A DNA stretch of 62,729 nucleotides, the filler included, from Nitrospinota bacterium (lineage in GTDB: Bacteria; JAUXIQ01), in NCBI GenBank assembly GCA_030620925.1. It is 10 parts of 10 records of this genome, joined end to end, with 100 filler letters (N's around TTAATTAATTAA, not from the genome) between each part and the next. Parts side by side here need not be neighbours in the genome. Positions count along the whole stretch, not along the records: positions 44,512 to 47,172 come from JAUXIQ010000425.1; 9 more parts are not named here. The stretch is one strand, 5' to 3'. The translations under genes were made by a program, and so were the position numbers. This document shows positions 1-62,729 of this stretch, one piece after another; within the stretch, counting starts at the first letter, position 1; each line of letters starts with the position of its first letter. Under the pieces are notes generated by a model. That model saw only the letters and a program-made list of their open reading frames with translations, was not told the origin of the DNA and did not search any database.

Positions 1-464
1 ACGTCGAAGCCGGCGAATATGGGGATAACCACCAACCCGTAGAGGGCCGCCGGGAGGTTGGTGTTCACCATTTGGGCAAGCTTGTTGGCCTTCCCTTCTA
101 TGGTCAGCGATTCGCCCTCCAGTTTCTCATAATGCTCGAGTTCAGTCTGAAAGAGCTTGACCATTTCCATGCAAGGCCCGGCCGCCCCGGCTATGGCGAT
201 GGCCGAGTATTCGTCGGCTTTGTAGACTTTTTCAATTTTCTTGGAGGCTACCTGAAACCCCTCTACGGCCATCTTATCCCCCGCTATGACCACTCCCCCA
301 TCGAAACTGAGGGCCAGCACCGTGGTGCCTTCGGTGGGTTTAAAATCGACCGGTGGCGGCGGGTTGCGCTGATCGTAAAAGGACGGAAGGATATGGGAAT
401 GTTCCTTCCTCAACAGTTCGAAGAAGCTGGAACCGTTATACCCTCCTGGTCCGGGCAGTTTCAT
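1..464 (-). CDS. prcB: 20S proteasome beta subunit (runs off the window edge; missing from the ORF track)
   Basis: Manual translation from ATG 464, overlapping the pup stop: MKLPGPGGYNGSSFFELL...KPTEG|TTVLALSFDGGVVIAGDKMAVEGFQVASKRIEKV...AIAGAAG...ELEHYEKLEG...GKANKLAQMV. Propeptide followed by Ntn-hydrolase Thr1. Confidence 0.95.
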   Translation of the reverse strand, partial: MKLPGPGGYNGSSFFELLRKEHSHILPSFYDQRNPPPPVDFKPTEGTTVLALSFDGGVVIAGDKMAVEGFQVASKKIEKVYKADEYSAIAIAGAAGPCMEMVKLFQTELEHYEKLEGESLTIEGKANKLAQMVNTNLPAALYGLVVIPIFAGFD

Positions 465-751
465 TCGCCTCCCCTTTGGATATAGTTCTTGACGAATTCC
501 TCGGCGTTTTCTTCGAGCACTTCGTCTATCTCATCGATGACTCGGTCCATATCTCCCTTGAGCTGTTCTGCTTTTTCCGAGACATCTGCACTGGGGGCGG
601 TTTCCTCGGTGGTCTTCTCAGTCTCGGTCTTTTTGGTAGTGCTCCGCCGTTGTTCGGGAGAGGCGCTCACCGCATTTCCCCACCACCCGGTTTTATCAGA
701 GGCCGGAGAAGGCAATACCTTTTTGTCCTGCCGCGATGTTTCCCAAACCAT
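461..751 (-). CDS. pup: Prokaryotic ubiquitin-like protein Pup (C-terminal GGE); alternative start GTG at 670 gives 69 aa
   Basis: C-terminus DEIDEVLEENAEEFVKNYIQRGGE matches the Pup consensus; lies between dop and prcB. Confidence 0.95.
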   Translation of the reverse strand: MVWETSRQDKKVLPSPASDKTGWWGNAVSASPEQRRSTTKKTETEKTTEETAPSADVSEKAEQLKGDMDRVIDEIDEVLEENAEEFVKNYIQRGGE

Positions 752-955
752 GTCCTGACTCCTTTCAGGGAACGTCTACTTCTTTTCGAGGATTATAACC
801 GCAGCTTCCGACAGGCTGAAACGGACGTTTCAGCAAAGTTGGAAAGCGGGATTTCAAGATACTACTAAAATATATATATTATCACAATTTTATCCAGTGC
901 ACCATACGAAAGTGGCTTCTGCCTTGATTGCGGGGGGGTTACGGAGGTTTCTTAT

Positions 956-2440
956 TCAGGCAAGCAGGTTACGGATGAGCGTTTTTGCATCGGGAGAGGA
1001 CTCAATGAGCTCTTCCACGAGCATTTGAGTGCCTCTGGTCGGTTCGGCCATCATTATGCGCTTGACGTTGTTATCGTCCAGGCTGAAGGAGATTGAGTCC
1101 CAGTTGATACCGAAGATTTCCTTGCCGTATTTTCTTTGACAGGTGCCCCGGAAGTAAGCCCTGGTATCGCTGGGAGGGTCTGTAATGGCAGGCGCTATAT
1201 CACTGTCGTCCAGAACTCTGCGCACCTGCCCCCGCTTGTCGAGGAGATGATAAAGCCCTCTGGCCTTGCGAATATCGTGGTATTGCAGGTCCAGCATGGC
1301 CACTCGAGGGTTATCCCAGGCCAGAGAGTGCCTGCTCATGTAATTTGTTATAAGATTTTTCTTGATGATCCAATCGATCTCCTGACACAGTTCCATGGGC
1401 TCCTTTTCCAGCTTGCCCAACACGTACTCCCATTCCTTCAGCACCATGGGTGCGAATTTGTCGTCCTCTTGTTGCTGGCAATATTTCACTGCCAGGTCCA
1501 GGTACTCTTTCTGTATTTCCACCGCGGTGAAATAGTTTCCCTTGGTTAACTTCAGTTTTTTCTTGCAGGTGGTATCGTGAGAGACCTGAACCATAGCTTT
1601 TACGGGGCTGTCCAGACATAATTCCTTTTGTATGAAGTTGTCTTCTATCATGGAGAGCATGATGGCGGTAGTGCCCGCTTTGAGCAGGGTGGTGTATTCG
1701 GACATGTTGGAATCGCCCACGATGACGTGAAGGCGACGGTATTTGGTTCTGTCGGCGTGTGGTTCGTCTCTGGTGTTGATGATGGGGCGTTTGGCCATGG
1801 TATCCAGGCCCACGTCGGTCTCGAAGAAATCGGCCCTCTGCGATATTTGGTAGTCCACCGGGGGTGCATTGTTTTCGGAGCCCACTTTCCCCGCACCGGT
1901 GAAAACCTGCCGGGTGACCAGGAAGGGAATGAGCTCCCTGCTGATCTTATCGAACGGGATTTCTCTGTCCATGAGATAGTTTTCATGGTATCCGTAGCTG
2001 TTCCCCTTCTGGTCGCTGTTGTTTTTGTAGACCAGGATGGCCTTGTCCTGGGGCAGGAGAGCGTTGGACCGCGTTAAACTGATTTCGAGAATGTTTTCAC
2101 CGGCTTTTTCGTAGCGCACGAGGTCGATGACATTGGAACATTCGGGCGTGGAGTATTCCGGGTGAGCGTGGTCCACGTAATACCGGGCTCCGTTGGTGAG
2201 GGTCTTGTTGAGGGCGGTGTTTTCCTCCTGGGTGGGAGGAGTTTGTTCATGGTCGATGATGAAGCCGCGGGCGTCGTTAAGGGGGCTTTCCTGGTCGTAG
2301 TCCCATAAGATATTACTGGATTGAGGGGGCAAGAAGTTGTTTACCAGCAGGATGGAATTGGTAATCGGGTCGAAGTCCGGTTCACCGGGTACTATTATTC
2401 CGTATTCGGTTTCAGTACCCATTATTTTTTCTACGGCCAT
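956..2440 (-). CDS. dop: Pup deamidase/depupylase Dop (PafA family)
   Basis: MGTETEYGI, NGARYYVDHAHPEYSTPEC, TRDEPHAD, RRLHVIVGD, DLQYHDI and TRAYFRG motifs. Confidence 0.92.
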   Translation of the reverse strand: MAVEKIMGTETEYGIIVPGEPDFDPITNSILLVNNFLPPQSSNILWDYDQESPLNDARGFIIDHEQTPPTQEENTALNKTLTNGARYYVDHAHPEYSTPECSNVIDLVRYEKAGENILEISLTRSNALLPQDKAILVYKNNSDQKGNSYGYHENYLMDREIPFDKISRELIPFLVTRQVFTGAGKVGSENNAPPVDYQISQRADFFETDVGLDTMAKRPIINTRDEPHADRTKYRRLHVIVGDSNMSEYTTLLKAGTTAIMLSMIEDNFIQKELCLDSPVKAMVQVSHDTTCKKKLKLTKGNYFTAVEIQKEYLDLAVKYCQQQEDDKFAPMVLKEWEYVLGKLEKEPMELCQEIDWIIKKNLITNYMSRHSLAWDNPRVAMLDLQYHDIRKARGLYHLLDKRGQVRRVLDDSDIAPAITDPPSDTRAYFRGTCQRKYGKEIFGINWDSISFSLDDNNVKRIMMAEPTRGTQMLVEELIESSPDAKTLIRNLLA

Positions 2441-2493
2441 ACTCTTTTCTCGATATGCAGCCTGCAGGAGGTAGACCTATTGTTTCACCATCT

Positions 2494-4320
2494 CTACAGG
2501 TACTGCCCCGGTTCTATGTTCTCTATATTTTTGGCCAGGGGCTCTGCGCCGCGTATGAGGGTTCGGATGTTGACTATCCGCTCTCCTTTCTTGCCCGCTA
2601 TCTTGGACCAATCGTCGGGATTGGTGGTATTGGGTAGGTCTTCGTTTCCCTTGAATTCGTCTTTCACGGCGTCCTCGAGGTCCGAGTATTTAATGCCCTT
2701 TTCCCCGCCGGTTATGTAGCGTTTGAGGGCGTTCTTCTTGGCCCTGGAGACTATGTTGTGGATCATGGCCCCGCTTGAGAAGTCCTTGAAGTAGAAGATT
2801 TCCTTATCTCCCCGGGCGTAGGTTACTTCCAGAAACTGGTTCTGCTCCGAGGTGCTGTACATATAATCGGCCACCTTTTTTATGAGATGTTCAACGGTGG
2901 CCTGCCGGTCGTTATCGAAATTCGAGAGAACCTCCTCATGTATGGGAATCTCAGGGACCAGGTACTTGCTTAAAATATCTACTGCCCCCACCTTATCGGG
3001 GCGGTCTACCTTTATCTTGAGATCGAGCCTGCCCGGGCGCAAAACTGCCGGGTCTATGAGATCCTGACGGTTGCTGGCGCCTATCACTATAACGTTTTTA
3101 AGTGCTTCCAGGCCGTCAATTTCGGAGAGGAACTGGGCCACCACAGTCACCTCCATGTCTGAGGAGATGCCTGAACCCCTGACTCTGAACAGGGAGTCCA
3201 CTTCATCGAAGAAGACGATTACCGGGGTGTTTTCGTCTGCGCGCTCCTTGGCTTTTTTGAAAACCTCTCTGATTTTGTGCTCCGTCTCGCCGACGTACTT
3301 GTTCAGGAGTTCCGGCCCTTTGATGTTGAGGAAGTAGCTTTTGGCTTTCTTCCCCGTCTTGGCTTCTATCCTGTTGGCGAGGCTGTTGGCTACAGCCTTG
3401 GCTATCATGGTCTTTCCGCAGCCGGGAGGTCCGTAAAGGAGTATCCCTTTGGGGGGCAGGAGCTGGTGCTCCTCGAATTCTTTGGGGTACAGGTAGGGAA
3501 GTTCGATGCCGTCCTTGAGGGTCTCTATCTGCTCGTCCAGGCCTCCGATGTCTTTGTAAGTGACCTCTGGTATCTCTTCCAACACCACCTCTTCCACTCT
3601 GGATTTGGGCAGCCGCTCGAAAGCGTAACTGGAGGAGGGGTCTATGAGGAGCATGTCTCCGATTTTGAGCTCCATTTCGATGAGCATCCCTGAGAGATGG
3701 ACCACCCGTTCTTCATCGGCCCGGCAGATTACGATGGCCCGGTCGCCTTCCAGAAAGTCTTTTATCTGCCCCGCTTCGCCCTCGGTTATAAAATCCGCGT
3801 AGTCGATGACGTTGTACGCCTCGTTCAGCACCAGTTGCTGCCCTTCCAGGAGGCTTTCGACCTCCACCTTGGAGTGGACGTTTACTTTGATGGTTTTACC
3901 GTCCAGGCACACGTCCACCGTCCCGTCCTTGTTGAAGCGCTTAAATATTGCGTAACTGTTGGGGGGTGAGCAGAGCTTTTCCACTTCCTTCTTCAGCTCT
4001 TCCATCTGCGCTTTCGCTCTGTTAAGAGCGCCGACCAGCCTTTCGTTCTGTTTCCTGCCTTTATGGAGCTGTTCGTTGTTCTGGTGATATTTCCTCTTCA
4101 GCACCTCGAACTCGCTCAGGGTTCGCTGAAGGTGACTCATAAGCTCCTTGCTTTCACCCTCCAGAAACTGCACTTGTTCTTGCAGTTCTCTGATGGTTTC
4201 TTCGTATTCCTTGATACGTTCTTGGAAGGAGGCTTCTGCTTTGGAACTGTGCAGGCTAAATTTTCTCAGTTTGTCTTTCATAAACCCCTTCTTTTCAGGA
4301 CTGTTTCGGTAGTTTTCCAT
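2494..4320 (-). CDS. arc: Proteasome ATPase ARC/Mpa
   Basis: N-terminal coiled coil, OB region, Walker A GPPGCGKT, KGPELLNKYVGE, Walker B VFFDE, PNTTNPDDW and C-terminal GQYL docking motif. Confidence 0.96.
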   Translation of the reverse strand: MENYRNSPEKKGFMKDKLRKFSLHSSKAEASFQERIKEYEETIRELQEQVQFLEGESKELMSHLQRTLSEFEVLKRKYHQNNEQLHKGRKQNERLVGALNRAKAQMEELKKEVEKLCSPPNSYAIFKRFNKDGTVDVCLDGKTIKVNVHSKVEVESLLEGQQLVLNEAYNVIDYADFITEGEAGQIKDFLEGDRAIVICRADEERVVHLSGMLIEMELKIGDMLLIDPSSSYAFERLPKSRVEEVVLEEIPEVTYKDIGGLDEQIETLKDGIELPYLYPKEFEEHQLLPPKGILLYGPPGCGKTMIAKAVANSLANRIEAKTGKKAKSYFLNIKGPELLNKYVGETEHKIREVFKKAKERADENTPVIVFFDEVDSLFRVRGSGISSDMEVTVVAQFLSEIDGLEALKNVIVIGASNRQDLIDPAVLRPGRLDLKIKVDRPDKVGAVDILSKYLVPEIPIHEEVLSNFDNDRQATVEHLIKKVADYMYSTSEQNQFLEVTYARGDKEIFYFKDFSSGAMIHNIVSRAKKNALKRYITGGEKGIKYSDLEDAVKDEFKGNEDLPNTTNPDDWSKIAGKKGERIVNIRTLIRGAEPLAKNIENIEPGQYL

Positions 4321-4536
4321 TATCCGTCATCTTTATTCCAGGGATTATTAATACTGACGACTGTCTGGTTGCCATAGTATAGCACTCGTTAATATTATCG
4401 AACAACACGGGCATCAATCTTAAAAAAAGATGGCTATTTGTGAGGCGGCGATCCATCCTCTGACCATAACCACCCGTGTTCTATAAATTTAACATATTTC
4501 ACCGTCTCGTCAATATTCAATATTTTTCTGATGGCG

Positions 4537-5406
4537 CTAGCCGCCCGCCGGAGCCGGGCGAATTACTACAAGGGCGCTGCGCTCCATATCCAGGTAGCGC
4601 CGGGCGATGTCCTGGACTTCTTGCGAAGTCACCTCCATTATCCTCTCAGGGTAACTCAGTAATTCCCTGTATCCCAGGCCGTGGCTTTCATAAAATGCCA
4701 GCCTGGCGGCCTGAGCGCTGGCGCGTTGAAGCTCTATTTCATAGGTACCGGTAACGAACTTTTTCGCCCTCTCCAGTTCTGCCTTACCGGCCTTACGATC
4801 CTGCACTTTGTATAGCTCCTTTTTTATAGCTTCTATTGCGGTGTCAACCTTTTCGGGGCTGGTGCCTATGTATACGCCAAGGGAGCCGGGGTCTACACCT
4901 TCCTGGGAAAAGGAGGTAACTGAATAGGCTAGACTCATCTTATCCCTAAGCTCGAGGAAAAGCCTCCCTCCCTGACCGGACAGGATGGCGTTGAGCACCG
5001 TCAGGGGATAACGATCCTTATCCGTCACACGGACTCCCAGGAAACCCAACACAATGTGAGCCTGTTCCTTTTTCCTGTCTATTTCTTTCGTACGGGGCTT
5101 GTTGATTCTCGGCTCTGGGGAGACCTGAGGGGCCTTAAACCTGCCCGACCTCATCTCCCCGAAGTGACGATAGACCTTCTCCACTGCCTCCTCGGTGCTC
5201 ACATCGCCCACTATGGATATGACCAGGTTGCCCGGCACAGCCTGCCGCCGATGGTATTTTTCCAGGTCTTCACCGTCCAGTGCAGCGACGGTTTCGCGGG
5301 TGCCCTGCAAGTTCAGTCTGTAAGGGTGCTTCAGGAATAGCGTCTTTGCCAGCTCAACGAACGCCAACTGGGCAAGGTTGTCCTCCTGCAGGCGCAGGGC
5401 GGTGAA
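4537..5406 (-). CDS. M16 family zinc peptidase, C-terminal part (5' truncated at linker)
   Basis: HPY...G, QAHIVLG, LNAILSGQGGRLFLELRDKMSLAYSV are M16 C-domain motifs. Confidence 0.85.
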   Translation of the reverse strand, partial: FTALRLQEDNLAQLAFVELAKTLFLKHPYRLNLQGTRETVAALDGEDLEKYHRRQAVPGNLVISIVGDVSTEEAVEKVYRHFGEMRSGRFKAPQVSPEPRINKPRTKEIDRKKEQAHIVLGFLGVRVTDKDRYPLTVLNAILSGQGGRLFLELRDKMSLAYSVTSFSQEGVDPGSLGVYIGTSPEKVDTAIEAIKKELYKVQDRKAGKAELERAKKFVTGTYEIELQRASAQAARLAFYESHGLGYRELLSYPERIMEVTSQEVQDIARRYLDMERSALVVIRPAPAGG

Positions 5407-5507
5407 TNNNNNNNNNNNNNNNNNNNNNNNNNNNNNNNNNNNNNNNNNNNNTTAATTAATTAANNNNNNNNNNNNNNNNNNNNNNNNNNNNNNNNNNNNN
5501 NNNNNNN

Positions 5508-5713
5508 GCATAAACTATTGTCAGCGCACAGGTTATAGCAATAATGAGGCTGATGGGAAATATGAGGGAAGTCTCGGTGAGAGGAGGGCGAAACAGGATA
5601 ATACTGCCTAAAAAGGTGGTGATCAACACTACCCTGAAACCCATGAGAAACTGTATTTTTATCCTCAGTTCCTGCTCGGTGGGTTCTTTCTCTATCCGTT
5701 TGGTACTGCTCAC
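5508..5713 (-). CDS. PilS-like sensor kinase, N-terminal membrane part (truncated at linker)
   Basis: LMGFRVVLITTFLG...ALTIVY transmembrane start directly after pilC, as in pilC-pilS-pilR clusters. Confidence 0.6.
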
Positions 5714-5893
5714 ACCACGACCTCTCGGGTATCTGGTCGATATTTTCAGAATCTTAACTACCCATCGAATTAGGTGAGGGTGGTAGATGATCGACCGCCG
5801 CCGGCTCACGATCAGATACTCCGCGTATCACACCTGCAGATCAGACTTGTCGTCGTTCCAAATGGCCGCCACCTTAAAAAAATTAATCAGTCA

Positions 5894-7096
5894 TCAACCG
5901 GCAAGAGAAGCGATGTCGAAAATAGGCAGGAACATGGCTATTACCAAACCTCCGATAACCGCACCCAGCACCACCATAATCATAGGCTCCAACAGCGAGG
6001 TGAGAGCGGCCACCGAGGCATCCACCTCTTCATCGTAGAACTCGGCTATTTTAGCCAGCATAGCATCAACGGCGCCGGTGCTTTCACCGATCTCTATCAT
6101 CTGCACGACCATGGGTGGGAAAACCTTTTTCTGCTTCAGGGGGCCTGCGATGGTGTCTCCAGCTTTTATGTTGTCTATTACGTCTATAATAGCATCCTCC
6201 ACCACTTTATTACCTGAGGTTTTTGCGGTTATGGTGAGGGCTTCTATGATGGACACACCACTGCTCAATAAGGTGCCCAGCGTACGGGTGAATTTGGCTA
6301 CGGCGACCTTCTGCACCAGCACACCCACTATGGGAAGCTTGAGTACGATGGTATCGAAGATTCTCCTGCCGTTATCGGTCTCGTAATATTTATAACCGCC
6401 TATACCCAGACCTATCATTAACGGAATTGCGTAGGGCAGGAGCGCCATGGCCATGTTGCTGAGGTCTATGACAAACTGAGTGAGCCCCGGGAGTTCCTGG
6501 CCCATCTCCACGAACACTGAAGCAAACTTGGGGATGACGAATACAAGGAGGAAAATGGTTATGACTACGGATACCATCACAATGCTGGCGGGATAGAACA
6601 TGGCTCCTTTGATCTCACGCTTGAGCTTCAGAGATTTTTCCATGTATGTCGACAGACGGTGAAGGATGATATCCATTATTCCGCCCGCCTCGCCGGCTTC
6701 CACCATGTTGACAAAAAGGTTATCGAACACCTTGGGGTGTTTACCCAACGCCTCGGCAAAAGTCGTACCCCCTTCAACATTTGTCCTGATTTCCCGAAGA
6801 ATCTTTCTAAAGATAGGATTAACAGCCTGCTTCTCGAGGATTTCCAGGCCCTGCACCAGGGGCAGACCGGCGTCTATCATGGTGGAGAGCTGTCTGGTAA
6901 AAACCACTATTTCTTCTGATTTAACACCTCCGCCGAAAAGGGCCAGATTTATCTCTTTCGGTTTTGTTTTTATTTTGCTCGTCGTAATTTTCTGCCTGCG
7001 CAGGACAGCCTTGACCTGTTCCTGGTTTTCAGCTTCTATCTCGCCGCTGCGCTCCTCGCCCGCGCGAGTCTTCCCTTTCCATACGTAGACAGCCAT
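5894..7096 (-). CDS. pilC: Type IV pilus inner-membrane platform protein (GspF/PilC)
   Basis: FTRQLSTMIDAGLPL, AGEAGG, IGESTG and LLEP motifs. Confidence 0.93.
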   Translation of the reverse strand: MAVYVWKGKTRAGEERSGEIEAENQEQVKAVLRRQKITTSKIKTKPKEINLALFGGGVKSEEIVVFTRQLSTMIDAGLPLVQGLEILEKQAVNPIFRKILREIRTNVEGGTTFAEALGKHPKVFDNLFVNMVEAGEAGGIMDIILHRLSTYMEKSLKLKREIKGAMFYPASIVMVSVVITIFLLVFVIPKFASVFVEMGQELPGLTQFVIDLSNMAMALLPYAIPLMIGLGIGGYKYYETDNGRRIFDTIVLKLPIVGVLVQKVAVAKFTRTLGTLLSSGVSIIEALTITAKTSGNKVVEDAIIDVIDNIKAGDTIAGPLKQKKVFPPMVVQMIEIGESTGAVDAMLAKIAEFYDEEVDASVAALTSLLEPMIMVVLGAVIGGLVIAMFLPIFDIASLAG

Positions 7097-7200
7097 CCTT
7101 TTCCTCTCCTTAAACTATTTGCAGGCTCATCAAAACAAGTATGATCGTTGAACGAATTTCATATTTACTTATCGGCTTAATGGACTGTGATACTTTAGTT

Positions 7201-8058
7201 TTATGCCGTTTTCAATTTTTCCATCAATAACCTTCTTATCCTGCCCGCGGGGAACCGTTTCCCGGTCCAGATCTGAAATGCCAGGTCACCCTGATGAATG
7301 AGCATGCCCAGTCCATCGAGTGTGCGGGCCCCCCTTCGGCGGCACTCTTCCAAAAAAGGGGTTTTCAACGGTGTATAGACTATGTCGCAAACAAGATGAC
7401 GATCATCTATGCCCTCGGGACTTATGGGAAGCTCGTCCCCGCCGCCCATACCCACTGAAGTAGCATTTATAATCAGGTCCACCCCGGGCAGTAACTCCTT
7501 AAGCTCATCATTTTTTAGCGGAACAAATTCTGCGTGGGTGTACGAAAGCCCGGCCTCGAGATGCTTCACCAGGGCTTCTCCCTTCTCCGGCGTCCTGTTA
7601 ATCACCAATATCTCTGAAACTCCCTCCATAGCCAGCTTTACGGCCAGCCCGCGGGCCGCGCCTCCCGCCCCGATCAGCAGCACCCTCTTGCCCCCAACCT
7701 CCTCACCGGCGTCTTCCCTGAGGGAGGCCACGAAACCGGCTCCGTCAGTATTGTAACCCACGACGCGCCCGCCATCAAAATCTATGGTATTCACCGCTTT
7801 GGTCGCAGCAGAAACCGGATCAAGCTGATCCAGATGCTCCAACACGGCCTGTTTGTGGGGAATGGTCACGTTCACACCCTTAACTCCCAGCGCCATCAGG
7901 CCCGACAACGCCGCCTCAATCTCTCCCGGTTTGACCTCAAAGGGTACATAGAACCCCTTAATGCCCAGGTTTCGCAGCGCTTCGTTGTGCATCAGGGGAG
8001 ATAGGGAATGCCCGACCGGATGGCCTATTATCCCCAGCACCAACTGTCCTTCAGCCAT
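7201..8058 (-). CDS. aroE: Shikimate dehydrogenase
   Basis: HSLSP, NVTIPHK, AVNT, NTDG, GAGGAA, NATSVGM, DIVY and GLGMLIHQ motifs. Confidence 0.96.
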   Translation of the reverse strand: MAEGQLVLGIIGHPVGHSLSPLMHNEALRNLGIKGFYVPFEVKPGEIEAALSGLMALGVKGVNVTIPHKQAVLEHLDQLDPVSAATKAVNTIDFDGGRVVGYNTDGAGFVASLREDAGEEVGGKRVLLIGAGGAARGLAVKLAMEGVSEILVINRTPEKGEALVKHLEAGLSYTHAEFVPLKNDELKELLPGVDLIINATSVGMGGGDELPISPEGIDDRHLVCDIVYTPLKTPFLEECRRRGARTLDGLGMLIHQGDLAFQIWTGKRFPAGRIRRLLMEKLKTA

Positions 8059-8114
8059 GGCTTCTCCGGTATTCTCACTTTTCCGTGCCGCCCCAACCAG
8101 TCATAGGCAGCGGT

Positions 8115-9032
8115 TTATCGGAGGGTATCCCGGGTTATGGGATAGTTGCGGAGTACGTTTCCTTCAGTATCGGGTACGGTGATCTTCTGATCGTTGAGAT
8201 TCAGTTCCACTCCCTTGACGTTACCCAAAGTCAAGAGAATTTGCTCTTTCGCCGTCCATACCCTGGTGTCACCGCGAGGAAGGAATATTCTCTCATCCAT
8301 ATCCAATTCGATAATTTTTATTTCCACCCAGGTGCCGGCTATGGCGTGCACCTTTAAGGTGAGCTCCTCCACCGGTTTCCTGCCGGGATACGTCGCCTCC
8401 CTCGAACTATCGGATACCTTTCCCTTCGCACCGCTCCATCGCGCCTGCGGGGAGCTGCGCATTGGAAGTATGGTTAGCTTCTTTGGGAAGTCTCTATCCT
8501 GCAATTGCCTGGGAGGATGAGGCGGACTTACTTCCCCTACCTGTTCACCCGACCCGCCCTTTATCCCGGATTCCTGAGCAGAAGAAATGACCACCGACCT
8601 CGTGCCGCCGGCCTCTTTTCCGGTTTCAACGGCTTTATCGCCGGCTTCATTATCCATCATCTGCATAGCTATTATAACCAATACCACAATGCATACCACC
8701 AGCACTGCGCCGCCTATTATCAGCTTCTTTGCGACCCTCGGTTTTTCCGGCTCAGTCTCCGGTAATTTCTCTGAAACCTTCTCCTCGGGCGTTCCCCCTG
8801 AGCCTGTGGTCTCCTCATAAACCAGCATAACCTCATCGGGATTAAGCCCTATGCATTGTGCGTAGGACCTTAAAAAACCCTTCACAAACGGTTCAGCCGG
8901 AAGAGATTTATAGTCATCCGCTTCCAGTGCTGCAAGAAAACGCAAACTTATCCTGGTAACGTGGGCTACCTCATCCAGGGTAAACCCCCTCAGTTCCCTT
9001 TCCCTCTTGATATATGCACCCACAGATTCCAA
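8115..9032 (-). CDS. rodZ: RodZ-like HTH / transmembrane / DUF4115 protein
   Basis: XRE-like HTH (KRERE..G.TL.EVA..TRI...FVKGFLRSYA), one TM helix, C-terminal LTLGN.KGV; TTG start after AGGAGG. Confidence 0.8.
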   Translation of the reverse strand: MESVGAYIKRERELRGFTLDEVAHVTRISLRFLAALEADDYKSLPAEPFVKGFLRSYAQCIGLNPDEVMLVYEETTGSGGTPEEKVSEKLPETEPEKPRVAKKLIIGGAVLVVCIVVLVIIAMQMMDNEAGDKAVETGKEAGGTRSVVISSAQESGIKGGSGEQVGEVSPPHPPRQLQDRDFPKKLTILPMRSSPQARWSGAKGKVSDSSREATYPGRKPVEELTLKVHAIAGTWVEIKIIELDMDERIFLPRGDTRVWTAKEQILLTLGNVKGVELNLNDQKITVPDTEGNVLRNYPITRDTLR

Positions 9033-9784
9033 AAAAACTACCTCCTGCCCGGCCAGCAATTGATTGCCTAGGGTTCCCGCTCCATAGCTCCTTCCGGGAA
9101 GACAAAAGCCCGAAATATACCACCAAAATATGTTATAAATCTGCGGCTTTCTTCCGATAAGATATTTAAAGTGTTTTCGTGACTATATTTAAATTTTAAC
9201 AGATAAACTTTCTTTTGTCAAAACTCAAAGGGGGTGTAAATAAAAAGTAACATCGTTTGGATATTACCTGTTAATGCCTTTAGGCTCCCTGCCAATACAT
9301 CTGCCTTGCGTAACCGGCGACTTGGTGGTATTCTTATANNNNNNNNNNNNNNNNNNNNNNNNNNNNNNNNNNNNNNNNNNNNTTAATTAATTAANNNNNN
9401 NNNNNNNNNNNNNNNNNNNNNNNNNNNNNNNNNNNNNNGGGACGGAGTGCAGAATCTCGTCTACACTTGCAAATCATGCATCTCACAGAATACTGCCATC
9501 TTGAATTCAGGTCAGTCGCCAGCGTATAGGGAGACTCCAGTATCCTGTGAAGTCCTGAATCGTTAATAGGAGCACCTCGCGGCACACGGGCTCGCCCTGT
9601 TTTGGATTATTACAATTGGCACGAATACAAGATTCGCCCCCACTTGCAGATAACAAAAAGAACGTGCAAATGATTTTTTATTGTCCTTAAATCGCGTTCG
9701 CCTATAATGGTAACTGAAAAATATGGTTAGCCGTTAATCCGGTTAAATCACCGACCTTCAGCGATAAAAAAGCGGGGAGAAAAA

Positions 9785-11332
9785 ATGGCTTTCGAGAAGC
9801 AGAGGGAAGAACTCTTTAAGCTAAGGGAGCGTGCGCTTCAGATGGGTGGGGCGGAAAAGGTGCGGCGACAGCACGAGGCGGGGCGACTCACGGCTCGTGA
9901 AAGGATAGACCGCTTGCTGGACCCCGGGACATTCCTGGAAGTAGGCATGCTCAATCATTCCGATGTGCCGGGAATGGAAGAAAAATCGCCTGCGGACAGC
10001 AAGGTGGTCGGCTTCGGCAAAATAGACGGCCGACAGGTGGCCATCCAGGCCAACGATTTCACTACCCTGGCCGCTTCGAGCAGCAGGGTGGCGGGAAGAA
10101 AGGAAAAGGAAGCCTTCACCTACGCCATAAGGCGCGGCCTTCCCGTAATATACTTCGCCGAAGCGGGGGGTGCCCGAATGCCGGACATCATGGGCGCCCT
10201 GGGGATGACCGGCCAAGGATTCAGCATCGGTATTTACGGCCGCAACCGCCGCATGCCCATGGTAGCAGCAGTCATGGGACAGAGCTACGGTCTGCCCACC
10301 TGGATGTCCGCCCTATCAGATTTCGTGGTCCAGGTAAAAGGTTCATCCATGGCCGTCTCAGGCCCCCGGGTGCTGGAGCTGGCAATCAGCGAGAAGGTCT
10401 CCGAAGAGGAGCTGGGGGGCTGGGAAGTGCACGCCTGCACAACGGGGATGACCGACGCCGTGGCCGAAGACGAAGAACACTGCTTCCAGATCATACGCAA
10501 GTTCCTTGAATATATGCCCTCCAACAACCAGGAACTGCCACCGGTTATGCCGGTGCCCGAGGGCAGCGGGCAGAACATGGAGCGCATACTGGATTTCGTA
10601 CCCGAACAGCGCAACCGCGGCTACGACATGTATAACGTCATAAAGACCATGGTGGACGGGGAGGAAGTCTTCCCCGTAAAAGACCTCTTCGGCAAGACGG
10701 TTATCACCTGTCTGGCCCGAATAGGGGGCCACACGGTAGGCTTCATCGCCAACCAGCCCTTCTTCATGGGCGGCGCCATGGGCGCCGACGGGATAGACAA
10801 AATGATAAGCTTCATGGCCATGTGCGACTCGTTCAACATACCCCTCATCTTCCTGCACGATATCCCCGGCTTCTTCGTCGGCAAAGAGGCGGAGCGCCAG
10901 CGGGTGGCGGGAAAGATAATCAACCACATGACCGCACTGGCCCAGATAACGGTCCCCAAAATCTCCATCGTCATCAGAAAAACATACGGCATGGCCTTCT
11001 TCAACATGTGCGGCACCGGGTGCGGGGCGGACTTCCTGGTAGCCTGGCCCAGCGCGGACATCAGCTTCATGGACCCCGAGGTGGGTGTGAACGTGGTCTA
11101 TGGCGCCCAATTCAGAGGCAGTGAGAAAGAGAAAGAGGAAAGAGAGAAATTCCTGGAGAAGTGGGGCTACGAGTGCGAGCCCTTTCCTGCAGCGGGGCTG
11201 CACCACATCCATGACGTCATCGACCCACCCCAGACGAGAGACTACATAATCCGCTGCCTGGAGATCGCAAGGGGAACCGTTAACGGCGGCGTCGGGGAAC
11301 ATCACCTGGCCAACTGGCCCACTAAATTTTAG
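9785..11332 (+). CDS. Acyl-CoA carboxylase/decarboxylase carboxyltransferase subunit (PccB-like)
   Basis: GRLTARERI, AGGARMP, VSGP, LGG, CDSFNIPL, DIPGF and RKTYG motifs. Confidence 0.9.
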   Translation: MAFEKQREELFKLRERALQMGGAEKVRRQHEAGRLTARERIDRLLDPGTFLEVGMLNHSDVPGMEEKSPADSKVVGFGKIDGRQVAIQANDFTTLAASSSRVAGRKEKEAFTYAIRRGLPVIYFAEAGGARMPDIMGALGMTGQGFSIGIYGRNRRMPMVAAVMGQSYGLPTWMSALSDFVVQVKGSSMAVSGPRVLELAISEKVSEEELGGWEVHACTTGMTDAVAEDEEHCFQIIRKFLEYMPSNNQELPPVMPVPEGSGQNMERILDFVPEQRNRGYDMYNVIKTMVDGEEVFPVKDLFGKTVITCLARIGGHTVGFIANQPFFMGGAMGADGIDKMISFMAMCDSFNIPLIFLHDIPGFFVGKEAERQRVAGKIINHMTALAQITVPKISIVIRKTYGMAFFNMCGTGCGADFLVAWPSADISFMDPEVGVNVVYGAQFRGSEKEKEEREKFLEKWGYECEPFPAAGLHHIHDVIDPPQTRDYIIRCLEIARGTVNGGVGEHHLANWPTKF

Positions 11333-11347
11333 GCGGGTACGAGGCGC

Positions 11348-12073
11348 TTATTCCACGGTGGCCTCATAAATCAAGTCTATATTAAGAGCCTCCCCGGGCT
11401 CGATGGTCACCTCCCTTTCCATAACTCCCATCGCCTCCTGCCATACCCTGAGCCGATATGTCCCGGGAGGTATCCGGTCTATCATATATTCGCCGTCGGT
11501 ACCGGTGGCCGAATAATAAGGGTGTTCCACAACGTAAATCCAGGCCTGCATCCAGGGGTGTAAATCGCACTTCACCTCTATAATTCCGGGTCTGTTGAGC
11601 ACCACCGGTATCCTTTTGCCCATCAGAGGCTGGGCCAGGTTAAAGATGGTGCGCCCTTTGAGATAACCGTGGATGTTGTGATGGACGGGGTCGCTGTTCA
11701 AAATAACAAACTCTCGCCCTTTCTGAGCCAACTGAACGTGGGGCAGGAAAGCGCAGTCGTGCTGGTCTATCAACTGCACCACCCGTGAAAACGCCTTGCC
11801 TCCTGCTACGCCTTCGAGGGTGACCACCGCGTTGAGAACGCCTCTCCCGGAGGAGAGCACGAGGTTTTTCAGCTTCCTATAACCGCGACCGCAGACTCGC
11901 TGATCGGAGGTAATGGGCGCCCTCGCCTGGGCCGGTATCTCTCCCTTGAAAATAACCCTCCCCGTTAATGCGCCGCCGTTAGCCACATTTTCGACCTTGT
12001 ATCCTGCTTGCGCCGGCGTCAAGAACAGCATGAGCCACAGGAACGATGCAAACAATAAGAACGATTTAATCAT
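11348..12073 (-). CDS. Secreted cupredoxin-like / carboxypeptidase-regulatory-like domain protein
   Basis: Signal peptide; CAFLPHV, NSDPVHHNIH, KCDLHPWM, and IPPGTYRLRVW. Confidence 0.7.
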   Translation of the reverse strand: MIKSFLLFASFLWLMLFLTPAQAGYKVENVANGGALTGRVIFKGEIPAQARAPITSDQRVCGRGYRKLKNLVLSSGRGVLNAVVTLEGVAGGKAFSRVVQLIDQHDCAFLPHVQLAQKGREFVILNSDPVHHNIHGYLKGRTIFNLAQPLMGKRIPVVLNRPGIIEVKCDLHPWMQAWIYVVEHPYYSATGTDGEYMIDRIPPGTYRLRVWQEAMGVMEREVTIEPGEALNIDLIYEATVE

Positions 12074-12281
12074 CGAGTGTCTCCTTTAACTACCTGAATA
12101 GCCTGTAAACCGACTGAGTGCTCTTTATTAAATATAACTTCCGGCTGACCAATTGACCTTACACACGCCCGTAACGCGAATTCGCGGCTCAGCGAGTTGA
12201 CCGCTCACCCCTTTCTATGCTATAGCATAGGTCGGCCGGGAACTTATATTTTTAACCTGTTCAGGAACCGAGGAGGCTTAT

Positions 12282-12785
12282 ATGGCGGAGCCGGTGGTGG
12301 GCATAGTTATGGGCAGCGAATCCGACGCGGAAGTCATGCGAGGTGCGGCGGACGTGCTTAAAAATTTCGACGTGCCCTATGAAGTAACCGTTTCCTCCGC
12401 TCACAGGACGCTGGACCGGACACTGGAATACGCCCGCAGCGCCGGGAAGCGCGGCCTGAAGCTGATAATCGCCGGAGCCGGCGGCGCGGCGCACCTGCCG
12501 GGAGTGCTGGCAGCGGCTACCTCTCTTCCCGTGATAGGCGTCCCCATAGATTCCTCACCGCTCAAGGGGATAGATGCGCTCCTCTCAATCGCCCAGATGC
12601 CCTCCGGGGTTCCTGTTGCCACCATGTCCGTGGGAACCGCCGGAGCGAAGAACGCCGCCTATTTCGCGCTTCGCGTCCTGGCCGCTCATGACAGCGACCT
12701 TAAAACCAAACTGGAAGCCGATCAGGCGCGAACGGCCGGAGAGGTGGAGGCCGCCGATAAACGTGTCAAAAAAAGCTCCGAATGA
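12282..12785 (+). CDS. purE: N5-CAIR mutase
   Basis: MGSESD, SAHRT, AGAGGAAHLPG, PVIGVP and QMPSGVPVAT motifs. Confidence 0.97.
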   Translation: MAEPVVGIVMGSESDAEVMRGAADVLKNFDVPYEVTVSSAHRTLDRTLEYARSAGKRGLKLIIAGAGGAAHLPGVLAAATSLPVIGVPIDSSPLKGIDALLSIAQMPSGVPVATMSVGTAGAKNAAYFALRVLAAHDSDLKTKLEADQARTAGEVEAADKRVKKSSE

Positions 12786-12828
12786 TGCCCTTCTCCAGAT
12801 GGGATAAACCTTACAACGGTGTGCAGGG

Positions 12829-13482
12829 GTGCGCGGCAAAACTGTGGCCATAGATTCTCTAAGCCCGGAAAGCCGGAATATAGACAAAGCGGCAAGGGTT
12901 ATCAAGGCTGGCGGCCTGGTAGTCTATCCTACCGAGACCTTTTACGCGCTGGGGGCGGATGCCCTCAACGAGAGAGCGGTCAGGAAAGTCTACGAGGTTA
13001 AGGGCCGGAGCTTCAGCAAGGCGCTTACCCTCATCATACACAACAGGGAATCGCTGCTCCCCCTGGTGGCGGCAGTCCCCCCTGGAGCGGAAAAACTCAT
13101 GGCAAAGTTCTGGCCGGGGCCTCTCACGATCGTCTTTAAAGCCGCCGGAATACTCCCCTCCCTGGTCACGGCGGGCACCGGGAGTATAGGGATAAGAATC
13201 CCTTCCTCCGCGACAGCCATAGCACTGGCTTGTGCAACAGGCCGCCCTTTAACGGCTACCAGCGCGAACCCCTCGGGTCTGCGTGGATTCACCAGGGCGG
13301 GAGAAGCGTCAGCTTCGCTGGGCGAGGAGATCGATATGATCCTGGACGGGGGTAGGACACGCGGGGGCACGGCCTCCACTATCGTGGACTTTACCGTACC
13401 CCCGCCGGTCCTTATACGCACCGGAACTATTTCCAGGGAGATGCTTGAGAAATGCCTGAATATCAAAATCGCAGCGTCTTGA
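12829..13482 (+). CDS. tsaC: L-threonylcarbamoyladenylate synthase (Sua5/YrdC)
   Basis: PTETFYAL, KGR, FWPGPLT and TSANPSG motifs. Confidence 0.93.
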   Translation: MRGKTVAIDSLSPESRNIDKAARVIKAGGLVVYPTETFYALGADALNERAVRKVYEVKGRSFSKALTLIIHNRESLLPLVAAVPPGAEKLMAKFWPGPLTIVFKAAGILPSLVTAGTGSIGIRIPSSATAIALACATGRPLTATSANPSGLRGFTRAGEASASLGEEIDMILDGGRTRGGTASTIVDFTVPPPVLIRTGTISREMLEKCLNIKIAAS

Positions 13483-13554
13483 GGGAACCGTTACAGGAAA
13501 ACCCCCGCCCCTTGCAGGTATCGATAAATCTCTCCCGGCTAAACACAAAAAGGG

Positions 13555-14175
13555 TTAGTATGAAGTTACCTGGAACTGAGCCCTCCTGTTCTTCGTCCAT
13601 ACCTGTTCGTCGTGGCCCGAGGCCAACGGCCTTTCCTCGCCGTAGCTGATTGTATACAGCCGCACGGGATCGATGCCCAGGCCTATGAGATACCTCCTCA
13701 CGCTCATGGCCCGCCTCTCGCCCAGAGCCAGGTTATACTCATCGGTACCCCGCTCGTCGGCATGTCCTTCTACGAGGACTTCGGCCTCAGAGTTTGCCTG
13801 CAACCATTCCGCATTTCCCCTCAGCGTTTTCTTTGCTTGATCAGTAAGCGCTGATTTGTCGAATTCGAAGTTGATCGTCCTCAACACCAGATCGGCGGGA
13901 CTGAACTCTTTGCCTCTCGCCGAAAGCTGAGGGGGTACATCTCTCTCAGACCTCAGGATAGACTCACGAATGCTCTCAGACGTCCCTCCCTTGCCTCCCC
14001 CTTCTCTGCCGGCCATACTCTGTCCTTCGCCTCCTGTACGGCCCCCCTTCTTTGCTGCTCCCGAGGCTGCCCTTTCGCCCTGGCTATCGCTCACCCTCGC
14101 GGGACAACCCGTGAGGAAGAGACCCAATGCCACGAGCAGGACAACTGCTAAAGGAGTAATTACTACATTTCTCAT
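13555..14175 (-). CDS. pal: Peptidoglycan-associated lipoprotein
   Basis: Lipobox LTGC; OmpA-like EGHADERGTDEYNLALGERRA and NRRA. Confidence 0.95.
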   Translation of the reverse strand: MRNVVITPLAVVLLVALGLFLTGCPARVSDSQGERAASGAAKKGGRTGGEGQSMAGREGGGKGGTSESIRESILRSERDVPPQLSARGKEFSPADLVLRTINFEFDKSALTDQAKKTLRGNAEWLQANSEAEVLVEGHADERGTDEYNLALGERRAMSVRRYLIGLGIDPVRLYTISYGEERPLASGHDEQVWTKNRRAQFQVTSY

Positions 14176-14275
14176 GTTACCACGTTCCTCCCTTTAAAAA
14201 CTCAAGTTAAATCGTGAAAGTAAAAACAGACCTTCTCCCTATTCTTGACTTCAAAACCCTCCTCATTATTAAAAC

Positions 14276-15601
14276 TCAATCCCCAAGCCTGGTGGACCAT
14301 GCAGGTGAATAACCGCCTCCCGCCAGCTTTGTTACGGGGTGTTGGCCCGAACCGTCCACCCCCATTATGTATATTTGTGGCGTTCCGTTTCTATCCGAAC
14401 TGAAAGCGATATGACGCCCGTCAGGGGACCACGCGGGGGCCTCGTTATTTCCTGCGTCTTTGGTAAGTCTTTTAAGATCGCTCCCGTCGAGGTTTATTGT
14501 ATATATATTGAACAGCTCATCCCTTCTTCCGGCGAAAGCCAGGCGGTCTCCTCGCGGTGACCATGAAGCCTGGTCGTTGTAATCTCCCAAGTAAGTGATA
14601 CGCTTCGCATTTTTCCCGTCGGCATCCATTACATGAATCTGCGGGAAGCCTGCTCTGGAGGAGGTGAAGGCTATTCTCTTGCCGTTGGGAGACCACGCGG
14701 GCCCTGAGTCGGTCACCCGGTTCTTGGTCAACCGTTTCAGTTTTCCGTCTTTCACTCTGATGAGGTAAATTTCAGCGTTACCGTCCTTGGTCATGACCAT
14801 TGCGATATTCTTCCCATCCGGCGACCAGGCAGGCAACACGTTAAGTCCCTGGGCCAGAGAGAGCGCTCTTCGATCCAGACCGTCTTGATTTATGATGTAC
14901 AGGTCGGGGTTGTTATCGATATAAGAGGTAAAGGCGATCCGCTTCCCGTCAGGAGACCAGGCGGGAGAGAGTACCAGCGACTTATCACCGGTTAGGCGGT
15001 AAACACCGTGCCCGTCGTAGTCCATGATGTACATCTCTTTGTTCTGCCTTTGCTTGGAAACAAAAGCTATCTTGGACCTGAATACCCCCTTCTCACCCGT
15101 GAGCCGGTATGCTATCTCCTCAGAGAGTCGATGGGCTATGGTCCGGTAGTCGCGGGGGTCGCCGGAATATTTCACTCCTATTATCCTTTTACCTCTATCC
15201 ACGTCGAATAGCTCACTTTTAAGCACCAGCTGGCCGCCATCCATATAGATTTCGCCCTTGAGCAGAGCCACAGCTCCCAGGGCGCCCCACTCACTGAAAT
15301 TTGTCTTCCCTTTCGCCCTATCCTCCCGTTCCTGCTCCTGGACGAATCCGTCCTTATCGATAACCTTAAAGAACCCGGAAAACTCCAGATCAGCCCTCAC
15401 AACCCTGCTCATGGTGGAGGTGAGCTGGATATAAGCCCCGGAACGGCCGCGTCCGACTGTAAAATCTGGCACGGCGACTTCTATCCTGCCCGAGCCTGCG
15501 GTTTTTAAATCCAGAAATACCTCCGGACCCTTACCTTCAGAATCACTGAAAGCAAAAACCGAGATAACCGATATTATCGCGATGATAAGCCTTATATACA
15601 A
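14276..15601 (-). CDS. tolB: Tol-Pal beta-propeller protein (start uncertain; ORF extends to 15670)
   Basis: TolB_N domain plus repeated PAWSPDG motifs; position in tolQRAB-pal. Confidence 0.93.
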   Translation of the reverse strand: MYIRLIIAIISVISVFAFSDSEGKGPEVFLDLKTAGSGRIEVAVPDFTVGRGRSGAYIQLTSTMSRVVRADLEFSGFFKVIDKDGFVQEQEREDRAKGKTNFSEWGALGAVALLKGEIYMDGGQLVLKSELFDVDRGKRIIGVKYSGDPRDYRTIAHRLSEEIAYRLTGEKGVFRSKIAFVSKQRQNKEMYIMDYDGHGVYRLTGDKSLVLSPAWSPDGKRIAFTSYIDNNPDLYIINQDGLDRRALSLAQGLNVLPAWSPDGKNIAMVMTKDGNAEIYLIRVKDGKLKRLTKNRVTDSGPAWSPNGKRIAFTSSRAGFPQIHVMDADGKNAKRITYLGDYNDQASWSPRGDRLAFAGRRDELFNIYTINLDGSDLKRLTKDAGNNEAPAWSPDGRHIAFSSDRNGTPQIYIMGVDGSGQHPVTKLAGGGYSPAWSTRLGD

Positions 15602-15608
15602 TGTGCGG

Positions 15609-16358
15609 TTAACCCTCCCCGGAATATTCGAATCCGAAATGCACACGTAACTCTTCCCCTTCAAACTCATGGGGTAGTGGGGGCAGGGGACCGGCCTTCA
15701 TAATGGCCATAGCCGCCGACCCGTCCAAAAATTCATCCCCGGATGATTTCTCTATTTTCAAACCCTCGATGCTTCCGTCTCTCTGCACCTTGAAAAAGAT
15801 CACCACCCGCCTGCTCCCCTTTCCCTCGAACTCACTATATACCGGGTCCCAGTGCTCCGCTATTCTCCTTTGCATTATGGACAGGTAGTAGGAGTAGGGG
15901 AAATCCACATCTTCGAGGGATAGACTCCCCACCCCTTTGGGGCCCAGGCTGGCGGTAGTAGTCGTAGAAAATTCCGTGAGTTTTTCCTTCTGCTCTTTTC
16001 CTTTCGTCTCCAGTTTAGGTTGTTTCTGCTGTTGCCGATTCCTGCTTTTTTTGAACCTCTCCTTTTTACGGCGCTCAGGTTTTTTTTCTGGCTCTTTTTT
16101 CACCTTCGGCTTCTCGGGAAGAGGGGCAGCCGGAGGTTTCTTCACGGCAGCTTGCTTAGTTTCCGACGATTCTTTTTTCTTATTGGGCTGAGGTTTGCTG
16201 ACCTCCTTCTTCTCCGCGGGATTTCGGGGAAGCTCCACGAAGCTCACCCTGTATACATCCTTGGGCTTTTCCCTCTTTTCAGACACCATGGGAACGGTGA
16301 ATATAATGCCCAGGATTATGAGATGGGCTACGAGAGAATAGAGGATGAGCTTCCCCAT
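15609..16358 (-). CDS. tolA: TolA/TonB family protein
   Basis: N-terminal TM with SxxxH, Lys/Pro-rich linker, C-terminal SSG...D..A..A...A.PLPPLP. Confidence 0.8.
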   Translation of the reverse strand: MGKLILYSLVAHLIILGIIFTVPMVSEKREKPKDVYRVSFVELPRNPAEKKEVSKPQPNKKKESSETKQAAVKKPPAAPLPEKPKVKKEPEKKPERRKKERFKKSRNRQQQKQPKLETKGKEQKEKLTEFSTTTTASLGPKGVGSLSLEDVDFPYSYYLSIMQRRIAEHWDPVYSEFEGKGSRRVVIFFKVQRDGSIEGLKIEKSSGDEFLDGSAAMAIMKAGPLPPLPHEFEGEELRVHFGFEYSGEG

Positions 16359-16460
16359 AACGTTCCCTTCCTCTGGGCTTCTCTGTTAACTATCATAAAA
16401 AAAAGCGGAGAGCTCGACTAAAAGGCCCTTCGCCCATCTCTCCAGCCTCAGTCTGAATTT

Positions 16461-16865
16461 TCAATCCATCGGCTCGGTGACCATACCCAATTGATAGAAA
16501 CCAGCCCGCCTGATTCTAGACATGGTTTTCACCACGGTTCCGTATTTCACGTCGCGGTCAGCCTTTATAAATACCTCCATGTCGGGATTGATCCGGCTTA
16601 AACGCTGTAGTTTTTCCTCCAGTTCGTCGAAGCTCACCCGTCTATCTCTGAAATAAATACGGTTATTCGTTGATACAGTTATAATCAAGCTTTCACTGAG
16701 GTCATGCACTTCCCCTTTCTCCCTGGGGAGGTCCACCGGAATGCCCTGAGTAAGCATAGGGGCGGTGACCATAAAGATGACCAGCAACACCAGCATCACA
16801 TCCACCAGAGGAGTAACGTTTATTTCAGAGAGAACTGGAGTCGTCCTCTCGCTCAATCCCTTCAA
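16461..16865 (-). CDS. tolR: TolR/ExbD
   Basis: INVTPLVDVMLVLLVIFMVTAP motif. Confidence 0.92.
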   Translation of the reverse strand: MKGLSERTTPVLSEINVTPLVDVMLVLLVIFMVTAPMLTQGIPVDLPREKGEVHDLSESLIITVSTNNRIYFRDRRVSFDELEEKLQRLSRINPDMEVFIKADRDVKYGTVVKTMSRIRRAGFYQLGMVTEPMD

Positions 16866-16897
16866 AGGCTGCCTTCCTCTCTAATGGGGCGGATCGG

Positions 16898-17596
16898 TCA
16901 GTATTCTTTAACGAAGTTTCTTTCTACAATGCTTACGAATTCCGTATTAAAATTATCCATCTCGCTGCCGACAACTTTGGCCTTATTGATGTAATAGTTA
17001 TAGCTGATGACTGCAGGTATAGCCACGGCCAGACCCGCTGCAGTAGCTATCAATGCCTCTGAGATTCCAGGGGCCACGGCTCCGATGCTGGCGGTAGTCC
17101 GCATCCCCAGCCCCCTGAAGGCGTTCATTACACCCCATACCGTGCCGAAAAGGCCGATGAAAGGCGTTGCGCTTCCTGCAGTAGCAAGAAAAATCAGGTA
17201 CTTCTCAAATGTGATCATCTCCTGATTAGCCTTAACCATAATGGTTCTGGTTATCACCTGAACCTCTTTTGGCGTAATTCCCACCCCACTCTTTCGGGCT
17301 GTGCCCGAAGTGGGATTGTCGTCTCTACTTTCTCGCTGAAATCCCCGAAGGGCGTTGTATCCCACAACGTATAGCCTGGCCAAATGGCTCTCATCGAGAG
17401 ATTTGCTATGGGCGTAAATGCTCGTCAGGTTATTGCTGGAACTAAAAATATTCATAAACCTGCGCGTCTGTGCCTCCGAGGTGCGCAGATATAACAATTT
17501 CTGAATTATTATGGCCCAAGTACTCACCGAGAAAAAGAGAAGCACTATGAGCACCAATTTTCCCGCGAGCCCTATCTGGAGGATTAATTCGTTCAC
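16898..17596 (-). CDS. tolQ: TolQ/ExbB proton channel
   Basis: PFIGLFGTVWG and GISEALIATAAGLAVAIPA motifs. Confidence 0.93.
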   Translation of the reverse strand: MNELILQIGLAGKLVLIVLLFFSVSTWAIIIQKLLYLRTSEAQTRRFMNIFSSSNNLTSIYAHSKSLDESHLARLYVVGYNALRGFQRESRDDNPTSGTARKSGVGITPKEVQVITRTIMVKANQEMITFEKYLIFLATAGSATPFIGLFGTVWGVMNAFRGLGMRTTASIGAVAPGISEALIATAAGLAVAIPAVISYNYYINKAKVVGSEMDNFNTEFVSIVERNFVKEY

Positions 17597-18131
17597 ATTT
17601 CCTCCTTAATATTTTCCTCAAAAGGAACATCGGCCAAAAACGCTGACACCTTTATCACCTTTTTGAGGTACAGAAATATTGAGAATTTAACTTACCCTCT
17701 GGGAATTAGTACAACCATCACCGGGGGGTGAGCTTGACCTCCAAAACAAAATAATATTATTAAACTTTTCAATTACTTACAAATTTAAGTAATCTTAAAT
17801 CATTATCGCCGGAATGTCAACGAGGGTTTTTAGGGGCTGAGGAACCCCTTCCCGAAAAACCTCTGCTACATAGGCATAGGCACTTTAAAATACTTTCGAG
17901 AAAGAGAGAAAAAATCGTTTTCCCGACGGATGCTCTTTGAAAACCCTTGTTAACATATATAGTTATTAATCGGTAAATTGGGCAAGAAAAATTATCTTTA
18001 TATCTATTAACGTCTCTCTTTATAACTTGAAAACTGGAATTTTTTCAATTATTATTAAGTTATCTTAAATTCCTACCGCTGAGGTTAAGCTTTCATGTTC
18101 CGGAGTATTATTAAAAAAAGAGGGGCCTTGA

Positions 18132-18578
18132 ATGAGGAGCTTTCTGCTCATTGTCTGCCTCATTCTGCTGGTTTCTTTCAGCTCCGGCTGCGGAGCCCTT
18201 AAACTGATCGCCAAGGGAACCACGGGGATTGTCGCAGTCAGTTTAAAAGTGCTCACCTTCCCTTTATCCACCTCCAACAAAGGGAAGGGGGTCTATGTCG
18301 GCTATGCCTCATGGTACGGGGATGAATTCCACGGCAGGCGAACCGCCAACGGCGAAATATATAACCAGTTCAGGTACACGGCCGCTCACCGTTCCCTTCC
18401 CTTTAACACGCTGGTGGAAGTGACCAACCTGAAAACCCGCAAGGCGGTTATAGTGAGGATAAACGATCGGGGTCCCTTTGTCAGGGGCAGGATAATCGAT
18501 CTTTCCTACGGCGCTGCGCGAAAAATAGGCATGGTTGAAGACGGCGTCCAGAGAGTGAGGCTGAAAGTTCTGCGATAA
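18132..18578 (+). CDS. rlpA: Septal ring lytic transglycosylase RlpA family lipoprotein
   Basis: ASWYG..FHG..TANGE, AAHRSLP and RINDRGP...RIIDLS motifs. Confidence 0.93.
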
Positions 18579-18702
18579 AGCTCAGGCGGTGCCCTCTAAT
18601 GCCTGCTCCACCCCATTGATTTTCTCCCATCGATTTTATATTATAGTAAAAAGCGAAAAATCATATAATGTATACTGGCGACTTAAGCGCTGGAGTATAA
18701 AA

Positions 18703-19347
18703 ATGATTATAGACATGCACGTTCATACCCAGGTGTCGGATGACTGCTGGGTAACCCCTGAAACGTATTTGAACTGGATAAACATCCTCAGAAAAAACCA
18801 TCATATCTCCGGACTGGCTTTCGCCGAGCACCGGAAATATGACTCTTCCATAGATTATCGAGGTTTGGCTCAGGAGTTCGACGTTGTGATATTCAGGGGC
18901 ATGGAGCTGGAAACGGATTGCGGCCATTTTCTGGTCTATGGTCCCTTAGGCGACGTAATGAAGAAAATAAATACTGACGATATTAACCTGGATGCCTCAC
19001 ACATGCTGAACGTTGTCGAAGAGGCGGGAGGAATAGCCATCCCCGCTCATCCCGGGAGGAGGAACATAGGGTTTTCCTACCATGTGGACAACGGTAAAGA
19101 TTACACCAATGTAAAGGCGATTGAGTCGCTAAACGGGGCCAGCAAAGAGGGGGAGAACGCTCTGGCTGAAAAACTTGCCGCCGAAAGGAACTATCACCGG
19201 ATAGCGGGGAGTGACGCTCATTTTGTCAGTGATCTCTGCTCATGCCTCACAGAATTCGAAAGCGAATTTAGCGGTTGGGAAGAACTGGTTGAGGAACTGA
19301 AAGAGGGTAAATACAGACCTATAAGTCTGAAGGATGCCAAAAAATAA
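18703..19347 (+). CDS. PHP-domain metal-dependent phosphoesterase
   Basis: DMHVHT, AEH, GHFL, AHP and GSDAH motifs. Confidence 0.85.
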   Translation: MIIDMHVHTQVSDDCWVTPETYLNWINILRKNHHISGLAFAEHRKYDSSIDYRGLAQEFDVVIFRGMELETDCGHFLVYGPLGDVMKKINTDDINLDASHMLNVVEEAGGIAIPAHPGRRNIGFSYHVDNGKDYTNVKAIESLNGASKEGENALAEKLAAERNYHRIAGSDAHFVSDLCSCLTEFESEFSGWEELVEELKEGKYRPISLKDAKK

Positions 19348-19364
19348 ATTAAGAGGGATAAAGA

Positions 19365-19961
19365 ATGTCTTCTTTGAAAAGTCAACTATTTCAACAGTAT
19401 GCTAACGAAGGCCTTAAAGCTTTGATCCACGAATTCCAACAGAAATACGAACCCAAAAAAGAAGAACGCTTCAATTACAATGGTATCACCTATGAGATAG
19501 GAAACGCTCAAACCACTGAAGACGGAGTGGAATTCGAGATCAGCTCGAAGATACCCCAGGATGAGCTCTCCAGCAAAGTGACCCTCCAAGACTATTTTCG
19601 ATCCATAAAAGGCATACTGGTCAAAGTATCAGCTGCACCAAATGCTATCGACATGGAAAACATAACCCGGGAACTGGGAGGAGACGAGAGGAAAGAAAGG
19701 GATTACGTCAAATTAAAATATTCCTATACTGATACCGACCTGTATGATGAGTCGGAGCTCTTGAAAAAAGTCGAAGAGATTTCAAGCAAAGGGGACACCA
19801 GTAAAATACCTAAAGTTTCGGGGGCGACGACGTTAATAGGCAAAATGATTCTATCGGCGGTCAAGGAATCCATCTATTCTAAAGCAATGGATAACATGCA
19901 GAGCTTGATCGACGCCAACGAATCCGTACGCGGAAAGCTTATCCGAGGTAAGAAAAAATAA
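19365..19961 (+). CDS. Hypothetical protein
   Basis: 198-aa ORF 17 nt after the PHP gene with a purine-rich SD; no family recognised. Confidence 0.75.
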   Translation: MSSLKSQLFQQYANEGLKALIHEFQQKYEPKKEERFNYNGITYEIGNAQTTEDGVEFEISSKIPQDELSSKVTLQDYFRSIKGILVKVSAAPNAIDMENITRELGGDERKERDYVKLKYSYTDTDLYDESELLKKVEEISSKGDTSKIPKVSGATTLIGKMILSAVKESIYSKAMDNMQSLIDANESVRGKLIRGKKK

Positions 19962-20007
19962 GGCATCAGTGAAAGCCGCACGTTCTCAGCTTTTTCCCTT
20001 AACCTGA

Positions 20008-20188
20008 GTTGTTGAAAAACTGTGGGTAAAATTACCGCCCCGAACAAAATTACTCGCGAACTCTACGTTTCCTCAACACCATAAATTTTTAATTATCCTT
20101 AATGTTAAATAAAATTTTACGTACCTTCCAGCCATTTGAACACCAAAACCGGTAGTCGTTTTAAGAATCAGGGAATATTTTTCACAAC
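20008..20188. repeat. Possible MITE-like element with imperfect terminal inverted repeats
   Basis: GTTGTTGAAAAAC ... ATTTTTCACAAC flanking an AT-rich non-coding spacer. Confidence 0.35.
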
Positions 20189-20273
20189 AAGATTAATTGC
20201 ACCGAATGTATGTTGGTTAGGCGCCCGATACCTGCTTTAAAAGCTTTCTATACCAACGATAGGAAAATATGGT

Positions 20274-21032
20274 TCAGCCGACCGGCCCGACCGAGGAGAG
20301 GTAGACAGCCATTTCCTCCTTTCCGTCAACCTTCAATATCTCATTCACCTCTTCGTCGTAAAAGGCCCCGATGGCGCAGCACCCTAACCCCATAGCAGCG
20401 CATGCCAGATAGAGGTTTTCACACAGGTGCCCGGCATCCAGATAAATATATCTGTATGCCCTCTCATCATATTTCCATTTTGATCTGTTAACGCAGGCTG
20501 TCCATATAAAAACCACCGACGCCTTGGCGGCAATGGGTTGATCGAGGGCGGCGGCAGCGGTGCGCCCGGAGTAATCGCCGGGGGAGAGGAGCTCCAGACA
20601 GGCGTTAGGCACCTGGAAATGATACACTCCCTGATCGAGTTCTTCCACCCTGTTCACCACCAGGTAGGTCTCTATAGGGTAGAGGGCGCCCGCGGAAGGA
20701 GCAGTCCTCAACAGGTATGAGCCCATGCTCGCCGTCACCCCCTGAATCGCCCATAATAGTTGCGACAAAGTTTTCAGATCCATGGGTTTCTCGGCATAGC
20801 GCCTCTCAGAACGCCTGCTAAGGAGTGCATCCCATAAGCCCATCCCGCCCTGGCGTTCAGCCTCCGGAAGTGTGACCACCTTGACAGGATTTGAATAAGT
20901 CTTGTACATCGAAGGGCGAGAGGAAATCTCCAGCAATCTCACGGGCATCGCATGGCGTCGATACTTGGTAGATTCCTGATAAATATCTCCTACTCCCTGC
21001 CGTTCTTCCTGATTCACTTTTGCTACCTCCAC
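20274..21032 (-). CDS. SagB/ThcOx-family FMN nitroreductase-like protein
   Basis: RRSERRY, RTAPSAGALYP, KY.ERAYRY...DAGH..ENLYL motifs. Confidence 0.9.
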   Translation of the reverse strand: MEVAKVNQEERQGVGDIYQESTKYRRHAMPVRLLEISSRPSMYKTYSNPVKVVTLPEAERQGGMGLWDALLSRRSERRYAEKPMDLKTLSQLLWAIQGVTASMGSYLLRTAPSAGALYPIETYLVVNRVEELDQGVYHFQVPNACLELLSPGDYSGRTAAAALDQPIAAKASVVFIWTACVNRSKWKYDERAYRYIYLDAGHLCENLYLACAAMGLGCCAIGAFYDEEVNEILKVDGKEEMAVYLSSVGPVG

Positions 21033-21307
21033 TCATCCTGAACGTGCTCTTAGGGGCATTTCTCATGCCTGCAAGTTGATGCAAATTCTATTACCTTGAA
21101 GCCGGGCTCATCAGAATACTCTACTATATTTTCACTGCGACCAGAAAGTATTGATGGAAAATTACAGTGAACCTATATATTAATGAAAAACTATTTTTAC
21201 TTGACTTTAGGTCGTTGTATAAACTATTTTGATTAGCTCGAAGGGTTCAACAATCGTTACTTTCCTGAACATCCTGCTTAACAGAATCTACGGGAGTTGT
21301 GGCTATT

Positions 21308-22507
21308 ATGGCAGCGATAAAAAAGCTGTCCATAAAACAGCTCAAACTTAAAGGGAAAAAGGTCTTCCTCAGGCTTGATCTTAATGTGCCTCTATCAGAA
21401 AACGGGGCCATCACCGACCAGACCAGAATCCTGGCCGCCCTTCCCACTATAAAATACATCATCGATCAAGGGGGACATCTAATAATTTCATCCCATCTGG
21501 GCCGACCCGCGGGAAAAGTCCAGCCGAATCTGAGCCTCAAACCGGTGGCTCACGCCCTTTCCTCACACCTGGGAAAGGAAGTACCCCTCGCACCACACTA
21601 TAGCCTGGGGGAAAAGGTCCTTCAGATGGTAAACTCCTTGCAAAAAGGCGATGTTCTTCTCCTGGAAAACCTGCGATTTTATAAGGGTGAAACACAAAAC
21701 GATCCCGAGTTCGCACAGGCTCTGGCGGCGTTCGGCGACGTTTACGTCAATGACGCTTTCGGCGTTTCGCACCGGGCTCATGCCTCAGTATGCGGGATAA
21801 CCCAGTTCATAAAGCCATGTGCGGCGGGCTTCCTCATGGGAAAGGAAATCGAGCACTTAAGCCGCCTTATCTCAAAGCCGGCGCGCCCGTTCATCGCCCT
21901 GCTGGGGGGCGCCAAAGTGTCGGATAAGTTGGGCATCATTGAAAATCTGATGGAGAAATTCGATGCCCTCTTAATAGGAGGCGGCATGGCATATACCTTC
22001 CTCATGGCCAAGGGCTTCGAGGTGGGCAGATCCATTGTAGAAAAGGACAAACTCGACACCACCTCCTCCATAATCAAAAGTACAGATATTAGGGGCATTA
22101 AGCTGGAGTTGACTGAAGACCACGTTATCGCCCGTGAGTTGAAAGACGCTGCGCAGACCACGGTGGTAAACACCTCCGACATACCCGAAGACTGGCTGGC
22201 GCTGGATATCGGGCCTCGCACCATCGAGCTTTTCATCAAAGAGATCATGAACGCCAAAACCATACTCTGGAACGGCCCCATGGGGGTTTTCGAGATTGAA
22301 GCTTTCCGCGCTGGCACTGAAGCCGTGGGCCGCGCTGTTGCAGAGTCAGGCGCAGTGAGCGTGGTGTGCGGTGGAGATACCGCCGCCGCTGTCAACAGTC
22401 TGGGCCTGGCACATAAGATGACCCACATCTCCACGGGGGGGGGAGCAGCCCTGGAATTCCTCGAAGGTGAAGAATTGCCTGGCATAGCGGCGCTCGACGA
22501 CGCCTGA
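21308..22507 (+). CDS. pgk: Phosphoglycerate kinase
   Basis: RLDLNVP, SHLGRP, LLENLRF, NDAFG.SHR, GGAKVSDK, WNGPMGVFE and STGGGA motifs. Confidence 0.98.
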   Translation: MAAIKKLSIKQLKLKGKKVFLRLDLNVPLSENGAITDQTRILAALPTIKYIIDQGGHLIISSHLGRPAGKVQPNLSLKPVAHALSSHLGKEVPLAPHYSLGEKVLQMVNSLQKGDVLLLENLRFYKGETQNDPEFAQALAAFGDVYVNDAFGVSHRAHASVCGITQFIKPCAAGFLMGKEIEHLSRLISKPARPFIALLGGAKVSDKLGIIENLMEKFDALLIGGGMAYTFLMAKGFEVGRSIVEKDKLDTTSSIIKSTDIRGIKLELTEDHVIARELKDAAQTTVVNTSDIPEDWLALDIGPRTIELFIKEIMNAKTILWNGPMGVFEIEAFRAGTEAVGRAVAESGAVSVVCGGDTAAAVNSLGLAHKMTHISTGGGAALEFLEGEELPGIAALDDA

Positions 22508-22572
22508 AATCACAGCCAATAGCCGCGCAACAATAGTAAAGTGCGTATATATCCTTATAACCGAAGGGAAGA

Positions 22573-23745
22573 ATGAAAGATAAACTGTTTACAGCAGATT
22601 ACAAACAGATAAAAAATGGTGAGCTGACGGACGTTTATTTCCAACGGACGCTGGAGGTGCTTAAGGCCCGGGGAATAAACAAGAGGGTGCGCGCCGAACT
22701 CATCATCAAAAATTTTCCCGGCCAATGGGAATGGGGCGTCTTCACCGGCCTCCATGATTGTTGTAGACTCATGGAGGGCATGGACGTTATCATCAGGGCC
22801 GTTCCCGAGGGCACCATCTTCAGGGACCTCTTCCCGGTTATGGAGATAGAGGGGAACTATACCGATTTCTGTATCTACGAAACTGCTCTGCTGGGGTTCA
22901 TATGTCAACCTTCGGGAGTGGCCACCAAAGCCGCGCGTTGCAGGGTGGCGGCGGGGGAAAAGGGGCTTGTGCATTTCGGCGCCCGCCGCATCTACCCGTC
23001 CATCGTGCCCATGATAGACAAGAACGCTTATATGGGAGGATGCGACAGCGTTTCCGTAACCCTCAGCGCCCGCATGATGGGGCAGGAACCGGCGGGGACC
23101 ATCCCCCACGCACTCATCCTGGTGATGGGGGACGCCGTGGAAGCCCTCAAAGCGTTCCACGAGGTCATACCCAAAGACGTGGCCAGGGTTGCATTAATAG
23201 ACACTTTCAACGACGAAAAATTCGAGGCCCTCAACGTCGCCAAGGCACTGGGGAAAGACCTTTTCGCCATAAGGTTTGACACCCCGAAATCGAGACGCGG
23301 AGACTTCCTGCAACTACTCAAAGAAGTCAGATGGGAACTGGACATAAGGGGTTACGAGGATGTTAAGATATTCGTCAGCGGAGGGGTTGACGAAGATGAT
23401 ATAATCTCTCTCAAATCCGTGGTGGATTCTTTCGGGGTAGGAACCGCCATCAGTAACGCACCAGTGCTCGATTTCTCCATGGATATAGTTGAGATAGAGG
23501 GCGAACCGATAGCCAAAAGGGGGAAAATGTCCGGACCAAAAGACTTTCTGCGCTGCGCCCGGTGCGGTAAGGACGAGTTGCTGCCCTTGGGAGACTCAAA
23601 GACCCTTTGCCAGTGCGGTGGAAAATTAGAGTCGGTTTTAGAAGTTATAGTCAATCACGGTAAAATCACCAGGCAGGAACCTGACCCCAAAGAAATCAGG
23701 GATTACATACTACAGCAGCTAAAACAAGTGGCGGTATCAGAGTAG
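22573..23745 (+). CDS. pncB: Nicotinate phosphoribosyltransferase (archaeal-like subtype with C-terminal Cys cluster)
   Basis: TDVYF, HFGARR, GTIPHA, RFDTP.SRRG, SGG, GVGT and AKRGK motifs. Confidence 0.88.
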   Translation: MKDKLFTADYKQIKNGELTDVYFQRTLEVLKARGINKRVRAELIIKNFPGQWEWGVFTGLHDCCRLMEGMDVIIRAVPEGTIFRDLFPVMEIEGNYTDFCIYETALLGFICQPSGVATKAARCRVAAGEKGLVHFGARRIYPSIVPMIDKNAYMGGCDSVSVTLSARMMGQEPAGTIPHALILVMGDAVEALKAFHEVIPKDVARVALIDTFNDEKFEALNVAKALGKDLFAIRFDTPKSRRGDFLQLLKEVRWELDIRGYEDVKIFVSGGVDEDDIISLKSVVDSFGVGTAISNAPVLDFSMDIVEIEGEPIAKRGKMSGPKDFLRCARCGKDELLPLGDSKTLCQCGGKLESVLEVIVNHGKITRQEPDPKEIRDYILQQLKQVAVSE

Positions 23746-23818
23746 GAGTCTGGGCACGAACTGGATGGCCCGAAATTAAACCAAAATTTCCATCACAATC
23801 ATGGGAGGAGGGTATCTA

Positions 23819-24448
23819 ATGCTAGTCAGGCACAGGATGCAAACTGATCCAATCACCATCAGAAAAAATGATTCTTTACGCCTAGCTGCCGACATGCTCA
23901 AGGAGAAAAGAATCAGGACCCTGCCGGTGGTAGATGGTCGAAAATTAGTGGGGGTAGTCACCGACAGGGACGTTCGGCAGGCCCAGGCATCTTCAGCCAC
24001 AAGCCTCGAGGTGCGCGAGCTCTACTACCTCCTTGAAAAAATAAGAGTAGAAGACATAATGACTAAAAACGTCATCACCGTCACCCCCGACACAACTATA
24101 GAGGACTCCGCAAAGCTGCTCCACGATAAAATGATAGGGGGCCTGCCGGTTGTCGACGAAAAAGGCGAACTGGAGGGGGTAATAACCGAGACCGACGTCC
24201 TGGAAGTCCTCCTGGAAGTATTGGGCATGAGTGAGGAAAGCGATCGCATGGAGGTTATCCTTGACGACAAGCCTGGTCAGCTTGCAGAGGTCACCAAGAT
24301 AATCAAGGGCCACAACGTGAACATCCTGAGCGTGGTCACCACCAAAGGGCCCTCCAAAGGGAAGAGGGCTTGCGTCTTGCGACTCAAGACCACCGAGCTC
24401 GGTGACATTAAAAAAGAGTTGGGAGGGGCAGGCTTCGAAGTAATCTAA
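23819..24448 (+). CDS. CBS-pair plus ACT domain protein (AcuB-like)
   Basis: Two CBS repeats followed by DKPGQL ACT motif. Confidence 0.88.
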   Translation: MLVRHRMQTDPITIRKNDSLRLAADMLKEKRIRTLPVVDGRKLVGVVTDRDVRQAQASSATSLEVRELYYLLEKIRVEDIMTKNVITVTPDTTIEDSAKLLHDKMIGGLPVVDEKGELEGVITETDVLEVLLEVLGMSEESDRMEVILDDKPGQLAEVTKIIKGHNVNILSVVTTKGPSKGKRACVLRLKTTELGDIKKELGGAGFEVI

Positions 24449-24578
24449 AATCGAGGGGCTGATTCCCCGGGGCGGANNNNNNNNNNNNNNNNNNNNNNNN
24501 NNNNNNNNNNNNNNNNNNNNTTAATTAATTAANNNNNNNNNNNNNNNNNNNNNNNNNNNNNNNNNNNNNNNNNNNNTC

Positions 24579-25406
24579 TCCTTTTTCTTCAACGTGCACA
24601 ACAATTTCTTCGAGGAAGTGGCCAAGTTCAGAGCCGCCCGGCGGATGTGGGCGCGCATCATGCGGGAACGCTTCGGCGCGCAGAGCGACGAGTCGTTAAA
24701 GCTTCGCTTCCATACCCAGACCGCCGGCAGCACCCTCACCGCCCAGCAGCCGGACAACAACGTTGTCCGGGTCGCCATCCAGGCGTTGGCGGCGGTTATG
24801 GGAGGCACCCAGTCCCTGCACACCAATTCCCGCGACGAGGCGCTGGCGCTGCCTTCGGAGGACTCGGTGCGTATCGCCCTGCGCACCCAGCAGATAATAG
24901 CCCACGAGAGCGGCGTCGCCGATACCATCGACGGCATGGCCGGCTCCTACCTGATAGAGTCGCTCACCGATGAGATCGAACTGCGGGCGATGGAGTACAT
25001 CACCAAGATAGACGACCTGGGCGGCATGCTGTCGGCCATAGAAGACGGTTACGTGCAGCGCGAAATCCAGGAGAGCGCCTATCAGTATCAGAAGCAGGTG
25101 GAAAGCGAGGAGCAGGTGGTGGTGGGGGTGAACAGGTACCCGTTGGAAGAAGAAGAGCACATGGGGCTGCTGAAAATCGATCCCGCCATCGAAGAGAACC
25201 AGAAAGAGAAGCTGGGCTTACTTCGCGGTGAGCGAGAGGGCAAGAAGGTAGAAGGCCACCTGGACAAGCTGAAAGAGATCGCCAGGGAAGACGGCAACGT
25301 GGTGCCTTGTATATTGGAATGCGTGCGCAGCCTGGCCACCCTGGGAGAAATCTCCGACGCCCTGCGCGAGGTCTACGGCGAATACAAAGAAAACATCACC
25401 ATTTGA
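24579..25406 (+). CDS. Methylmalonyl-CoA mutase family large subunit, C-terminal part (5' truncated)
   Basis: [39 protein letters not shown] and ATLGEI motifs. Confidence 0.93.
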
Positions 25407-25974
25407 GGTCTGGAGAAATGAAAGGTCATCCAACTTATTATATGCTTAGCGATGACGAATTATGGGAGCGCATCGAGAAACTCGAAAACCGGGAATTCGA
25501 GACGATTGCCTTTGGTAAAATACACCGGATAAAAAAAGTTTTTGACAACAGGATAGAGGTAGAGGACACCGTTCAAGCTATATATAAAAACAGCGAATAT
25601 GGGATACTTGACGCTTATCATCAATTATTTAAGATTGGAAAAATCTGCAACAAAGACTATAACAGTTTGGCTGTCGGAATTCTATTGGAAGCAATGTCGG
25701 AACAGATAGAAAAATGGGAAGAAAACGGTGAAACTGGATTGAGAATCAAGACTTTCGATTGGGTTCATTCTAATGGTATCTCAATAAAAGAAAGGCCTGA
25801 ACTCTTTTGGGAACTTATTTTAGCCTGTCAACATGCTATAAAAAAAGAGAGCATAAACCCTATCCTTGAGTTAATAGAGTCCTGGAAGGAGACAGCGGAG
25901 ATAACCTCTGATAAACAACTCGTGAAAGAATTGAAACAGGCTGAGAAGGAATATGGAGCGGGAGATATCATACC

Positions 25975-27342
<1,368 letters not shown>

Positions 27343-27442
27343 NNNNNNNNNNNNNNNNNNNNNNNNNNNNNNNNNNNNNNNNNNNNTTAATTAATTAANN
27401 NNNNNNNNNNNNNNNNNNNNNNNNNNNNNNNNNNNNNNNNNN

Positions 27443-27661
27443 CCCGTAGACCCGCATACGGTTGTAATAGGGGAGGTGGGGCTGGCAGGTGAAGTGAGGG
27501 CAGTGCCCCATATGGAGGCCAGACTTAAAGAGGCCCGGAAGCTTGGCTTCAAACGATGTATTATACCCGTCAAAAACAGGACTGACACGGCTGAGGAACC
27601 TGCTTTTCAGAGGATAGCGGTGAATTCGGTGGCGGAGGCGCTGGAAGAGGTATTTTATTAG
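27443..27661 (+). CDS. radA: DNA repair protein RadA/Sms, C-terminal fragment
   Basis: IGEVGLAGEVR.V.....RLKEA.KLGF; precedes carD-ispD. Confidence 0.88.
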   Translation, partial: PVDPHTVVIGEVGLAGEVRAVPHMEARLKEARKLGFKRCIIPVKNRTDTAEEPAFQRIAVNSVAEALEEVFY

Positions 27662-27777
27662 TATTATCAATAGCTTTGGCTAATATAATGATCGGAATGG
27701 TTTGACGATAATGAAAAATGGTGATAATATTAATAGTGTGGGGTTTTACGACTTATAGCGGGGGAGGGATATTATAG

Positions 27778-28254
27778 ATGTTTAAAGCAGGTGACAAAGT
27801 AGTTTACCCCGGGCATGGGGTTGCAGTTGTAGAAGGTATTATGAAGAAGGAGTTTTCCGGTAAATCCAAAAATTTCTACAAGTTGAGGCTGTCCGATAAC
27901 GAGTTGGTGATTATGGTACCCACCTCCAATGTGGAAAAGGTGGGCTTGCGGGAAGTAATAGCCGGAAAAGAAGTTTCCAAGATAATGAAAATTCTCAGAG
28001 GTGAATCCTCGGAATTACCTGCTAACTGGAACAGGAGGCAGAAGAAGTATCAGGAAAGGATACAATCGGGCTCTGTTTTTGAGGTTGCAAAGGTATTCAG
28101 GGACCTTTCGCTGCTGAAGGCGCACAAGGAACTCTCTTTCGGGGAGAAAAAGGTTCTGGATAACGCCAAGAACCTGATAGTAAACGAAATAGCGGAGGCC
28201 AAAGGAATAGCCACCACAAAGGCTGAATCCATGATCCAGAAAGTGTTTCTCTGA
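27778..28254 (+). CDS. carD: CarD family transcriptional regulator
   Basis: FKAGDKVVYPGHGV and WNRR motifs. Confidence 0.93.
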   Translation: MFKAGDKVVYPGHGVAVVEGIMKKEFSGKSKNFYKLRLSDNELVIMVPTSNVEKVGLREVIAGKEVSKIMKILRGESSELPANWNRRQKKYQERIQSGSVFEVAKVFRDLSLLKAHKELSFGEKKVLDNAKNLIVNEIAEAKGIATTKAESMIQKVFL

Positions 28255-28347
28255 GAGGGAATACTTTGCATTCGATGCGTTGCACAAGGTTTTATCGATA
28301 TAAATTTTTTATTATATGCTTCTAATTGGGAAGGGGGGTCATACCTG

Positions 28348-29373
28348 ATGATTTGGATAAGTGTTGTTTTACTTGTTGCAAGCGGCTTTTTGGGCTATCT
28401 ACTGGGAAGCCGGCTCTCAACGGACCCACTGGCACCTTATTACGGCCTCGGCGTTGGGTTGCTCATATCCATAGGTGTAATAAGCGTCGAAAAGAGGCTC
28501 AGGGCGGTGTCGGGTAAAGCGATAATCGGTGGTCTGATAGGTCTTATCCTGGGGCTCGTTGTAGCGAACCTCCTTAGTTATTCTTTACTCTTATTGCCCG
28601 GCCAGGAACATGGTATAAACACTTTGCTCAGAGTGTTCATAAATGCTTCTTTTGGTTATATTGGTGTGGTGATGGGGCTGAAGAAAGGGGAAAAATTCGA
28701 TTTTGCCGATCTCAAGAACTCATCCCCAGAAGGACCGTATGGGGAAAACGTAAAGATTTTGGATACCAGCGTTATCATAGACGGCCGGATAGCCGATATT
28801 TGTGAGACAGGCTTTCTGGAAGGTACGCTGATTATTCCTCAATTCATCCTTAAAGAATTACAACATATAGCCGATTCTTCTGATTCTGTGAAAAGGAACA
28901 GGGGCAGAAGGGGGCTGGATATTTTGCACAAGATACAGAGAAACGTCGATGCGACCACTAAGATAGTTGAGCAGGATTTTCCCAAGATCAGGGAGGTGGA
29001 TGGCAAACTGGTGGCGCTGGGAAAGGTGCTGAGCGCCAAGTTACTGACCAACGATTTCAACCTCAACAAAGTGGCCGAGCTGCAAGGAGTGCCTGTCCTC
29101 AATATTAATCAATTGGCCAACGCGGTTAAACCCGTGGTTCTTCCCGGTGAATTCCTGAATGTATATATCCTTAAGGAAGGAAAGGAATACGGGCAGGGCG
29201 TGGCCTACCTTGATGACGGCACCATGGTGGTGGTGGATAACGCCAGAAAGCATCTGAGCAAAACGGTTGAAGTATGTGTCACCAGCGTGCTTCAGACCAC
29301 TGCGGGCAGGATGATATTTACCCGTCTTAAAGAAGAGGTGAACAGGGAAGAAGGCGTGAGGTCTTCGGCATAG
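28348..29373 (+). CDS. Membrane PIN/TRAM domain protein (YacL family)
   Basis: Four TM helices, LDTSVIIDGRI, RGRRGLD and YLDDGTMVVV motifs. Confidence 0.93.
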   Translation: MIWISVVLLVASGFLGYLLGSRLSTDPLAPYYGLGVGLLISIGVISVEKRLRAVSGKAIIGGLIGLILGLVVANLLSYSLLLLPGQEHGINTLLRVFINASFGYIGVVMGLKKGEKFDFADLKNSSPEGPYGENVKILDTSVIIDGRIADICETGFLEGTLIIPQFILKELQHIADSSDSVKRNRGRRGLDILHKIQRNVDATTKIVEQDFPKIREVDGKLVALGKVLSAKLLTNDFNLNKVAELQGVPVLNINQLANAVKPVVLPGEFLNVYILKEGKEYGQGVAYLDDGTMVVVDNARKHLSKTVEVCVTSVLQTTAGRMIFTRLKEEVNREEGVRSSA

Positions 29374-29577
29374 GAGAAGTCGCCGAGGGTCGGAAGGGAC
29401 TTCCTCAGGATTTTAAGGCCGGGAAAACGATGCGTTGAGAAGGATAGGTAGCCTCTGTGCAATGTAGCGCAGGGGCTACCGTTCTATGGTTTATCCTAGT
29501 TGTAGCCTGCCAGCTCCTTATTGTTTCTCTGCATCCCCCTAATGTTCCTGGATGTTATTGCGTTGCTGGGAAGGGAA

Positions 29578-30276
29578 GTGAGAGTTTACGCTATCATACC
29601 CGCAGCCGGAAGAGGCACCCGGATGGGGACTGAGACCCCCAAACAGTACTCTTTGCTCGGGGGCAGGCCCCTGCTGGTCAGCACGCTGGAAGTTTTCGAG
29701 CGGTGCGCTCTCGTGCAAGGGGTCATCCTGGTGACGGCGCCCTCGATGGAAGATTTCTGCAAACGAGAAATAGTAGAAAAATTCGGTATTTGCAAGGTGG
29801 AAAGCATTGTACACGGAGGCCGGGAGAGGCAGGAATCAGTTTATCGAGGGCTCAAGGCCATACCCGAGGCCGATATAGTGGCGGTTCATGATGCTGTGAG
29901 GCCCCTTCTCCCCATGAAGCTGTTGGAGGAGAGCATCAAGGAGGCTGAGAGATGGGGCGCAGCGGCTCCGGCGGTGCGGCTGACCGATACCCTGAAAACT
30001 GTTGACGGCGGGGAGGTTTCCTCGGGCACTGTGGACAGAACGTTGCTGAGGGCGGTTCAAACTCCCCAGACCTTCAAGTACGAAATTTTACTCGAAGCCA
30101 TGGAAAATGCCGCCAGGGATGGTTTTACCGGCACGGATGAGACAAGCGCGGTAGAGCGCGCGGGCTACAAAGTCAAACTCATAGAAGGTTCTCCGCTGAA
30201 CATCAAGGTGACCACACAAGATGATATGGCCCTCGCTGAAGCTATACTGAAAACGGACAGTTCCCGGGGGGTATAA
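29578..30276 (+). CDS. ispD: 2-C-methyl-D-erythritol 4-phosphate cytidylyltransferase
   Basis: PAAGRGTRM, PKQY, GG.ERQESV, HDAVRP, QTPQ and NIKVTT motifs. Confidence 0.96.
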   Translation: MRVYAIIPAAGRGTRMGTETPKQYSLLGGRPLLVSTLEVFERCALVQGVILVTAPSMEDFCKREIVEKFGICKVESIVHGGRERQESVYRGLKAIPEADIVAVHDAVRPLLPMKLLEESIKEAERWGAAAPAVRLTDTLKTVDGGEVSSGTVDRTLLRAVQTPQTFKYEILLEAMENAARDGFTGTDETSAVERAGYKVKLIEGSPLNIKVTTQDDMALAEAILKTDSSRGV

Positions 30277-30285
30277 GTTTAAAAA

Positions 30286-30762
30286 ATGTTCTGCATAGGG
30301 GTAGGCTACGATGTGCATCCGCTGATAGAGGGGCGGAAACTGTTTCTGGGCGGTGAGGAGGTCTCCCATCACAAGGGGCTTTCGGGGCATTCCGATGCCG
30401 ACGTCCTCATCCATTCCGTCTGCGATTCCATTTTGGGGGCCCTGGGTGCGGGGGACCTGGGCAGGATGTTCCCCGACACCGACGAGCGATACAAGGACAT
30501 TTCCAGCATGGAACTTCTCAGTGAGGTCTGCAACTTGATGAAGAAGAGGGGTTATATCCCATCCAACGTGGATGCAACGCTGGTGGCAGGCAGCCCCAGA
30601 TTGGCGAAATATATCCCACGCATGGAGCAGAACATCGCCGCAAGCCTGGGCATTGAAGGAGAGAAAGTTAACGTGAAGGCCACTAACCCTGAGGGTCTGG
30701 GAACCCTGGGAAGGGAGGAAGGGATAGCCGCCTACTCGGTATGCCTGCTGGTGAAAATATAG
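30286..30762 (+). CDS. ispF: MECDP synthase
   Basis: G.GYDVH, GHSDADV and GDLG.MFPD motifs. Confidence 0.96.
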   Translation: MFCIGVGYDVHPLIEGRKLFLGGEEVSHHKGLSGHSDADVLIHSVCDSILGALGAGDLGRMFPDTDERYKDISSMELLSEVCNLMKKRGYIPSNVDATLVAGSPRLAKYIPRMEQNIAASLGIEGEKVNVKATNPEGLGTLGREEGIAAYSVCLLVKI

Positions 30763-30776
30763 GAGCACGCTTTCGT

Positions 30777-32270
30777 ATGGCCCTGAAGGTTTACAACACT
30801 TTGACCGGCACTAAGGAGGATTTCGAGCCTCTGGAAGATGGCAAGGCAAACATGTACGTCTGCGGAGTTACGGTATACGATCACACGCACATGGGGCACG
30901 CCAGGAGCGCAGTGGTTTTCGACATCATCAGGAGGTACCTGAAGTATTCCGGTTACAGCGTCAAGTACGTGCGGAATTTCACGGACGTGGACGACAAGAT
31001 CATAGACAAGGCCAACAAAGAGGGAGTGGATTGCTCTCAAATAGCGGAACGGTTTATCGAGGAATATTATCGGGATATGGAGCGCCTGGGTGTGGAAGAC
31101 GCCGATGTTTCCCCCAGGGCCACGGATCATGTACCCCAGATGGTGGAGATGATCGAGAACCTGATAGATAAAGGCTTCGCCTATCAGGCGGGAGGGAGCG
31201 TATATTTTTCGGTCAAAAAGTTTGTTCCCTATGGAAAACTTTCCGGAAAGGATACCGACCAGCTCCTGGTCGGGGCCCGGGTCGAGGTGAATGAGATGAA
31301 GGAGGACCCGCTGGATTTTGCCCTGTGGAAGGAGTCCAAGGAGGGCGAGCCCGCCTGGGAGAGTCCCTGGGGTTTGGGCAGGCCGGGATGGCACATCGAG
31401 TGTTCGGCGATGTCAATGGCCCATCTGGGGGAAACGGTGGATATCCACGGGGGCGGCAAAGACCTCATTTTCCCTCATCACGAGAACGAAATAGCTCAGT
31501 CTGAAGCCAGCACCGATAAGGGGTTCGTCCGCTACTGGCTGCACAACGGCTTTGTGAATATAAATAAAGAGAAGATGTCGAAATCCATGGGCAACTATTT
31601 TACCGTGAAGGATATATTGGAGGATTACCACCCCGAAGCAGTCAGGCTGTTTCTTCTTTCCACTCATTACAGGAACCCCGTGGATTTCAGTGAGGATGCT
31701 CTGCAAAGGGCCAACAGGGCGCTCGATCGATACTATTCCATGATGCAGGAGATAGAAACCCTTGTGGGCGCCTCAGGAAAGATGGAGGAAGTAGAGGAGG
31801 AATCCCTTGACGAGCAAGGGAGGGGCCTTTATCAGGAAGTGGGCAGGGCCCGTGAGCTGTTTCGGGAGGCCATGGATGATGATTTCAACACCGCCCGGGC
31901 TATCGGGCAGGTGTTCGGCCTGGTTCGTAAAATCAATAGATACCTCCATGAGAAGGGCGATGGATTGGAGGTGAACGAACTGGGACTCATGAGCCTCGCT
32001 GTGGAGGTGTTGAGGGATGTCGGGGAGGTGTTGGAACTTTTCCGCCTGGACGCCGACCAGTGGTTCAAACGAAAGCTGGAGCAGGGAGAACGGGCCGAGA
32101 CTACTGAGACCCTGGACGAAGAATATATTAACCGGCGCCTTATCGAGCGGGATGAAGCCAGGAAGAAAAGGGATTGGGCTGCCGCTGATGGTATTCGAGA
32201 GGAATTGACGGCTATGGGCTTGATTATTGAGGATACTCCTAAGGGGGGCCGCTGGAAGGTGAAGGGTTGA
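30777..32270 (+). CDS. cysS: Cysteine--tRNA ligase
   Basis: CGVTVYD, HMGH, GRPGWHIEC, FPHHENE and KMSKS motifs. Confidence 0.98.
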   Translation: MALKVYNTLTGTKEDFEPLEDGKANMYVCGVTVYDHTHMGHARSAVVFDIIRRYLKYSGYSVKYVRNFTDVDDKIIDKANKEGVDCSQIAERFIEEYYRDMERLGVEDADVSPRATDHVPQMVEMIENLIDKGFAYQAGGSVYFSVKKFVPYGKLSGKDTDQLLVGARVEVNEMKEDPLDFALWKESKEGEPAWESPWGLGRPGWHIECSAMSMAHLGETVDIHGGGKDLIFPHHENEIAQSEASTDKGFVRYWLHNGFVNINKEKMSKSMGNYFTVKDILEDYHPEAVRLFLLSTHYRNPVDFSEDALQRANRALDRYYSMMQEIETLVGASGKMEEVEEESLDEQGRGLYQEVGRARELFREAMDDDFNTARAIGQVFGLVRKINRYLHEKGDGLEVNELGLMSLAVEVLRDVGEVLELFRLDADQWFKRKLEQGERAETTETLDEEYINRRLIERDEARKKRDWAAADGIREELTAMGLIIEDTPKGGRWKVKG

Positions 32271-32280
32271 AGGCTCTGAA

Positions 32281-32424
32281 GCTGGGGGGAACCCTTCTGG
32301 AGAAGGATTCCCCCCAGCCCCCCCTCCCAAGACTTTTATGATTGATAGAGGTGCTGGCACCAATGACATATTAAAAAGTTTTAGAGGGGGTTCGAGGGAG
32401 ACTTTTTACCAAAAAGGCTCCCCC
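32281..32424. repeat. Intergenic palindromic (REP-like) element
   Basis: GCTGGGGGAACCCTTCT-GG-AGAAGGATTCCCCCAGC hairpin and a second GGGAGACTTTTT..AAAAAGGCTCCC hairpin; similar motif at about 17822-17863. Confidence 0.5.
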
Positions 32425-32452
32425 GACTCTCTACGGTCATAGCCCAGGGGCT

Positions 32453-33214
32453 TTGATGTCATCGGAAATCGTATACGGAATAAACCCTGCAAGGGAGATG
32501 CTCCTGCATGCCGGCGGGCGAGTGGAAATGATAGCCGTCGTCCGGGGCGGGGTCGGGCCTAAGCTGAAGGAAATCTTGCGGCTTGCCCGGAGCGAGGGGA
32601 TAAAGGTAGAGCAGAAGAGCAAGGAAGAGCTCGATTCTATCGCTGGTGGGGGAATACACCAGGGGGTAGTGGTCTTAGCCCAAAAGAGAAAGGTCGTTTC
32701 TCTGCCGGAGTTGCTGGCAAAGGTGAAAGATTTTGAAGCCCCTGTGTTATTTGTTCTGGATGGTATTACAGACCCCCGCAACCTGGGGGCCATAATCCGC
32801 TCAGCGGAAGTGCTGGGTGGTAACGGGGTTATTATAGGTAAAGACCGTTCAGCGGGGTTGAGCCCCGCTGCGGTAAAGGCTTCTTCCGGAGCCACAGAGA
32901 TCATACCGATGGCCGTTGTGGTGAACGTGGCGAGGTCCCTCAAATTGCTTGAGGAATCGGGTTACTGGGTGGTAGGAACGGCCCCAGATGCTGAAAAGAC
33001 CTGTCACCAGTATGATTGGGAGGGGCCCACCGCAGTGGTGCTGGGTTCGGAAGAGAGGGGGATGCGCAGGCTGGTCAGAGAGAGCTGTCATGAGGTGGTC
33101 AGAATACCTGTAACAGGTAAGATTTCGTCGTTAAATGCCGCTTCCGCCGCGGCAATAATAATGTACGAAATAGTGAGGCAGAGAGAGCAAAAAAGAGAAA
33201 AAGAAAAAAAATGA
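32453..33214 (+). CDS. rlmB: 23S rRNA Gm2251 methyltransferase
   Basis: HQGV, DPRNLGAIIRSA, GSEERGM and SLNA motifs. Confidence 0.93.
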   Translation: MMSSEIVYGINPAREMLLHAGGRVEMIAVVRGGVGPKLKEILRLARSEGIKVEQKSKEELDSIAGGGIHQGVVVLAQKRKVVSLPELLAKVKDFEAPVLFVLDGITDPRNLGAIIRSAEVLGGNGVIIGKDRSAGLSPAAVKASSGATEIIPMAVVVNVARSLKLLEESGYWVVGTAPDAEKTCHQYDWEGPTAVVLGSEERGMRRLVRESCHEVVRIPVTGKISSLNAASAAAIIMYEIVRQREQKREKEKK

Positions 33215-33348
33215 TATAAATTTATTAAAAAGTGAAGAAAAAACTTGCAATTTGATGCTTAAATTTTATATTATGTGCGAACTGCTTTGTCCTTGACTAA
33301 TCTAAAATAATCTTATTTAATAATATATGTTTAAGTGATATCCATACT

Positions 33349-33424
33349 GCTGGCGTAGCTCAAGTGGTAGAGCGGCTGATTTGTAATCAGCAGGTCGGGG
33401 GTTCGAGTCCCTTCGCCAGCTCCA
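33349..33424 (+). tRNA. tRNA-Thr(UGU)
   Basis: GCTGGCG acceptor stem, CTGAT-TTGTAA-TCAG anticodon arm, GGTTCGAGTCC T-arm, encoded CCA. Confidence 0.97.
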
Positions 33425-33434
33425 TTTAATAGCC

Positions 33435-33519
33435 GGGGAGGTTCCCGAGTGGACAAAGGGAGCAGACTGTAAATCTGCCGGCTCAGCCTTCGGAGGTTCG
33501 AATCCTTCCCTCCCCACCA
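33435..33519 (+). tRNA. tRNA-Tyr(GUA)
   Basis: GGGGAGG acceptor stem, GCAGA-CTGTAAA-TCTGC anticodon arm, long variable arm, TTCGAAT, CCA. Confidence 0.97.
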
Positions 33520-33744
33520 TCTTGATTGGACGTTTCACAGCTGCTCTTCTCTGATACCCTTTCTAAAGCGATCTCAAGTGGGAGAGAATGGTTTTCCTAT
33601 AGCGATTTGCGACGGGAAGAAAAACCCGTAACCGCTGCGTTGAANNNNNNNNNNNNNNNNNNNNNNNNNNNNNNNNNNNNNNNNNNNNTTAATTAATTAA
33701 NNNNNNNNNNNNNNNNNNNNNNNNNNNNNNNNNNNNNNNNNNNN

Positions 33745-34178
33745 AGGTAGATTATGCCCATATATTTCGGCAGGGTTAGCTGGTGATGGACGATATAGTC
33801 GATGTGCCGGAAGCCGTGGGCTCCGTCGGGGCCTATGAGCCTGCCTCCTATTTCCTTCTGGTAGGTGAGGTTAAGAAAGAAGAGGCGCACGATTTCCGCA
33901 AAAGCCAGGGTGGCGATGGCCAGGTAGAAGCCCCTGATGCGCAGTGCAGGGAAACCCACGGCCAGCCCGAAGGCCGCCGCTACCAGGCCGGACAGAATCA
34001 TGGCGGTTAACAGAGAGAAGCCCCACATGGCGGTGCAAAAAGCGGCGAAATAGGCACCTATGGCGAAGAAGCCCTGCTGCCCGAAGGTCACCTGGCCGGT
34101 GGACATGATTATGTAGACGCTGAGGGCCATCATCGCATGTATGCCCAGAAGACTGAAGACGCTGATCCAATATTCCAC
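33745..34178 (-). CDS. Branched-chain amino acid-type ABC permease LivM family (3' truncated)
   Basis: GTG start after AGGGAG; GQVTFGQQGFFAIGAY and LRIRGFYLAIATLAFAEI motifs. Confidence 0.88.
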
Positions 34179-34201
34179 GTTTAAAAGCTCCCTATTATTA
34201 T

Positions 34202-35073
34202 TTACATTTCCTCCGGCCTGCCCATCAGGCCCCAAGGTCTGAACACCAGGAAGACGAAGAGGAGCGAATATGCCAGCATGTCCCTGTAAGTCCACCCCCA
34301 GGAACCACAACCCCTGAAACTCCACCACGCCCAGTAGCAGCCCCCCGATGATGGCGCCCGGAATGCTTCCTATTGCCCCCCAGTATCATCACCACGAACC
34401 CTTTTATGGTGGCGGTGAGACCGAAGGTGGGGGTGATCTGATTTGTGCTGATGGAGACCATAAACCCGATGGCGCCCCCCAACGCTGAGGTTATAGCGAA
34501 GATGCCCATGCTCACTTTGTCCATGTTCACCCCCAGCAGGGTGGCGGCGGGGGGATTTTCAGCGATGCTGCGCATGGCCATTCCGAACCGTGTCTTATAG
34601 ATGAGGAAATATAGCAACACAGTAGATGCGGCTCCCATGATTAGCATGGTCAGGTAGTCGGGGCGGAAGTAGAAAGCCCCCAGGCTATAAGTTTTATAGC
34701 CGAAAGGGCTGGGGAACATAAAGGTGGTGCCCTGGGTTATGCGCACCATCACCTCTTCCAGCAGGATGAGCATGCCTATGGTGGCCATGACCGGCGCCAG
34801 GGGGGATGGATTTTTGAGGGTGCGGAAGCAGACCCGCTCCACCATGACCCCCACCGCGGCGGCGACTATAACGCAGAGGATCAGGGCCAGTATGAAGGGC
34901 CCCTTGTAGAGAAGGACCATCAGCCCCATGTACGTCCCGGCCATGATGGTGGCGCCGTAGGCTATGTTGAACCTCTTCATAACGCCGAAAATCATGGTGA
35001 ACCCTATGCCGAACAGTGCATAGGAGGAACCGAACAGGAGACCGTTGAACAGGTTCTGGATTATGTCTACCAT
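34202..35073 (-). pseudogene. ABC permease LivH family with two apparent +1 frameshifts (possibly sequencing errors)
   Basis: NGLLFGSSYAL...; the expected C-terminus LGGIGSIPGAIIGG and YRDMLAYSLLFVFLVFRPWGLMG are found in two successive shifted frames. Confidence 0.8.
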
Positions 35074-35197
35074 TTCTCTCCCTGAGCTCTGCCCCGGTAA
35101 ACGGAGCAGGATAAACGGGGACGAGCCCTCAGCCAATCGAGCCGGTAAGGCCCGCCCCCTGTTTCAGAGCCGGATGAACCTTCTGTTTTCTAATCGG

Positions 35198-36306
35198 CTA
35201 CTTTGCCGTCGGGTCCCATTTGGTCCACTTGCCGCCTTTCACTTGCCCTATGGAGTGTTCCTTTATGGCCTGCCCCCACTTGTCGAAGCTGATGGCTCCC
35301 ATCAGGCCGGGGAAATTTTTTACCCTGGTCATGGCATCCCTGAACTTCCTGCGGTCCTCCTGCAGGGTATCTGGGCGGTTCTTTATGCCCGCGTCTTCGA
35401 TGACCTTTTTAATGATCCAGAAGACCTCGTAGCTTGCCGAGTTGTGGTGGCTCATGTGCCACTTGTCGTTGGAAGCCTTCAGGATGTTGTTGTATACCTC
35501 CCCCGGGCGGCCGGGCAGGGCCAGAAAACTGGTGGGGATGATTATGTTCTCAGCCACGTCTTTGCACACGTCCAGGGTCTGCTGGACGGCGGCGCTGGTT
35601 ATGGCCACGTGTATCTTGGGCGTCCAGCCCTGCCTCTTGGCCTCCTGCATGGCCCGGCACATTGAGGGATGGTGGGCGCCGGTGGCCAGCATGTCAGCCT
35701 TGGCCCTGCGCAGCTTGGTGATCTGAACGGAGAAATCGGTGTCGTCCAGCAGCCAGTTCTGGACCTCTATGATCTTCAGGCCGTGTTTCTTCGCCGCCGG
35801 CATGAAGCCCGACTCGTAGGTTCCCCTGGAATGGGTGAAATTCTTCTCGTAACCCACGGCGATCGTTTTTACCCCGTGATATTTTTTCAACTTGCCGAAC
35901 ACGTCGTCGTACATGATCTTCTCGTTGCCCGTGTTGCGGAAAGCCCACGGAGTCAGCCGCTCCAGTCCGAACTTGGTGGCTATATCGGTGAAGATGGTCA
36001 CCTGGAGGCCGATGTCGTTGGCGTCGCCCAGCTTCTTCTGGAACAGCCCGTAGACCGGCTCCGCCACGCTGGAGCAGGAAGGCCCCGCTATCACCAGCGC
36101 CTTGTCCACATTGGCCATCTTGCGGGTGACGTTGATGCCCTGTTCGGGGTTGCAGGCGGAGTCGTAGTTCCGCTTGTCGATCTTCACCATCTTGCCGTCT
36201 ATCTTCACCCCCCCCATGGCGTTGATCTCTTTGACGGCGAAATCTGAAATGAAGATAGCCTCCATACCTGCTTCCGCAAAGGGCCCGCTCAACACTTCCA
36301 TCTGCC
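35198..36306 (-). CDS. ABC transporter substrate-binding protein, Leu/Ile/Val-binding family (5' truncated)
   Basis: LSGP.A..G, A.KEINA.GG, TDFSVQITKL and GLMGAISFD motifs. Confidence 0.88.
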
Positions 36307-36687
36307 NNNNNNNNNNNNNNNNNNNNNNNNNNNNNNNNNNNNNNNNNNNNTTAATTAATTAANNNNNNNNNNNNNNNNNNNNNNNNNNNNNNNNNNNNNN
36401 NNNNNNAGAACATTATATGGGCCGTTGGGTGTCGGTGGGATGGTCCCGCGGCGCGGGACACCCCGCCGACTCTGCATCCTGTCATTCTGAACGGAGTCTC
36501 GCCACACGCCGGACCGGCGCGCCCATGAAGAAACCGGTGATTGATAGTATTGCATACGCCCCTGCCACGTACCTTCCGGGTAGCACGGAAATATTTTTTA
36601 GTGTTTGACAGGTTTTTTAAAAAAGTGTATATTTCTTGTGATGTTATGTGAGTTTGTTAATCTATCTCTTAAAAGTGGAGAAGGAAT

Positions 36688-36933
36688 ATGTTCGGCGGCG
36701 GCATAGGTATTCAGGAGATTCTCCCAATTGCGGTGATAATCATCGTTATCTTCGGAGCCAGGCGTATTCCTGACATAGGCAAAGGGCTTGGAGAAGGCAT
36801 CCAGAACTTTAAAAAGGCGTTGAAAGCTCCTCCCCCGCAAGAAGAGGAAGCTCCGGAAATAGAGGCCAAGAAAGAAGAGGCCGAGGAAGAGGCGAAGGAA
36901 AAGGCCAAGGAAGAGGCTACCGACAGCAAGTAA
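36688..36933 (+). CDS. tatA: Twin-arginine translocase TatA
   Basis: IFGARRIPDIGKGLGEGIQNFKK motif. Confidence 0.93.
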   Translation: MFGGGIGIQEILPIAVIIIVIFGARRIPDIGKGLGEGIQNFKKALKAPPPQEEEAPEIEAKKEEAEEEAKEKAKEEATDSK

Positions 36934-36978
36934 TTTATCCTCGGGTTTTCAACTTCGATTTATTCGGTTTGAAATGTA

Positions 36979-37014
36979 GACAGGGTAGGGATTTTATCCC
37001 TACCCTGTTTTTTT
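36979..37014 (+). terminator. Intrinsic terminator after tatA
   Basis: ACAGGGTAGGGAT-TTT-ATCCCTACCCTGT followed by a T-run. Confidence 0.85.
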
Positions 37015-37036
37015 ACGCTGCCGTTTTTCTTTCCCC

Positions 37037-38188
37037 TTACCAGCCCAGGATAGCCACGCAGGCTACGGAGCCGGGGCCGCCCAGGTTATGAGCCAGGCCC
37101 AGCTCGGGGTTTTTGACCTGCCGTCCATCCGCCCTCCCCTGGAGCTGTTTGGTGAGCTCGTAGATCATCCTCACTCCGGTGGCGCCGATGGGGTGGCCGA
37201 AGGACTTGAGGCCGCCGCTTGGGTTAACGGGCAGTTCGCCCTCGATGCTGGAGATGCCCTCTTCTATGAACTTGCCCCCTTCACCCTTATTGCAGAACCC
37301 CAGGTCTTCGTAGTTCAATATTTCAGTGATTGTGAAGCAGTCGTGCACCTCGGCGAAGGATATCTCTTTGCGGGGGTTTGAGACACCGGCCTGTTTGTAA
37401 GCCTCACTGCTTGCATGCTGGGTGGAGGAGAAGCCGAGATAGTCGAAGTTGGGGTCGTAGTTCGGCTGTCCGGTATAGACCGAAAGCCCCAGCCCTTTGA
37501 CGTACACCGGGTCGTCACGGAACTTGTTGGCCATGTCCGCCCGGCAGATGATGGCCACCGCCGCCCCGTCGGTCATGGCGCAGCAGTCGAACCGTCCCAG
37601 GGGGCTGGCTATCATGGGGGCGTTTACGACCGTTTCCAGGTCCACCTCTCGCTGGAAATGGGCCTTGGGGTTAACCGCTCCGTTGTAATGGTTTTTTACT
37701 GCTACCTTGCCCATGGTCTCCTTGGTGATTCCGTATTTATCCATATACCTGTTGGCTGCCATGGCGAACATGCCCGGCGCCGATACTCCACCTATGAAAG
37801 GGTGTCCCCCGCCTGTTCCGGGCAGGCCGCGGGAGCCGGCATCCATCAATTTCTCCACGCCCGCCGCCATCACTATGTCGTAGACGCCTGCGGCGACGGA
37901 GAACACGGCGTTGCGGAAGGCGTCCATACCTGAGGCGCAGAAATTCTCGCAGCGGGTGACGGGGATTCCGTAAAGTTTTAAGGGGTCGGCAAGGCCGATG
38001 CCGGCCATGCCCGTCGACGCATATTGGATGCCCACCCAGGCGGCCTGGATTTGGCTTGGCTCGATTCTGGCGTCTCCGTACGCATCGTAAGCCGCCTCCA
38101 CCAGCATATCCTCCTGACTCTGCGTCCAGTTTTCACCGAACTTGCAGCAACCGACACCGATAACCGCTACCTTATCTTTTAAGCTCAT
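37037..38188 (-). CDS. Thiolase family protein (SCP-x/archaeal type)
   Basis: ENFCASG, VHDCF, VNPSGGL, GHPIGATG and HNLGG motifs. Confidence 0.92.
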   Translation of the reverse strand: MSLKDKVAVIGVGCCKFGENWTQSQEDMLVEAAYDAYGDARIEPSQIQAAWVGIQYASTGMAGIGLADPLKLYGIPVTRCENFCASGMDAFRNAVFSVAAGVYDIVMAAGVEKLMDAGSRGLPGTGGGHPFIGGVSAPGMFAMAANRYMDKYGITKETMGKVAVKNHYNGAVNPKAHFQREVDLETVVNAPMIASPLGRFDCCAMTDGAAVAIICRADMANKFRDDPVYVKGLGLSVYTGQPNYDPNFDYLGFSSTQHASSEAYKQAGVSNPRKEISFAEVHDCFTITEILNYEDLGFCNKGEGGKFIEEGISSIEGELPVNPSGGLKSFGHPIGATGVRMIYELTKQLQGRADGRQVKNPELGLAHNLGGPGSVACVAILGW

Positions 38189-38216
38189 CTTATCCCTCCT
38201 CTTACATATAAACTTA

Positions 38217-39623
38217 TCAACCCATCGCAGGGCGTGATTTCCAATAGTAATTTTTGAAGCCGCCGCCTTCATGGATTTTGCGGAAGGTCAGCTCCACCTG
38301 AGTGTCTATTTTCACGCTTTGCGGATCGCAGTCGGTCATCTGAAGGAATATTCTGCCACCTTCCTCCAGGTCTATCACCGTTCTGGGTACGGGTAGTTCG
38401 GGGCCCGAAGCCAGGTAGTCCAGGGTGAAGGTGAACACTTTTCCCTTCCTGGCCATCTTCAGCTCTTCCATTTTATCCCGCTTTCCGCACTTGAGGCAGA
38501 CCCTGTTCATGGGGTATTGGGCCTGGCCGCAGTTACCGCATTTCACCCCGTAGAGGCTTAGATTCTGCTTCCTCTCCCTCCACAGGAGGGTGGCCGATGA
38601 GAAGGGGGTGCCCTTGTCTTTCTGCATCAGATTGCGGTAGCGGACGTATTTCTCGTAGTTGCCGATGGGCATCTTGCTGTTCAGATAGGCGTCTATACCG
38701 CGGCGGGGCGATATTGTTTCTATGTTGTCGGTGACCTTGAAAAGCATGGCGTCGCTGCCGTCTCCGTAGCTGGCCACCAGGATGGTGTCTCCGGCTCTGG
38801 ATTTTTCCAGGGCGTTTACCAGCATCATGAGCGAAAGCGGTGTGCCGGTGTCTCCCACGCCCAGGAAGAGGGGGTCTTGCAGTTGTGTTTTGGCGTCTAA
38901 CTTGAGCGCCTTGGCTACGCCCAGCAGGCTCCTGGGGTCCGGGGCGTAAAGGCATGCCCTGGTGATATCGCCGGGCTGCGCGCCCGACTTTTTAAGCAAC
39001 CCTGAAACTGCTTCCACCATGTTGGCCGAGTAACCGAACTGGGAGTCGAACTTTGTGGAGAACTGTCTGACGTAGTTGTCGCTGTCTCGCCTATAGAGGC
39101 CCACAATTTCATCGGCGATGGAGTATGTTTCCTCGATGGTGGCGATGACGTCCTGATCGCTGATGAGGAGGGCGGCGGCGCCGTCCCCGAAGGTCTGTTC
39201 AAACATGCTCTCGGGCTCTGCGGGGCGTGCGTCGGCGGTGGCGACCACCACGTTTTTGGCTGAGCCGCTTTTAACGGCGTCCATGGCGGCACGCAACGCC
39301 GTGGTGCCCGCTTTGAGCGAGTCGGTGAAGTCTGCGGTGATGGTCTCCCTGCCCAGATCGAGGACGGTGGCGATAAGCGTTGAACTCTGTTTTTCTTTAT
39401 AGGGCGGGGTAGTTGAGGCGAAGTATACTCCATCCACGGTTTTGGGGTCTATGCCTTCAATGCAGTTAATGCCCGCCTCGACGGCCATGGTGAGGGAGTC
39501 TTCGTCATGATTGCATACTGCCTTCTCGCCCCCCATGGAGCCAGAGCCCCAGGCTTTGGCTATTTCGTCTCTTGCCAGGCGCGTCTTTGGTATATATCCT
39601 CCAAAAGACCTTATCCCGACCAT
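38217..39623 (-). CDS. HMG-CoA synthase-like domain fused to DUF35 zinc-ribbon/OB-fold
   Basis: DEDSLTMAVEA, GDGAAA and SYGDGS; C-terminal CxxC...CxxC plus OB fold ending YYWK. Confidence 0.88.
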   Translation of the reverse strand: MVGIRSFGGYIPKTRLARDEIAKAWGSGSMGGEKAVCNHDEDSLTMAVEAGINCIEGIDPKTVDGVYFASTTPPYKEKQSSTLIATVLDLGRETITADFTDSLKAGTTALRAAMDAVKSGSAKNVVVATADARPAEPESMFEQTFGDGAAALLISDQDVIATIEETYSIADEIVGLYRRDSDNYVRQFSTKFDSQFGYSANMVEAVSGLLKKSGAQPGDITRACLYAPDPRSLLGVAKALKLDAKTQLQDPLFLGVGDTGTPLSLMMLVNALEKSRAGDTILVASYGDGSDAMLFKVTDNIETISPRRGIDAYLNSKMPIGNYEKYVRYRNLMQKDKGTPFSSATLLWRERKQNLSLYGVKCGNCGQAQYPMNRVCLKCGKRDKMEELKMARKGKVFTFTLDYLASGPELPVPRTVIDLEEGGRIFLQMTDCDPQSVKIDTQVELTFRKIHEGGGFKNYYWKSRPAMG

Positions 39624-39884
39624 TTTTACCTCCTTGTGAGTTGCCCGTTTAAGTATAAGCACCAAAAATATTAAAAAAACTCTTTATCTGTAGCGCAGGA
39701 ATTTAAGGGCAGAGATACCAGCGTGAATATAGCATAAAATAGCTGGTCTTACATAGTGAATAACCTTATTATGTTTTGGCTCGACAGCGTCAAGGCGTAT
39801 ACCTTCTTAAAGAGCTTGTCAGGAGTGTGGATGGTAGCGGCATCCCGCCATGATTCGAAAGGTAAAAACGACCATCCGCCACTC

Positions 39885-40275
39885 TCATTCTTAGCGAAGC
39901 GAAGAATCTCGCCTGCCCTGGGGTGCCCGCTTTCTTCGTGCTTTTACAGCCCCCCTCCCCTTAATCCCCTCCATGCCTGCCCCGCGTGTGGCGGGGCCAG
40001 GGGAGGGGAAATTTATTGCAGGCAGAATCGCGGCAGGATGCCGCTCCTACAAGAGCCAGGTATGGGCGCCTTCCTGACGCGATTGTAGGGGCAGGTCTCG
40101 TGCCTGCCCAGGTCGCGGTCCCGCCTTCCGCGGGGCGCCCCTATCAACCATTCAGGATTTCACAGGTTACCAGAGTCTCCCTCCCTTGAAGAGAGGGGCT
40201 AAGGGCGGGTGAACATCTGTTGTAGGGGCGTATTGCATACGCCCCAATAGGGCGGGTTAAAAACCCGCCCCTACA
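39885..40275. repeat. Cluster of REP-like palindromes (GTAG family and others)
   Basis: TGTAGGGGCG..CGCCCC, GGGCGGG-TTAAAAA-CCCGCCCCTACA, GCGGCAGGATGCCGCTCCTACA, TCATTC..GAAGAATCTC and CCCCCTCCCCTTAATCCCCT units. Confidence 0.7.
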
Positions 40276-40294
40276 CCAGCCCCTGCGTGCCATA

Positions 40295-40323
40295 TTGACA
40301 GGCGGCCTTGGCGGTGGTAACCT
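40295..40323 (+). promoter_or_regulatory. Sigma70-type promoter upstream of glpK
   Basis: TTGACA-17 nt-TAACCT with an extended TG. Confidence 0.6.
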
Positions 40324-40337
40324 GAACATAATCCGTT

Positions 40338-40371
40338 GAGTGGCCTCTTACACAGAGGCCGCCTTTTTTTT
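40338..40371 (+). terminator. Terminator-like hairpin in the glpK leader
   Basis: GGCCTCT-TACAC-AGAGGCC followed by T8. Confidence 0.6.
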
Positions 40372-40404
40372 ATGCGTTACTTCGGGGGGGGGCTTTTCAC
40401 TCCG

Positions 40405-41898
40405 ATGGAAGGGTACATACTCAGTCTCGACCAGGGTACAACCAGCTCCAGGGCTGTCGTCTTCGACGACACTGGTAGACCGGTATCCATGGATTCACGG
40501 CCTTTAAAACAAATCTACCCCCAACCGGGTTGGGTGGAGCACGACCCGCAGGAAATATTGTCCACTCAAATCGAAGTCGCCAAGCGGGCCATCTTCGAGG
40601 CGGGCCTGGAGGGGGAACAGATAGCCGGGGTGGGCATCACCAATCAGCGGGAAACAATTGTAGTCTGGGACCGGAAAACAGGTAACCCGCTGCATAATGC
40701 AGTCGTCTGGCAGTGCAGGCGCACCTCGCCGGAATGCGTTAATCTCAAGGAAAAGGGCTTTGAGGAGTTAATCCGGCAAAAGACGGGGCTCACCATCGAC
40801 GCATATTTTTCCGCCACCAAGATAGCCTGGCTGCTGGAAAACGTTCCCGGACTCAGGCAGAAGGCGGAAAAAGGAGAGGCCCTGGCCGGCACCGTGGATA
40901 GCTGGCTCATCTATAACCTCACCGGCGGGCGGGTGCATGCCACCGATTACAGCAACGCTTCGAGAACCATGCTCTTCGATATTGCAAAGCTGGAATGGGA
41001 CGGGGAACTGCTGGACCTGTTCCGGGTTCCCGAAGCCTGTCTGCCGGAAGTCAAACCCTCAAGCACGCTGTTCGGTGAAACCGTCGAAGAGCTTTTCGGA
41101 CATCCCATCCCCATAGGAGGCGTGGTGGGGGACCAGCAGGCGGCCCTCTTCGGGCAGGCCTGCCATAGTCCGGGAATGATGAAGAATACTTACGGCACCG
41201 GCTCCTTCCTGCTCATGAACGTTGGCAGCGGACAACCGGAAGTCTATCCCGGCCTGCTGACTACCGTGGCCTGGGGCATAGACGATGAGGTGGAATACGC
41301 TCTGGAGGGCAGCATCTTCACCACCGGAGCAACCATCCAGTGGATGCGGGACGAATTGGGCATCATCCAGAATTCAGAAGAAAGCCGGGAACTGGCCGAA
41401 TCCATTGAGGATACGGGCGGCGTTTTCCTGGTTCCGGCTTTCGTGGGCCTGGGTTCCCCGTACTGGGACATGGAGGCGCGGGGGGCCATATTCGGAATAA
41501 CCAGGGGGACGGGCAGGGCGCAGTTGGTGCGGGCGGCGCTGGAAGCCATGGCCTATCAGACCAGGGACGTCCTGGAGTGCATGGTGGAGAGCTCAGGCAT
41601 CAAGGCCGGTGAACTGCGCGTGGACGGCGGGGCGGCGGCCAACGATTTTCTGATGCAGTTCCAGGCCGACATATTGGGCATACCGGTATTGCGGGCGGCG
41701 GTCACCGAAAGCACCGCGTTGGGGGCCGCCTATATGGCTGGTCTGGCTGTGGGCTACTGGGAAAACAGGCAGCAGATAGTCAATAACTGGGAGCTGGAGC
41801 AAAAGTTCTCCCCCCGCATGAAACGTAAGGAGGCAAATAGACTTTATCGGGGCTGGCAGAACGCCGTCTCTCAAACCAGAGACTTTAGACAGCCATGA
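40405..41898 (+). CDS. glpK: Glycerol kinase
   Basis: [39 protein letters not shown] and YALEGS motifs. Confidence 0.97.
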
Positions 41899-42022
41899 TG
41901 CGCGACTGGAAATGCCCGTGTGTCATTTGAACTTGACACACAAGCCTGATTCCCCTAAACTCCGTCCTCACATAAGCAAATTCTTATCAACTCACACCAT
42001 GTTTTCGAGAAAGCAAATTCCT

Positions 42023-44411
42023 ATGAGTCCTCTGAGCATGAGTTTATTGGTGGCTAATCGAGGTGAAATTGCCTTACGCATCATGCGTACCGCTGCTGAA
42101 CTGGGTATCCGCACGGTGGCGGTCTTTTCGGAAGACGACGCCCAATCGCTCCACACGCGCAGGGCGGACGAAGCCCACCCGCTGAGCGGCTCTGGCGTCT
42201 CGGCCTACATGGACGTTGAACAAATCCTGACCATCGCCAGGGAGTGCGACTGCGACGCTATCCACCCGGGCTACGGCTTTCTGAGCGAGAACGTGGGGTT
42301 TGCCCGGCGCTGCGCTGAAGAGGGAATCACTTTTGTGGGGCCGACCGCGGAGACACTCGAGATATTCGGTGATAAGGCGCGGGCGCGGTCACTGGCTGAG
42401 GAGTGTGGAGTGCCGTTGCTGCCGGGCACACAGGGCCCTGTCACCCTGGATCAGGCCAAAGAGTTTCTTTTGTCGTTGGGGGATGGCAGCTCGATGATGA
42501 TCAAGGCGGTGGCGGGCGGCGGCGGTCGCGGCATGCGGGCGGTGTTCGGCCCCGATGAGGTCGAAGATGCCTACACCCGCTGCCAGTCGGAGGCCCTGCA
42601 GGCCTTAGGGAACTCCGATGTATATGTTGAACAGTTGATGGCGCGCGCCAGGCACATCGAAGTGCAAATCATCGGCGACGGGTCCGGCGCCGTGAGCCAC
42701 CTCGGGGAGCGCGAATGCAGTATCCAGAGGCGGCATCAAAAGATAGCCGAGATCGCGCCGTCCCCCGGATTAACACCGGGCCTGCGCGAACGAATCACTG
42801 CGGATGCCATCCGGTTGGCCGAGGCTGTGAGCTACCACAACGTCGGCACCTTCGAATTCCTGGTCGACGCGGACGCGATGGACGATGAGGCGGCTTACGC
42901 ATTTATGGAGACCAACCCCAGGCTGCAGGTCGAGCATACGGTGACGGAAGAAGTGACGGGTGTTGACCTGGTGAAAATCCAGCTTCAACTGGCGGCTGGG
43001 AGCTCGCTGGCGGAGCTGGGGCTGGAGCAGGCTGATGTGCCTGCGCCGCGAGGGTTTGCGGTGCAGGTACGCATCAACATGGAGACGATGGAAGCAGACG
43101 GCGGCACCCGGCCCGCGGGTGGAACGCTGGCGGCATTCGAGGCGCCGTCGGGTCACGGGGTGCGGACCGATACCTGCGGTTACGTTGGCTATCGCTCCAG
43201 TCACAACTTCGATTCTCTGCTGGCCAAGCTGATCGGGCATTCGACGTCGCCGAACTTTGCCGATGCGGTGGCCAAGACCTATCGTGCTCTCTGTGAGTTC
43301 AAGGTGGAAGGTGTGCTTACCAACATACCGTTTCTGCAGAGCCTGCTGCGGCACCCCGAGTTCGCAGCCAATCGTGTCCATACCCGCTTCGTAGAGGACC
43401 ACATCGGGGAGCTTGTTACGCCTGAAAACGCCACCCATCCGAGGCTCTTCTTCGACCAATCAGTGGAGCGCGCCCATGCCGGCGCCAAGGTGGATGTAGT
43501 AGACCCGCTCGCTGTCCTGGATTACGGCAGGGGCAACATCAGCGCGCCGACAGCACCGCAGGCGGCCGACACCGCCCCGGATTCGCAGGCTTTCGACATG
43601 ACGGGATATGAGAATACCGTGGTGATTAAAGCGCTCATGCAGGGCACTATCGTGAGCATCGATGTGCGCGAAGGCGAGCTTGTGCGCGAGGGCCAGCAGA
43701 TACTGGTCATGGATTCCATGAAGATGGAGCATGTTATAGCGGCCGAAGCCAGCGGTGTGATCGTGCGGCTGGCGGTGGAAGAGGGCGACACTGTGTTTGA
43801 GGGCCATCCGCTCGCCTTCATCGAGGAGCAAGAGGTAGAGTCGTCGGAGGAGGATGTACAGAAGGAGGTCGATCTGGATGAGCTGCGTCCCGATCTCGCC
43901 GAGGTGCACCAACGCCATGAAATCACGCTCGATGACGCTCGGCCGGACGAGGTGGCAAAGAGAAGGAAGAGAGGACAGCGCACAGCCCGCGAGAATATAT
44001 TGGATATGTGCGATCCGGGGACATTCGTGGAGTACGGCCCGCTGGTCATCGCCGCACAGCGGAAGCGGCGCTCTATAGAGGATTTGATTCAGCGCACGGC
44101 GGCCGACGGGCTGGTTACAGGGATCGGCCGCGTGAACGGACACCTTTTTGAGGACCAAAAGGCGCGCTGCGTAGTCATGTCGTACGACTACATGGTCCTG
44201 GCGGGTACCCAGGGCCAGCAGAACCACAAAAAGAAGGATCGAATGTTTGAGCTGGCGGAGCAACAGCGCCTCCCTTTGATATTCTTCACCGAGGGGGGTG
44301 GCGGACGACCGGGTGACACCGATTCGTTCGGTGTGGCCGGTCTCGATTGCATGGCCTTTCACCTCTTCGGGAAGCTCAGCGGGCATGTGCCGCTTGTAGG
44401 TATCAATTCGG
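42023..44411 (+). CDS. Single-chain biotin carboxylase-BCCP-carboxyltransferase (acyl-CoA carboxylase; 3' truncated)
   Basis: VANRGEIA, HPGYGFLSE, GGGGRGM, RLQVEH, biotinyl SMKME, then TARE and GGGGRPGD. Confidence 0.93.
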
Positions 44412-44512
44412 NNNNNNNNNNNNNNNNNNNNNNNNNNNNNNNNNNNNNNNNNNNNTTAATTAATTAANNNNNNNNNNNNNNNNNNNNNNNNNNNNNNNNN
44501 NNNNNNNNNNNA

Positions 44513-45352
44513 ATCCTCAAAGAAATCGCCCTCCACCGCGCCGCCCGTCGCATGTGGGCCAAGATAATGCGTGAGCGCCTGGGCGCCAAGGACCCCAGGA
44601 ACTGGGCTTACATGCACGTCGGCGGGGCCATGAGCGGCTACTACAGCACCAGCGCACAACGCCCCCTCAACAACCTCACCCGAGCCGTGCTGGGCGGAGT
44701 GGCCGCCGCCATGGTGGGGGATAACCCCAGCGTTGAGCCCCCCTACGACGAGCCCCTGGGCCTGGGCTGGAGCCTGGAAGCGCAGCAGCTCTCAGAAGAC
44801 GCGGCCCGCATCATCCAGTACGAGGCCCGGCTCAAAGACGTAATAGACCCTTTCGCCGGCTCATATTACATGGAGTCAAAGACCAACCAGATCGAGGAAG
44901 AGGCCTGGGAAATAATCGAGAAGCTCGATTCCCTGGGCGGCTCCGTGAGCGCCATAGAGCAGGGCTACATGCAGCAGGAGATAGCCCGCAGCGCCTACCA
45001 GTTCCAGAAGGAGGTGGAGTCAGGCGAGCGCATAGTGGTCGGCGTAAACAGCTTCCTGGGCGAAGAGGAACTGGATGTCGTCACCAGCCGGCTGGTCCAG
45101 CATCCTTACGACCCCGATAAACGGGTGCAGGCAGAAGAGAAGCAGAAGAAGAATCTGGAGCAGGTTAAACGCAGCCGGGACGATAAGGCCGTTACCTCAG
45201 CCCTGCGATCGGTCAAAGCCGCCGCTGAGGACGAGAGCAAAAACGTCATCCCGCCCGTTCTGGAAGCGGTGAAAGCCTACGCCACCCTGGGCGAGATATG
45301 CGACGTGTTCCGCGAAGTCTTCGGCGAATACCAGGGCTACGGCTCTATATGA
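44513..45352 (+). CDS. Divergent B12-dependent acyl-CoA mutase large subunit (5' truncated)
   Basis: [29 protein letters not shown] and ATLGEI retained; core motifs altered. Confidence 0.85.
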   Translation: MLKEIALHRAARRMWAKIMRERLGAKDPRNWAYMHVGGAMSGYYSTSAQRPLNNLTRAVLGGVAAAMVGDNPSVEPPYDEPLGLGWSLEAQQLSEDAARIIQYEARLKDVIDPFAGSYYMESKTNQIEEEAWEIIEKLDSLGGSVSAIEQGYMQQEIARSAYQFQKEVESGERIVVGVNSFLGEEELDVVTSRLVQHPYDPDKRVQAEEKQKKNLEQVKRSRDDKAVTSALRSVKAAAEDESKNVIPPVLEAVKAYATLGEICDVFREVFGEYQGYGSI

Positions 45353-45370
45353 TGGATGGGTGCGGCCGCA

Positions 45371-46039
45371 TCAGAGCTTGAGCTCGTAAGTCCTGCCCGG
45401 CTCTGAGGGGTTTACCACGAGGTCAAGCGCCTCGCGGATGATTTTCTTCTGCACCTCCGCATCCTCCGGCATGCCCAGGGGGTTTCCCAACCCGTAATCC
45501 ACCGGCCACAGCGCCCTGGGAGGGCGGGCCATGCGGGATTGCTCCGGCTCGACGGTTATGAGCACGGTGGGCACTCCCGTCATCTCCACTCCCCTCTGTA
45601 TCGAGACGACCGCCCGATGGCAGAGAGGTCAGCCCGCGGTCATGAACACGATGTCCGCCTTGTTGTTCTTGATCTCTTCGGCTATCAGGGGGAGGGTGTT
45701 ATCCCTCAGCTCCCTGAACGACTGCGTGAACCCCATGGCGATGTGCGTGTCGGTTATGCCTCCGATAAGCCTCTCTTCGGTCAGCTCCCGGAGCCGGTCT
45801 ATGGGGAAGAGGACGTTTACGTCCCTGTCCCCGTCGGCATGGTCGTAGTGGGTATGGGTGATCATCAGTTTCGAGCTGTCAGCGTCGCCGGGTATGATCC
45901 TGATGGAGGTGTCGCCCTCGGTGTCGTAAGGTTCCTGGTCGTCCAGGTGCACGCCGGTGCTGCTCACCATGCACACCCTGCTCACGCCGAGCTCCCCTTC
46001 GAAAGGGGTATACGGAATACACAATCTGGAGATTTCCAT
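45371..46039 (-). CDS. PrdB/GrdB-like selenoprotein, 222 aa, Sec at UGA 45629-45631 (UxxC)
   Basis: ORFs 45629-46039 and 45371-45589 are in frame; read-through gives VFMTAG-U-PLCHRAVVSIQR, matching PrdB TAGUxxCHR; also GDTS.R.IP, YD, FPIDRLREL. Confidence 0.88.
45591..45628 (-). promoter_or_regulatory. Putative bacterial SECIS stem-loop
   Basis: Directly after the UGA: CCUCUCUG pairs with CAGAGGGG, AUCG with CGAU, and the apical loop begins GGU about 18 nt downstream. Confidence 0.65.
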
Positions 46040-46052
46040 CGGGAACGGACCT

Positions 46053-46547
46053 CTAAAGAGTTTTGAGAACTTTTATCAGCTCTGCGTTGTCGGGCTGTGT
46101 GCTGATGTCGTGGATGTCGATGTAGCGGATAATGCCCTCCTTATCCACGATGAACAGCGCCCGCTCGGTTATCCCTTCTTCCCGCAGGATGCTGTATTTC
46201 ACGGCGGCGTATCCGTGGGGCCAGAAATCGCTCAGCAGCGGATAGGATAGGGTTCCCATGGATTTGGCCCACGCTTCGCTGGTGGGGACGTTGTCGGCGC
46301 TTATACCCAACACCTGGGTATCGTACCTGTCAAACTCGGAAAGGTCTTCCTCGTATGCAGGCATCTGCACCGTTCAGACGGGTGTGAATGCGGCGGGCAC
46401 GAAGGCCAGAACCACGTTCTTTTTGCCCTTGTAATCGCTCAAAGAGATGCTCTTCTGCGGCTGGCCCTTGCCCGCGGTATCTCCCGTGGCGGGTAAAGTG
46501 AAATCAGGGGCCGGGTCGCCGACTTTCAACTGCATGGTAGCTCTCAT
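46053..46547 (-). CDS. Selenocysteine peroxiredoxin (AhpE/AhpC-TSA type), 164 aa, Sec at UGA 46374-46376
   Basis: From ATG 46547 after [24 protein letters not shown]...[19 protein letters not shown]...LLSDFWPHG...[11 protein letters not shown] occupies the peroxidatic position of PxxxTxxC. Confidence 0.9.
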
Positions 46548-46716
46548 TATTCCTCCTTCTTTCGGCCTCAGCCTTAGGAAATGAATGTTTTATATTTTCG
46601 GGGACCATTAAATTGACGTGAATTATCTGTAATATATAACTTGTGGATATAATTGCACACAGATAGTCATATATAAACGAAAAAAGATCGGGCGGTGTGC
46701 ACAATTGTTCGGAGGG

Positions 46717-46804
46717 TGGTGCCGAAGCGGGGATTCGAACCCCGACGAGGATAAACCTCACTAGACCCTGAATCTAGCGCGTCTGCCAGTTCCGCCACTT
46801 CGGC
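46717..46804 (-). tRNA. tRNA-Leu(CAG)
   Basis: GCCGAAG acceptor stem, CTAGA-TTCAGGG-TCTAG anticodon arm, long variable arm, TTCGAAT, CCA. Confidence 0.96.
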
Positions 46805-46939
46805 ACTATCGGTATCGGCTTTTCTGAGAGGCGATGCTTCATTACGCCGCCGACACAATTTTAGTTCTCCCATCCTGTTATGTCAATAGCTACGGGTCTA
46901 AATCGGACATAAAGAGCCATTTTAAATTTTCGGAGCAGG

Positions 46940-47105
46940 GGTTGGTCTACCCACCCCCCTTGCTTAAGCAGTCTCCGAACCTACATAATGCGTATAAAAT
47001 CAATAGTTTACGCTGTGCGGCCCGGCAACCGTTAGTTATCCGTAAACCCTTTATAATCAAGTGTTTAGCGTCCAAAACCCCCTGAATTCAGGGGTTGCTT
47101 GAACA
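46940..47105. repeat. MITE-like dispersed element, copy 1
   Basis: Imperfect TIRs TGCTTAAGCAGTCTCC / GGGGTTGCTTGAACA; diverged inverted copy at 47273-47396. Confidence 0.55.
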
Positions 47106-47272
47106 CAAAAATATTAACCATCGCGCCTGCCGCGTGAGGTTTCGCCATTAAACTCAGATGATAATAGGAAGANNNNNNNNNNNNNNNNNNNNNNNNNNNN
47201 NNNNNNNNNNNNNNNNTTAATTAATTAANNNNNNNNNNNNNNNNNNNNNNNNNNNNNNNNNNNNNNNNNNNN

Positions 47273-47396
47273 GCTTAATTTTATAGGGTTTTTATAGGAT
47301 TAACGGTATTATGCGCACATGGTGTAAACCATTGAATATTAAACCATTTTAAGCGATTGGAGGTTGCTTAAGCAACGGGGGTGGGTAGGAGCAACC
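47273..47396. repeat. MITE-like dispersed element, copy 2 (partial, at contig start)
   Basis: Reverse complement shares CTACCCACCCCC.TTGCTTAAGCA, TCAAT.GTTTAC, ACCGTTA and AAACCCT with 46940-47060. Confidence 0.55.
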
Positions 47397-47588
47397 GCCT
47401 GCCGCGGCAGGCGGTCCGGTAGAGGGGATTAAGGGGAGGGGGATTTTGAAAGCGCAAAAGAACACGGGCTTGCTAGGGTAGGCGAGATTCTTCGCTGCAC
47501 TCAGAATGACACGATGCGGAGTCGTAGGGGCGGTCCCGCGTGTGGCGGGAATGAACCCCTTTCGGGCAGGGCAAGCCCTGCCCCTACG
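47396..47588. repeat. REP-like palindrome cluster
   Basis: Inverted copy of 39885-39990 (GAGATTCTTCGCT..AGAATGA; GAGGGGATTAAGGGGAGGGGG) plus GTAGGGGCGG..GCCCCTAC. Confidence 0.65.
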
Positions 47589-47612
47589 GCCGCGCGGCTG
47601 ATGGGGAATTAC

Positions 47613-47960
47613 TTAGCAGCAATTGCCCCGGTCGGACTCTTTTTGCTCAGGAGCACAATCCCCGACGCTCCTCTCCAGCTCTATCGAGCAGCAGCTCGAC
47701 GACTCCTTGGCACCCATGGCGGACCTGATGACGGCCGTGGCGCAGCCCACGCCTGCCTGCACCGCAATAGCCCCCTCCGGACAGTTCATGGCGCAGGCCC
47801 CGCATTCCATGCATGCGTCCCGGTTTTCGACCCTGATATTCCCGTTATCCGCAGCCAAAACCGCGTGCGGGCAGACCGCCATGCACATGCCGCAGCCGGT
47901 GCATTTTTCTTTGTCGACCTGTAGAGTAACCACGTCCTTGAGGTAAACCAGTTGTCCCAT
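47613..47960 (-). CDS. hgcB: Mercury methylation ferredoxin HgcB
   Basis: Two CxxCxxCxxxC motifs including CMECGAC, GVGCA, and C-terminal vicinal cysteines. Confidence 0.93.
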   Translation of the reverse strand: MGQLVYLKDVVTLQVDKEKCTGCGMCMAVCPHAVLAADNGNIRVENRDACMECGACAMNCPEGAIAVQAGVGCATAVIRSAMGAKESSSCCSIELERSVGDCAPEQKESDRGNCC

Positions 47961-47996
47961 CTCTCAATCTCCTCAAGTTGTGCCGAAAGCGAATAC

Positions 47997-48635
47997 TTAG
48001 TCCGCTCCCTGTAGTTGTAACCACTTCCCTTCGTACCAGTAATATACGATGGAGGCCTTTTCCACGAAGGCATCATTGATCCCTGCATGATCGATTGGCG
48101 GTGGTGCGGGGCCTCCGTAAGCTCGATAGTGATCGATAATATAGTCTTTGCCGACAGCGCCAATGGCCCTGCCGAAACCAACCCTGTTTCCTCCTATCCC
48201 TTGGAGCCAATTCCGATCCGCGGAGTCGCTGCTAGGGACCACTTCGACTTTATCAGCAGACCCGTTCCAGAAGACAAGAATGACCGAACGCCTCCTGATT
48301 GAGCACAAAACAGCCCAATCGGTTTGGCCCGGCTTTTTAAATTCACCGGAGATGCCGTTGTGCGGTTTATCACCATCCCACATCTGCGGTATGGAACAGC
48401 TGCGTTTGCCCAATTCTCTCACGACTACATCCGGAAGATGCGTCAAGCCCGCGGGTGCCAGCCGAACCGTCTCCTGGTCGGCTTTCTCCCACCGATTCAC
48501 CCCGTCGGCATGTACGATCCCGGTTAAGATGCCATATGCCAACAATCCCGGCAGAAAAATGCAAATAGCAGGGATAACTGCTGAACGAAAAAAGTTCCGG
48601 GTCATAGCGGTATCTCTATGTATAGGGGTCATCAA
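47997..48635 (-). CDS. Hypothetical exported protein between hgcA and hgcB
   Basis: Hydrophobic N-terminus ending VHA; GEFKKPGQTDWAVLCS; no family recognised; start may be 48605. Confidence 0.75.
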   Translation of the reverse strand: MMTPIHRDTAMTRNFFRSAVIPAICIFLPGLLAYGILTGIVHADGVNRWEKADQETVRLAPAGLTHLPDVVVRELGKRSCSIPQMWDGDKPHNGISGEFKKPGQTDWAVLCSIRRRSVILVFWNGSADKVEVVPSSDSADRNWLQGIGGNRVGFGRAIGAVGKDYIIDHYRAYGGPAPPPIDHAGINDAFVEKASIVYYWYEGKWLQLQGAD

Positions 48636-48689
48636 TAAAAACCCTTAAGCACAACTAATTAAACCGGTTGTCCCCTCTTTATAATCCTT

Positions 48690-49859
48690 TCAGGCGATGA
48701 ACCGCGATACCAGCCAGAGACATAACCCCGCCCCACCGGTCGTTATTTCCAGGGGCACGGCCCATCTCATCTCTCTCCTGACACCTGAAAGGGAGGTGTA
48801 GGTGGAAGCGCCGGTAAAATTCATAGCCATGTAGGCCGCGAAGGCCGGAACCAGCAAAAACCAGCCCAGGATTTCGAAAAGTCCTGCCAAACCGCTCAAA
48901 CTTCCCGCACGGAAAAGGGCCAGTACCGCCGCTGTTATCAGGCCCATGCTGATCCCTTTCAGGGAGAAAGCGCGGCCCGGCAGCCAGGGCAACAGAAGCT
49001 GGGTCAAAACGCCACCCGCCGCCAGCGCACATAACAGGGCGAGCACGGCGAACAGACCGTAATTCAAGGCGTTGGCCCAGTATCCGGCAGGTCCGCCCAG
49101 CCCGCCCAGGAAGAAGAAAGCGGGGAGTATGAGGGCGTACCATTTCAAAACCAACACCACCTCAATGGGCACCAGCTCCATTCTCTCCCGGGTGGTGAAC
49201 GTCTTCAGTCTCATTTCCGGCGCCGCTTTAAAGCCCGCATCGATGAAAGCGGGTAAATCCCTGGCAAGAACAGGCCCGTATATCACCCTGAATCCGAAAA
49301 GTTTCTTTACCTGGTGCGCCGCCACCCCAGGGGCCCCTAACTGGGGCACTATCAGCTCCCTGTGAGAAACCACCTGCGCCAGGCCGCTGGACTCTATGCG
49401 TCGGACAAGCTCCTCCGTCCCGAAGGTCCCCTTCCCCGCCGCACACCAGACGTTTATGCCCTTGGTGTCCAGGACCAGTATCCATGCGTCGCGGCCCGGC
49501 AGGGCCACGCGTAGATGATCAAAACTCATCTTGTAGTTGGCCGACACCATGACGGGGGACTTGTCGTCGGGGTTTCCCAGGGCGTAAAGGCCGGGGTCCA
49601 CCGTGTAGTGCATGCGGGCAACTCCCCAGCGGGACTTAATACCGCCCCGGCGGTCGGCCCTCACAAGAGAAGATGAGACCTGAGGCACGGTTCCGGCGGG
49701 AGTCTCAACAGCGCCCGCCACGAAGGGCTGCTCCAGGCTGGGAAGGCTATCCTGAGCCTCACCCTCCGGGGGACAACAGGCGCCGCCCACCGACTCCTCC
49801 GCCGCCGAACAGGAAACATCAGCGATCTTCTGTGTTTCCCTGCTCCTTTCATCGCTCAT
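48690..49859 (-). CDS. hgcA: Mercury methylation corrinoid protein HgcA
   Basis: Cap-helix GINVWCAAGKGTFG, ANYKMSFD, PQLGAPGV, C-terminal TM helices ending NFTGASTYTSLSGVRREM. Confidence 0.97.
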   Translation of the reverse strand: MSDERSRETQKIADVSCSAAEESVGGACCPPEGEAQDSLPSLEQPFVAGAVETPAGTVPQVSSSLVRADRRGGIKSRWGVARMHYTVDPGLYALGNPDDKSPVMVSANYKMSFDHLRVALPGRDAWILVLDTKGINVWCAAGKGTFGTEELVRRIESSGLAQVVSHRELIVPQLGAPGVAAHQVKKLFGFRVIYGPVLARDLPAFIDAGFKAAPEMRLKTFTTRERMELVPIEVVLVLKWYALILPAFFFLGGLGGPAGYWANALNYGLFAVLALLCALAAGGVLTQLLLPWLPGRAFSLKGISMGLITAAVLALFRAGSLSGLAGLFEILGWFLLVPAFAAYMAMNFTGASTYTSLSGVRREMRWAVPLEITTGGAGLCLWLVSRFIA

Positions 49860-50023
49860 TACAACGCCCCCGCTTCTTAACCCTTACGCGCCGCACTGAC
49901 AATCTTTCTTTAACAATCGCCGGAAGATAGTTGTATTATGCAACTAACACCGTTCTTTGTCAATCATTCTCCAATATTAATAGTCAGTAACATCTTAAAC
50001 AAGCTTACAAATCGATACCTCAA

Positions 50024-50059
50024 TAAAAAAAGCAGGGCAATTCCACGCCCCGCCTTTTT
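50024..50059. terminator. Probable bidirectional intrinsic terminator
   Basis: A-run, GC stem (GCAGGGC...GCCCCGC), T-run. Confidence 0.5.
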
Positions 50060-50121
50060 AGTTAAATCACTTCCCGATAAATGGGCTCTTATACTTTCGC
50101 CCGTTCTTTTTCATCTCCTCT

Positions 50122-50637
50122 TTAACAGCGCAATTCGAACATCACATTATTTGCTTCATCTATCAACGCTTGTGCTTCCGCCGGCGACATCCATCCAGCG
50201 CTTAACATCGTCTCCACCTGGTTGATGAACGTCTGAAGCACGCTGCAAGAAACCTGAGTCCTCCCCTTACCCATCGTATTTTTCACCGCTTCCAGTTTCG
50301 CGTTGAGCGAATTGCCCCAACCTTCCTCGATAGTAGCACTCTCAACCAGGTCCTGAACATCATCCTCAACGTCTTGCATCCGTTTCTCAGGCTGTGGGAG
50401 AGGGAAATCATCTTTCCAAAGAACGGCGTACGTATAAGCCAACCGGGAGGGGATATTGCTATTGCTCGCTACCTGAAAGGAGCCGTTAACGCTGTTATTG
50501 ATGGCCACAGCCTCGCTCTCATCTCCGCGGAGAGTACCCAGATCGGTCATAGGCTGCGTTGATGACGGTCCTGCTGTTACCAGGACTGCTACAGCCACTG
50601 CGAGTACTACTGCCAACATCCTTAGTGAACTTTTCAT
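50122..50637 (-). CDS. Secreted protein with a single HAF-repeat-like segment and a FIMAH-like helical C-terminus
   Basis: Signal peptide; MTDLGTL.G..SEA.AIN; NSLNAKL...FINQVE...AQALI. Confidence 0.55.
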   Translation of the reverse strand: MKSSLRMLAVVLAVAVAVLVTAGPSSTQPMTDLGTLRGDESEAVAINNSVNGSFQVASNSNIPSRLAYTYAVLWKDDFPLPQPEKRMQDVEDDVQDLVESATIEEGWGNSLNAKLEAVKNTMGKGRTQVSCSVLQTFINQVETMLSAGWMSPAEAQALIDEANNVMFELRC

Positions 50638-51001
50638 CTCTTACTTCCCCTTACCGAAGACGAGAAAAAACTTACTTCAATCTCTCACCATGTTTTAAAA
50701 CGTATGGGATATACCCTTTTTATCTTCATCTGTTCTTAATTATCGATGTCAGTATAATAAAAACAATTAAATAAGACTAAAACTAAGAATTCTTATATAT
50801 TCAAAGCATTTATGAAAACATAAGTCTCTTCACAAGAGTTTTGAACTTGTAACAAATCAACTCTCTTTTGTCAATAAAAAAATAATTTATTTTTTACTTT
50901 TTTTATCTCCATCCGGCTTATTAATCGTCGAAATCCGCGTTTCCCGAAAAGCATACATCCCCGGATCTTTACCATGAGCAAAAAAAGGACGAAAAAGCCT
51001 A

Positions 51002-51060
51002 TTGACATTATAATTGATATTATCTAATATGTCAGATAACACCAGATAAAACATCAGATA
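51002..51060 (+). promoter_or_regulatory. Promoter with three CAGATA repeats (candidate GntR operator)
   Basis: TTGACA at 51002; CAGATA at 51033, 51043 and 51055. Confidence 0.45.
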
Positions 51061-51143
51061 TGGACTTGAAAAAGTATAGACGGCCCTGCCGCACCGCTGT
51101 CGATTGATCCGGAAAGATTTTGCCCGGAGGAGAAAAACCTCAG

Positions 51144-51884
51144 ATGAGACAGGATGAGCTAGGCTATAAATCCCATTCCATACCGCTTCGACAGAGCGAC
51201 CTGGCTTACGAGCGGATTAAAGACAGCATTATTATCTGCGAGCTGGCGCCTGGGGAAGAGGTATCCGAGGCGCAACTGGCCTCTCGCTTCGGTCTGGGCA
51301 AGGCGCCCATCAGAAACGCTCTGGCCCGGCTGGCGCAGGAGGGCCTGGTTCGGGCTTTCCCCAGAAGCGGCTATGTAATCACCCCCCTGACCATCAGCGA
51401 CATCAAGGACGTATTCGAGCTGCGCATACTTCTCGAAAAAGCGGCCGCCCGGATGGCGGTGGGCCGCGTCGATACGGATAACATCCGGCATCTCGACGAG
51501 ATATGCAACATAGGCTACAAGCCCGACGACAAAGAAAGCCAGAAGACCTTCCTCCGCGCCAACCATGAAATACACATGACCATCGCCCGCGCCTCCGGCA
51601 ACGAGAGGCTGACCAGAATCATCGAGCACCTCCTAGACGAGATGACCCGCATGCTCTACCTGGGCATGAGCCTCAGCGACAAGAGCGACGAATGGAAGCA
51701 CGGGCACGAGGACGTCCTCTCGGCCCTGGTCAGGGGCGACGCCGACGAAGCGGAGCGGATCACCGGCCAGCACCTGGAGTCGGGTAAGGAGCTGGTCCTG
51801 CGGGCGGTGATGGGCAGCCCCGACCTGGCGGAGGTCAACCTGGTCCCGGTCGATTTCGGCAAAAAAAGAAAAAGCGGCGCTTAA
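51144..51884 (+). CDS. GntR family (FCD) transcriptional regulator
   Basis: AYERIK..I...L.PG...SE..LA..FG....PIR.AL HTH; N...H...A..SGN FCD motif. Confidence 0.92.
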   Translation: MRQDELGYKSHSIPLRQSDLAYERIKDSIIICELAPGEEVSEAQLASRFGLGKAPIRNALARLAQEGLVRAFPRSGYVITPLTISDIKDVFELRILLEKAAARMAVGRVDTDNIRHLDEICNIGYKPDDKESQKTFLRANHEIHMTIARASGNERLTRIIEHLLDEMTRMLYLGMSLSDKSDEWKHGHEDVLSALVRGDADEAERITGQHLESGKELVLRAVMGSPDLAEVNLVPVDFGKKRKSGA

Positions 51885-51940
51885 AGGATAATAGATCATC
51901 TATTCAGCACAAATTCCGAGCAGCAGGGAGGAGGAGCGAA

Positions 51941-53191
51941 ATGGATGCGCAGTGCACTGTTCTAAAAGGCGGGAGGTTGATCGACGGCAGCGGCGGAGCC
52001 ATTGTCGAAAACTCCGCGGTGGTCATCAAAGGCGAGCGGATCGAAGCCGCCGGTGCGGCGGACACCGTGAAAATCCCTAAAGGGGCGGAGGTGGTGGATA
52101 CTACGGGGAAGACGGTTATGCCCGGCCTCATGGACGCGCACCTTCACCTTTGGGGAATAAACAGGACGAACCCCCTGACCCTGATGATCGATCCTCCCGA
52201 ACAGAGAGGGATGAGATCGGTCATGGACGTCTGGAAACTTCTGGACAGCGGGTACACCACGGTGAGGTGCTGCGGTAATTCCAACAACATGAGCATCTAT
52301 TTAAGAGAAGCCATCACCGAAGGAAGCATCATCGGGCCAAGAATCCTCTCCTGCGGGGCGATCATTACCCAGACCGGCGGTCATGGTGATACCGCTCATT
52401 CGCTCCCCATCGAATGGGTCAACCAGCGGGGGGTGGGCCGGATCGCCGATGGCGCGGACGAATGCCGCAAGGCCGCCCGCGAGCAGCTTCGCGCCGGGGC
52501 CGACTTCATAAAGCTTTGTTCGACCGGCGGTGTGCTCTCGGAAAAAGACCTCCCCACCTCGTGCCAGTATACCATCGACGAGATAAGCGCCATGGTGGAA
52601 GAAGCGCACAACGTCGGCGCCAAAGTTGCCAGTCACGCCCAGGGAACCAGGGGCATCAAGAATGCCCTGCTGGCGGGCGTTGATACCATCGAGCACGGGT
52701 TTTATCTCGACGATGAAGTCATCGAGATGATGATCAAACAAAACAGCCACTTCATCCCCACCCTGATAATCGTGGAGACCATCGCAACCAAGGGCGCGGA
52801 GGCGGGCATTCCGAAGGGATCGCTGAAAAAGGCGAAGGATAATCGGGAAGTGCATCGCAAATCTTTCGAGATGGCCTGTAAGGCGGGTGTCCAGATCGGC
52901 TGCGGGTCGGATTTTCTTAGCTCTCCCATGTCTCCCATGGGTGAGAACGCCAAAGAACTGGCTCTCCAGGTGGAGGCCGGCCGATCACCCATAGACGTCA
53001 TCACTTCCGCCACCAAAATCAACGCCGAAGCCCTGGATATCGGAGACGACGTGGGTACGCTGGAAGCGGGCAAACTGGCGGACCTCCTGGTGGTGGATGG
53101 GGACCCCTTAAAGGATATTACGGTTTTGAACGATAAGACGAACATCCTCAAGGTGTATAAGGGCGGCGTCGAGGCGCCCCGTCTAAGCTAA
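51941..53191 (+). CDS. Metal-dependent amidohydrolase (Xaa-Pro dipeptidase/ochratoxinase-like)
   Basis: PGLMDAHLH, TGGHGD, GADFIK, ASHA, TIEHG, GSD and GKLADL motifs. Confidence 0.92.
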   Translation: MDAQCTVLKGGRLIDGSGGAIVENSAVVIKGERIEAAGAADTVKIPKGAEVVDTTGKTVMPGLMDAHLHLWGINRTNPLTLMIDPPEQRGMRSVMDVWKLLDSGYTTVRCCGNSNNMSIYLREAITEGSIIGPRILSCGAIITQTGGHGDTAHSLPIEWVNQRGVGRIADGADECRKAAREQLRAGADFIKLCSTGGVLSEKDLPTSCQYTIDEISAMVEEAHNVGAKVASHAQGTRGIKNALLAGVDTIEHGFYLDDEVIEMMIKQNSHFIPTLIIVETIATKGAEAGIPKGSLKKAKDNREVHRKSFEMACKAGVQIGCGSDFLSSPMSPMGENAKELALQVEAGRSPIDVITSATKINAEALDIGDDVGTLEAGKLADLLVVDGDPLKDITVLNDKTNILKVYKGGVEAPRLS

Positions 53192-53208
53192 TCCGGAGGA
53201 GATTTAAG

Positions 53209-53379
53209 ATGTCGGAGACTTCTGATCAGATGGCGCGTTTGGTCCAGAAATTGAGCGATCAGGTTTTCATCGAGCTGAAGAAACGTGTTCAACCCGTAGT
53301 GGATAGTGTTTGGGCGGAGATCAGACGTGAGATAGAAAACCAGGCCGGGTCGCTTAACGAGGACAACGCTATCGAATAA
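53209..53379 (+). pseudogene. Truncated paralog (56 aa) of the gene at 54560
   Basis: MSETSDQMARLVQKLSDQVFIELKKRVQPVVDSVWAEIRREIEN vs MSETSDQMERLVQGLSDKVLDELKKRVEPLVERAWAEIRQEIES. Confidence 0.85.
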
Positions 53380-53495
53380 CCGACGCAACCGGTAAAATTT
53401 TCCCGGCCGGATACCGGGCGATAATGCCTTGATCGATAAGGTTCCGGAGATTATTGGCGATGAGCTAAGCGATAAACTGAAGAAAGGAAAGGAAA

Positions 53496-54428
53496 ATGAA
53501 CACGCTGATAATTTACTTTTCACAGACCGGCGGTACGCTGAAGGTGGCGGAACATATTCGCGACGGTATCGCGGATATGACGGGCCAGTGTGACCTTGCG
53601 AATATGAACGAGGCTGACATCGCTTCGTTGGCCGATTACGACCTGGTTGGCCTCGGATGCCCCGTTTTTTACTTCCAGGAGCCGTTCAACGTCCGCTCTT
53701 TTATGGAAAGCCTGCCCCAGCTACCCGGTAAGCAATGGTTCCTCTTCTCCACCCACGGCTCATCCTGGGGGAACATCTTTCCCCTGATGGCGGAGCGACT
53801 GAAAAGTAAGGGCATAACCGTTATCGGCTATCACCACACCTATTCCGACTCCTCGCTGCCCTACTACCCCTATCCCGCCATGACACACGGCCACCCCGAT
53901 GCCCAGGAGCTGGGGGAAGCGCGTTCTTTCGGAAGGGAATTAATCACTTGCAGCAAGCGCATCGCACAGGGTGATGAGAGCCTCATCCCGGCACCGGACC
54001 ACGTTCCTGAAGACTGGGTGAAAATATCAGAAATGTACACGCCGGAATTCATGGAGCAGGAATTGCCCCGTCTGAGCATCGATATGGACAAGTGTACGCT
54101 GTGCAAAGACTGCGAAGAGGGCTGCCCTGTGGATGGCATCGGCGTCGAAGAGGACCCTCCCCGCATCCAGCAGCCCTGCATCTACTGCTGGAACTGCGCC
54201 AAGATATGTCCCGTACAGGCCATCGAAGCTGACTGGGAGGCACGCGCCGCCGCCGTCCGGGAAAACTTCGCCAAGTACCGGAAAACACTCGACGAAGCCG
54301 CTGAGCGGGGAGTTTTCCGCTGGTGTATAGACCCCGACACTATCGATGTCGACGACCCGCTATACAAACAGCTCGACCGAAAGGTAAAGGAAGAGCAGGG
54401 GAGAAACCCACCGGCGCAGGATGCATAG
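53496..54428 (+). CDS. EFR1-like flavodoxin-ferredoxin fusion
   Basis: YFSQTGGT flavodoxin loop; two CxxCxxCxxxCP motifs. Confidence 0.88.
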   Translation: MNTLIIYFSQTGGTLKVAEHIRDGIADMTGQCDLANMNEADIASLADYDLVGLGCPVFYFQEPFNVRSFMESLPQLPGKQWFLFSTHGSSWGNIFPLMAERLKSKGITVIGYHHTYSDSSLPYYPYPAMTHGHPDAQELGEARSFGRELITCSKRIAQGDESLIPAPDHVPEDWVKISEMYTPEFMEQELPRLSIDMDKCTLCKDCEEGCPVDGIGVEEDPPRIQQPCIYCWNCAKICPVQAIEADWEARAAAVRENFAKYRKTLDEAAERGVFRWCIDPDTIDVDDPLYKQLDRKVKEEQGRNPPAQDA

Positions 54429-54559
54429 TTTTGCTACGGCCGGAACCGATTTTACGAAATTGCGGTCGAAGCCGGCCGCTCACCCAGGGTGGATATAATC
54501 AAGATATATAAAGACGTCGTCGAGGCGCTCGGTTCAGGACGACCGTAAGGAGGTTCAAG

Positions 54560-55237
54560 ATGTCAGAGACATCGGATCAGATGGAACGCCTGGTGCAAGG
54601 GCTGAGCGATAAGGTTCTGGACGAGCTAAAGAAACGCGTCGAACCTCTCGTGGAACGAGCATGGGCTGAAATCCGGCAGGAAATCGAGTCCAATGCCGCT
54701 TCGTTGAGAGAGAAGAACGTCCATCGGGCAATAGACGGCCCGAGCGGACTGTTTTTGCATACTTGCTCTCTCCTTTTAGCGGGTTATCGGGTAATTCTGC
54801 CGTTGATAAAGGATCAGGATAAGGTTTTAGGAATCATGAGTGCGGCAATGAGCGAAAGGTTAGGAGAAGGGATCGAAGCATACCTCGCGAACCGATTTGA
54901 AATAATCCAGGATGCACCTGACCGGGCCTTCGAAAAGGCGAAGTTGAATTTTAAAGGCATTGGCGAAGCGAGGTTCGGCCGTACCTTCGTCTACGAGCAG
55001 GAAGACCGGAGCGAAACAGAATACACCGTTAGCGTCCGCAAGTGCTTTTTCAACGAATTCTTCAGTGAAAACGAGGCGCCGGAGATGACACAGCGCGTTT
55101 TCTGCATACAGGACGACATCTGGATGGACGAGCTTAATAATCCAAAGTACAGTCTGAAAGTATCCCGTTCATCCATAATAGCCGAGGGAGACGACGCCTG
55201 CAGCTTCCATTTTTCAAAGGCAACACCTGAATCCTGA
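54560..55237 (+). CDS. L-2-amino-thiazoline-4-carboxylate hydrolase-like (V4R-like fold) protein
   Basis: V.KC.F..FF......E....FC..D and R...IA.G.D.C.F.F pattern. Confidence 0.7.
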   Translation: MSETSDQMERLVQGLSDKVLDELKKRVEPLVERAWAEIRQEIESNAASLREKNVHRAIDGPSGLFLHTCSLLLAGYRVILPLIKDQDKVLGIMSAAMSERLGEGIEAYLANRFEIIQDAPDRAFEKAKLNFKGIGEARFGRTFVYEQEDRSETEYTVSVRKCFFNEFFSENEAPEMTQRVFCIQDDIWMDELNNPKYSLKVSRSSIIAEGDDACSFHFSKATPES

Positions 55238-55248
55238 GTGAAAAACCC

Positions 55249-56172
55249 ATGACCTCGGAAAAGACTTCGGTGCAAGGTGGTGCCATCCTGGCCCTGGTGG
55301 GAATGAACATTATCTGGGGAGCCATGTTCCCCCTCACCAAGCCCGCGCTGGAGGCGATTCCGCCATATACGTTCACGCTGCTCCGCTTCGCGGTGGCCAT
55401 GGCGGTGCTGCTCCCCCTTAACCGGCGTGAATCGTTCGCACTGCTGAGAGGCCCGGATGGAATTAAGCTGGCGTTATTAGGCCTGCTGGGATTCTGCGCG
55501 GCTCAGGTGTCACAATCGGTGGCCTTGAAACTGAGCACTGCTTCGGACATCGCTCTGCTTTCCACCACTTCGCCCATCTGGATCGCTTTCCTGGCCTGGC
55601 TATGGCTCGGCGAGCGGTTGAACCGATACGGAGGGATAGGGTTCCTGCTGGCAATAGCCGGATTGACCCTGATCCTCTGGCCCAAAGAGAGCGTCGGCCA
55701 GTTCGTCGGGGGGCAGCGTGTGCTGGGCGACGCCATCTTTATGATCACCGGGTTCACCTGGGCCTGTTACAACGTGATAGGGAAAGACCTGATGGAGCGG
55801 CACCCTCCCCTGCCGGTTATCACCGCAACGGGGATTGTCGGAACCATCGGCGTCGTCCCATTCGCGACTTACGAGCTGTTGAACGGGCAGACGCCTGAGT
55901 TCACGCCGGTCAGCGTGGCGGGTGTCGCCTATGCCGGTCTGCTGGTAACCGCCCTGGGGTTCGGGGTGCTTTTTTGGGCGCTCTCCCGCGTGAGCGCTGC
56001 CCATGTGGCGATATTGATGTATCTTCAGCCGTTGGCCGGAGTACTCATCGCCTGGCTGCTGCTCCACGAGCCGCTGGGCCTGGAGTTCGTAATCGGTGCG
56101 GCGCTGGTTCTGGGCGGAGCATACCTGGTGACGGTTCGTTCTCCGAGTGAGGTTGAGGTACTGCATCGGTAG
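55249..56172 (+). CDS. DMT/EamA family transporter
   Basis: About ten TM helices; IWG, LRF, LGE and LHE motifs. Confidence 0.92.
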   Translation: MTSEKTSVQGGAILALVGMNIIWGAMFPLTKPALEAIPPYTFTLLRFAVAMAVLLPLNRRESFALLRGPDGIKLALLGLLGFCAAQVSQSVALKLSTASDIALLSTTSPIWIAFLAWLWLGERLNRYGGIGFLLAIAGLTLILWPKESVGQFVGGQRVLGDAIFMITGFTWACYNVIGKDLMERHPPLPVITATGIVGTIGVVPFATYELLNGQTPEFTPVSVAGVAYAGLLVTALGFGVLFWALSRVSAAHVAILMYLQPLAGVLIAWLLLHEPLGLEFVIGAALVLGGAYLVTVRSPSEVEVLHR

Positions 56173-56221
56173 GCGACGGCACCCTTTGACCGCCTCATTT
56201 CATCAATAGGGAGGGAAACTC

Positions 56222-56944
56222 ATGAGCGGCGACGATATCAGATCATCCTTTACCGCCGAGCATCACGCACTGCTCTTCGGCTGGATCGCCAGGGAGGTGA
56301 TCGGGCGCCTGGGAGAAGAAAGGGGCGAGGAAGTGCTCAAAAAAGCCGTCTGGAAATACGGCGAGCAGCGCGGCCGCCGCATGGCCCTGCGGATTAAAGC
56401 CGACGGGCGTGAGCCGAACATGGTGAACTACCGGGCCTACGGGGAATGGGAGGCCGGTAAAGGGGAGATGGAGATTAAAGTAGCGGCCAGAAAACCGCAC
56501 CTGCACGTCCAGGTTTTCAAGTGTTGCTGGACGACAGCGTGGGAGGAGAACGGCCTGTCACAATATACCCGCTGCTATTGCCCTACGGCCGACGAGTCGA
56601 TCGTTCACGGGTTCAATCCCGACCTCACCATCGACATACCCGGCAACAGGGCAAATGGAGACTCCTGCTGCGATCTGATTTTTCACGACGCAAATCTAAC
56701 CTTGATAGATGCCCTGGTCATGAATAGGAGGAAAAAAAAGGTGCGGGAAAAGGCCCTGATGCCCTGGGACTATCATACCGGACACATCTACAAGACGATG
56801 GGCGAAGTTATAATCTCCGAGCTTGGAAATGACGGCGAAAAGGCGGTTGAGGCCGCTCTCAAAGAATTTACGGACCACTACGGGGAAGAAGCGGCGCAAA
56901 TCCTCGAGCCATACAGAGAGGCCGACTTCGACCGGTTGCCCTGA
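56222..56944 (+). CDS. Second ATC-hydrolase-like protein
   Basis: YG.QRGRRMA, C.W..AW, YC...D....GFNP and G...C pattern. Confidence 0.75.
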   Translation: MSGDDIRSSFTAEHHALLFGWIAREVIGRLGEERGEEVLKKAVWKYGEQRGRRMALRIKADGREPNMVNYRAYGEWEAGKGEMEIKVAARKPHLHVQVFKCCWTTAWEENGLSQYTRCYCPTADESIVHGFNPDLTIDIPGNRANGDSCCDLIFHDANLTLIDALVMNRRKKKVREKALMPWDYHTGHIYKTMGEVIISELGNDGEKAVEAALKEFTDHYGEEAAQILEPYREADFDRLP

Positions 56945-57159
56945 TGCACGTTGCCCCGGAGCGAAACCGGGCCGGAGTAAGCTTGATAATATTTATCAGG
57001 TATTATAATTTTCACGCACCATCTACAGGCAGGACTTCAAGACTGTCAAACCTCTACTCAAAGGAGCGGGGAGGTGCGAGTAATTGCCCAAAAAAGCCGT
57101 CTGAAAATCAAGGGAACAGCGATCAGCACGCTTAAACCGCTGCCGTTAATTATGAAGTT

Positions 57160-57294
57160 TCAGCTTTTGATTGGCTGCTGGCAATTGTTGCAATAAATCT
57201 CACCAGCTTCCGGGTCGTCTTCCATTATCAATTGCTCCGGGCGGATGTTCTCAAACTCATCATCGAAACATTCCGCGCAGAAGACTGCGGAGCC
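57160..57294 (-). CDS. Small zinc-finger-like protein (5' truncated; not in ORF track)
   Basis: ...GSAVFCAECFDDEFENIRPEQLIMEDDPEAGEIYCNNCQQPIKS*; two CxxC pairs. Confidence 0.55.
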   Translation of the reverse strand, partial: GSAVFCAECFDDEFENIRPEQLIMEDDPEAGEIYCNNCQQPIKS

Positions 57295-57395
57295 CNNNNN
57301 NNNNNNNNNNNNNNNNNNNNNNNNNNNNNNNNNNNNNNNTTAATTAATTAANNNNNNNNNNNNNNNNNNNNNNNNNNNNNNNNNNNNNNNNNNNN

Positions 57396-57646
57396 CGGGG
57401 GTGTTCGATGAAGCCGGAGGGGAGGGGCCTGTTTTTGGTGCGGGCCATGATACCGTCGACGTCGCGGTCTAAAAAATGATTGATCGCGCACGAACCGGAA
57501 GAAGCCAGGAAAGAAGCGATTCCCAGCATCAACAGGGTGCTCAGGGGCAGGTTCCCGCCGCCGGTGGCGAAGGCGGTGGCAACTGCGCTGAAAACTATGG
57601 AGGCCGTCAGGCCCGGTTTGAGCAAGGAGATATACTGATTCAGCAT
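57396..57646 (-). CDS. ctaB: Protoheme IX farnesyltransferase (heme O synthase), 3' truncated
   Basis: L.KP, N...DRD.D..M.RT..RPLPSG motif. Confidence 0.9.
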
Positions 57647-57756
57647 GGCCTTTTCCCACCGATAAGTCGTGCGGAGAAAGGAGGGGGGAGGCAGCCCGGA
57701 ACATCAAAAAGGTGTGCCATCGGAGTGGTGCTTCTTCCGAGCCGCCTCACGACATA

Positions 57757-57891
57757 CTATCCGATGCTCCACAACCTGGAGAGCACAGACCAGTTTAAAA
57801 AGTAGAGCGCTGCGAACCAGGCCAGGAATATGAAAACCAGCACAAGCGTGCCCGGGGCTTTCATTTTTCCGCTTTTCTTTTCCTCGTCCAT
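57757..57891 (-). CDS. Small single-TM subunit IIa-like protein of B-family heme-copper enzymes (44 aa; not in ORF track)
   Basis: MDEEKKSGKMKAPGTLVLVFIFLAWFAALYFLNWSVLSRLWSIG after AAGGAG. Confidence 0.7.
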   Translation of the reverse strand: MDEEKKSGKMKAPGTLVLVFIFLAWFAALYFLNWSVLSRLWSIG

Positions 57892-57966
57892 CACCCGTTA
57901 CTCCTTTAATTTGCTTTCTATCATAAACTGAGTCGAAGTTTAGTCTGCGGTCCTTTTGTCCACGCC

Positions 57967-59481
57967 TCAGGCGATCTTTTCCCCCTTTAACAGAGAACCC
58001 ACTGCAAGGAGGATAAAGATAAGTGCGCCCACAAAGGCTATGATGCCGCCTATGCCTACCATCCCCAAGGCGCCGTATATCCTTTCGCCCAGGCTCACGG
58101 GCAGGTTGGCGTCGGCGAAAGTGACGTCCCAATGCCGTCTGGGCACGCCCATGGAGCCGGCGGAGAGCATCCCCACCGCCATGATTACCACACCTATACT
58201 GAATATGTAGGGCTGGAATTTAGCCAGCTTCTCCCAGATGAGCTTCCGCTGGCCGACCAGCTGAATAATGTAGTAGGCTATGCCCATGAAGGCCAGGGTC
58301 GTGCCCGCCACCACCGTGGTATGGAAATGGCCCGGTATCCTCAGGGTGTTGTGCGCCAGCATGTTTAATTGTTCGCTCCCCTGGATGACGCCGGTAGTCC
58401 CTCCGATAAACCCGAAAATAACGAAAGAGAGGGCCAACGACGAGAAACCGGGCGTTCCCCAGGGCGCCTTTCTCAGCCACTGGAACAGCCCCGTGGTGAA
58501 ACCTTTCGCCCTCTGGGCGATCTCCACCCCCGCCGGAATGGAAAAAGCGTGTATCATGCTGCCCACCACGGCCAGGTACATGGCGTAACTGGTGTTGAAG
58601 ATCCTGAAGGGCGAGTGGAGCCCGGGGTCCACCAGGAGGTGATGTATGGCTCCCAGGTTTATGAATGGCAGATAGAGGAAGAAGGCGATTCTGCTCAGCT
58701 TCTGGCTGGGGACCTTGGACCCCACGGTCAGCGTGCCCAGCAGATACCAGATGGCTATCATGGCGACCAGGTTTATCTGCTGGGCGCCGTGTCCGATGCC
58801 CCAGTAGGTCAGCCTGTACATTGCCGGGTCGATGTTTTTCATCAAACCAACTGACCATAAAAGTGCGGGCACGTAGGTCAGCGCGCCGTGGGCCAGCGAC
58901 CAGACAGCGATGATGGCGGCGCAGGCCAGACCGAAAGTCACCAGCGGTAACGCCCCATCGTACTTACCTTCCTGCTTGGCCAGGACCAAGGTTGCGAAGA
59001 ACAACAGGCAGGCGAGCAAGGCTCCCACGGCGAATATCAATATGCCCAGATAATAGAGGGGATGGGCTTGAAGCGGCGGATAAGAGGTGAACATCACATC
59101 CGCGTTGCCGGTGAAAACCATGATATCCGCTAAAGCCGCCCCGAGCAGCATGAGCACGAAGCAGGCCCAGGCCACTCTGGGCTTTGCCAGCCTGGCGTTC
59201 AACAGGATGGTAGCGCCGAAATATAGACCGGCTATCTCGAAGAAAATGATCCAGAAGATGAGCATGTTTAATCCGTGTGCCGTCACGAACCGGTAGAAGA
59301 ACTCCTGGTTGAGCAGATGAACTGCAGGCCAGCGGGTGAGGGCTATAAGGATAGCCATGACGGTTCCTATAAGCAGGAACACTACTGCGGTCACGGCGTT
59401 GGTCATTATGAGTTTTTGTGCCGGAAGATGCACCTGTAACCCCGTGACGGAGCATGTTCTTAATTTTGCTTCTGCAGCCAT
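57967..59481 (-). CDS. Heme-copper oxidase superfamily subunit I, B-family-derived, probable eNOR nitric oxide reductase
   Basis: Six His ligands (AHG, GH, HH, HFH); helix VI reads WGIGHGAQQIN, with Gln at the His+4 position where O2 reductases have Tyr. Confidence 0.85.
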   Translation of the reverse strand: MAAEAKLRTCSVTGLQVHLPAQKLIMTNAVTAVVFLLIGTVMAILIALTRWPAVHLLNQEFFYRFVTAHGLNMLIFWIIFFEIAGLYFGATILLNARLAKPRVAWACFVLMLLGAALADIMVFTGNADVMFTSYPPLQAHPLYYLGILIFAVGALLACLLFFATLVLAKQEGKYDGALPLVTFGLACAAIIAVWSLAHGALTYVPALLWSVGLMKNIDPAMYRLTYWGIGHGAQQINLVAMIAIWYLLGTLTVGSKVPSQKLSRIAFFLYLPFINLGAIHHLLVDPGLHSPFRIFNTSYAMYLAVVGSMIHAFSIPAGVEIAQRAKGFTTGLFQWLRKAPWGTPGFSSLALSFVIFGFIGGTTGVIQGSEQLNMLAHNTLRIPGHFHTTVVAGTTLAFMGIAYYIIQLVGQRKLIWEKLAKFQPYIFSIGVVIMAVGMLSAGSMGVPRRHWDVTFADANLPVSLGERIYGALGMVGIGGIIAFVGALIFILLAVGSLLKGEKIA

Positions 59482-59487
59482 ATTGAA

Positions 59488-60015
59488 TTACTCCTTCACA
59501 ATTATTTTTCCCACCATCTTGTGATGGCCGATTCCGCAGTACTCATTGCATATCAGGCTGAACTCCCCTGCCTCCGTGGGAGTTATGTTGACCACGAAAT
59601 CGTAACCTGGAAGAATCTGAAGATTGAGGTTCATGGGCTGGATCGATAACCCGTGCTGGAGGTCGAGAGAGGATAGATGGAGTCGGTATCTTTCACCTTT
59701 CTTCAATACCAGTATGGGATCGAAAGACCAGAGGCGCGAGATCAGGTAGGCGTCGCCCCCCGCAGGAGGCGCCACTATGGCCCTGCCCTTATCCTCGCCG
59801 ACCTTGTACTTGGCTATAAAATCGTTGGCCTCCTGGGCGAAGACGGCGGGGGTTATCCTATAGGTGGTGGATGGGTTGTTCTGGCGGCCGGCTCCGTGCC
59901 AGGCGATCATGAAGATAAACATGAAAATAGCCCAGCATAGGGCCACGATGACCCAGATTTTCTCTTCCTTGGCGAGCGGTCGCCACCATATTCTTTCCGG
60001 TGCCGAGATACTCAT
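59488..60015 (-). CDS. CuA-containing subunit II
   Basis: One TM helix; HG...CNEYCGIGHHKM CuA motif. Confidence 0.93.
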   Translation of the reverse strand: MSISAPERIWWRPLAKEEKIWVIVALCWAIFMFIFMIAWHGAGRQNNPSTTYRITPAVFAQEANDFIAKYKVGEDKGRAIVAPPAGGDAYLISRLWSFDPILVLKKGERYRLHLSSLDLQHGLSIQPMNLNLQILPGYDFVVNITPTEAGEFSLICNEYCGIGHHKMVGKIIVKE

Positions 60016-60032
60016 ATCGTCCCCTTTCTAAA

Positions 60033-60197
60033 TCACCTGATAAAAATTGGAACGCTGACCAGCTCCATGATGCCCCAGATGGTGTAAAGTATGGTGGGCA
60101 CCACCAGACCTATCAGTATCAGCAACGAAGTGTCGTCGATAATCGCTTGCCAGAAAGGGATAGGCTCCTGGCCTGTTCCGTCCGTCTCCTGTTCCAT
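60033..60197 (-). CDS. Small membrane protein heading the oxidase/NOR operon (54 aa; not in ORF track)
   Basis: MEQETDGTGQEPIPFWQAIIDDTSLLILIGLVVPTILYTIWGIMELVSVPIFIR after GGAGG. Confidence 0.75.
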   Translation of the reverse strand: MEQETDGTGQEPIPFWQAIIDDTSLLILIGLVVPTILYTIWGIMELVSVPIFIR

Positions 60198-60311
60198 CTA
60201 CGCTACCTCCTCTTTAAAACTTTTAAAACCTGGCTGACCGGCAGCCGACGAAACTAATACCATACTGGTTAAGTATTATATTGACTCTAACAATATTCTG
60301 GTTACGGGAAA

Positions 60312-60325
60312 TTGACTTAAGTCAA
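60312..60325. promoter_or_regulatory. FNR/Dnr (Crp-Fnr family) type box
   Basis: Perfect palindrome TTGAC-TTAA-GTCAA upstream of the operon. Confidence 0.7.
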
Positions 60326-60562
60326 CAAAATGTCGATTTATAAATTTAAGTCTCAAAACTTTGCAGAAAGCTGTGGGCTGGAAGTTTCCTCAATGCCTTT
60401 TACGAGTGGAGGGGTTTATAACCGGAATCTAATTGCTGGACATTGAGCAAATCCCGTGATATTTAGAAATTAAGGTAACAAACATCAGGAGGGCGTTTTT
60501 GGGGGTTGACCTGATACCCTGATTTTTTTATGCTTGCACGGGAATGAACCGGGAGGTGGGGC

Positions 60563-61114
60563 ATGAATGATAGCAACGCCTTAATAGAGCAGAGCATAAC
60601 TTTCCACGGACACCTCTGCCCCGGCCTCAGCCTGGGCATAAAGATGGCCATGCGGGCCATGGAGCTTCTGGGCGTGGAGAGGGCCAGGGATGAGGAGCTT
60701 CTGGCCGTGGTCGAGATGGATAATTGCGCCGTGGACGGCATCCAGTATATCACTGGCTGCACCTTCGGCAAGGGCAACCTGTTCTTCAGGGATTACGGCA
60801 AGGTGGCGGCCACCTTTTCCCATCGGGGAAAGAACGCCGCGGTGCGCCTCTGCTTCAAGCCGGGTGCCACCGACACAGAAGAGATAAACAGGGTGCGGGA
60901 TGAGCCCGGGGGCAAGGAGGAGGTGGCGAAGATCATGTTGAATATGTCGGCGGGGGAGCTGTTCGTCGAAAAGGACGTGCCTCCTCCGGAAATCCCCACC
61001 GCGCAGATTCACAGCTCCATAGTCTGCACCTCTTGCGGGGAGGCGGTAATGGAGACCAGGATAGTGGAAATGGGGGGGAACCCTCATTGCATCCCTTGCT
61101 CGGAAAAGGCTTGA
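60563..61114 (+). CDS. FmdE/FwdE family protein with C-terminal zinc finger
   Basis: FHGHLCPG, C..DG.Q..TGCTFGKGN, then CxxCGE...CxxC. Confidence 0.9.
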   Translation: MNDSNALIEQSITFHGHLCPGLSLGIKMAMRAMELLGVERARDEELLAVVEMDNCAVDGIQYITGCTFGKGNLFFRDYGKVAATFSHRGKNAAVRLCFKPGATDTEEINRVRDEPGGKEEVAKIMLNMSAGELFVEKDVPPPEIPTAQIHSSIVCTSCGEAVMETRIVEMGGNPHCIPCSEKA

Positions 61115-61177
61115 TGATGATGGGAGGCGCAGTACAGCTGATTTTAACCGGCAGGAAAGGTAAGCGTGGAGGAGGAT

Positions 61178-62290
61178 ATGACACAGCTCTTTGAACCGGG
61201 GACCATCAACGGCATGACCGTCCCCAACCGTTTTATGAGGTCTGCCACCGCTGAGCGCATGGCTGACGAGAAAGGGCACTACAGCGAGCTGCATTTCAAA
61301 CATTACAGGGAGCTCAGCGAGGGCGAGGTGGGCCTGGTGGTTACCGGCCACGGGTACGTTCAGCAGGGCGGTATGGCGGGCGCAGGCCAAATCTGTATGG
61401 CCGATGATACAGTCATCCCCGGATACCAAAAACTAACCGAAATGGTCCATGGATACGATACCAGGATCGTTATGCAGTTAAACCACGCGGGGAGGCTGGC
61501 GCCCCCCGAGTTCAACCCGGGCATGGAGGTCATCGCGCCGTCGCCGCTCGCCAATGCCTTGAACGGTATCACCCCAAAGGAAATGAACGCTGATGAGATA
61601 GAGCAGCTCATAGAGTCTTACGGCCGTGCCGCCGGGCGGGTAAAGGAATGCGGTTTCGACGGCGTGCAGATTCACGCCGCCCACGGCTACATGGTCAACC
61701 AGTGGCTCTCCCCCTATTCCAACCGTCGAAACGATGATTGGGGAGGGGATCAGGAGCGGCGGACGCGCTTCGCCGTCGAGGTGCTGCGGAGCATGAGGGC
61801 GAACGTGGGCCCTGATTATCCGGTAATGATAAAGATGAACTGCGCGGATTTTTACGAAGGGGGGCTCACTACTACTGAGACCCGCTACATTGCCGAGAGG
61901 CTCTGCGAAGAGGGCATCGACGCCATAGAGATCAGCGGGGGCATTTACGAGGTCTTCGAGAGGATAATACGGCCGGGTCTCTACCCGCCAGAGGAGGAGC
62001 CTTACTACCTCCCCTACGCTGAAGAGATAAGGGACGCCGTCAGTGTGCCGTTTATGTTGGTGGGGGGCATGCGCACGCCGTTGGTCATGGAGGAGATACT
62101 GGCCGAGGGAATAGCGGATTACATCTCCCTGTGCCGACCCCTCATAAGGGAGCCGGACCTCGTCAAGCAGATCAGGGAGGGGCGAACCACCGCCGCCGAT
62201 TGCATCTCCTGCAACCTGTGCCTCATCGCCAGGAAAAAACCTCTTGTCAAGCAAACCCATCCGTTGGTCTGCGAGCAGGTGGAAAACTGA
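61178..62290 (+). CDS. NADH:flavin oxidoreductase (Old Yellow Enzyme family)
   Basis: PNRF.RSAT, QLNHAG, GFDGVQIHAAHGY, N.R.D.WGG, RPLIREP and CISCN.C motifs. Confidence 0.92.
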   Translation: MTQLFEPGTINGMTVPNRFMRSATAERMADEKGHYSELHFKHYRELSEGEVGLVVTGHGYVQQGGMAGAGQICMADDTVIPGYQKLTEMVHGYDTRIVMQLNHAGRLAPPEFNPGMEVIAPSPLANALNGITPKEMNADEIEQLIESYGRAAGRVKECGFDGVQIHAAHGYMVNQWLSPYSNRRNDDWGGDQERRTRFAVEVLRSMRANVGPDYPVMIKMNCADFYEGGLTTTETRYIAERLCEEGIDAIEISGGIYEVFERIIRPGLYPPEEEPYYLPYAEEIRDAVSVPFMLVGGMRTPLVMEEILAEGIADYISLCRPLIREPDLVKQIREGRTTAADCISCNLCLIARKKPLVKQTHPLVCEQVEN

Positions 62291-62304
62291 GCGGGGCGAA
62301 ACAG

Positions 62305-62327
62305 GAAGGGCCTCATCGAGGCCCTTC
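62305..62327. terminator. Hairpin between convergent genes
   Basis: GAAGGGCCTC-ATC-GAGGCCCTTC. Confidence 0.5.
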
Positions 62328-62390
62328 AATAATCTGGCAGGTGAGGGTGAGGTTCAGGAAGCCCTATGAATCGGCTAGCTTTTTTTTCAA

Positions 62391-62729
62391 CTAGTGGCTC
62401 CCTTCGAAGGTGTAATCGTAGTCCAGGTCGGCCCTGATATCTTCCGCGTCGATCCCTCTTTCCTGGAAGTAGCTCTTCCCCGCGGTTTCTGTCCTCTGGA
62501 GGGAATTATCGGGTATGACCTTGGTTACCCACAAATCCCTCATGAGCATGAGCCTGTTGAAGTGCTGCTCGCAGTAGCCCCTCATGTATCTTTCTTCAGT
62601 GCAGTTCAAGACTCTGCATATAGGCCTTTTCTTCAGGGCTATTCCATCGGCGTTCAGCGTTCCCCTGCGCCACCTTTTATAATGTTTGCTGCAAAAACCC
62701 ACTGCTTCATGTTTACTCTCGCAGCCGGC
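62391..62729 (-). CDS. Hypothetical protein with repeated Cys/His zinc-finger-like motifs (5' truncated)
   Basis: GCESKHEAVGFCSKHY and CRVLNCTEERYMRGYCEQHF repeats. Confidence 0.7.
   Translation of the reverse strand, partial: AGCESKHEAVGFCSKHYKRWRRGTLNADGIALKKRPICRVLNCTEERYMRGYCEQHFNRLMLMRDLWVTKVIPDNSLQRTETAGKSYFQERGIDAEDIRADLDYDYTFEGSH

Follow-up and report, generated by a model that had tools for sequence, protein, structure and literature searches.

Two adjacent selenoprotein genes encoding an AhpE-like peroxiredoxin and a PrdB-like UxxC protein, with a proposed role for the latter in peroxiredoxin recycling

In a Nitrospinota bacterium (GenBank assembly GCA_030620925.1), two neighboring genes, each carrying a single in-frame TGA, encode a peroxiredoxin (Prx) and a protein related to PrdB, the selenoprotein subunit of D-proline reductase. 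Comparative sequence evidence showed both to be selenoprotein genes. Because the pair is kept together in several phyla, the second protein probably recharges the Prx rather than fermenting proline.

Results

Organization of the gene pair

The pair is carried by one contig of 2661 bp (44512..47172) within the window, by which we mean the whole 62,729-nt stretch of DNA analyzed, composed of contigs joined by N-spacers. A preliminary description of this DNA had reported two co-oriented genes, 13 nt apart and with one in-frame TGA each, between a tRNA-Leu upstream and a convergent mutase gene downstream. Re-derivation of the coordinates and motifs confirmed the two-TGA gene pair and the 13 nt separating the genes, and both flanking genes were located on the contig. 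The features are as follows.

46804..46717, minus strand: tRNA-Leu(CAG), upstream of the pair
46552..46558, minus strand: Shine-Dalgarno-like AAGGAGG, read from the sequence, 4 nt ahead of the Prx start codon
46547..46053, minus strand: gene for the AhpE-type 1-Sec Prx, 164 aa, stop TAG included, single in-frame TGA
46376-46374, minus strand: UGA of Prx, U58, peroxidatic position, in P-A-A-F-T-P-V-U-T-V-Q
46039..45371, minus strand: gene for the PrdB-like UxxC selenoprotein, 222 aa, stop TGA included, single in-frame TGA
45631-45629, minus strand: UGA of the PrdB-like gene, U137, in F-M-T-A-G-U-P-L-C-H-R
44552..45352, plus strand: methylmalonyl-CoA-mutase-type fragment, convergent, downstream of the pair

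Beyond the TGA, the frame remained open for 106 codons in the Prx gene and for 85 codons in the PrdB-like gene, and the family match continued in both, indicating that the TGAs are not chance stops. Public gene calls record the window's own product as a 136-aa fragment, just as the preliminary description had expected of standard annotation. An Rfam scan of 44500-47500 returned the tRNA as its sole match; no terminator was found on the contig, and its only promoter-like site was ahead of the tRNA. No RNA data were listed among the 24 runs.

Selenocysteine at both UGA sites

We surveyed 80 genome loci, the best of more than 591 matches, and counted a Prx homologue at E ≤ 1e-20. The residue at the UGA site of Prx was Cys in 31 and TGA in 43 of the 74 loci with a Prx; the corresponding site of the PrdB-like gene was Cys in 22/80 and TGA in 58/80. 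Homologues thus had Cys or TGA at both sites, and the outcome that the preliminary description had named as telling against its reading, homologues without Cys or Sec there, did not occur. Full-length Cys forms of the PrdB-like protein were found, all seven of the truncated database homologues aligned ended at the Gly directly before the UGA site, and the TGA aligned with that of canonical prdB. The selA gene scored above its cut-off in each of the five pair-bearing genomes of relatives that were searched, and no sel genes were found among the 54 window ORFs scanned. Contigs from the runs of three other studies spanned both UGAs, with no difference at either codon among the 40 matches listed (63 further rows followed).

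On a short contig of a metagenome-type assembly such as this one, the TGAs might be genuine stops, or might reflect sequencing errors or lesions of pseudogenes. This explanation is extremely improbable, given that TGA recurs at the same two sites across dozens of genomes (in 43 loci for Prx and in 58 for the PrdB-like gene), that the reading frames are conserved 3′ of the TGAs, that hairpins specific to the Sec forms are present (see below), and that the contigs from other studies cross the sites unchanged among the matches listed, the 63 further rows aside. PMC1088965, PMC2398784 and PMC13188914 already list both families as selenoproteins.

SECIS-like hairpins

Three hairpins were located 3′ of the two UGAs.

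46338..46350, minus strand: small proximal hairpin of Prx, 4 pairs, loop GACCU, 27 nt past the UGA
46303..46321, minus strand: strongly conserved distal hairpin of Prx, 7-8 pairs, loop GGUGU, starting 52 nt past the UGA
45591..45628, minus strand: SECIS-like stem-loop of the PrdB-like gene, directly 3′ of the UGA, with an 8-pair lower stem and an upper stem with one bulged U

The criteria of the published bacterial SECIS model, taken from section 5 of PMC13188914, were applied by hand. The loop and spacing of the proximal Prx hairpin satisfied the model. Its conservation in 25 Sec-type sequences was weak (69% of cells pair, versus 54% when shuffled), with changes on both sides in 3 of the 4 pairs. 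An alternative 6-pair register of this hairpin was not supported, as 48.7% of cells paired, the same as in shuffled sequences. The best-conserved Prx hairpin was the distal one, 52 nt on and not directly behind the UGA. It formed the RNAalifold consensus, 96% of 200 cells paired, and its pair 58-72 occurred as GC (12), AU (11) and GU (2); the window's own copy folded at −8.7 kcal/mol (z −2.66). The spacing of 59 nt places it outside the published model. Post-UGA folds of Prx were more stable in the Sec forms (mean −11.0 kcal/mol) than in the Cys forms (−4.8 kcal/mol; p = 3.6e-12). The Prx mRNA may carry an unusual two-hairpin signal for Sec insertion, with a conserved apical hairpin 59 nt from the UGA.

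A SECIS-like hairpin after the UGA of the PrdB-like gene had been noted in the preliminary description and was recovered here. Its apical loop, GGUC, lies 17 nt past the UGA, loop and spacing fit the SECIS model, and the 45-nt fold (−19.0 kcal/mol, z −2.08) was better than most shuffles, 9 of 200 being equally good; the 60-nt fold (z −0.66) was no better than shuffles. The difference between Sec (−9.9 kcal/mol) and Cys forms (−8.05 kcal/mol) was modest (p = 0.018). Hairpins spelled differently occupied the same place in other lineages, and RNAalifold found no common structure for this gene because the register of the hairpin shifts between lineages.

The peroxiredoxin resembles AhpE

Prx matched the Pfam AhpC/TSA profile (PF00578) over positions 1-124 of 124 with 119.9 bits (cut-off 26, E = 8.2e-35). 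Translation of the ORF contained no Cys at all, as the preliminary description had stated. In an alignment of 30 sequences, P51-x3-T55-x2-U58 and R129 were invariant columns, and there was only one invariant Cys/Sec column. Searched by sequence against the PDB, Prx had Mycobacterium tuberculosis AhpE as its best solved relative (1.3e-28 over residues 3-146). The top seven matches (1.3e-28 to 2.2e-27) were all of the AhpE type, six being M. tuberculosis Rv2238c/MT2298 and one an AhpC/TSA-family entry, and the next family followed at 9.5e-22. By sequence, Prx is closest to the one-Cys AhpE type, without a resolving Cys. It shares with M. tuberculosis AhpE (PDB 1xvw, 4x1u and others) the P-x3-T-x2-C/U site, a similar size and the lack of a resolving Cys, but its catalytic residue is selenocysteine. 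Sec also occupies the peroxidatic position of PrxU from Eubacterium acidaminophilum (NCBIfam NF040737); the score of 63.9 bits on that model does not reach the cut-off of 270, and Prx is thus assigned to a subfamily other than PrxU.

One-cysteine peroxiredoxins require an outside reductant, and we know of none for most bacterial AhpE-type enzymes outside actinomycetes. According to PMC6178380, M. tuberculosis AhpE depends on mycoredoxin-1/mycothiol as its outside reductant, whereas the linked candidate partner of the window Prx is the PrdB-like protein.

The PrdB-like protein is distinct from proline reductase PrdB

The second protein matched the NCBIfam model for PrdB (TIGR04483) over residues 10-217 (7.1e-50), scoring 169.7 bits where the cut-off is 300, whereas true PrdB proteins, found in 18/301 genomes, scored 305-433 bits. 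On Pfam PF07355 (GRDB) it scored 20.7 bits against a gathering score of 22, residues 56-135 aligning with the C-terminal end of the profile only; many homologues carry a precomputed PF07355 match, which places the protein in the wider superfamily. Over some 210 residues it shares about 40% identity with PrdB of clostridial D-proline reductase, the 26-kDa selenoprotein subunit of that enzyme, and has Sec at the same position of G-U-x-x-C-H-R. The block F-P-x-D-R-L-R-E, present in both, and many further residues outside UxxCHR are common to the PrdB-like group and canonical PrdB. Residues U/C137, C140, H141 and R142 were invariant in 31 sequences, and U137-P-L-C140 aligned with U-G-T-C of PrdA-adjacent PrdB.

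In the AlphaFold2 model (pLDDT 95.4), the redox motif directly follows the strand 130-135 and opens the helix 138-152. A Foldseek search of the PDB with this model returned nothing at E ≤ 0.001, VIA-align gave generic Rossmann-like/LacI-type matches at background level (best Z 9.1), and the sole hit of a PDB sequence search was to a thioredoxin-like CxxC region (0.075). On the tree, the 80 loci and the window protein formed one group (SH-like support 90) apart from the canonical PrdB clade (SH-like support 100). The protein thus departs from PrdB in falling below the TIGR04483 cut-off, in its separate tree group, in having no adjacent PrdA and in being linked to Prx instead.

Since PrdB gives the best match in NCBIfam (7.1e-50) and relatives are named “D-proline reductase PrdB” in the sources, the protein could be an ordinary subunit of D-proline (Stickland) reductase with PrdA encoded elsewhere in the genome. 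The search for PrdA/GrdE (PF09338) covered the 2661-bp contig and five pair-bearing genomes of relatives. None was found on the contig, where the absence of prdA/grdE beside the pair, as claimed in the preliminary description, is valid for 2.6 kb only, given the contig's length; nor was any found in the relatives' genomes (0/5), whereas the same search detected PF09338 in 103/301 genomes of one phylum as a positive control. The five pair-bearing genomes searched also gave no sign of Stickland metabolism. In 24 loci from metagenomes and 4 from genomes, by contrast, canonical prdB adjoined prdA. Together with the score far below the range of true PrdB and the separate position on the tree, these data make a role in proline reduction very improbable.

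Conserved linkage of the two genes

A Prx homologue was found beside the PrdB-like gene in 74 of the 80 loci, themselves the best-scoring of more than 591, with no more than 200 nt between the two in 65. It was located upstream on the same strand in 57 loci, downstream on the same strand in 4 and downstream on the opposite strand in 13. These loci came from at least seven phyla as labelled in the database records: Chloroflexota, Bacillota, Myxococcota, Acidobacteriota, Methylomirabilota, Dormibacterota and Eremiobacterota. A Prx gene thus has, as a conserved neighbor, one encoding a redox protein of the CxxC type, in which U/C-x-x-C is invariant. The preliminary description had called for such adjacency, and it was found; an adjacency unique to this genome with prdA elsewhere, which would have spoken against its reading, was not what we observed. 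No third gene family was conserved beside the pair among the surveyed loci.

In a separate metagenome sample, Prx was present in 9 of the 15 loci scoring best with the window protein. Three loci whose 6-kb flanks were complete (L010, L014 and L031) and metagenome locus L159 had a PrdB-like gene but no Prx nearby. Of 18 PrdB loci of the canonical or fused kind, none had a Prx within 1.5 kb, and none was seen at the 24 PrdA-adjacent PrdB loci in metagenomes. Other PrdB-like subfamilies (13 SAR202-type and 5 intermediate-scoring loci) had neither Prx nor PrdA nearby. Ocean surveys report near-equal numbers of Prx and PrdB selenoproteins (43 and 42 in PMC1088965; 253 and 235 in PMC2398784); we considered these counts as a trace of the pair but found no support for this, Prx being near 0/13 SAR202-type loci (most contigs 1-3 kb).

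The natural combinations U/U, C/U, C/C and U/C all occurred among the loci, and the pair was intact in 16 loci with Cys in both proteins. On the PrdB-like tree, the Sec/Cys state changed once for Prx and at least eight times for the PrdB-like protein, which leaves only one independent pair, and correlated switching is therefore not supported. This lack of correlation would be expected if the two proteins acted independently and owed their adjacency to shared regulation, for example by an oxidative-stress promoter or by dependence on selenium/SelB; the redox nature of both proteins and the frequent clustering of selenoprotein genes, described in the “Selenoprotein operon” section of PMC13188914, fit this as well. 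However, the adjacency persists in the 16 Cys-Cys loci, where selenium provides no link, in the 13 loci where the genes are on opposite strands and thus share no single transcript, and across at least seven phyla in which the other neighbors are unrelated. We consider independence quite unlikely.

Discussion

From the gene linkage and the chemistry of the two active sites, we propose that recycling of the 1-Sec Prx is the dedicated task of the PrdB-like UxxC protein, a proposal to which we give about even chances. The two genes would form a two-protein, selenium-based peroxide-reducing unit. U58, the sole redox residue of Prx, would reduce a hydroperoxide and become a selenenic acid, and an outside partner would then be needed, since Prx has no resolving Cys. 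The selenolate of U137, just ahead of helix 138-152 in the model, would attack the oxidized U58 and form an intermolecular Se-Se bond (Se-S in Cys forms). C140 would resolve this bond, so that Prx is released in reduced form and the PrdB-like protein retains an internal Se-S bond. In proline reductase, PrdB is likewise held to end as a selenide-sulfide. Reduction of the internal bond would finally fall to a reductant of general use in the cell, such as thioredoxin; we propose a reductant of this kind since the pair has no conserved third gene next to it. In this scheme, the physical contact between the proteins, the peroxide that serves as substrate, the reductant at the end of the chain and the direction in which electrons flow are inferred. 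Prediction of the complex using natural Cys-form homologues returned “no answer” (score 0.00 versus a mark of 0.32).

The many PrdB residues conserved beyond the redox motif suggest that PrdB-type substrate chemistry may persist, for which a mere disulfide relay would have no need. The PrdB-like protein could then be the main enzyme, a reductase cleaving a bond in a small substrate by PrdB-type selenol chemistry, with the Prx-fold protein as a relay or a peroxide guard of the selenol. The SAR202-type and intermediate-scoring loci, which have neither Prx nor PrdA nearby, point in the same direction, suggesting that PrdB-like proteins can function on their own in other contexts. We regard such a role as unlikely, as Prx retains the full peroxidatic site P-x3-T-x2-U and the Arg, invariant in the 30-sequence alignment, the gene for the pyruvoyl protein (PF09338) was found in none of the five pair-bearing genomes searched, and no third conserved gene could bind a substrate.

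Recycling of Prx by the PrdB-like protein has parallels in the AhpC-AhpF and AhpC-AhpD systems, dedicated peroxiredoxin reductase systems in which a CxxC-type partner recycles the Prx. The Prx gene adjoins the gene of a CxxC-type protein in these systems as in the window, although recycling is known for the AhpC systems only and is proposed here. The window partner is neither the flavoprotein AhpF nor AhpD but a PrdB/GrdB-like protein with generic Rossmann-like structural matches, and, unlike in the AhpC systems, both proteins of the pair can carry Sec. To our knowledge, the PrdB fold is known only from Stickland amino-acid reductases. More tentatively, and with less assurance than the recycling role itself, we suggest that the pair could represent a new class of peroxiredoxin system, in which the PrdB fold was recruited as the dedicated resolving/recycling protein of a one-Sec/one-Cys AhpE-type Prx, acting through an intermolecular selenenyl-selenide that Cys140 would convert to an internal Se-S bond.

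Both window genes fit existing entries, “Prx (TxxU)” and “proline reductase PrdB (UxxC)”, in the accessible parts of the selenoproteome catalogues of Zhang, Gladyshev and co-workers. These parts treat Prx and PrdB separately, retain the name proline reductase and state no Prx-PrdB pair. Table 3 of PMC1794560 gives Anaeromyxobacter dehalogenans with “peroxiredoxin (3), proline reductase”, and the operon section of a 2026 review (PMC13188914) gives other selenoprotein pairs. No description of the Prx/PrdB-like pair was found in the literature searched, which comprised main texts mostly outside subscription journals. The earlier suggestion of an undescribed selenium redox module thus stands, within that literature, for the pairing and falls for its components, both families being catalogued selenoproteins already; the preliminary interpretation as a whole is partly supported.

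The conserved and exclusive gene partner offers a directly testable reductant candidate for an AhpE-type Prx. If the recycling role is true, a function would be gained for one branch of the PrdB/GrdB superfamily, a branch matched by no solved structure, and the natural U/U, C/U, C/C and U/C combinations would allow Se-Se, Se-S and S-S chemistry to be compared in a natural system. A widespread annotation as “D-proline reductase” would also be corrected, and many “D-proline reductase PrdB” genes in the genomes of non-fermenting soil and sediment bacteria and of Bacillaceae would be antioxidant genes.

Organization of the gene pair and its contig

The peroxiredoxin (Prx) gene and the PrdB-like gene are co-oriented and separated by 13 nt, on a contig with the following features.

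44512..47172, contig bearing the pair, 2661 bp
46804..46717, minus strand, tRNA-Leu(CAG)
46547..46053, minus strand, Prx gene, 164 aa, one in-frame TGA (46376-46374) within P-A-A-F-T-P-V-U-T-V-Q
46039..45371, minus strand, PrdB-like gene, 222 aa, one in-frame TGA (45631-45629) within F-M-T-A-G-U-P-L-C-H-R
44552..45352, plus strand, convergent methylmalonyl-CoA-mutase-family gene fragment, cut by the contig end

When the ORFs were re-derived, all coordinates and motifs given for the two genes in the preliminary description were found to be correct, and the tRNA-Leu and convergent mutase genes that it had placed on either side were true neighbours on the same contig. A Shine-Dalgarno-like sequence, AAGGAGG, precedes the Prx gene. 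Nine spacers (5408-5507, 9339-9438, 24477-24576, 27343-27442, 33645-33744, 36307-36406, 44412-44511, 47173-47272 and 57296-57395), each consisting of a 12-base linker with stops in all six frames flanked on both sides by 44 N, indicate that the window consists of concatenated draft or bin contigs, so that genes across a spacer are not proven neighbours. No sel gene was matched among the 54 window ORFs scanned.

An AT-rich stretch with imperfect inverted repeats between tRNA-Leu and the Prx start (46623-46683 and 46858-46886, minus strand) could be an operator, and the sole sigma-70-like site on the contig (11/12 matches) lies before the tRNA. Pieces of the contig recur with 90-99% likeness in contigs from sequencing runs whose labels read marine sediment or cold seep metagenome; the best-matching run contained 46% of the words sampled, and none spanned the contig from end to end.

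The contig after that of the pair, and separate from it, carries mercury-methylation genes.

47616-47960, minus strand, hgcB, 114.1 bits against a cut-off of 99, with G-V-G-C
48693-49859, minus strand, hgcA, 450.6 bits against a cut-off of 275

This hgcB has the Cys form of a site that is G-V-G-U in some species, according to a 2026 review (PMC13188914). Genes of the Pup-proteasome system (Dop at 579.6 bits and the proteasome ATPase at 708.6 bits) are present alongside a Tol-Pal cluster and PilC (959-4320 and 13558-17596, minus strand), which together suggests a Gram-negative lineage with pupylation. A second, different methylmalonyl-CoA-mutase-family fragment, also cut by a contig end, is located at 24594-25403 (plus strand).

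Both genes encode selenoproteins

The two TGA codons had been read as selenocysteine (Sec) sites, and homologues bear this reading out, because they carry either Cys or TGA at both positions. At the PrdB-like site, 58 of 80 genome loci have TGA and the other 22 have Cys; at the Prx site, 43 of the 74 Prx-containing loci have TGA and the other 31 have Cys. In an alignment of 20 PrdB-like homologues, 12 full-length sequences had G-C-x-x-C-H-R (G-C-P-L-C-H-R in ten), and seven shortened database entries all stopped at the Gly immediately preceding the TGA. Both UGAs were covered by contigs (90-99% likeness) that came from sequencing runs in three other studies, with no difference at the six UGA bases among the matches listed (40 rows), and selA scored above its cut-off in all five of the pair-carrying genomes of relatives that were searched. 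Both genes are thus selenoprotein genes, and their families are established ones: Prx (TxxU) and proline reductase PrdB (UxxC) have long been listed as selenoproteins, in PMC1088965, PMC2398784, PMC1794560, PMC5029168 (Table 3), PMC9312934 and the tables of PMC13188914, and both are entered for Anaeromyxobacter in Table 3 of PMC1794560.

RNA hairpins behind the UGAs

The SECIS-like hairpin previously noted behind the UGA of the PrdB-like gene was recovered: the 45 nt past this codon fold as a stem-loop (-19.0 kcal/mol, z -2.08; 9 of 200 shuffles equally good) with one bulged U and an apical GGUC loop at 17 nt, in agreement with the bacterial SECIS criteria in section 5 of PMC13188914. PrdB-like genes of other lineages have hairpins at the equivalent position that are spelled differently, and RNAalifold found no single shared register. 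In the Prx gene, the 90-nt window segment adopts a branched fold (-33.3 kcal/mol, z -3.63). A small proximal hairpin, spaced 27 nt from the UGA, is moderately kept (69% of cells paired vs 54% in shuffled sequences). In the alignment of Prx post-UGA RNA, a distal hairpin (46321..46303, minus strand; columns 56-74 after the UGA) is paired in 96% of 200 cells from 25 Sec-type sequences, and one of its pairs is GC in 12, AU in 11 and GU in 2. Mean folding of the distal segment was -11.0 kcal/mol in Sec forms vs -4.8 kcal/mol in Cys forms (p 3.6e-12, the sequences not being independent). Its spacing, 59 nt, falls outside the range of 16-37 nt that the bacterial SECIS model in section 5 of PMC13188914 allows. 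The Prx mRNA may therefore carry a two-hairpin signal, weaker at 27 nt and best conserved and Sec-specific at 59 nt.

Identity of the two proteins

The first protein is a peroxiredoxin (AhpC-TSA, 119.9 bits), whose top solved relatives are Mycobacterium tuberculosis AhpE structures of the one-Cys type (1.3e-28). It contains no cysteine, and across 30 family members the peroxidatic position is the sole invariant Cys/Sec column, with the active-site Pro and Arg also invariant. Assignment to PrxU was ruled out (63.9 bits vs a cut-off of 270).

The second protein scored 169.7 bits against the NCBI PrdB model, below the 300-bit cut-off. Over 301 genomes of one phylum, this model separated three classes: true PrdB in 18 genomes (305-433 bits), an intermediate class in 5 genomes (138-166 bits) and GrdB-size proteins (about 80-115 bits). 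PrdB adjacent to PrdA, its partner in D-proline reductase, aligns with the window protein over 196-211 residues at 39.6-40.6% identity and has its TGA at the matching position, in the motif G-U-G-T-C-H-R. In a FastTree tree of 110 rows (three identical rows merged; locus L116 gave no hit), the 80 genome loci and the window protein formed one group with SH-like support of 90, below the 95 mark, separate both from the clade that unites canonical and fused PrdB (100) and from the GrdB outgroup (100). Within the group, the join of the window protein to Myxococcota sequences (88) is unsure because both are long branches. An AlphaFold2 model (pLDDT 95.4, pTM 0.91) has an alpha/beta fold in which the Sec of the UxxC motif, U137, is predicted to lie between a strand (130-135) and a helix (138-152); sequence and structure searches matched only generic Rossmann-like folds among solved structures.

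Conservation of the pair

More than 591 genome stretches encode PrdB-like relatives, and the analysis was performed on the best 80. The adjacency proved to be conserved: a Prx homologue (E <= 1e-20) was present in the fetched flanks of 74 of these 80 loci, no more than 200 nt away in 65, and lay upstream on the same strand in 57, downstream on the same strand in 4 and downstream on the opposite strand in 13. Among the six Prx-less loci, two were on contigs under 1.8 kb and one had 1 kb on one side; L010, L014 and L031 had full 6-kb flanks. Record titles assign the loci to Chloroflexota (mostly Ktedonobacteria), Bacillota (Neobacillus, Mesobacillus, Anaerobacillus and others), Myxococcota, Acidobacteriota, Methylomirabilota, Dormibacterota and Eremiobacterota. 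ORF clustering within 5 kb revealed no third conserved family, the next clusters being antisense or post-TGA pieces of the pair itself, or genes confined to particular lineages and present at no more than 12 loci. One Bacillus contig (L050) carries the PrdB-like gene twice (3027-3716 and 7923-8612), about 5 kb apart, the first with a full and the second with a partial Prx match.

A separate sample of 80 metagenome loci included 15 that scored best with the window protein, and nine of these held a Prx; two of the 15 were doubtful (about 130 bits), and three of the other Prx-less ones were short or cut. Another 24 loci had PrdA adjoining a high-scoring canonical PrdB, none with a Prx; 13 SAR202-type loci and 28 further, mostly low-scoring loci had neither Prx nor PrdA. 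No Prx was found within 1.5 kb of canonical or fused PrdB at 18 genome loci. The GrdE/PrdA profile PF09338 had no match in the five pair-carrying genomes of relatives; the identical search was positive above cut-off in 103 of the 301 genomes, indicating that it detects the family where present.

Other PrdB-like forms were also observed. At six loci (L101-L106, in genomes G201, G090, G168, G131, G233 and G171), PrdB-type matches with a TGA (305-330 bits) lie within open frames of 596-684 aa that may be fused forms, and they cluster with canonical PrdB in the tree. Five stand-alone genes (L107, L108, L110, L111 and L112; one TGA, scores of 115-166 bits, identity to the window protein 30-34%) had no Prx within 1.5 kb, and three of their genomes contain GrdE-type matches. 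A SAR202/Chloroflexi-type selenoprotein (L119-L130, L152, L184; P0047-P0079) is extended at its N terminus by about 30 residues, and database gene calls reduce it to 172-aa fragments; with neither Prx nor PrdA nearby at any of 13 metagenome loci, it represents another orphan PrdB-like branch.

A possible recycling partner

We give about even odds to the PrdB-like protein being the recycling partner of the Prx, through a Se-Se and then a Se-S cycle. The peroxidatic Sec, U58, would reduce peroxide and become a selenenic acid; U137 of the partner would attack oxidised U58 to form an intermolecular Se-Se bond; C140 would resolve this link, leaving an internal Se-S bond in the partner and releasing reduced Prx; and a general reductant would re-reduce the partner. 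Such a cycle fits the selenide-sulfide state in which PrdB is held to end. It also fits the dependence of AhpE-type enzymes on an external reductant, which for M. tuberculosis AhpE is mycoredoxin-1/mycothiol (PMC6178380). The proposal builds on the selenoprotein nature of both proteins, the one-Cys type of the Prx, the invariance of U/C-x-x-C-H-R, the exclusive conserved linkage and the finding of PrdA in none of the five genomes. Counting against recycling are the few Prx-less PrdB-like loci and the finding of no correlated Sec/Cys switching between the two proteins. The residue states (Prx, partner) at the 74 loci are U,U in 42, C,U in 15, C,C in 16 and U,C in 1. Alternatively, the PrdB-like protein may itself be a substrate-cleaving reductase, given that many PrdB residues outside the redox motif are conserved in it.

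Among the selenoprotein operons that the 2026 review sets out in its operon section (grdA-grdB, prdB-prdC, frh/hdr, Prx with a SelW-like gene and Prx-like with an AhpD-like gene), a Prx/PrdB-like pair does not appear (PMC13188914); no description of the pair was found in the literature searched, which covers few subscription journals. As a linked pair the unit is well supported, and as a recycling mechanism it is a prediction. As a whole, the Prx/PrdB-like unit would be a new variation on the theme of a peroxiredoxin plus a dedicated reductant.
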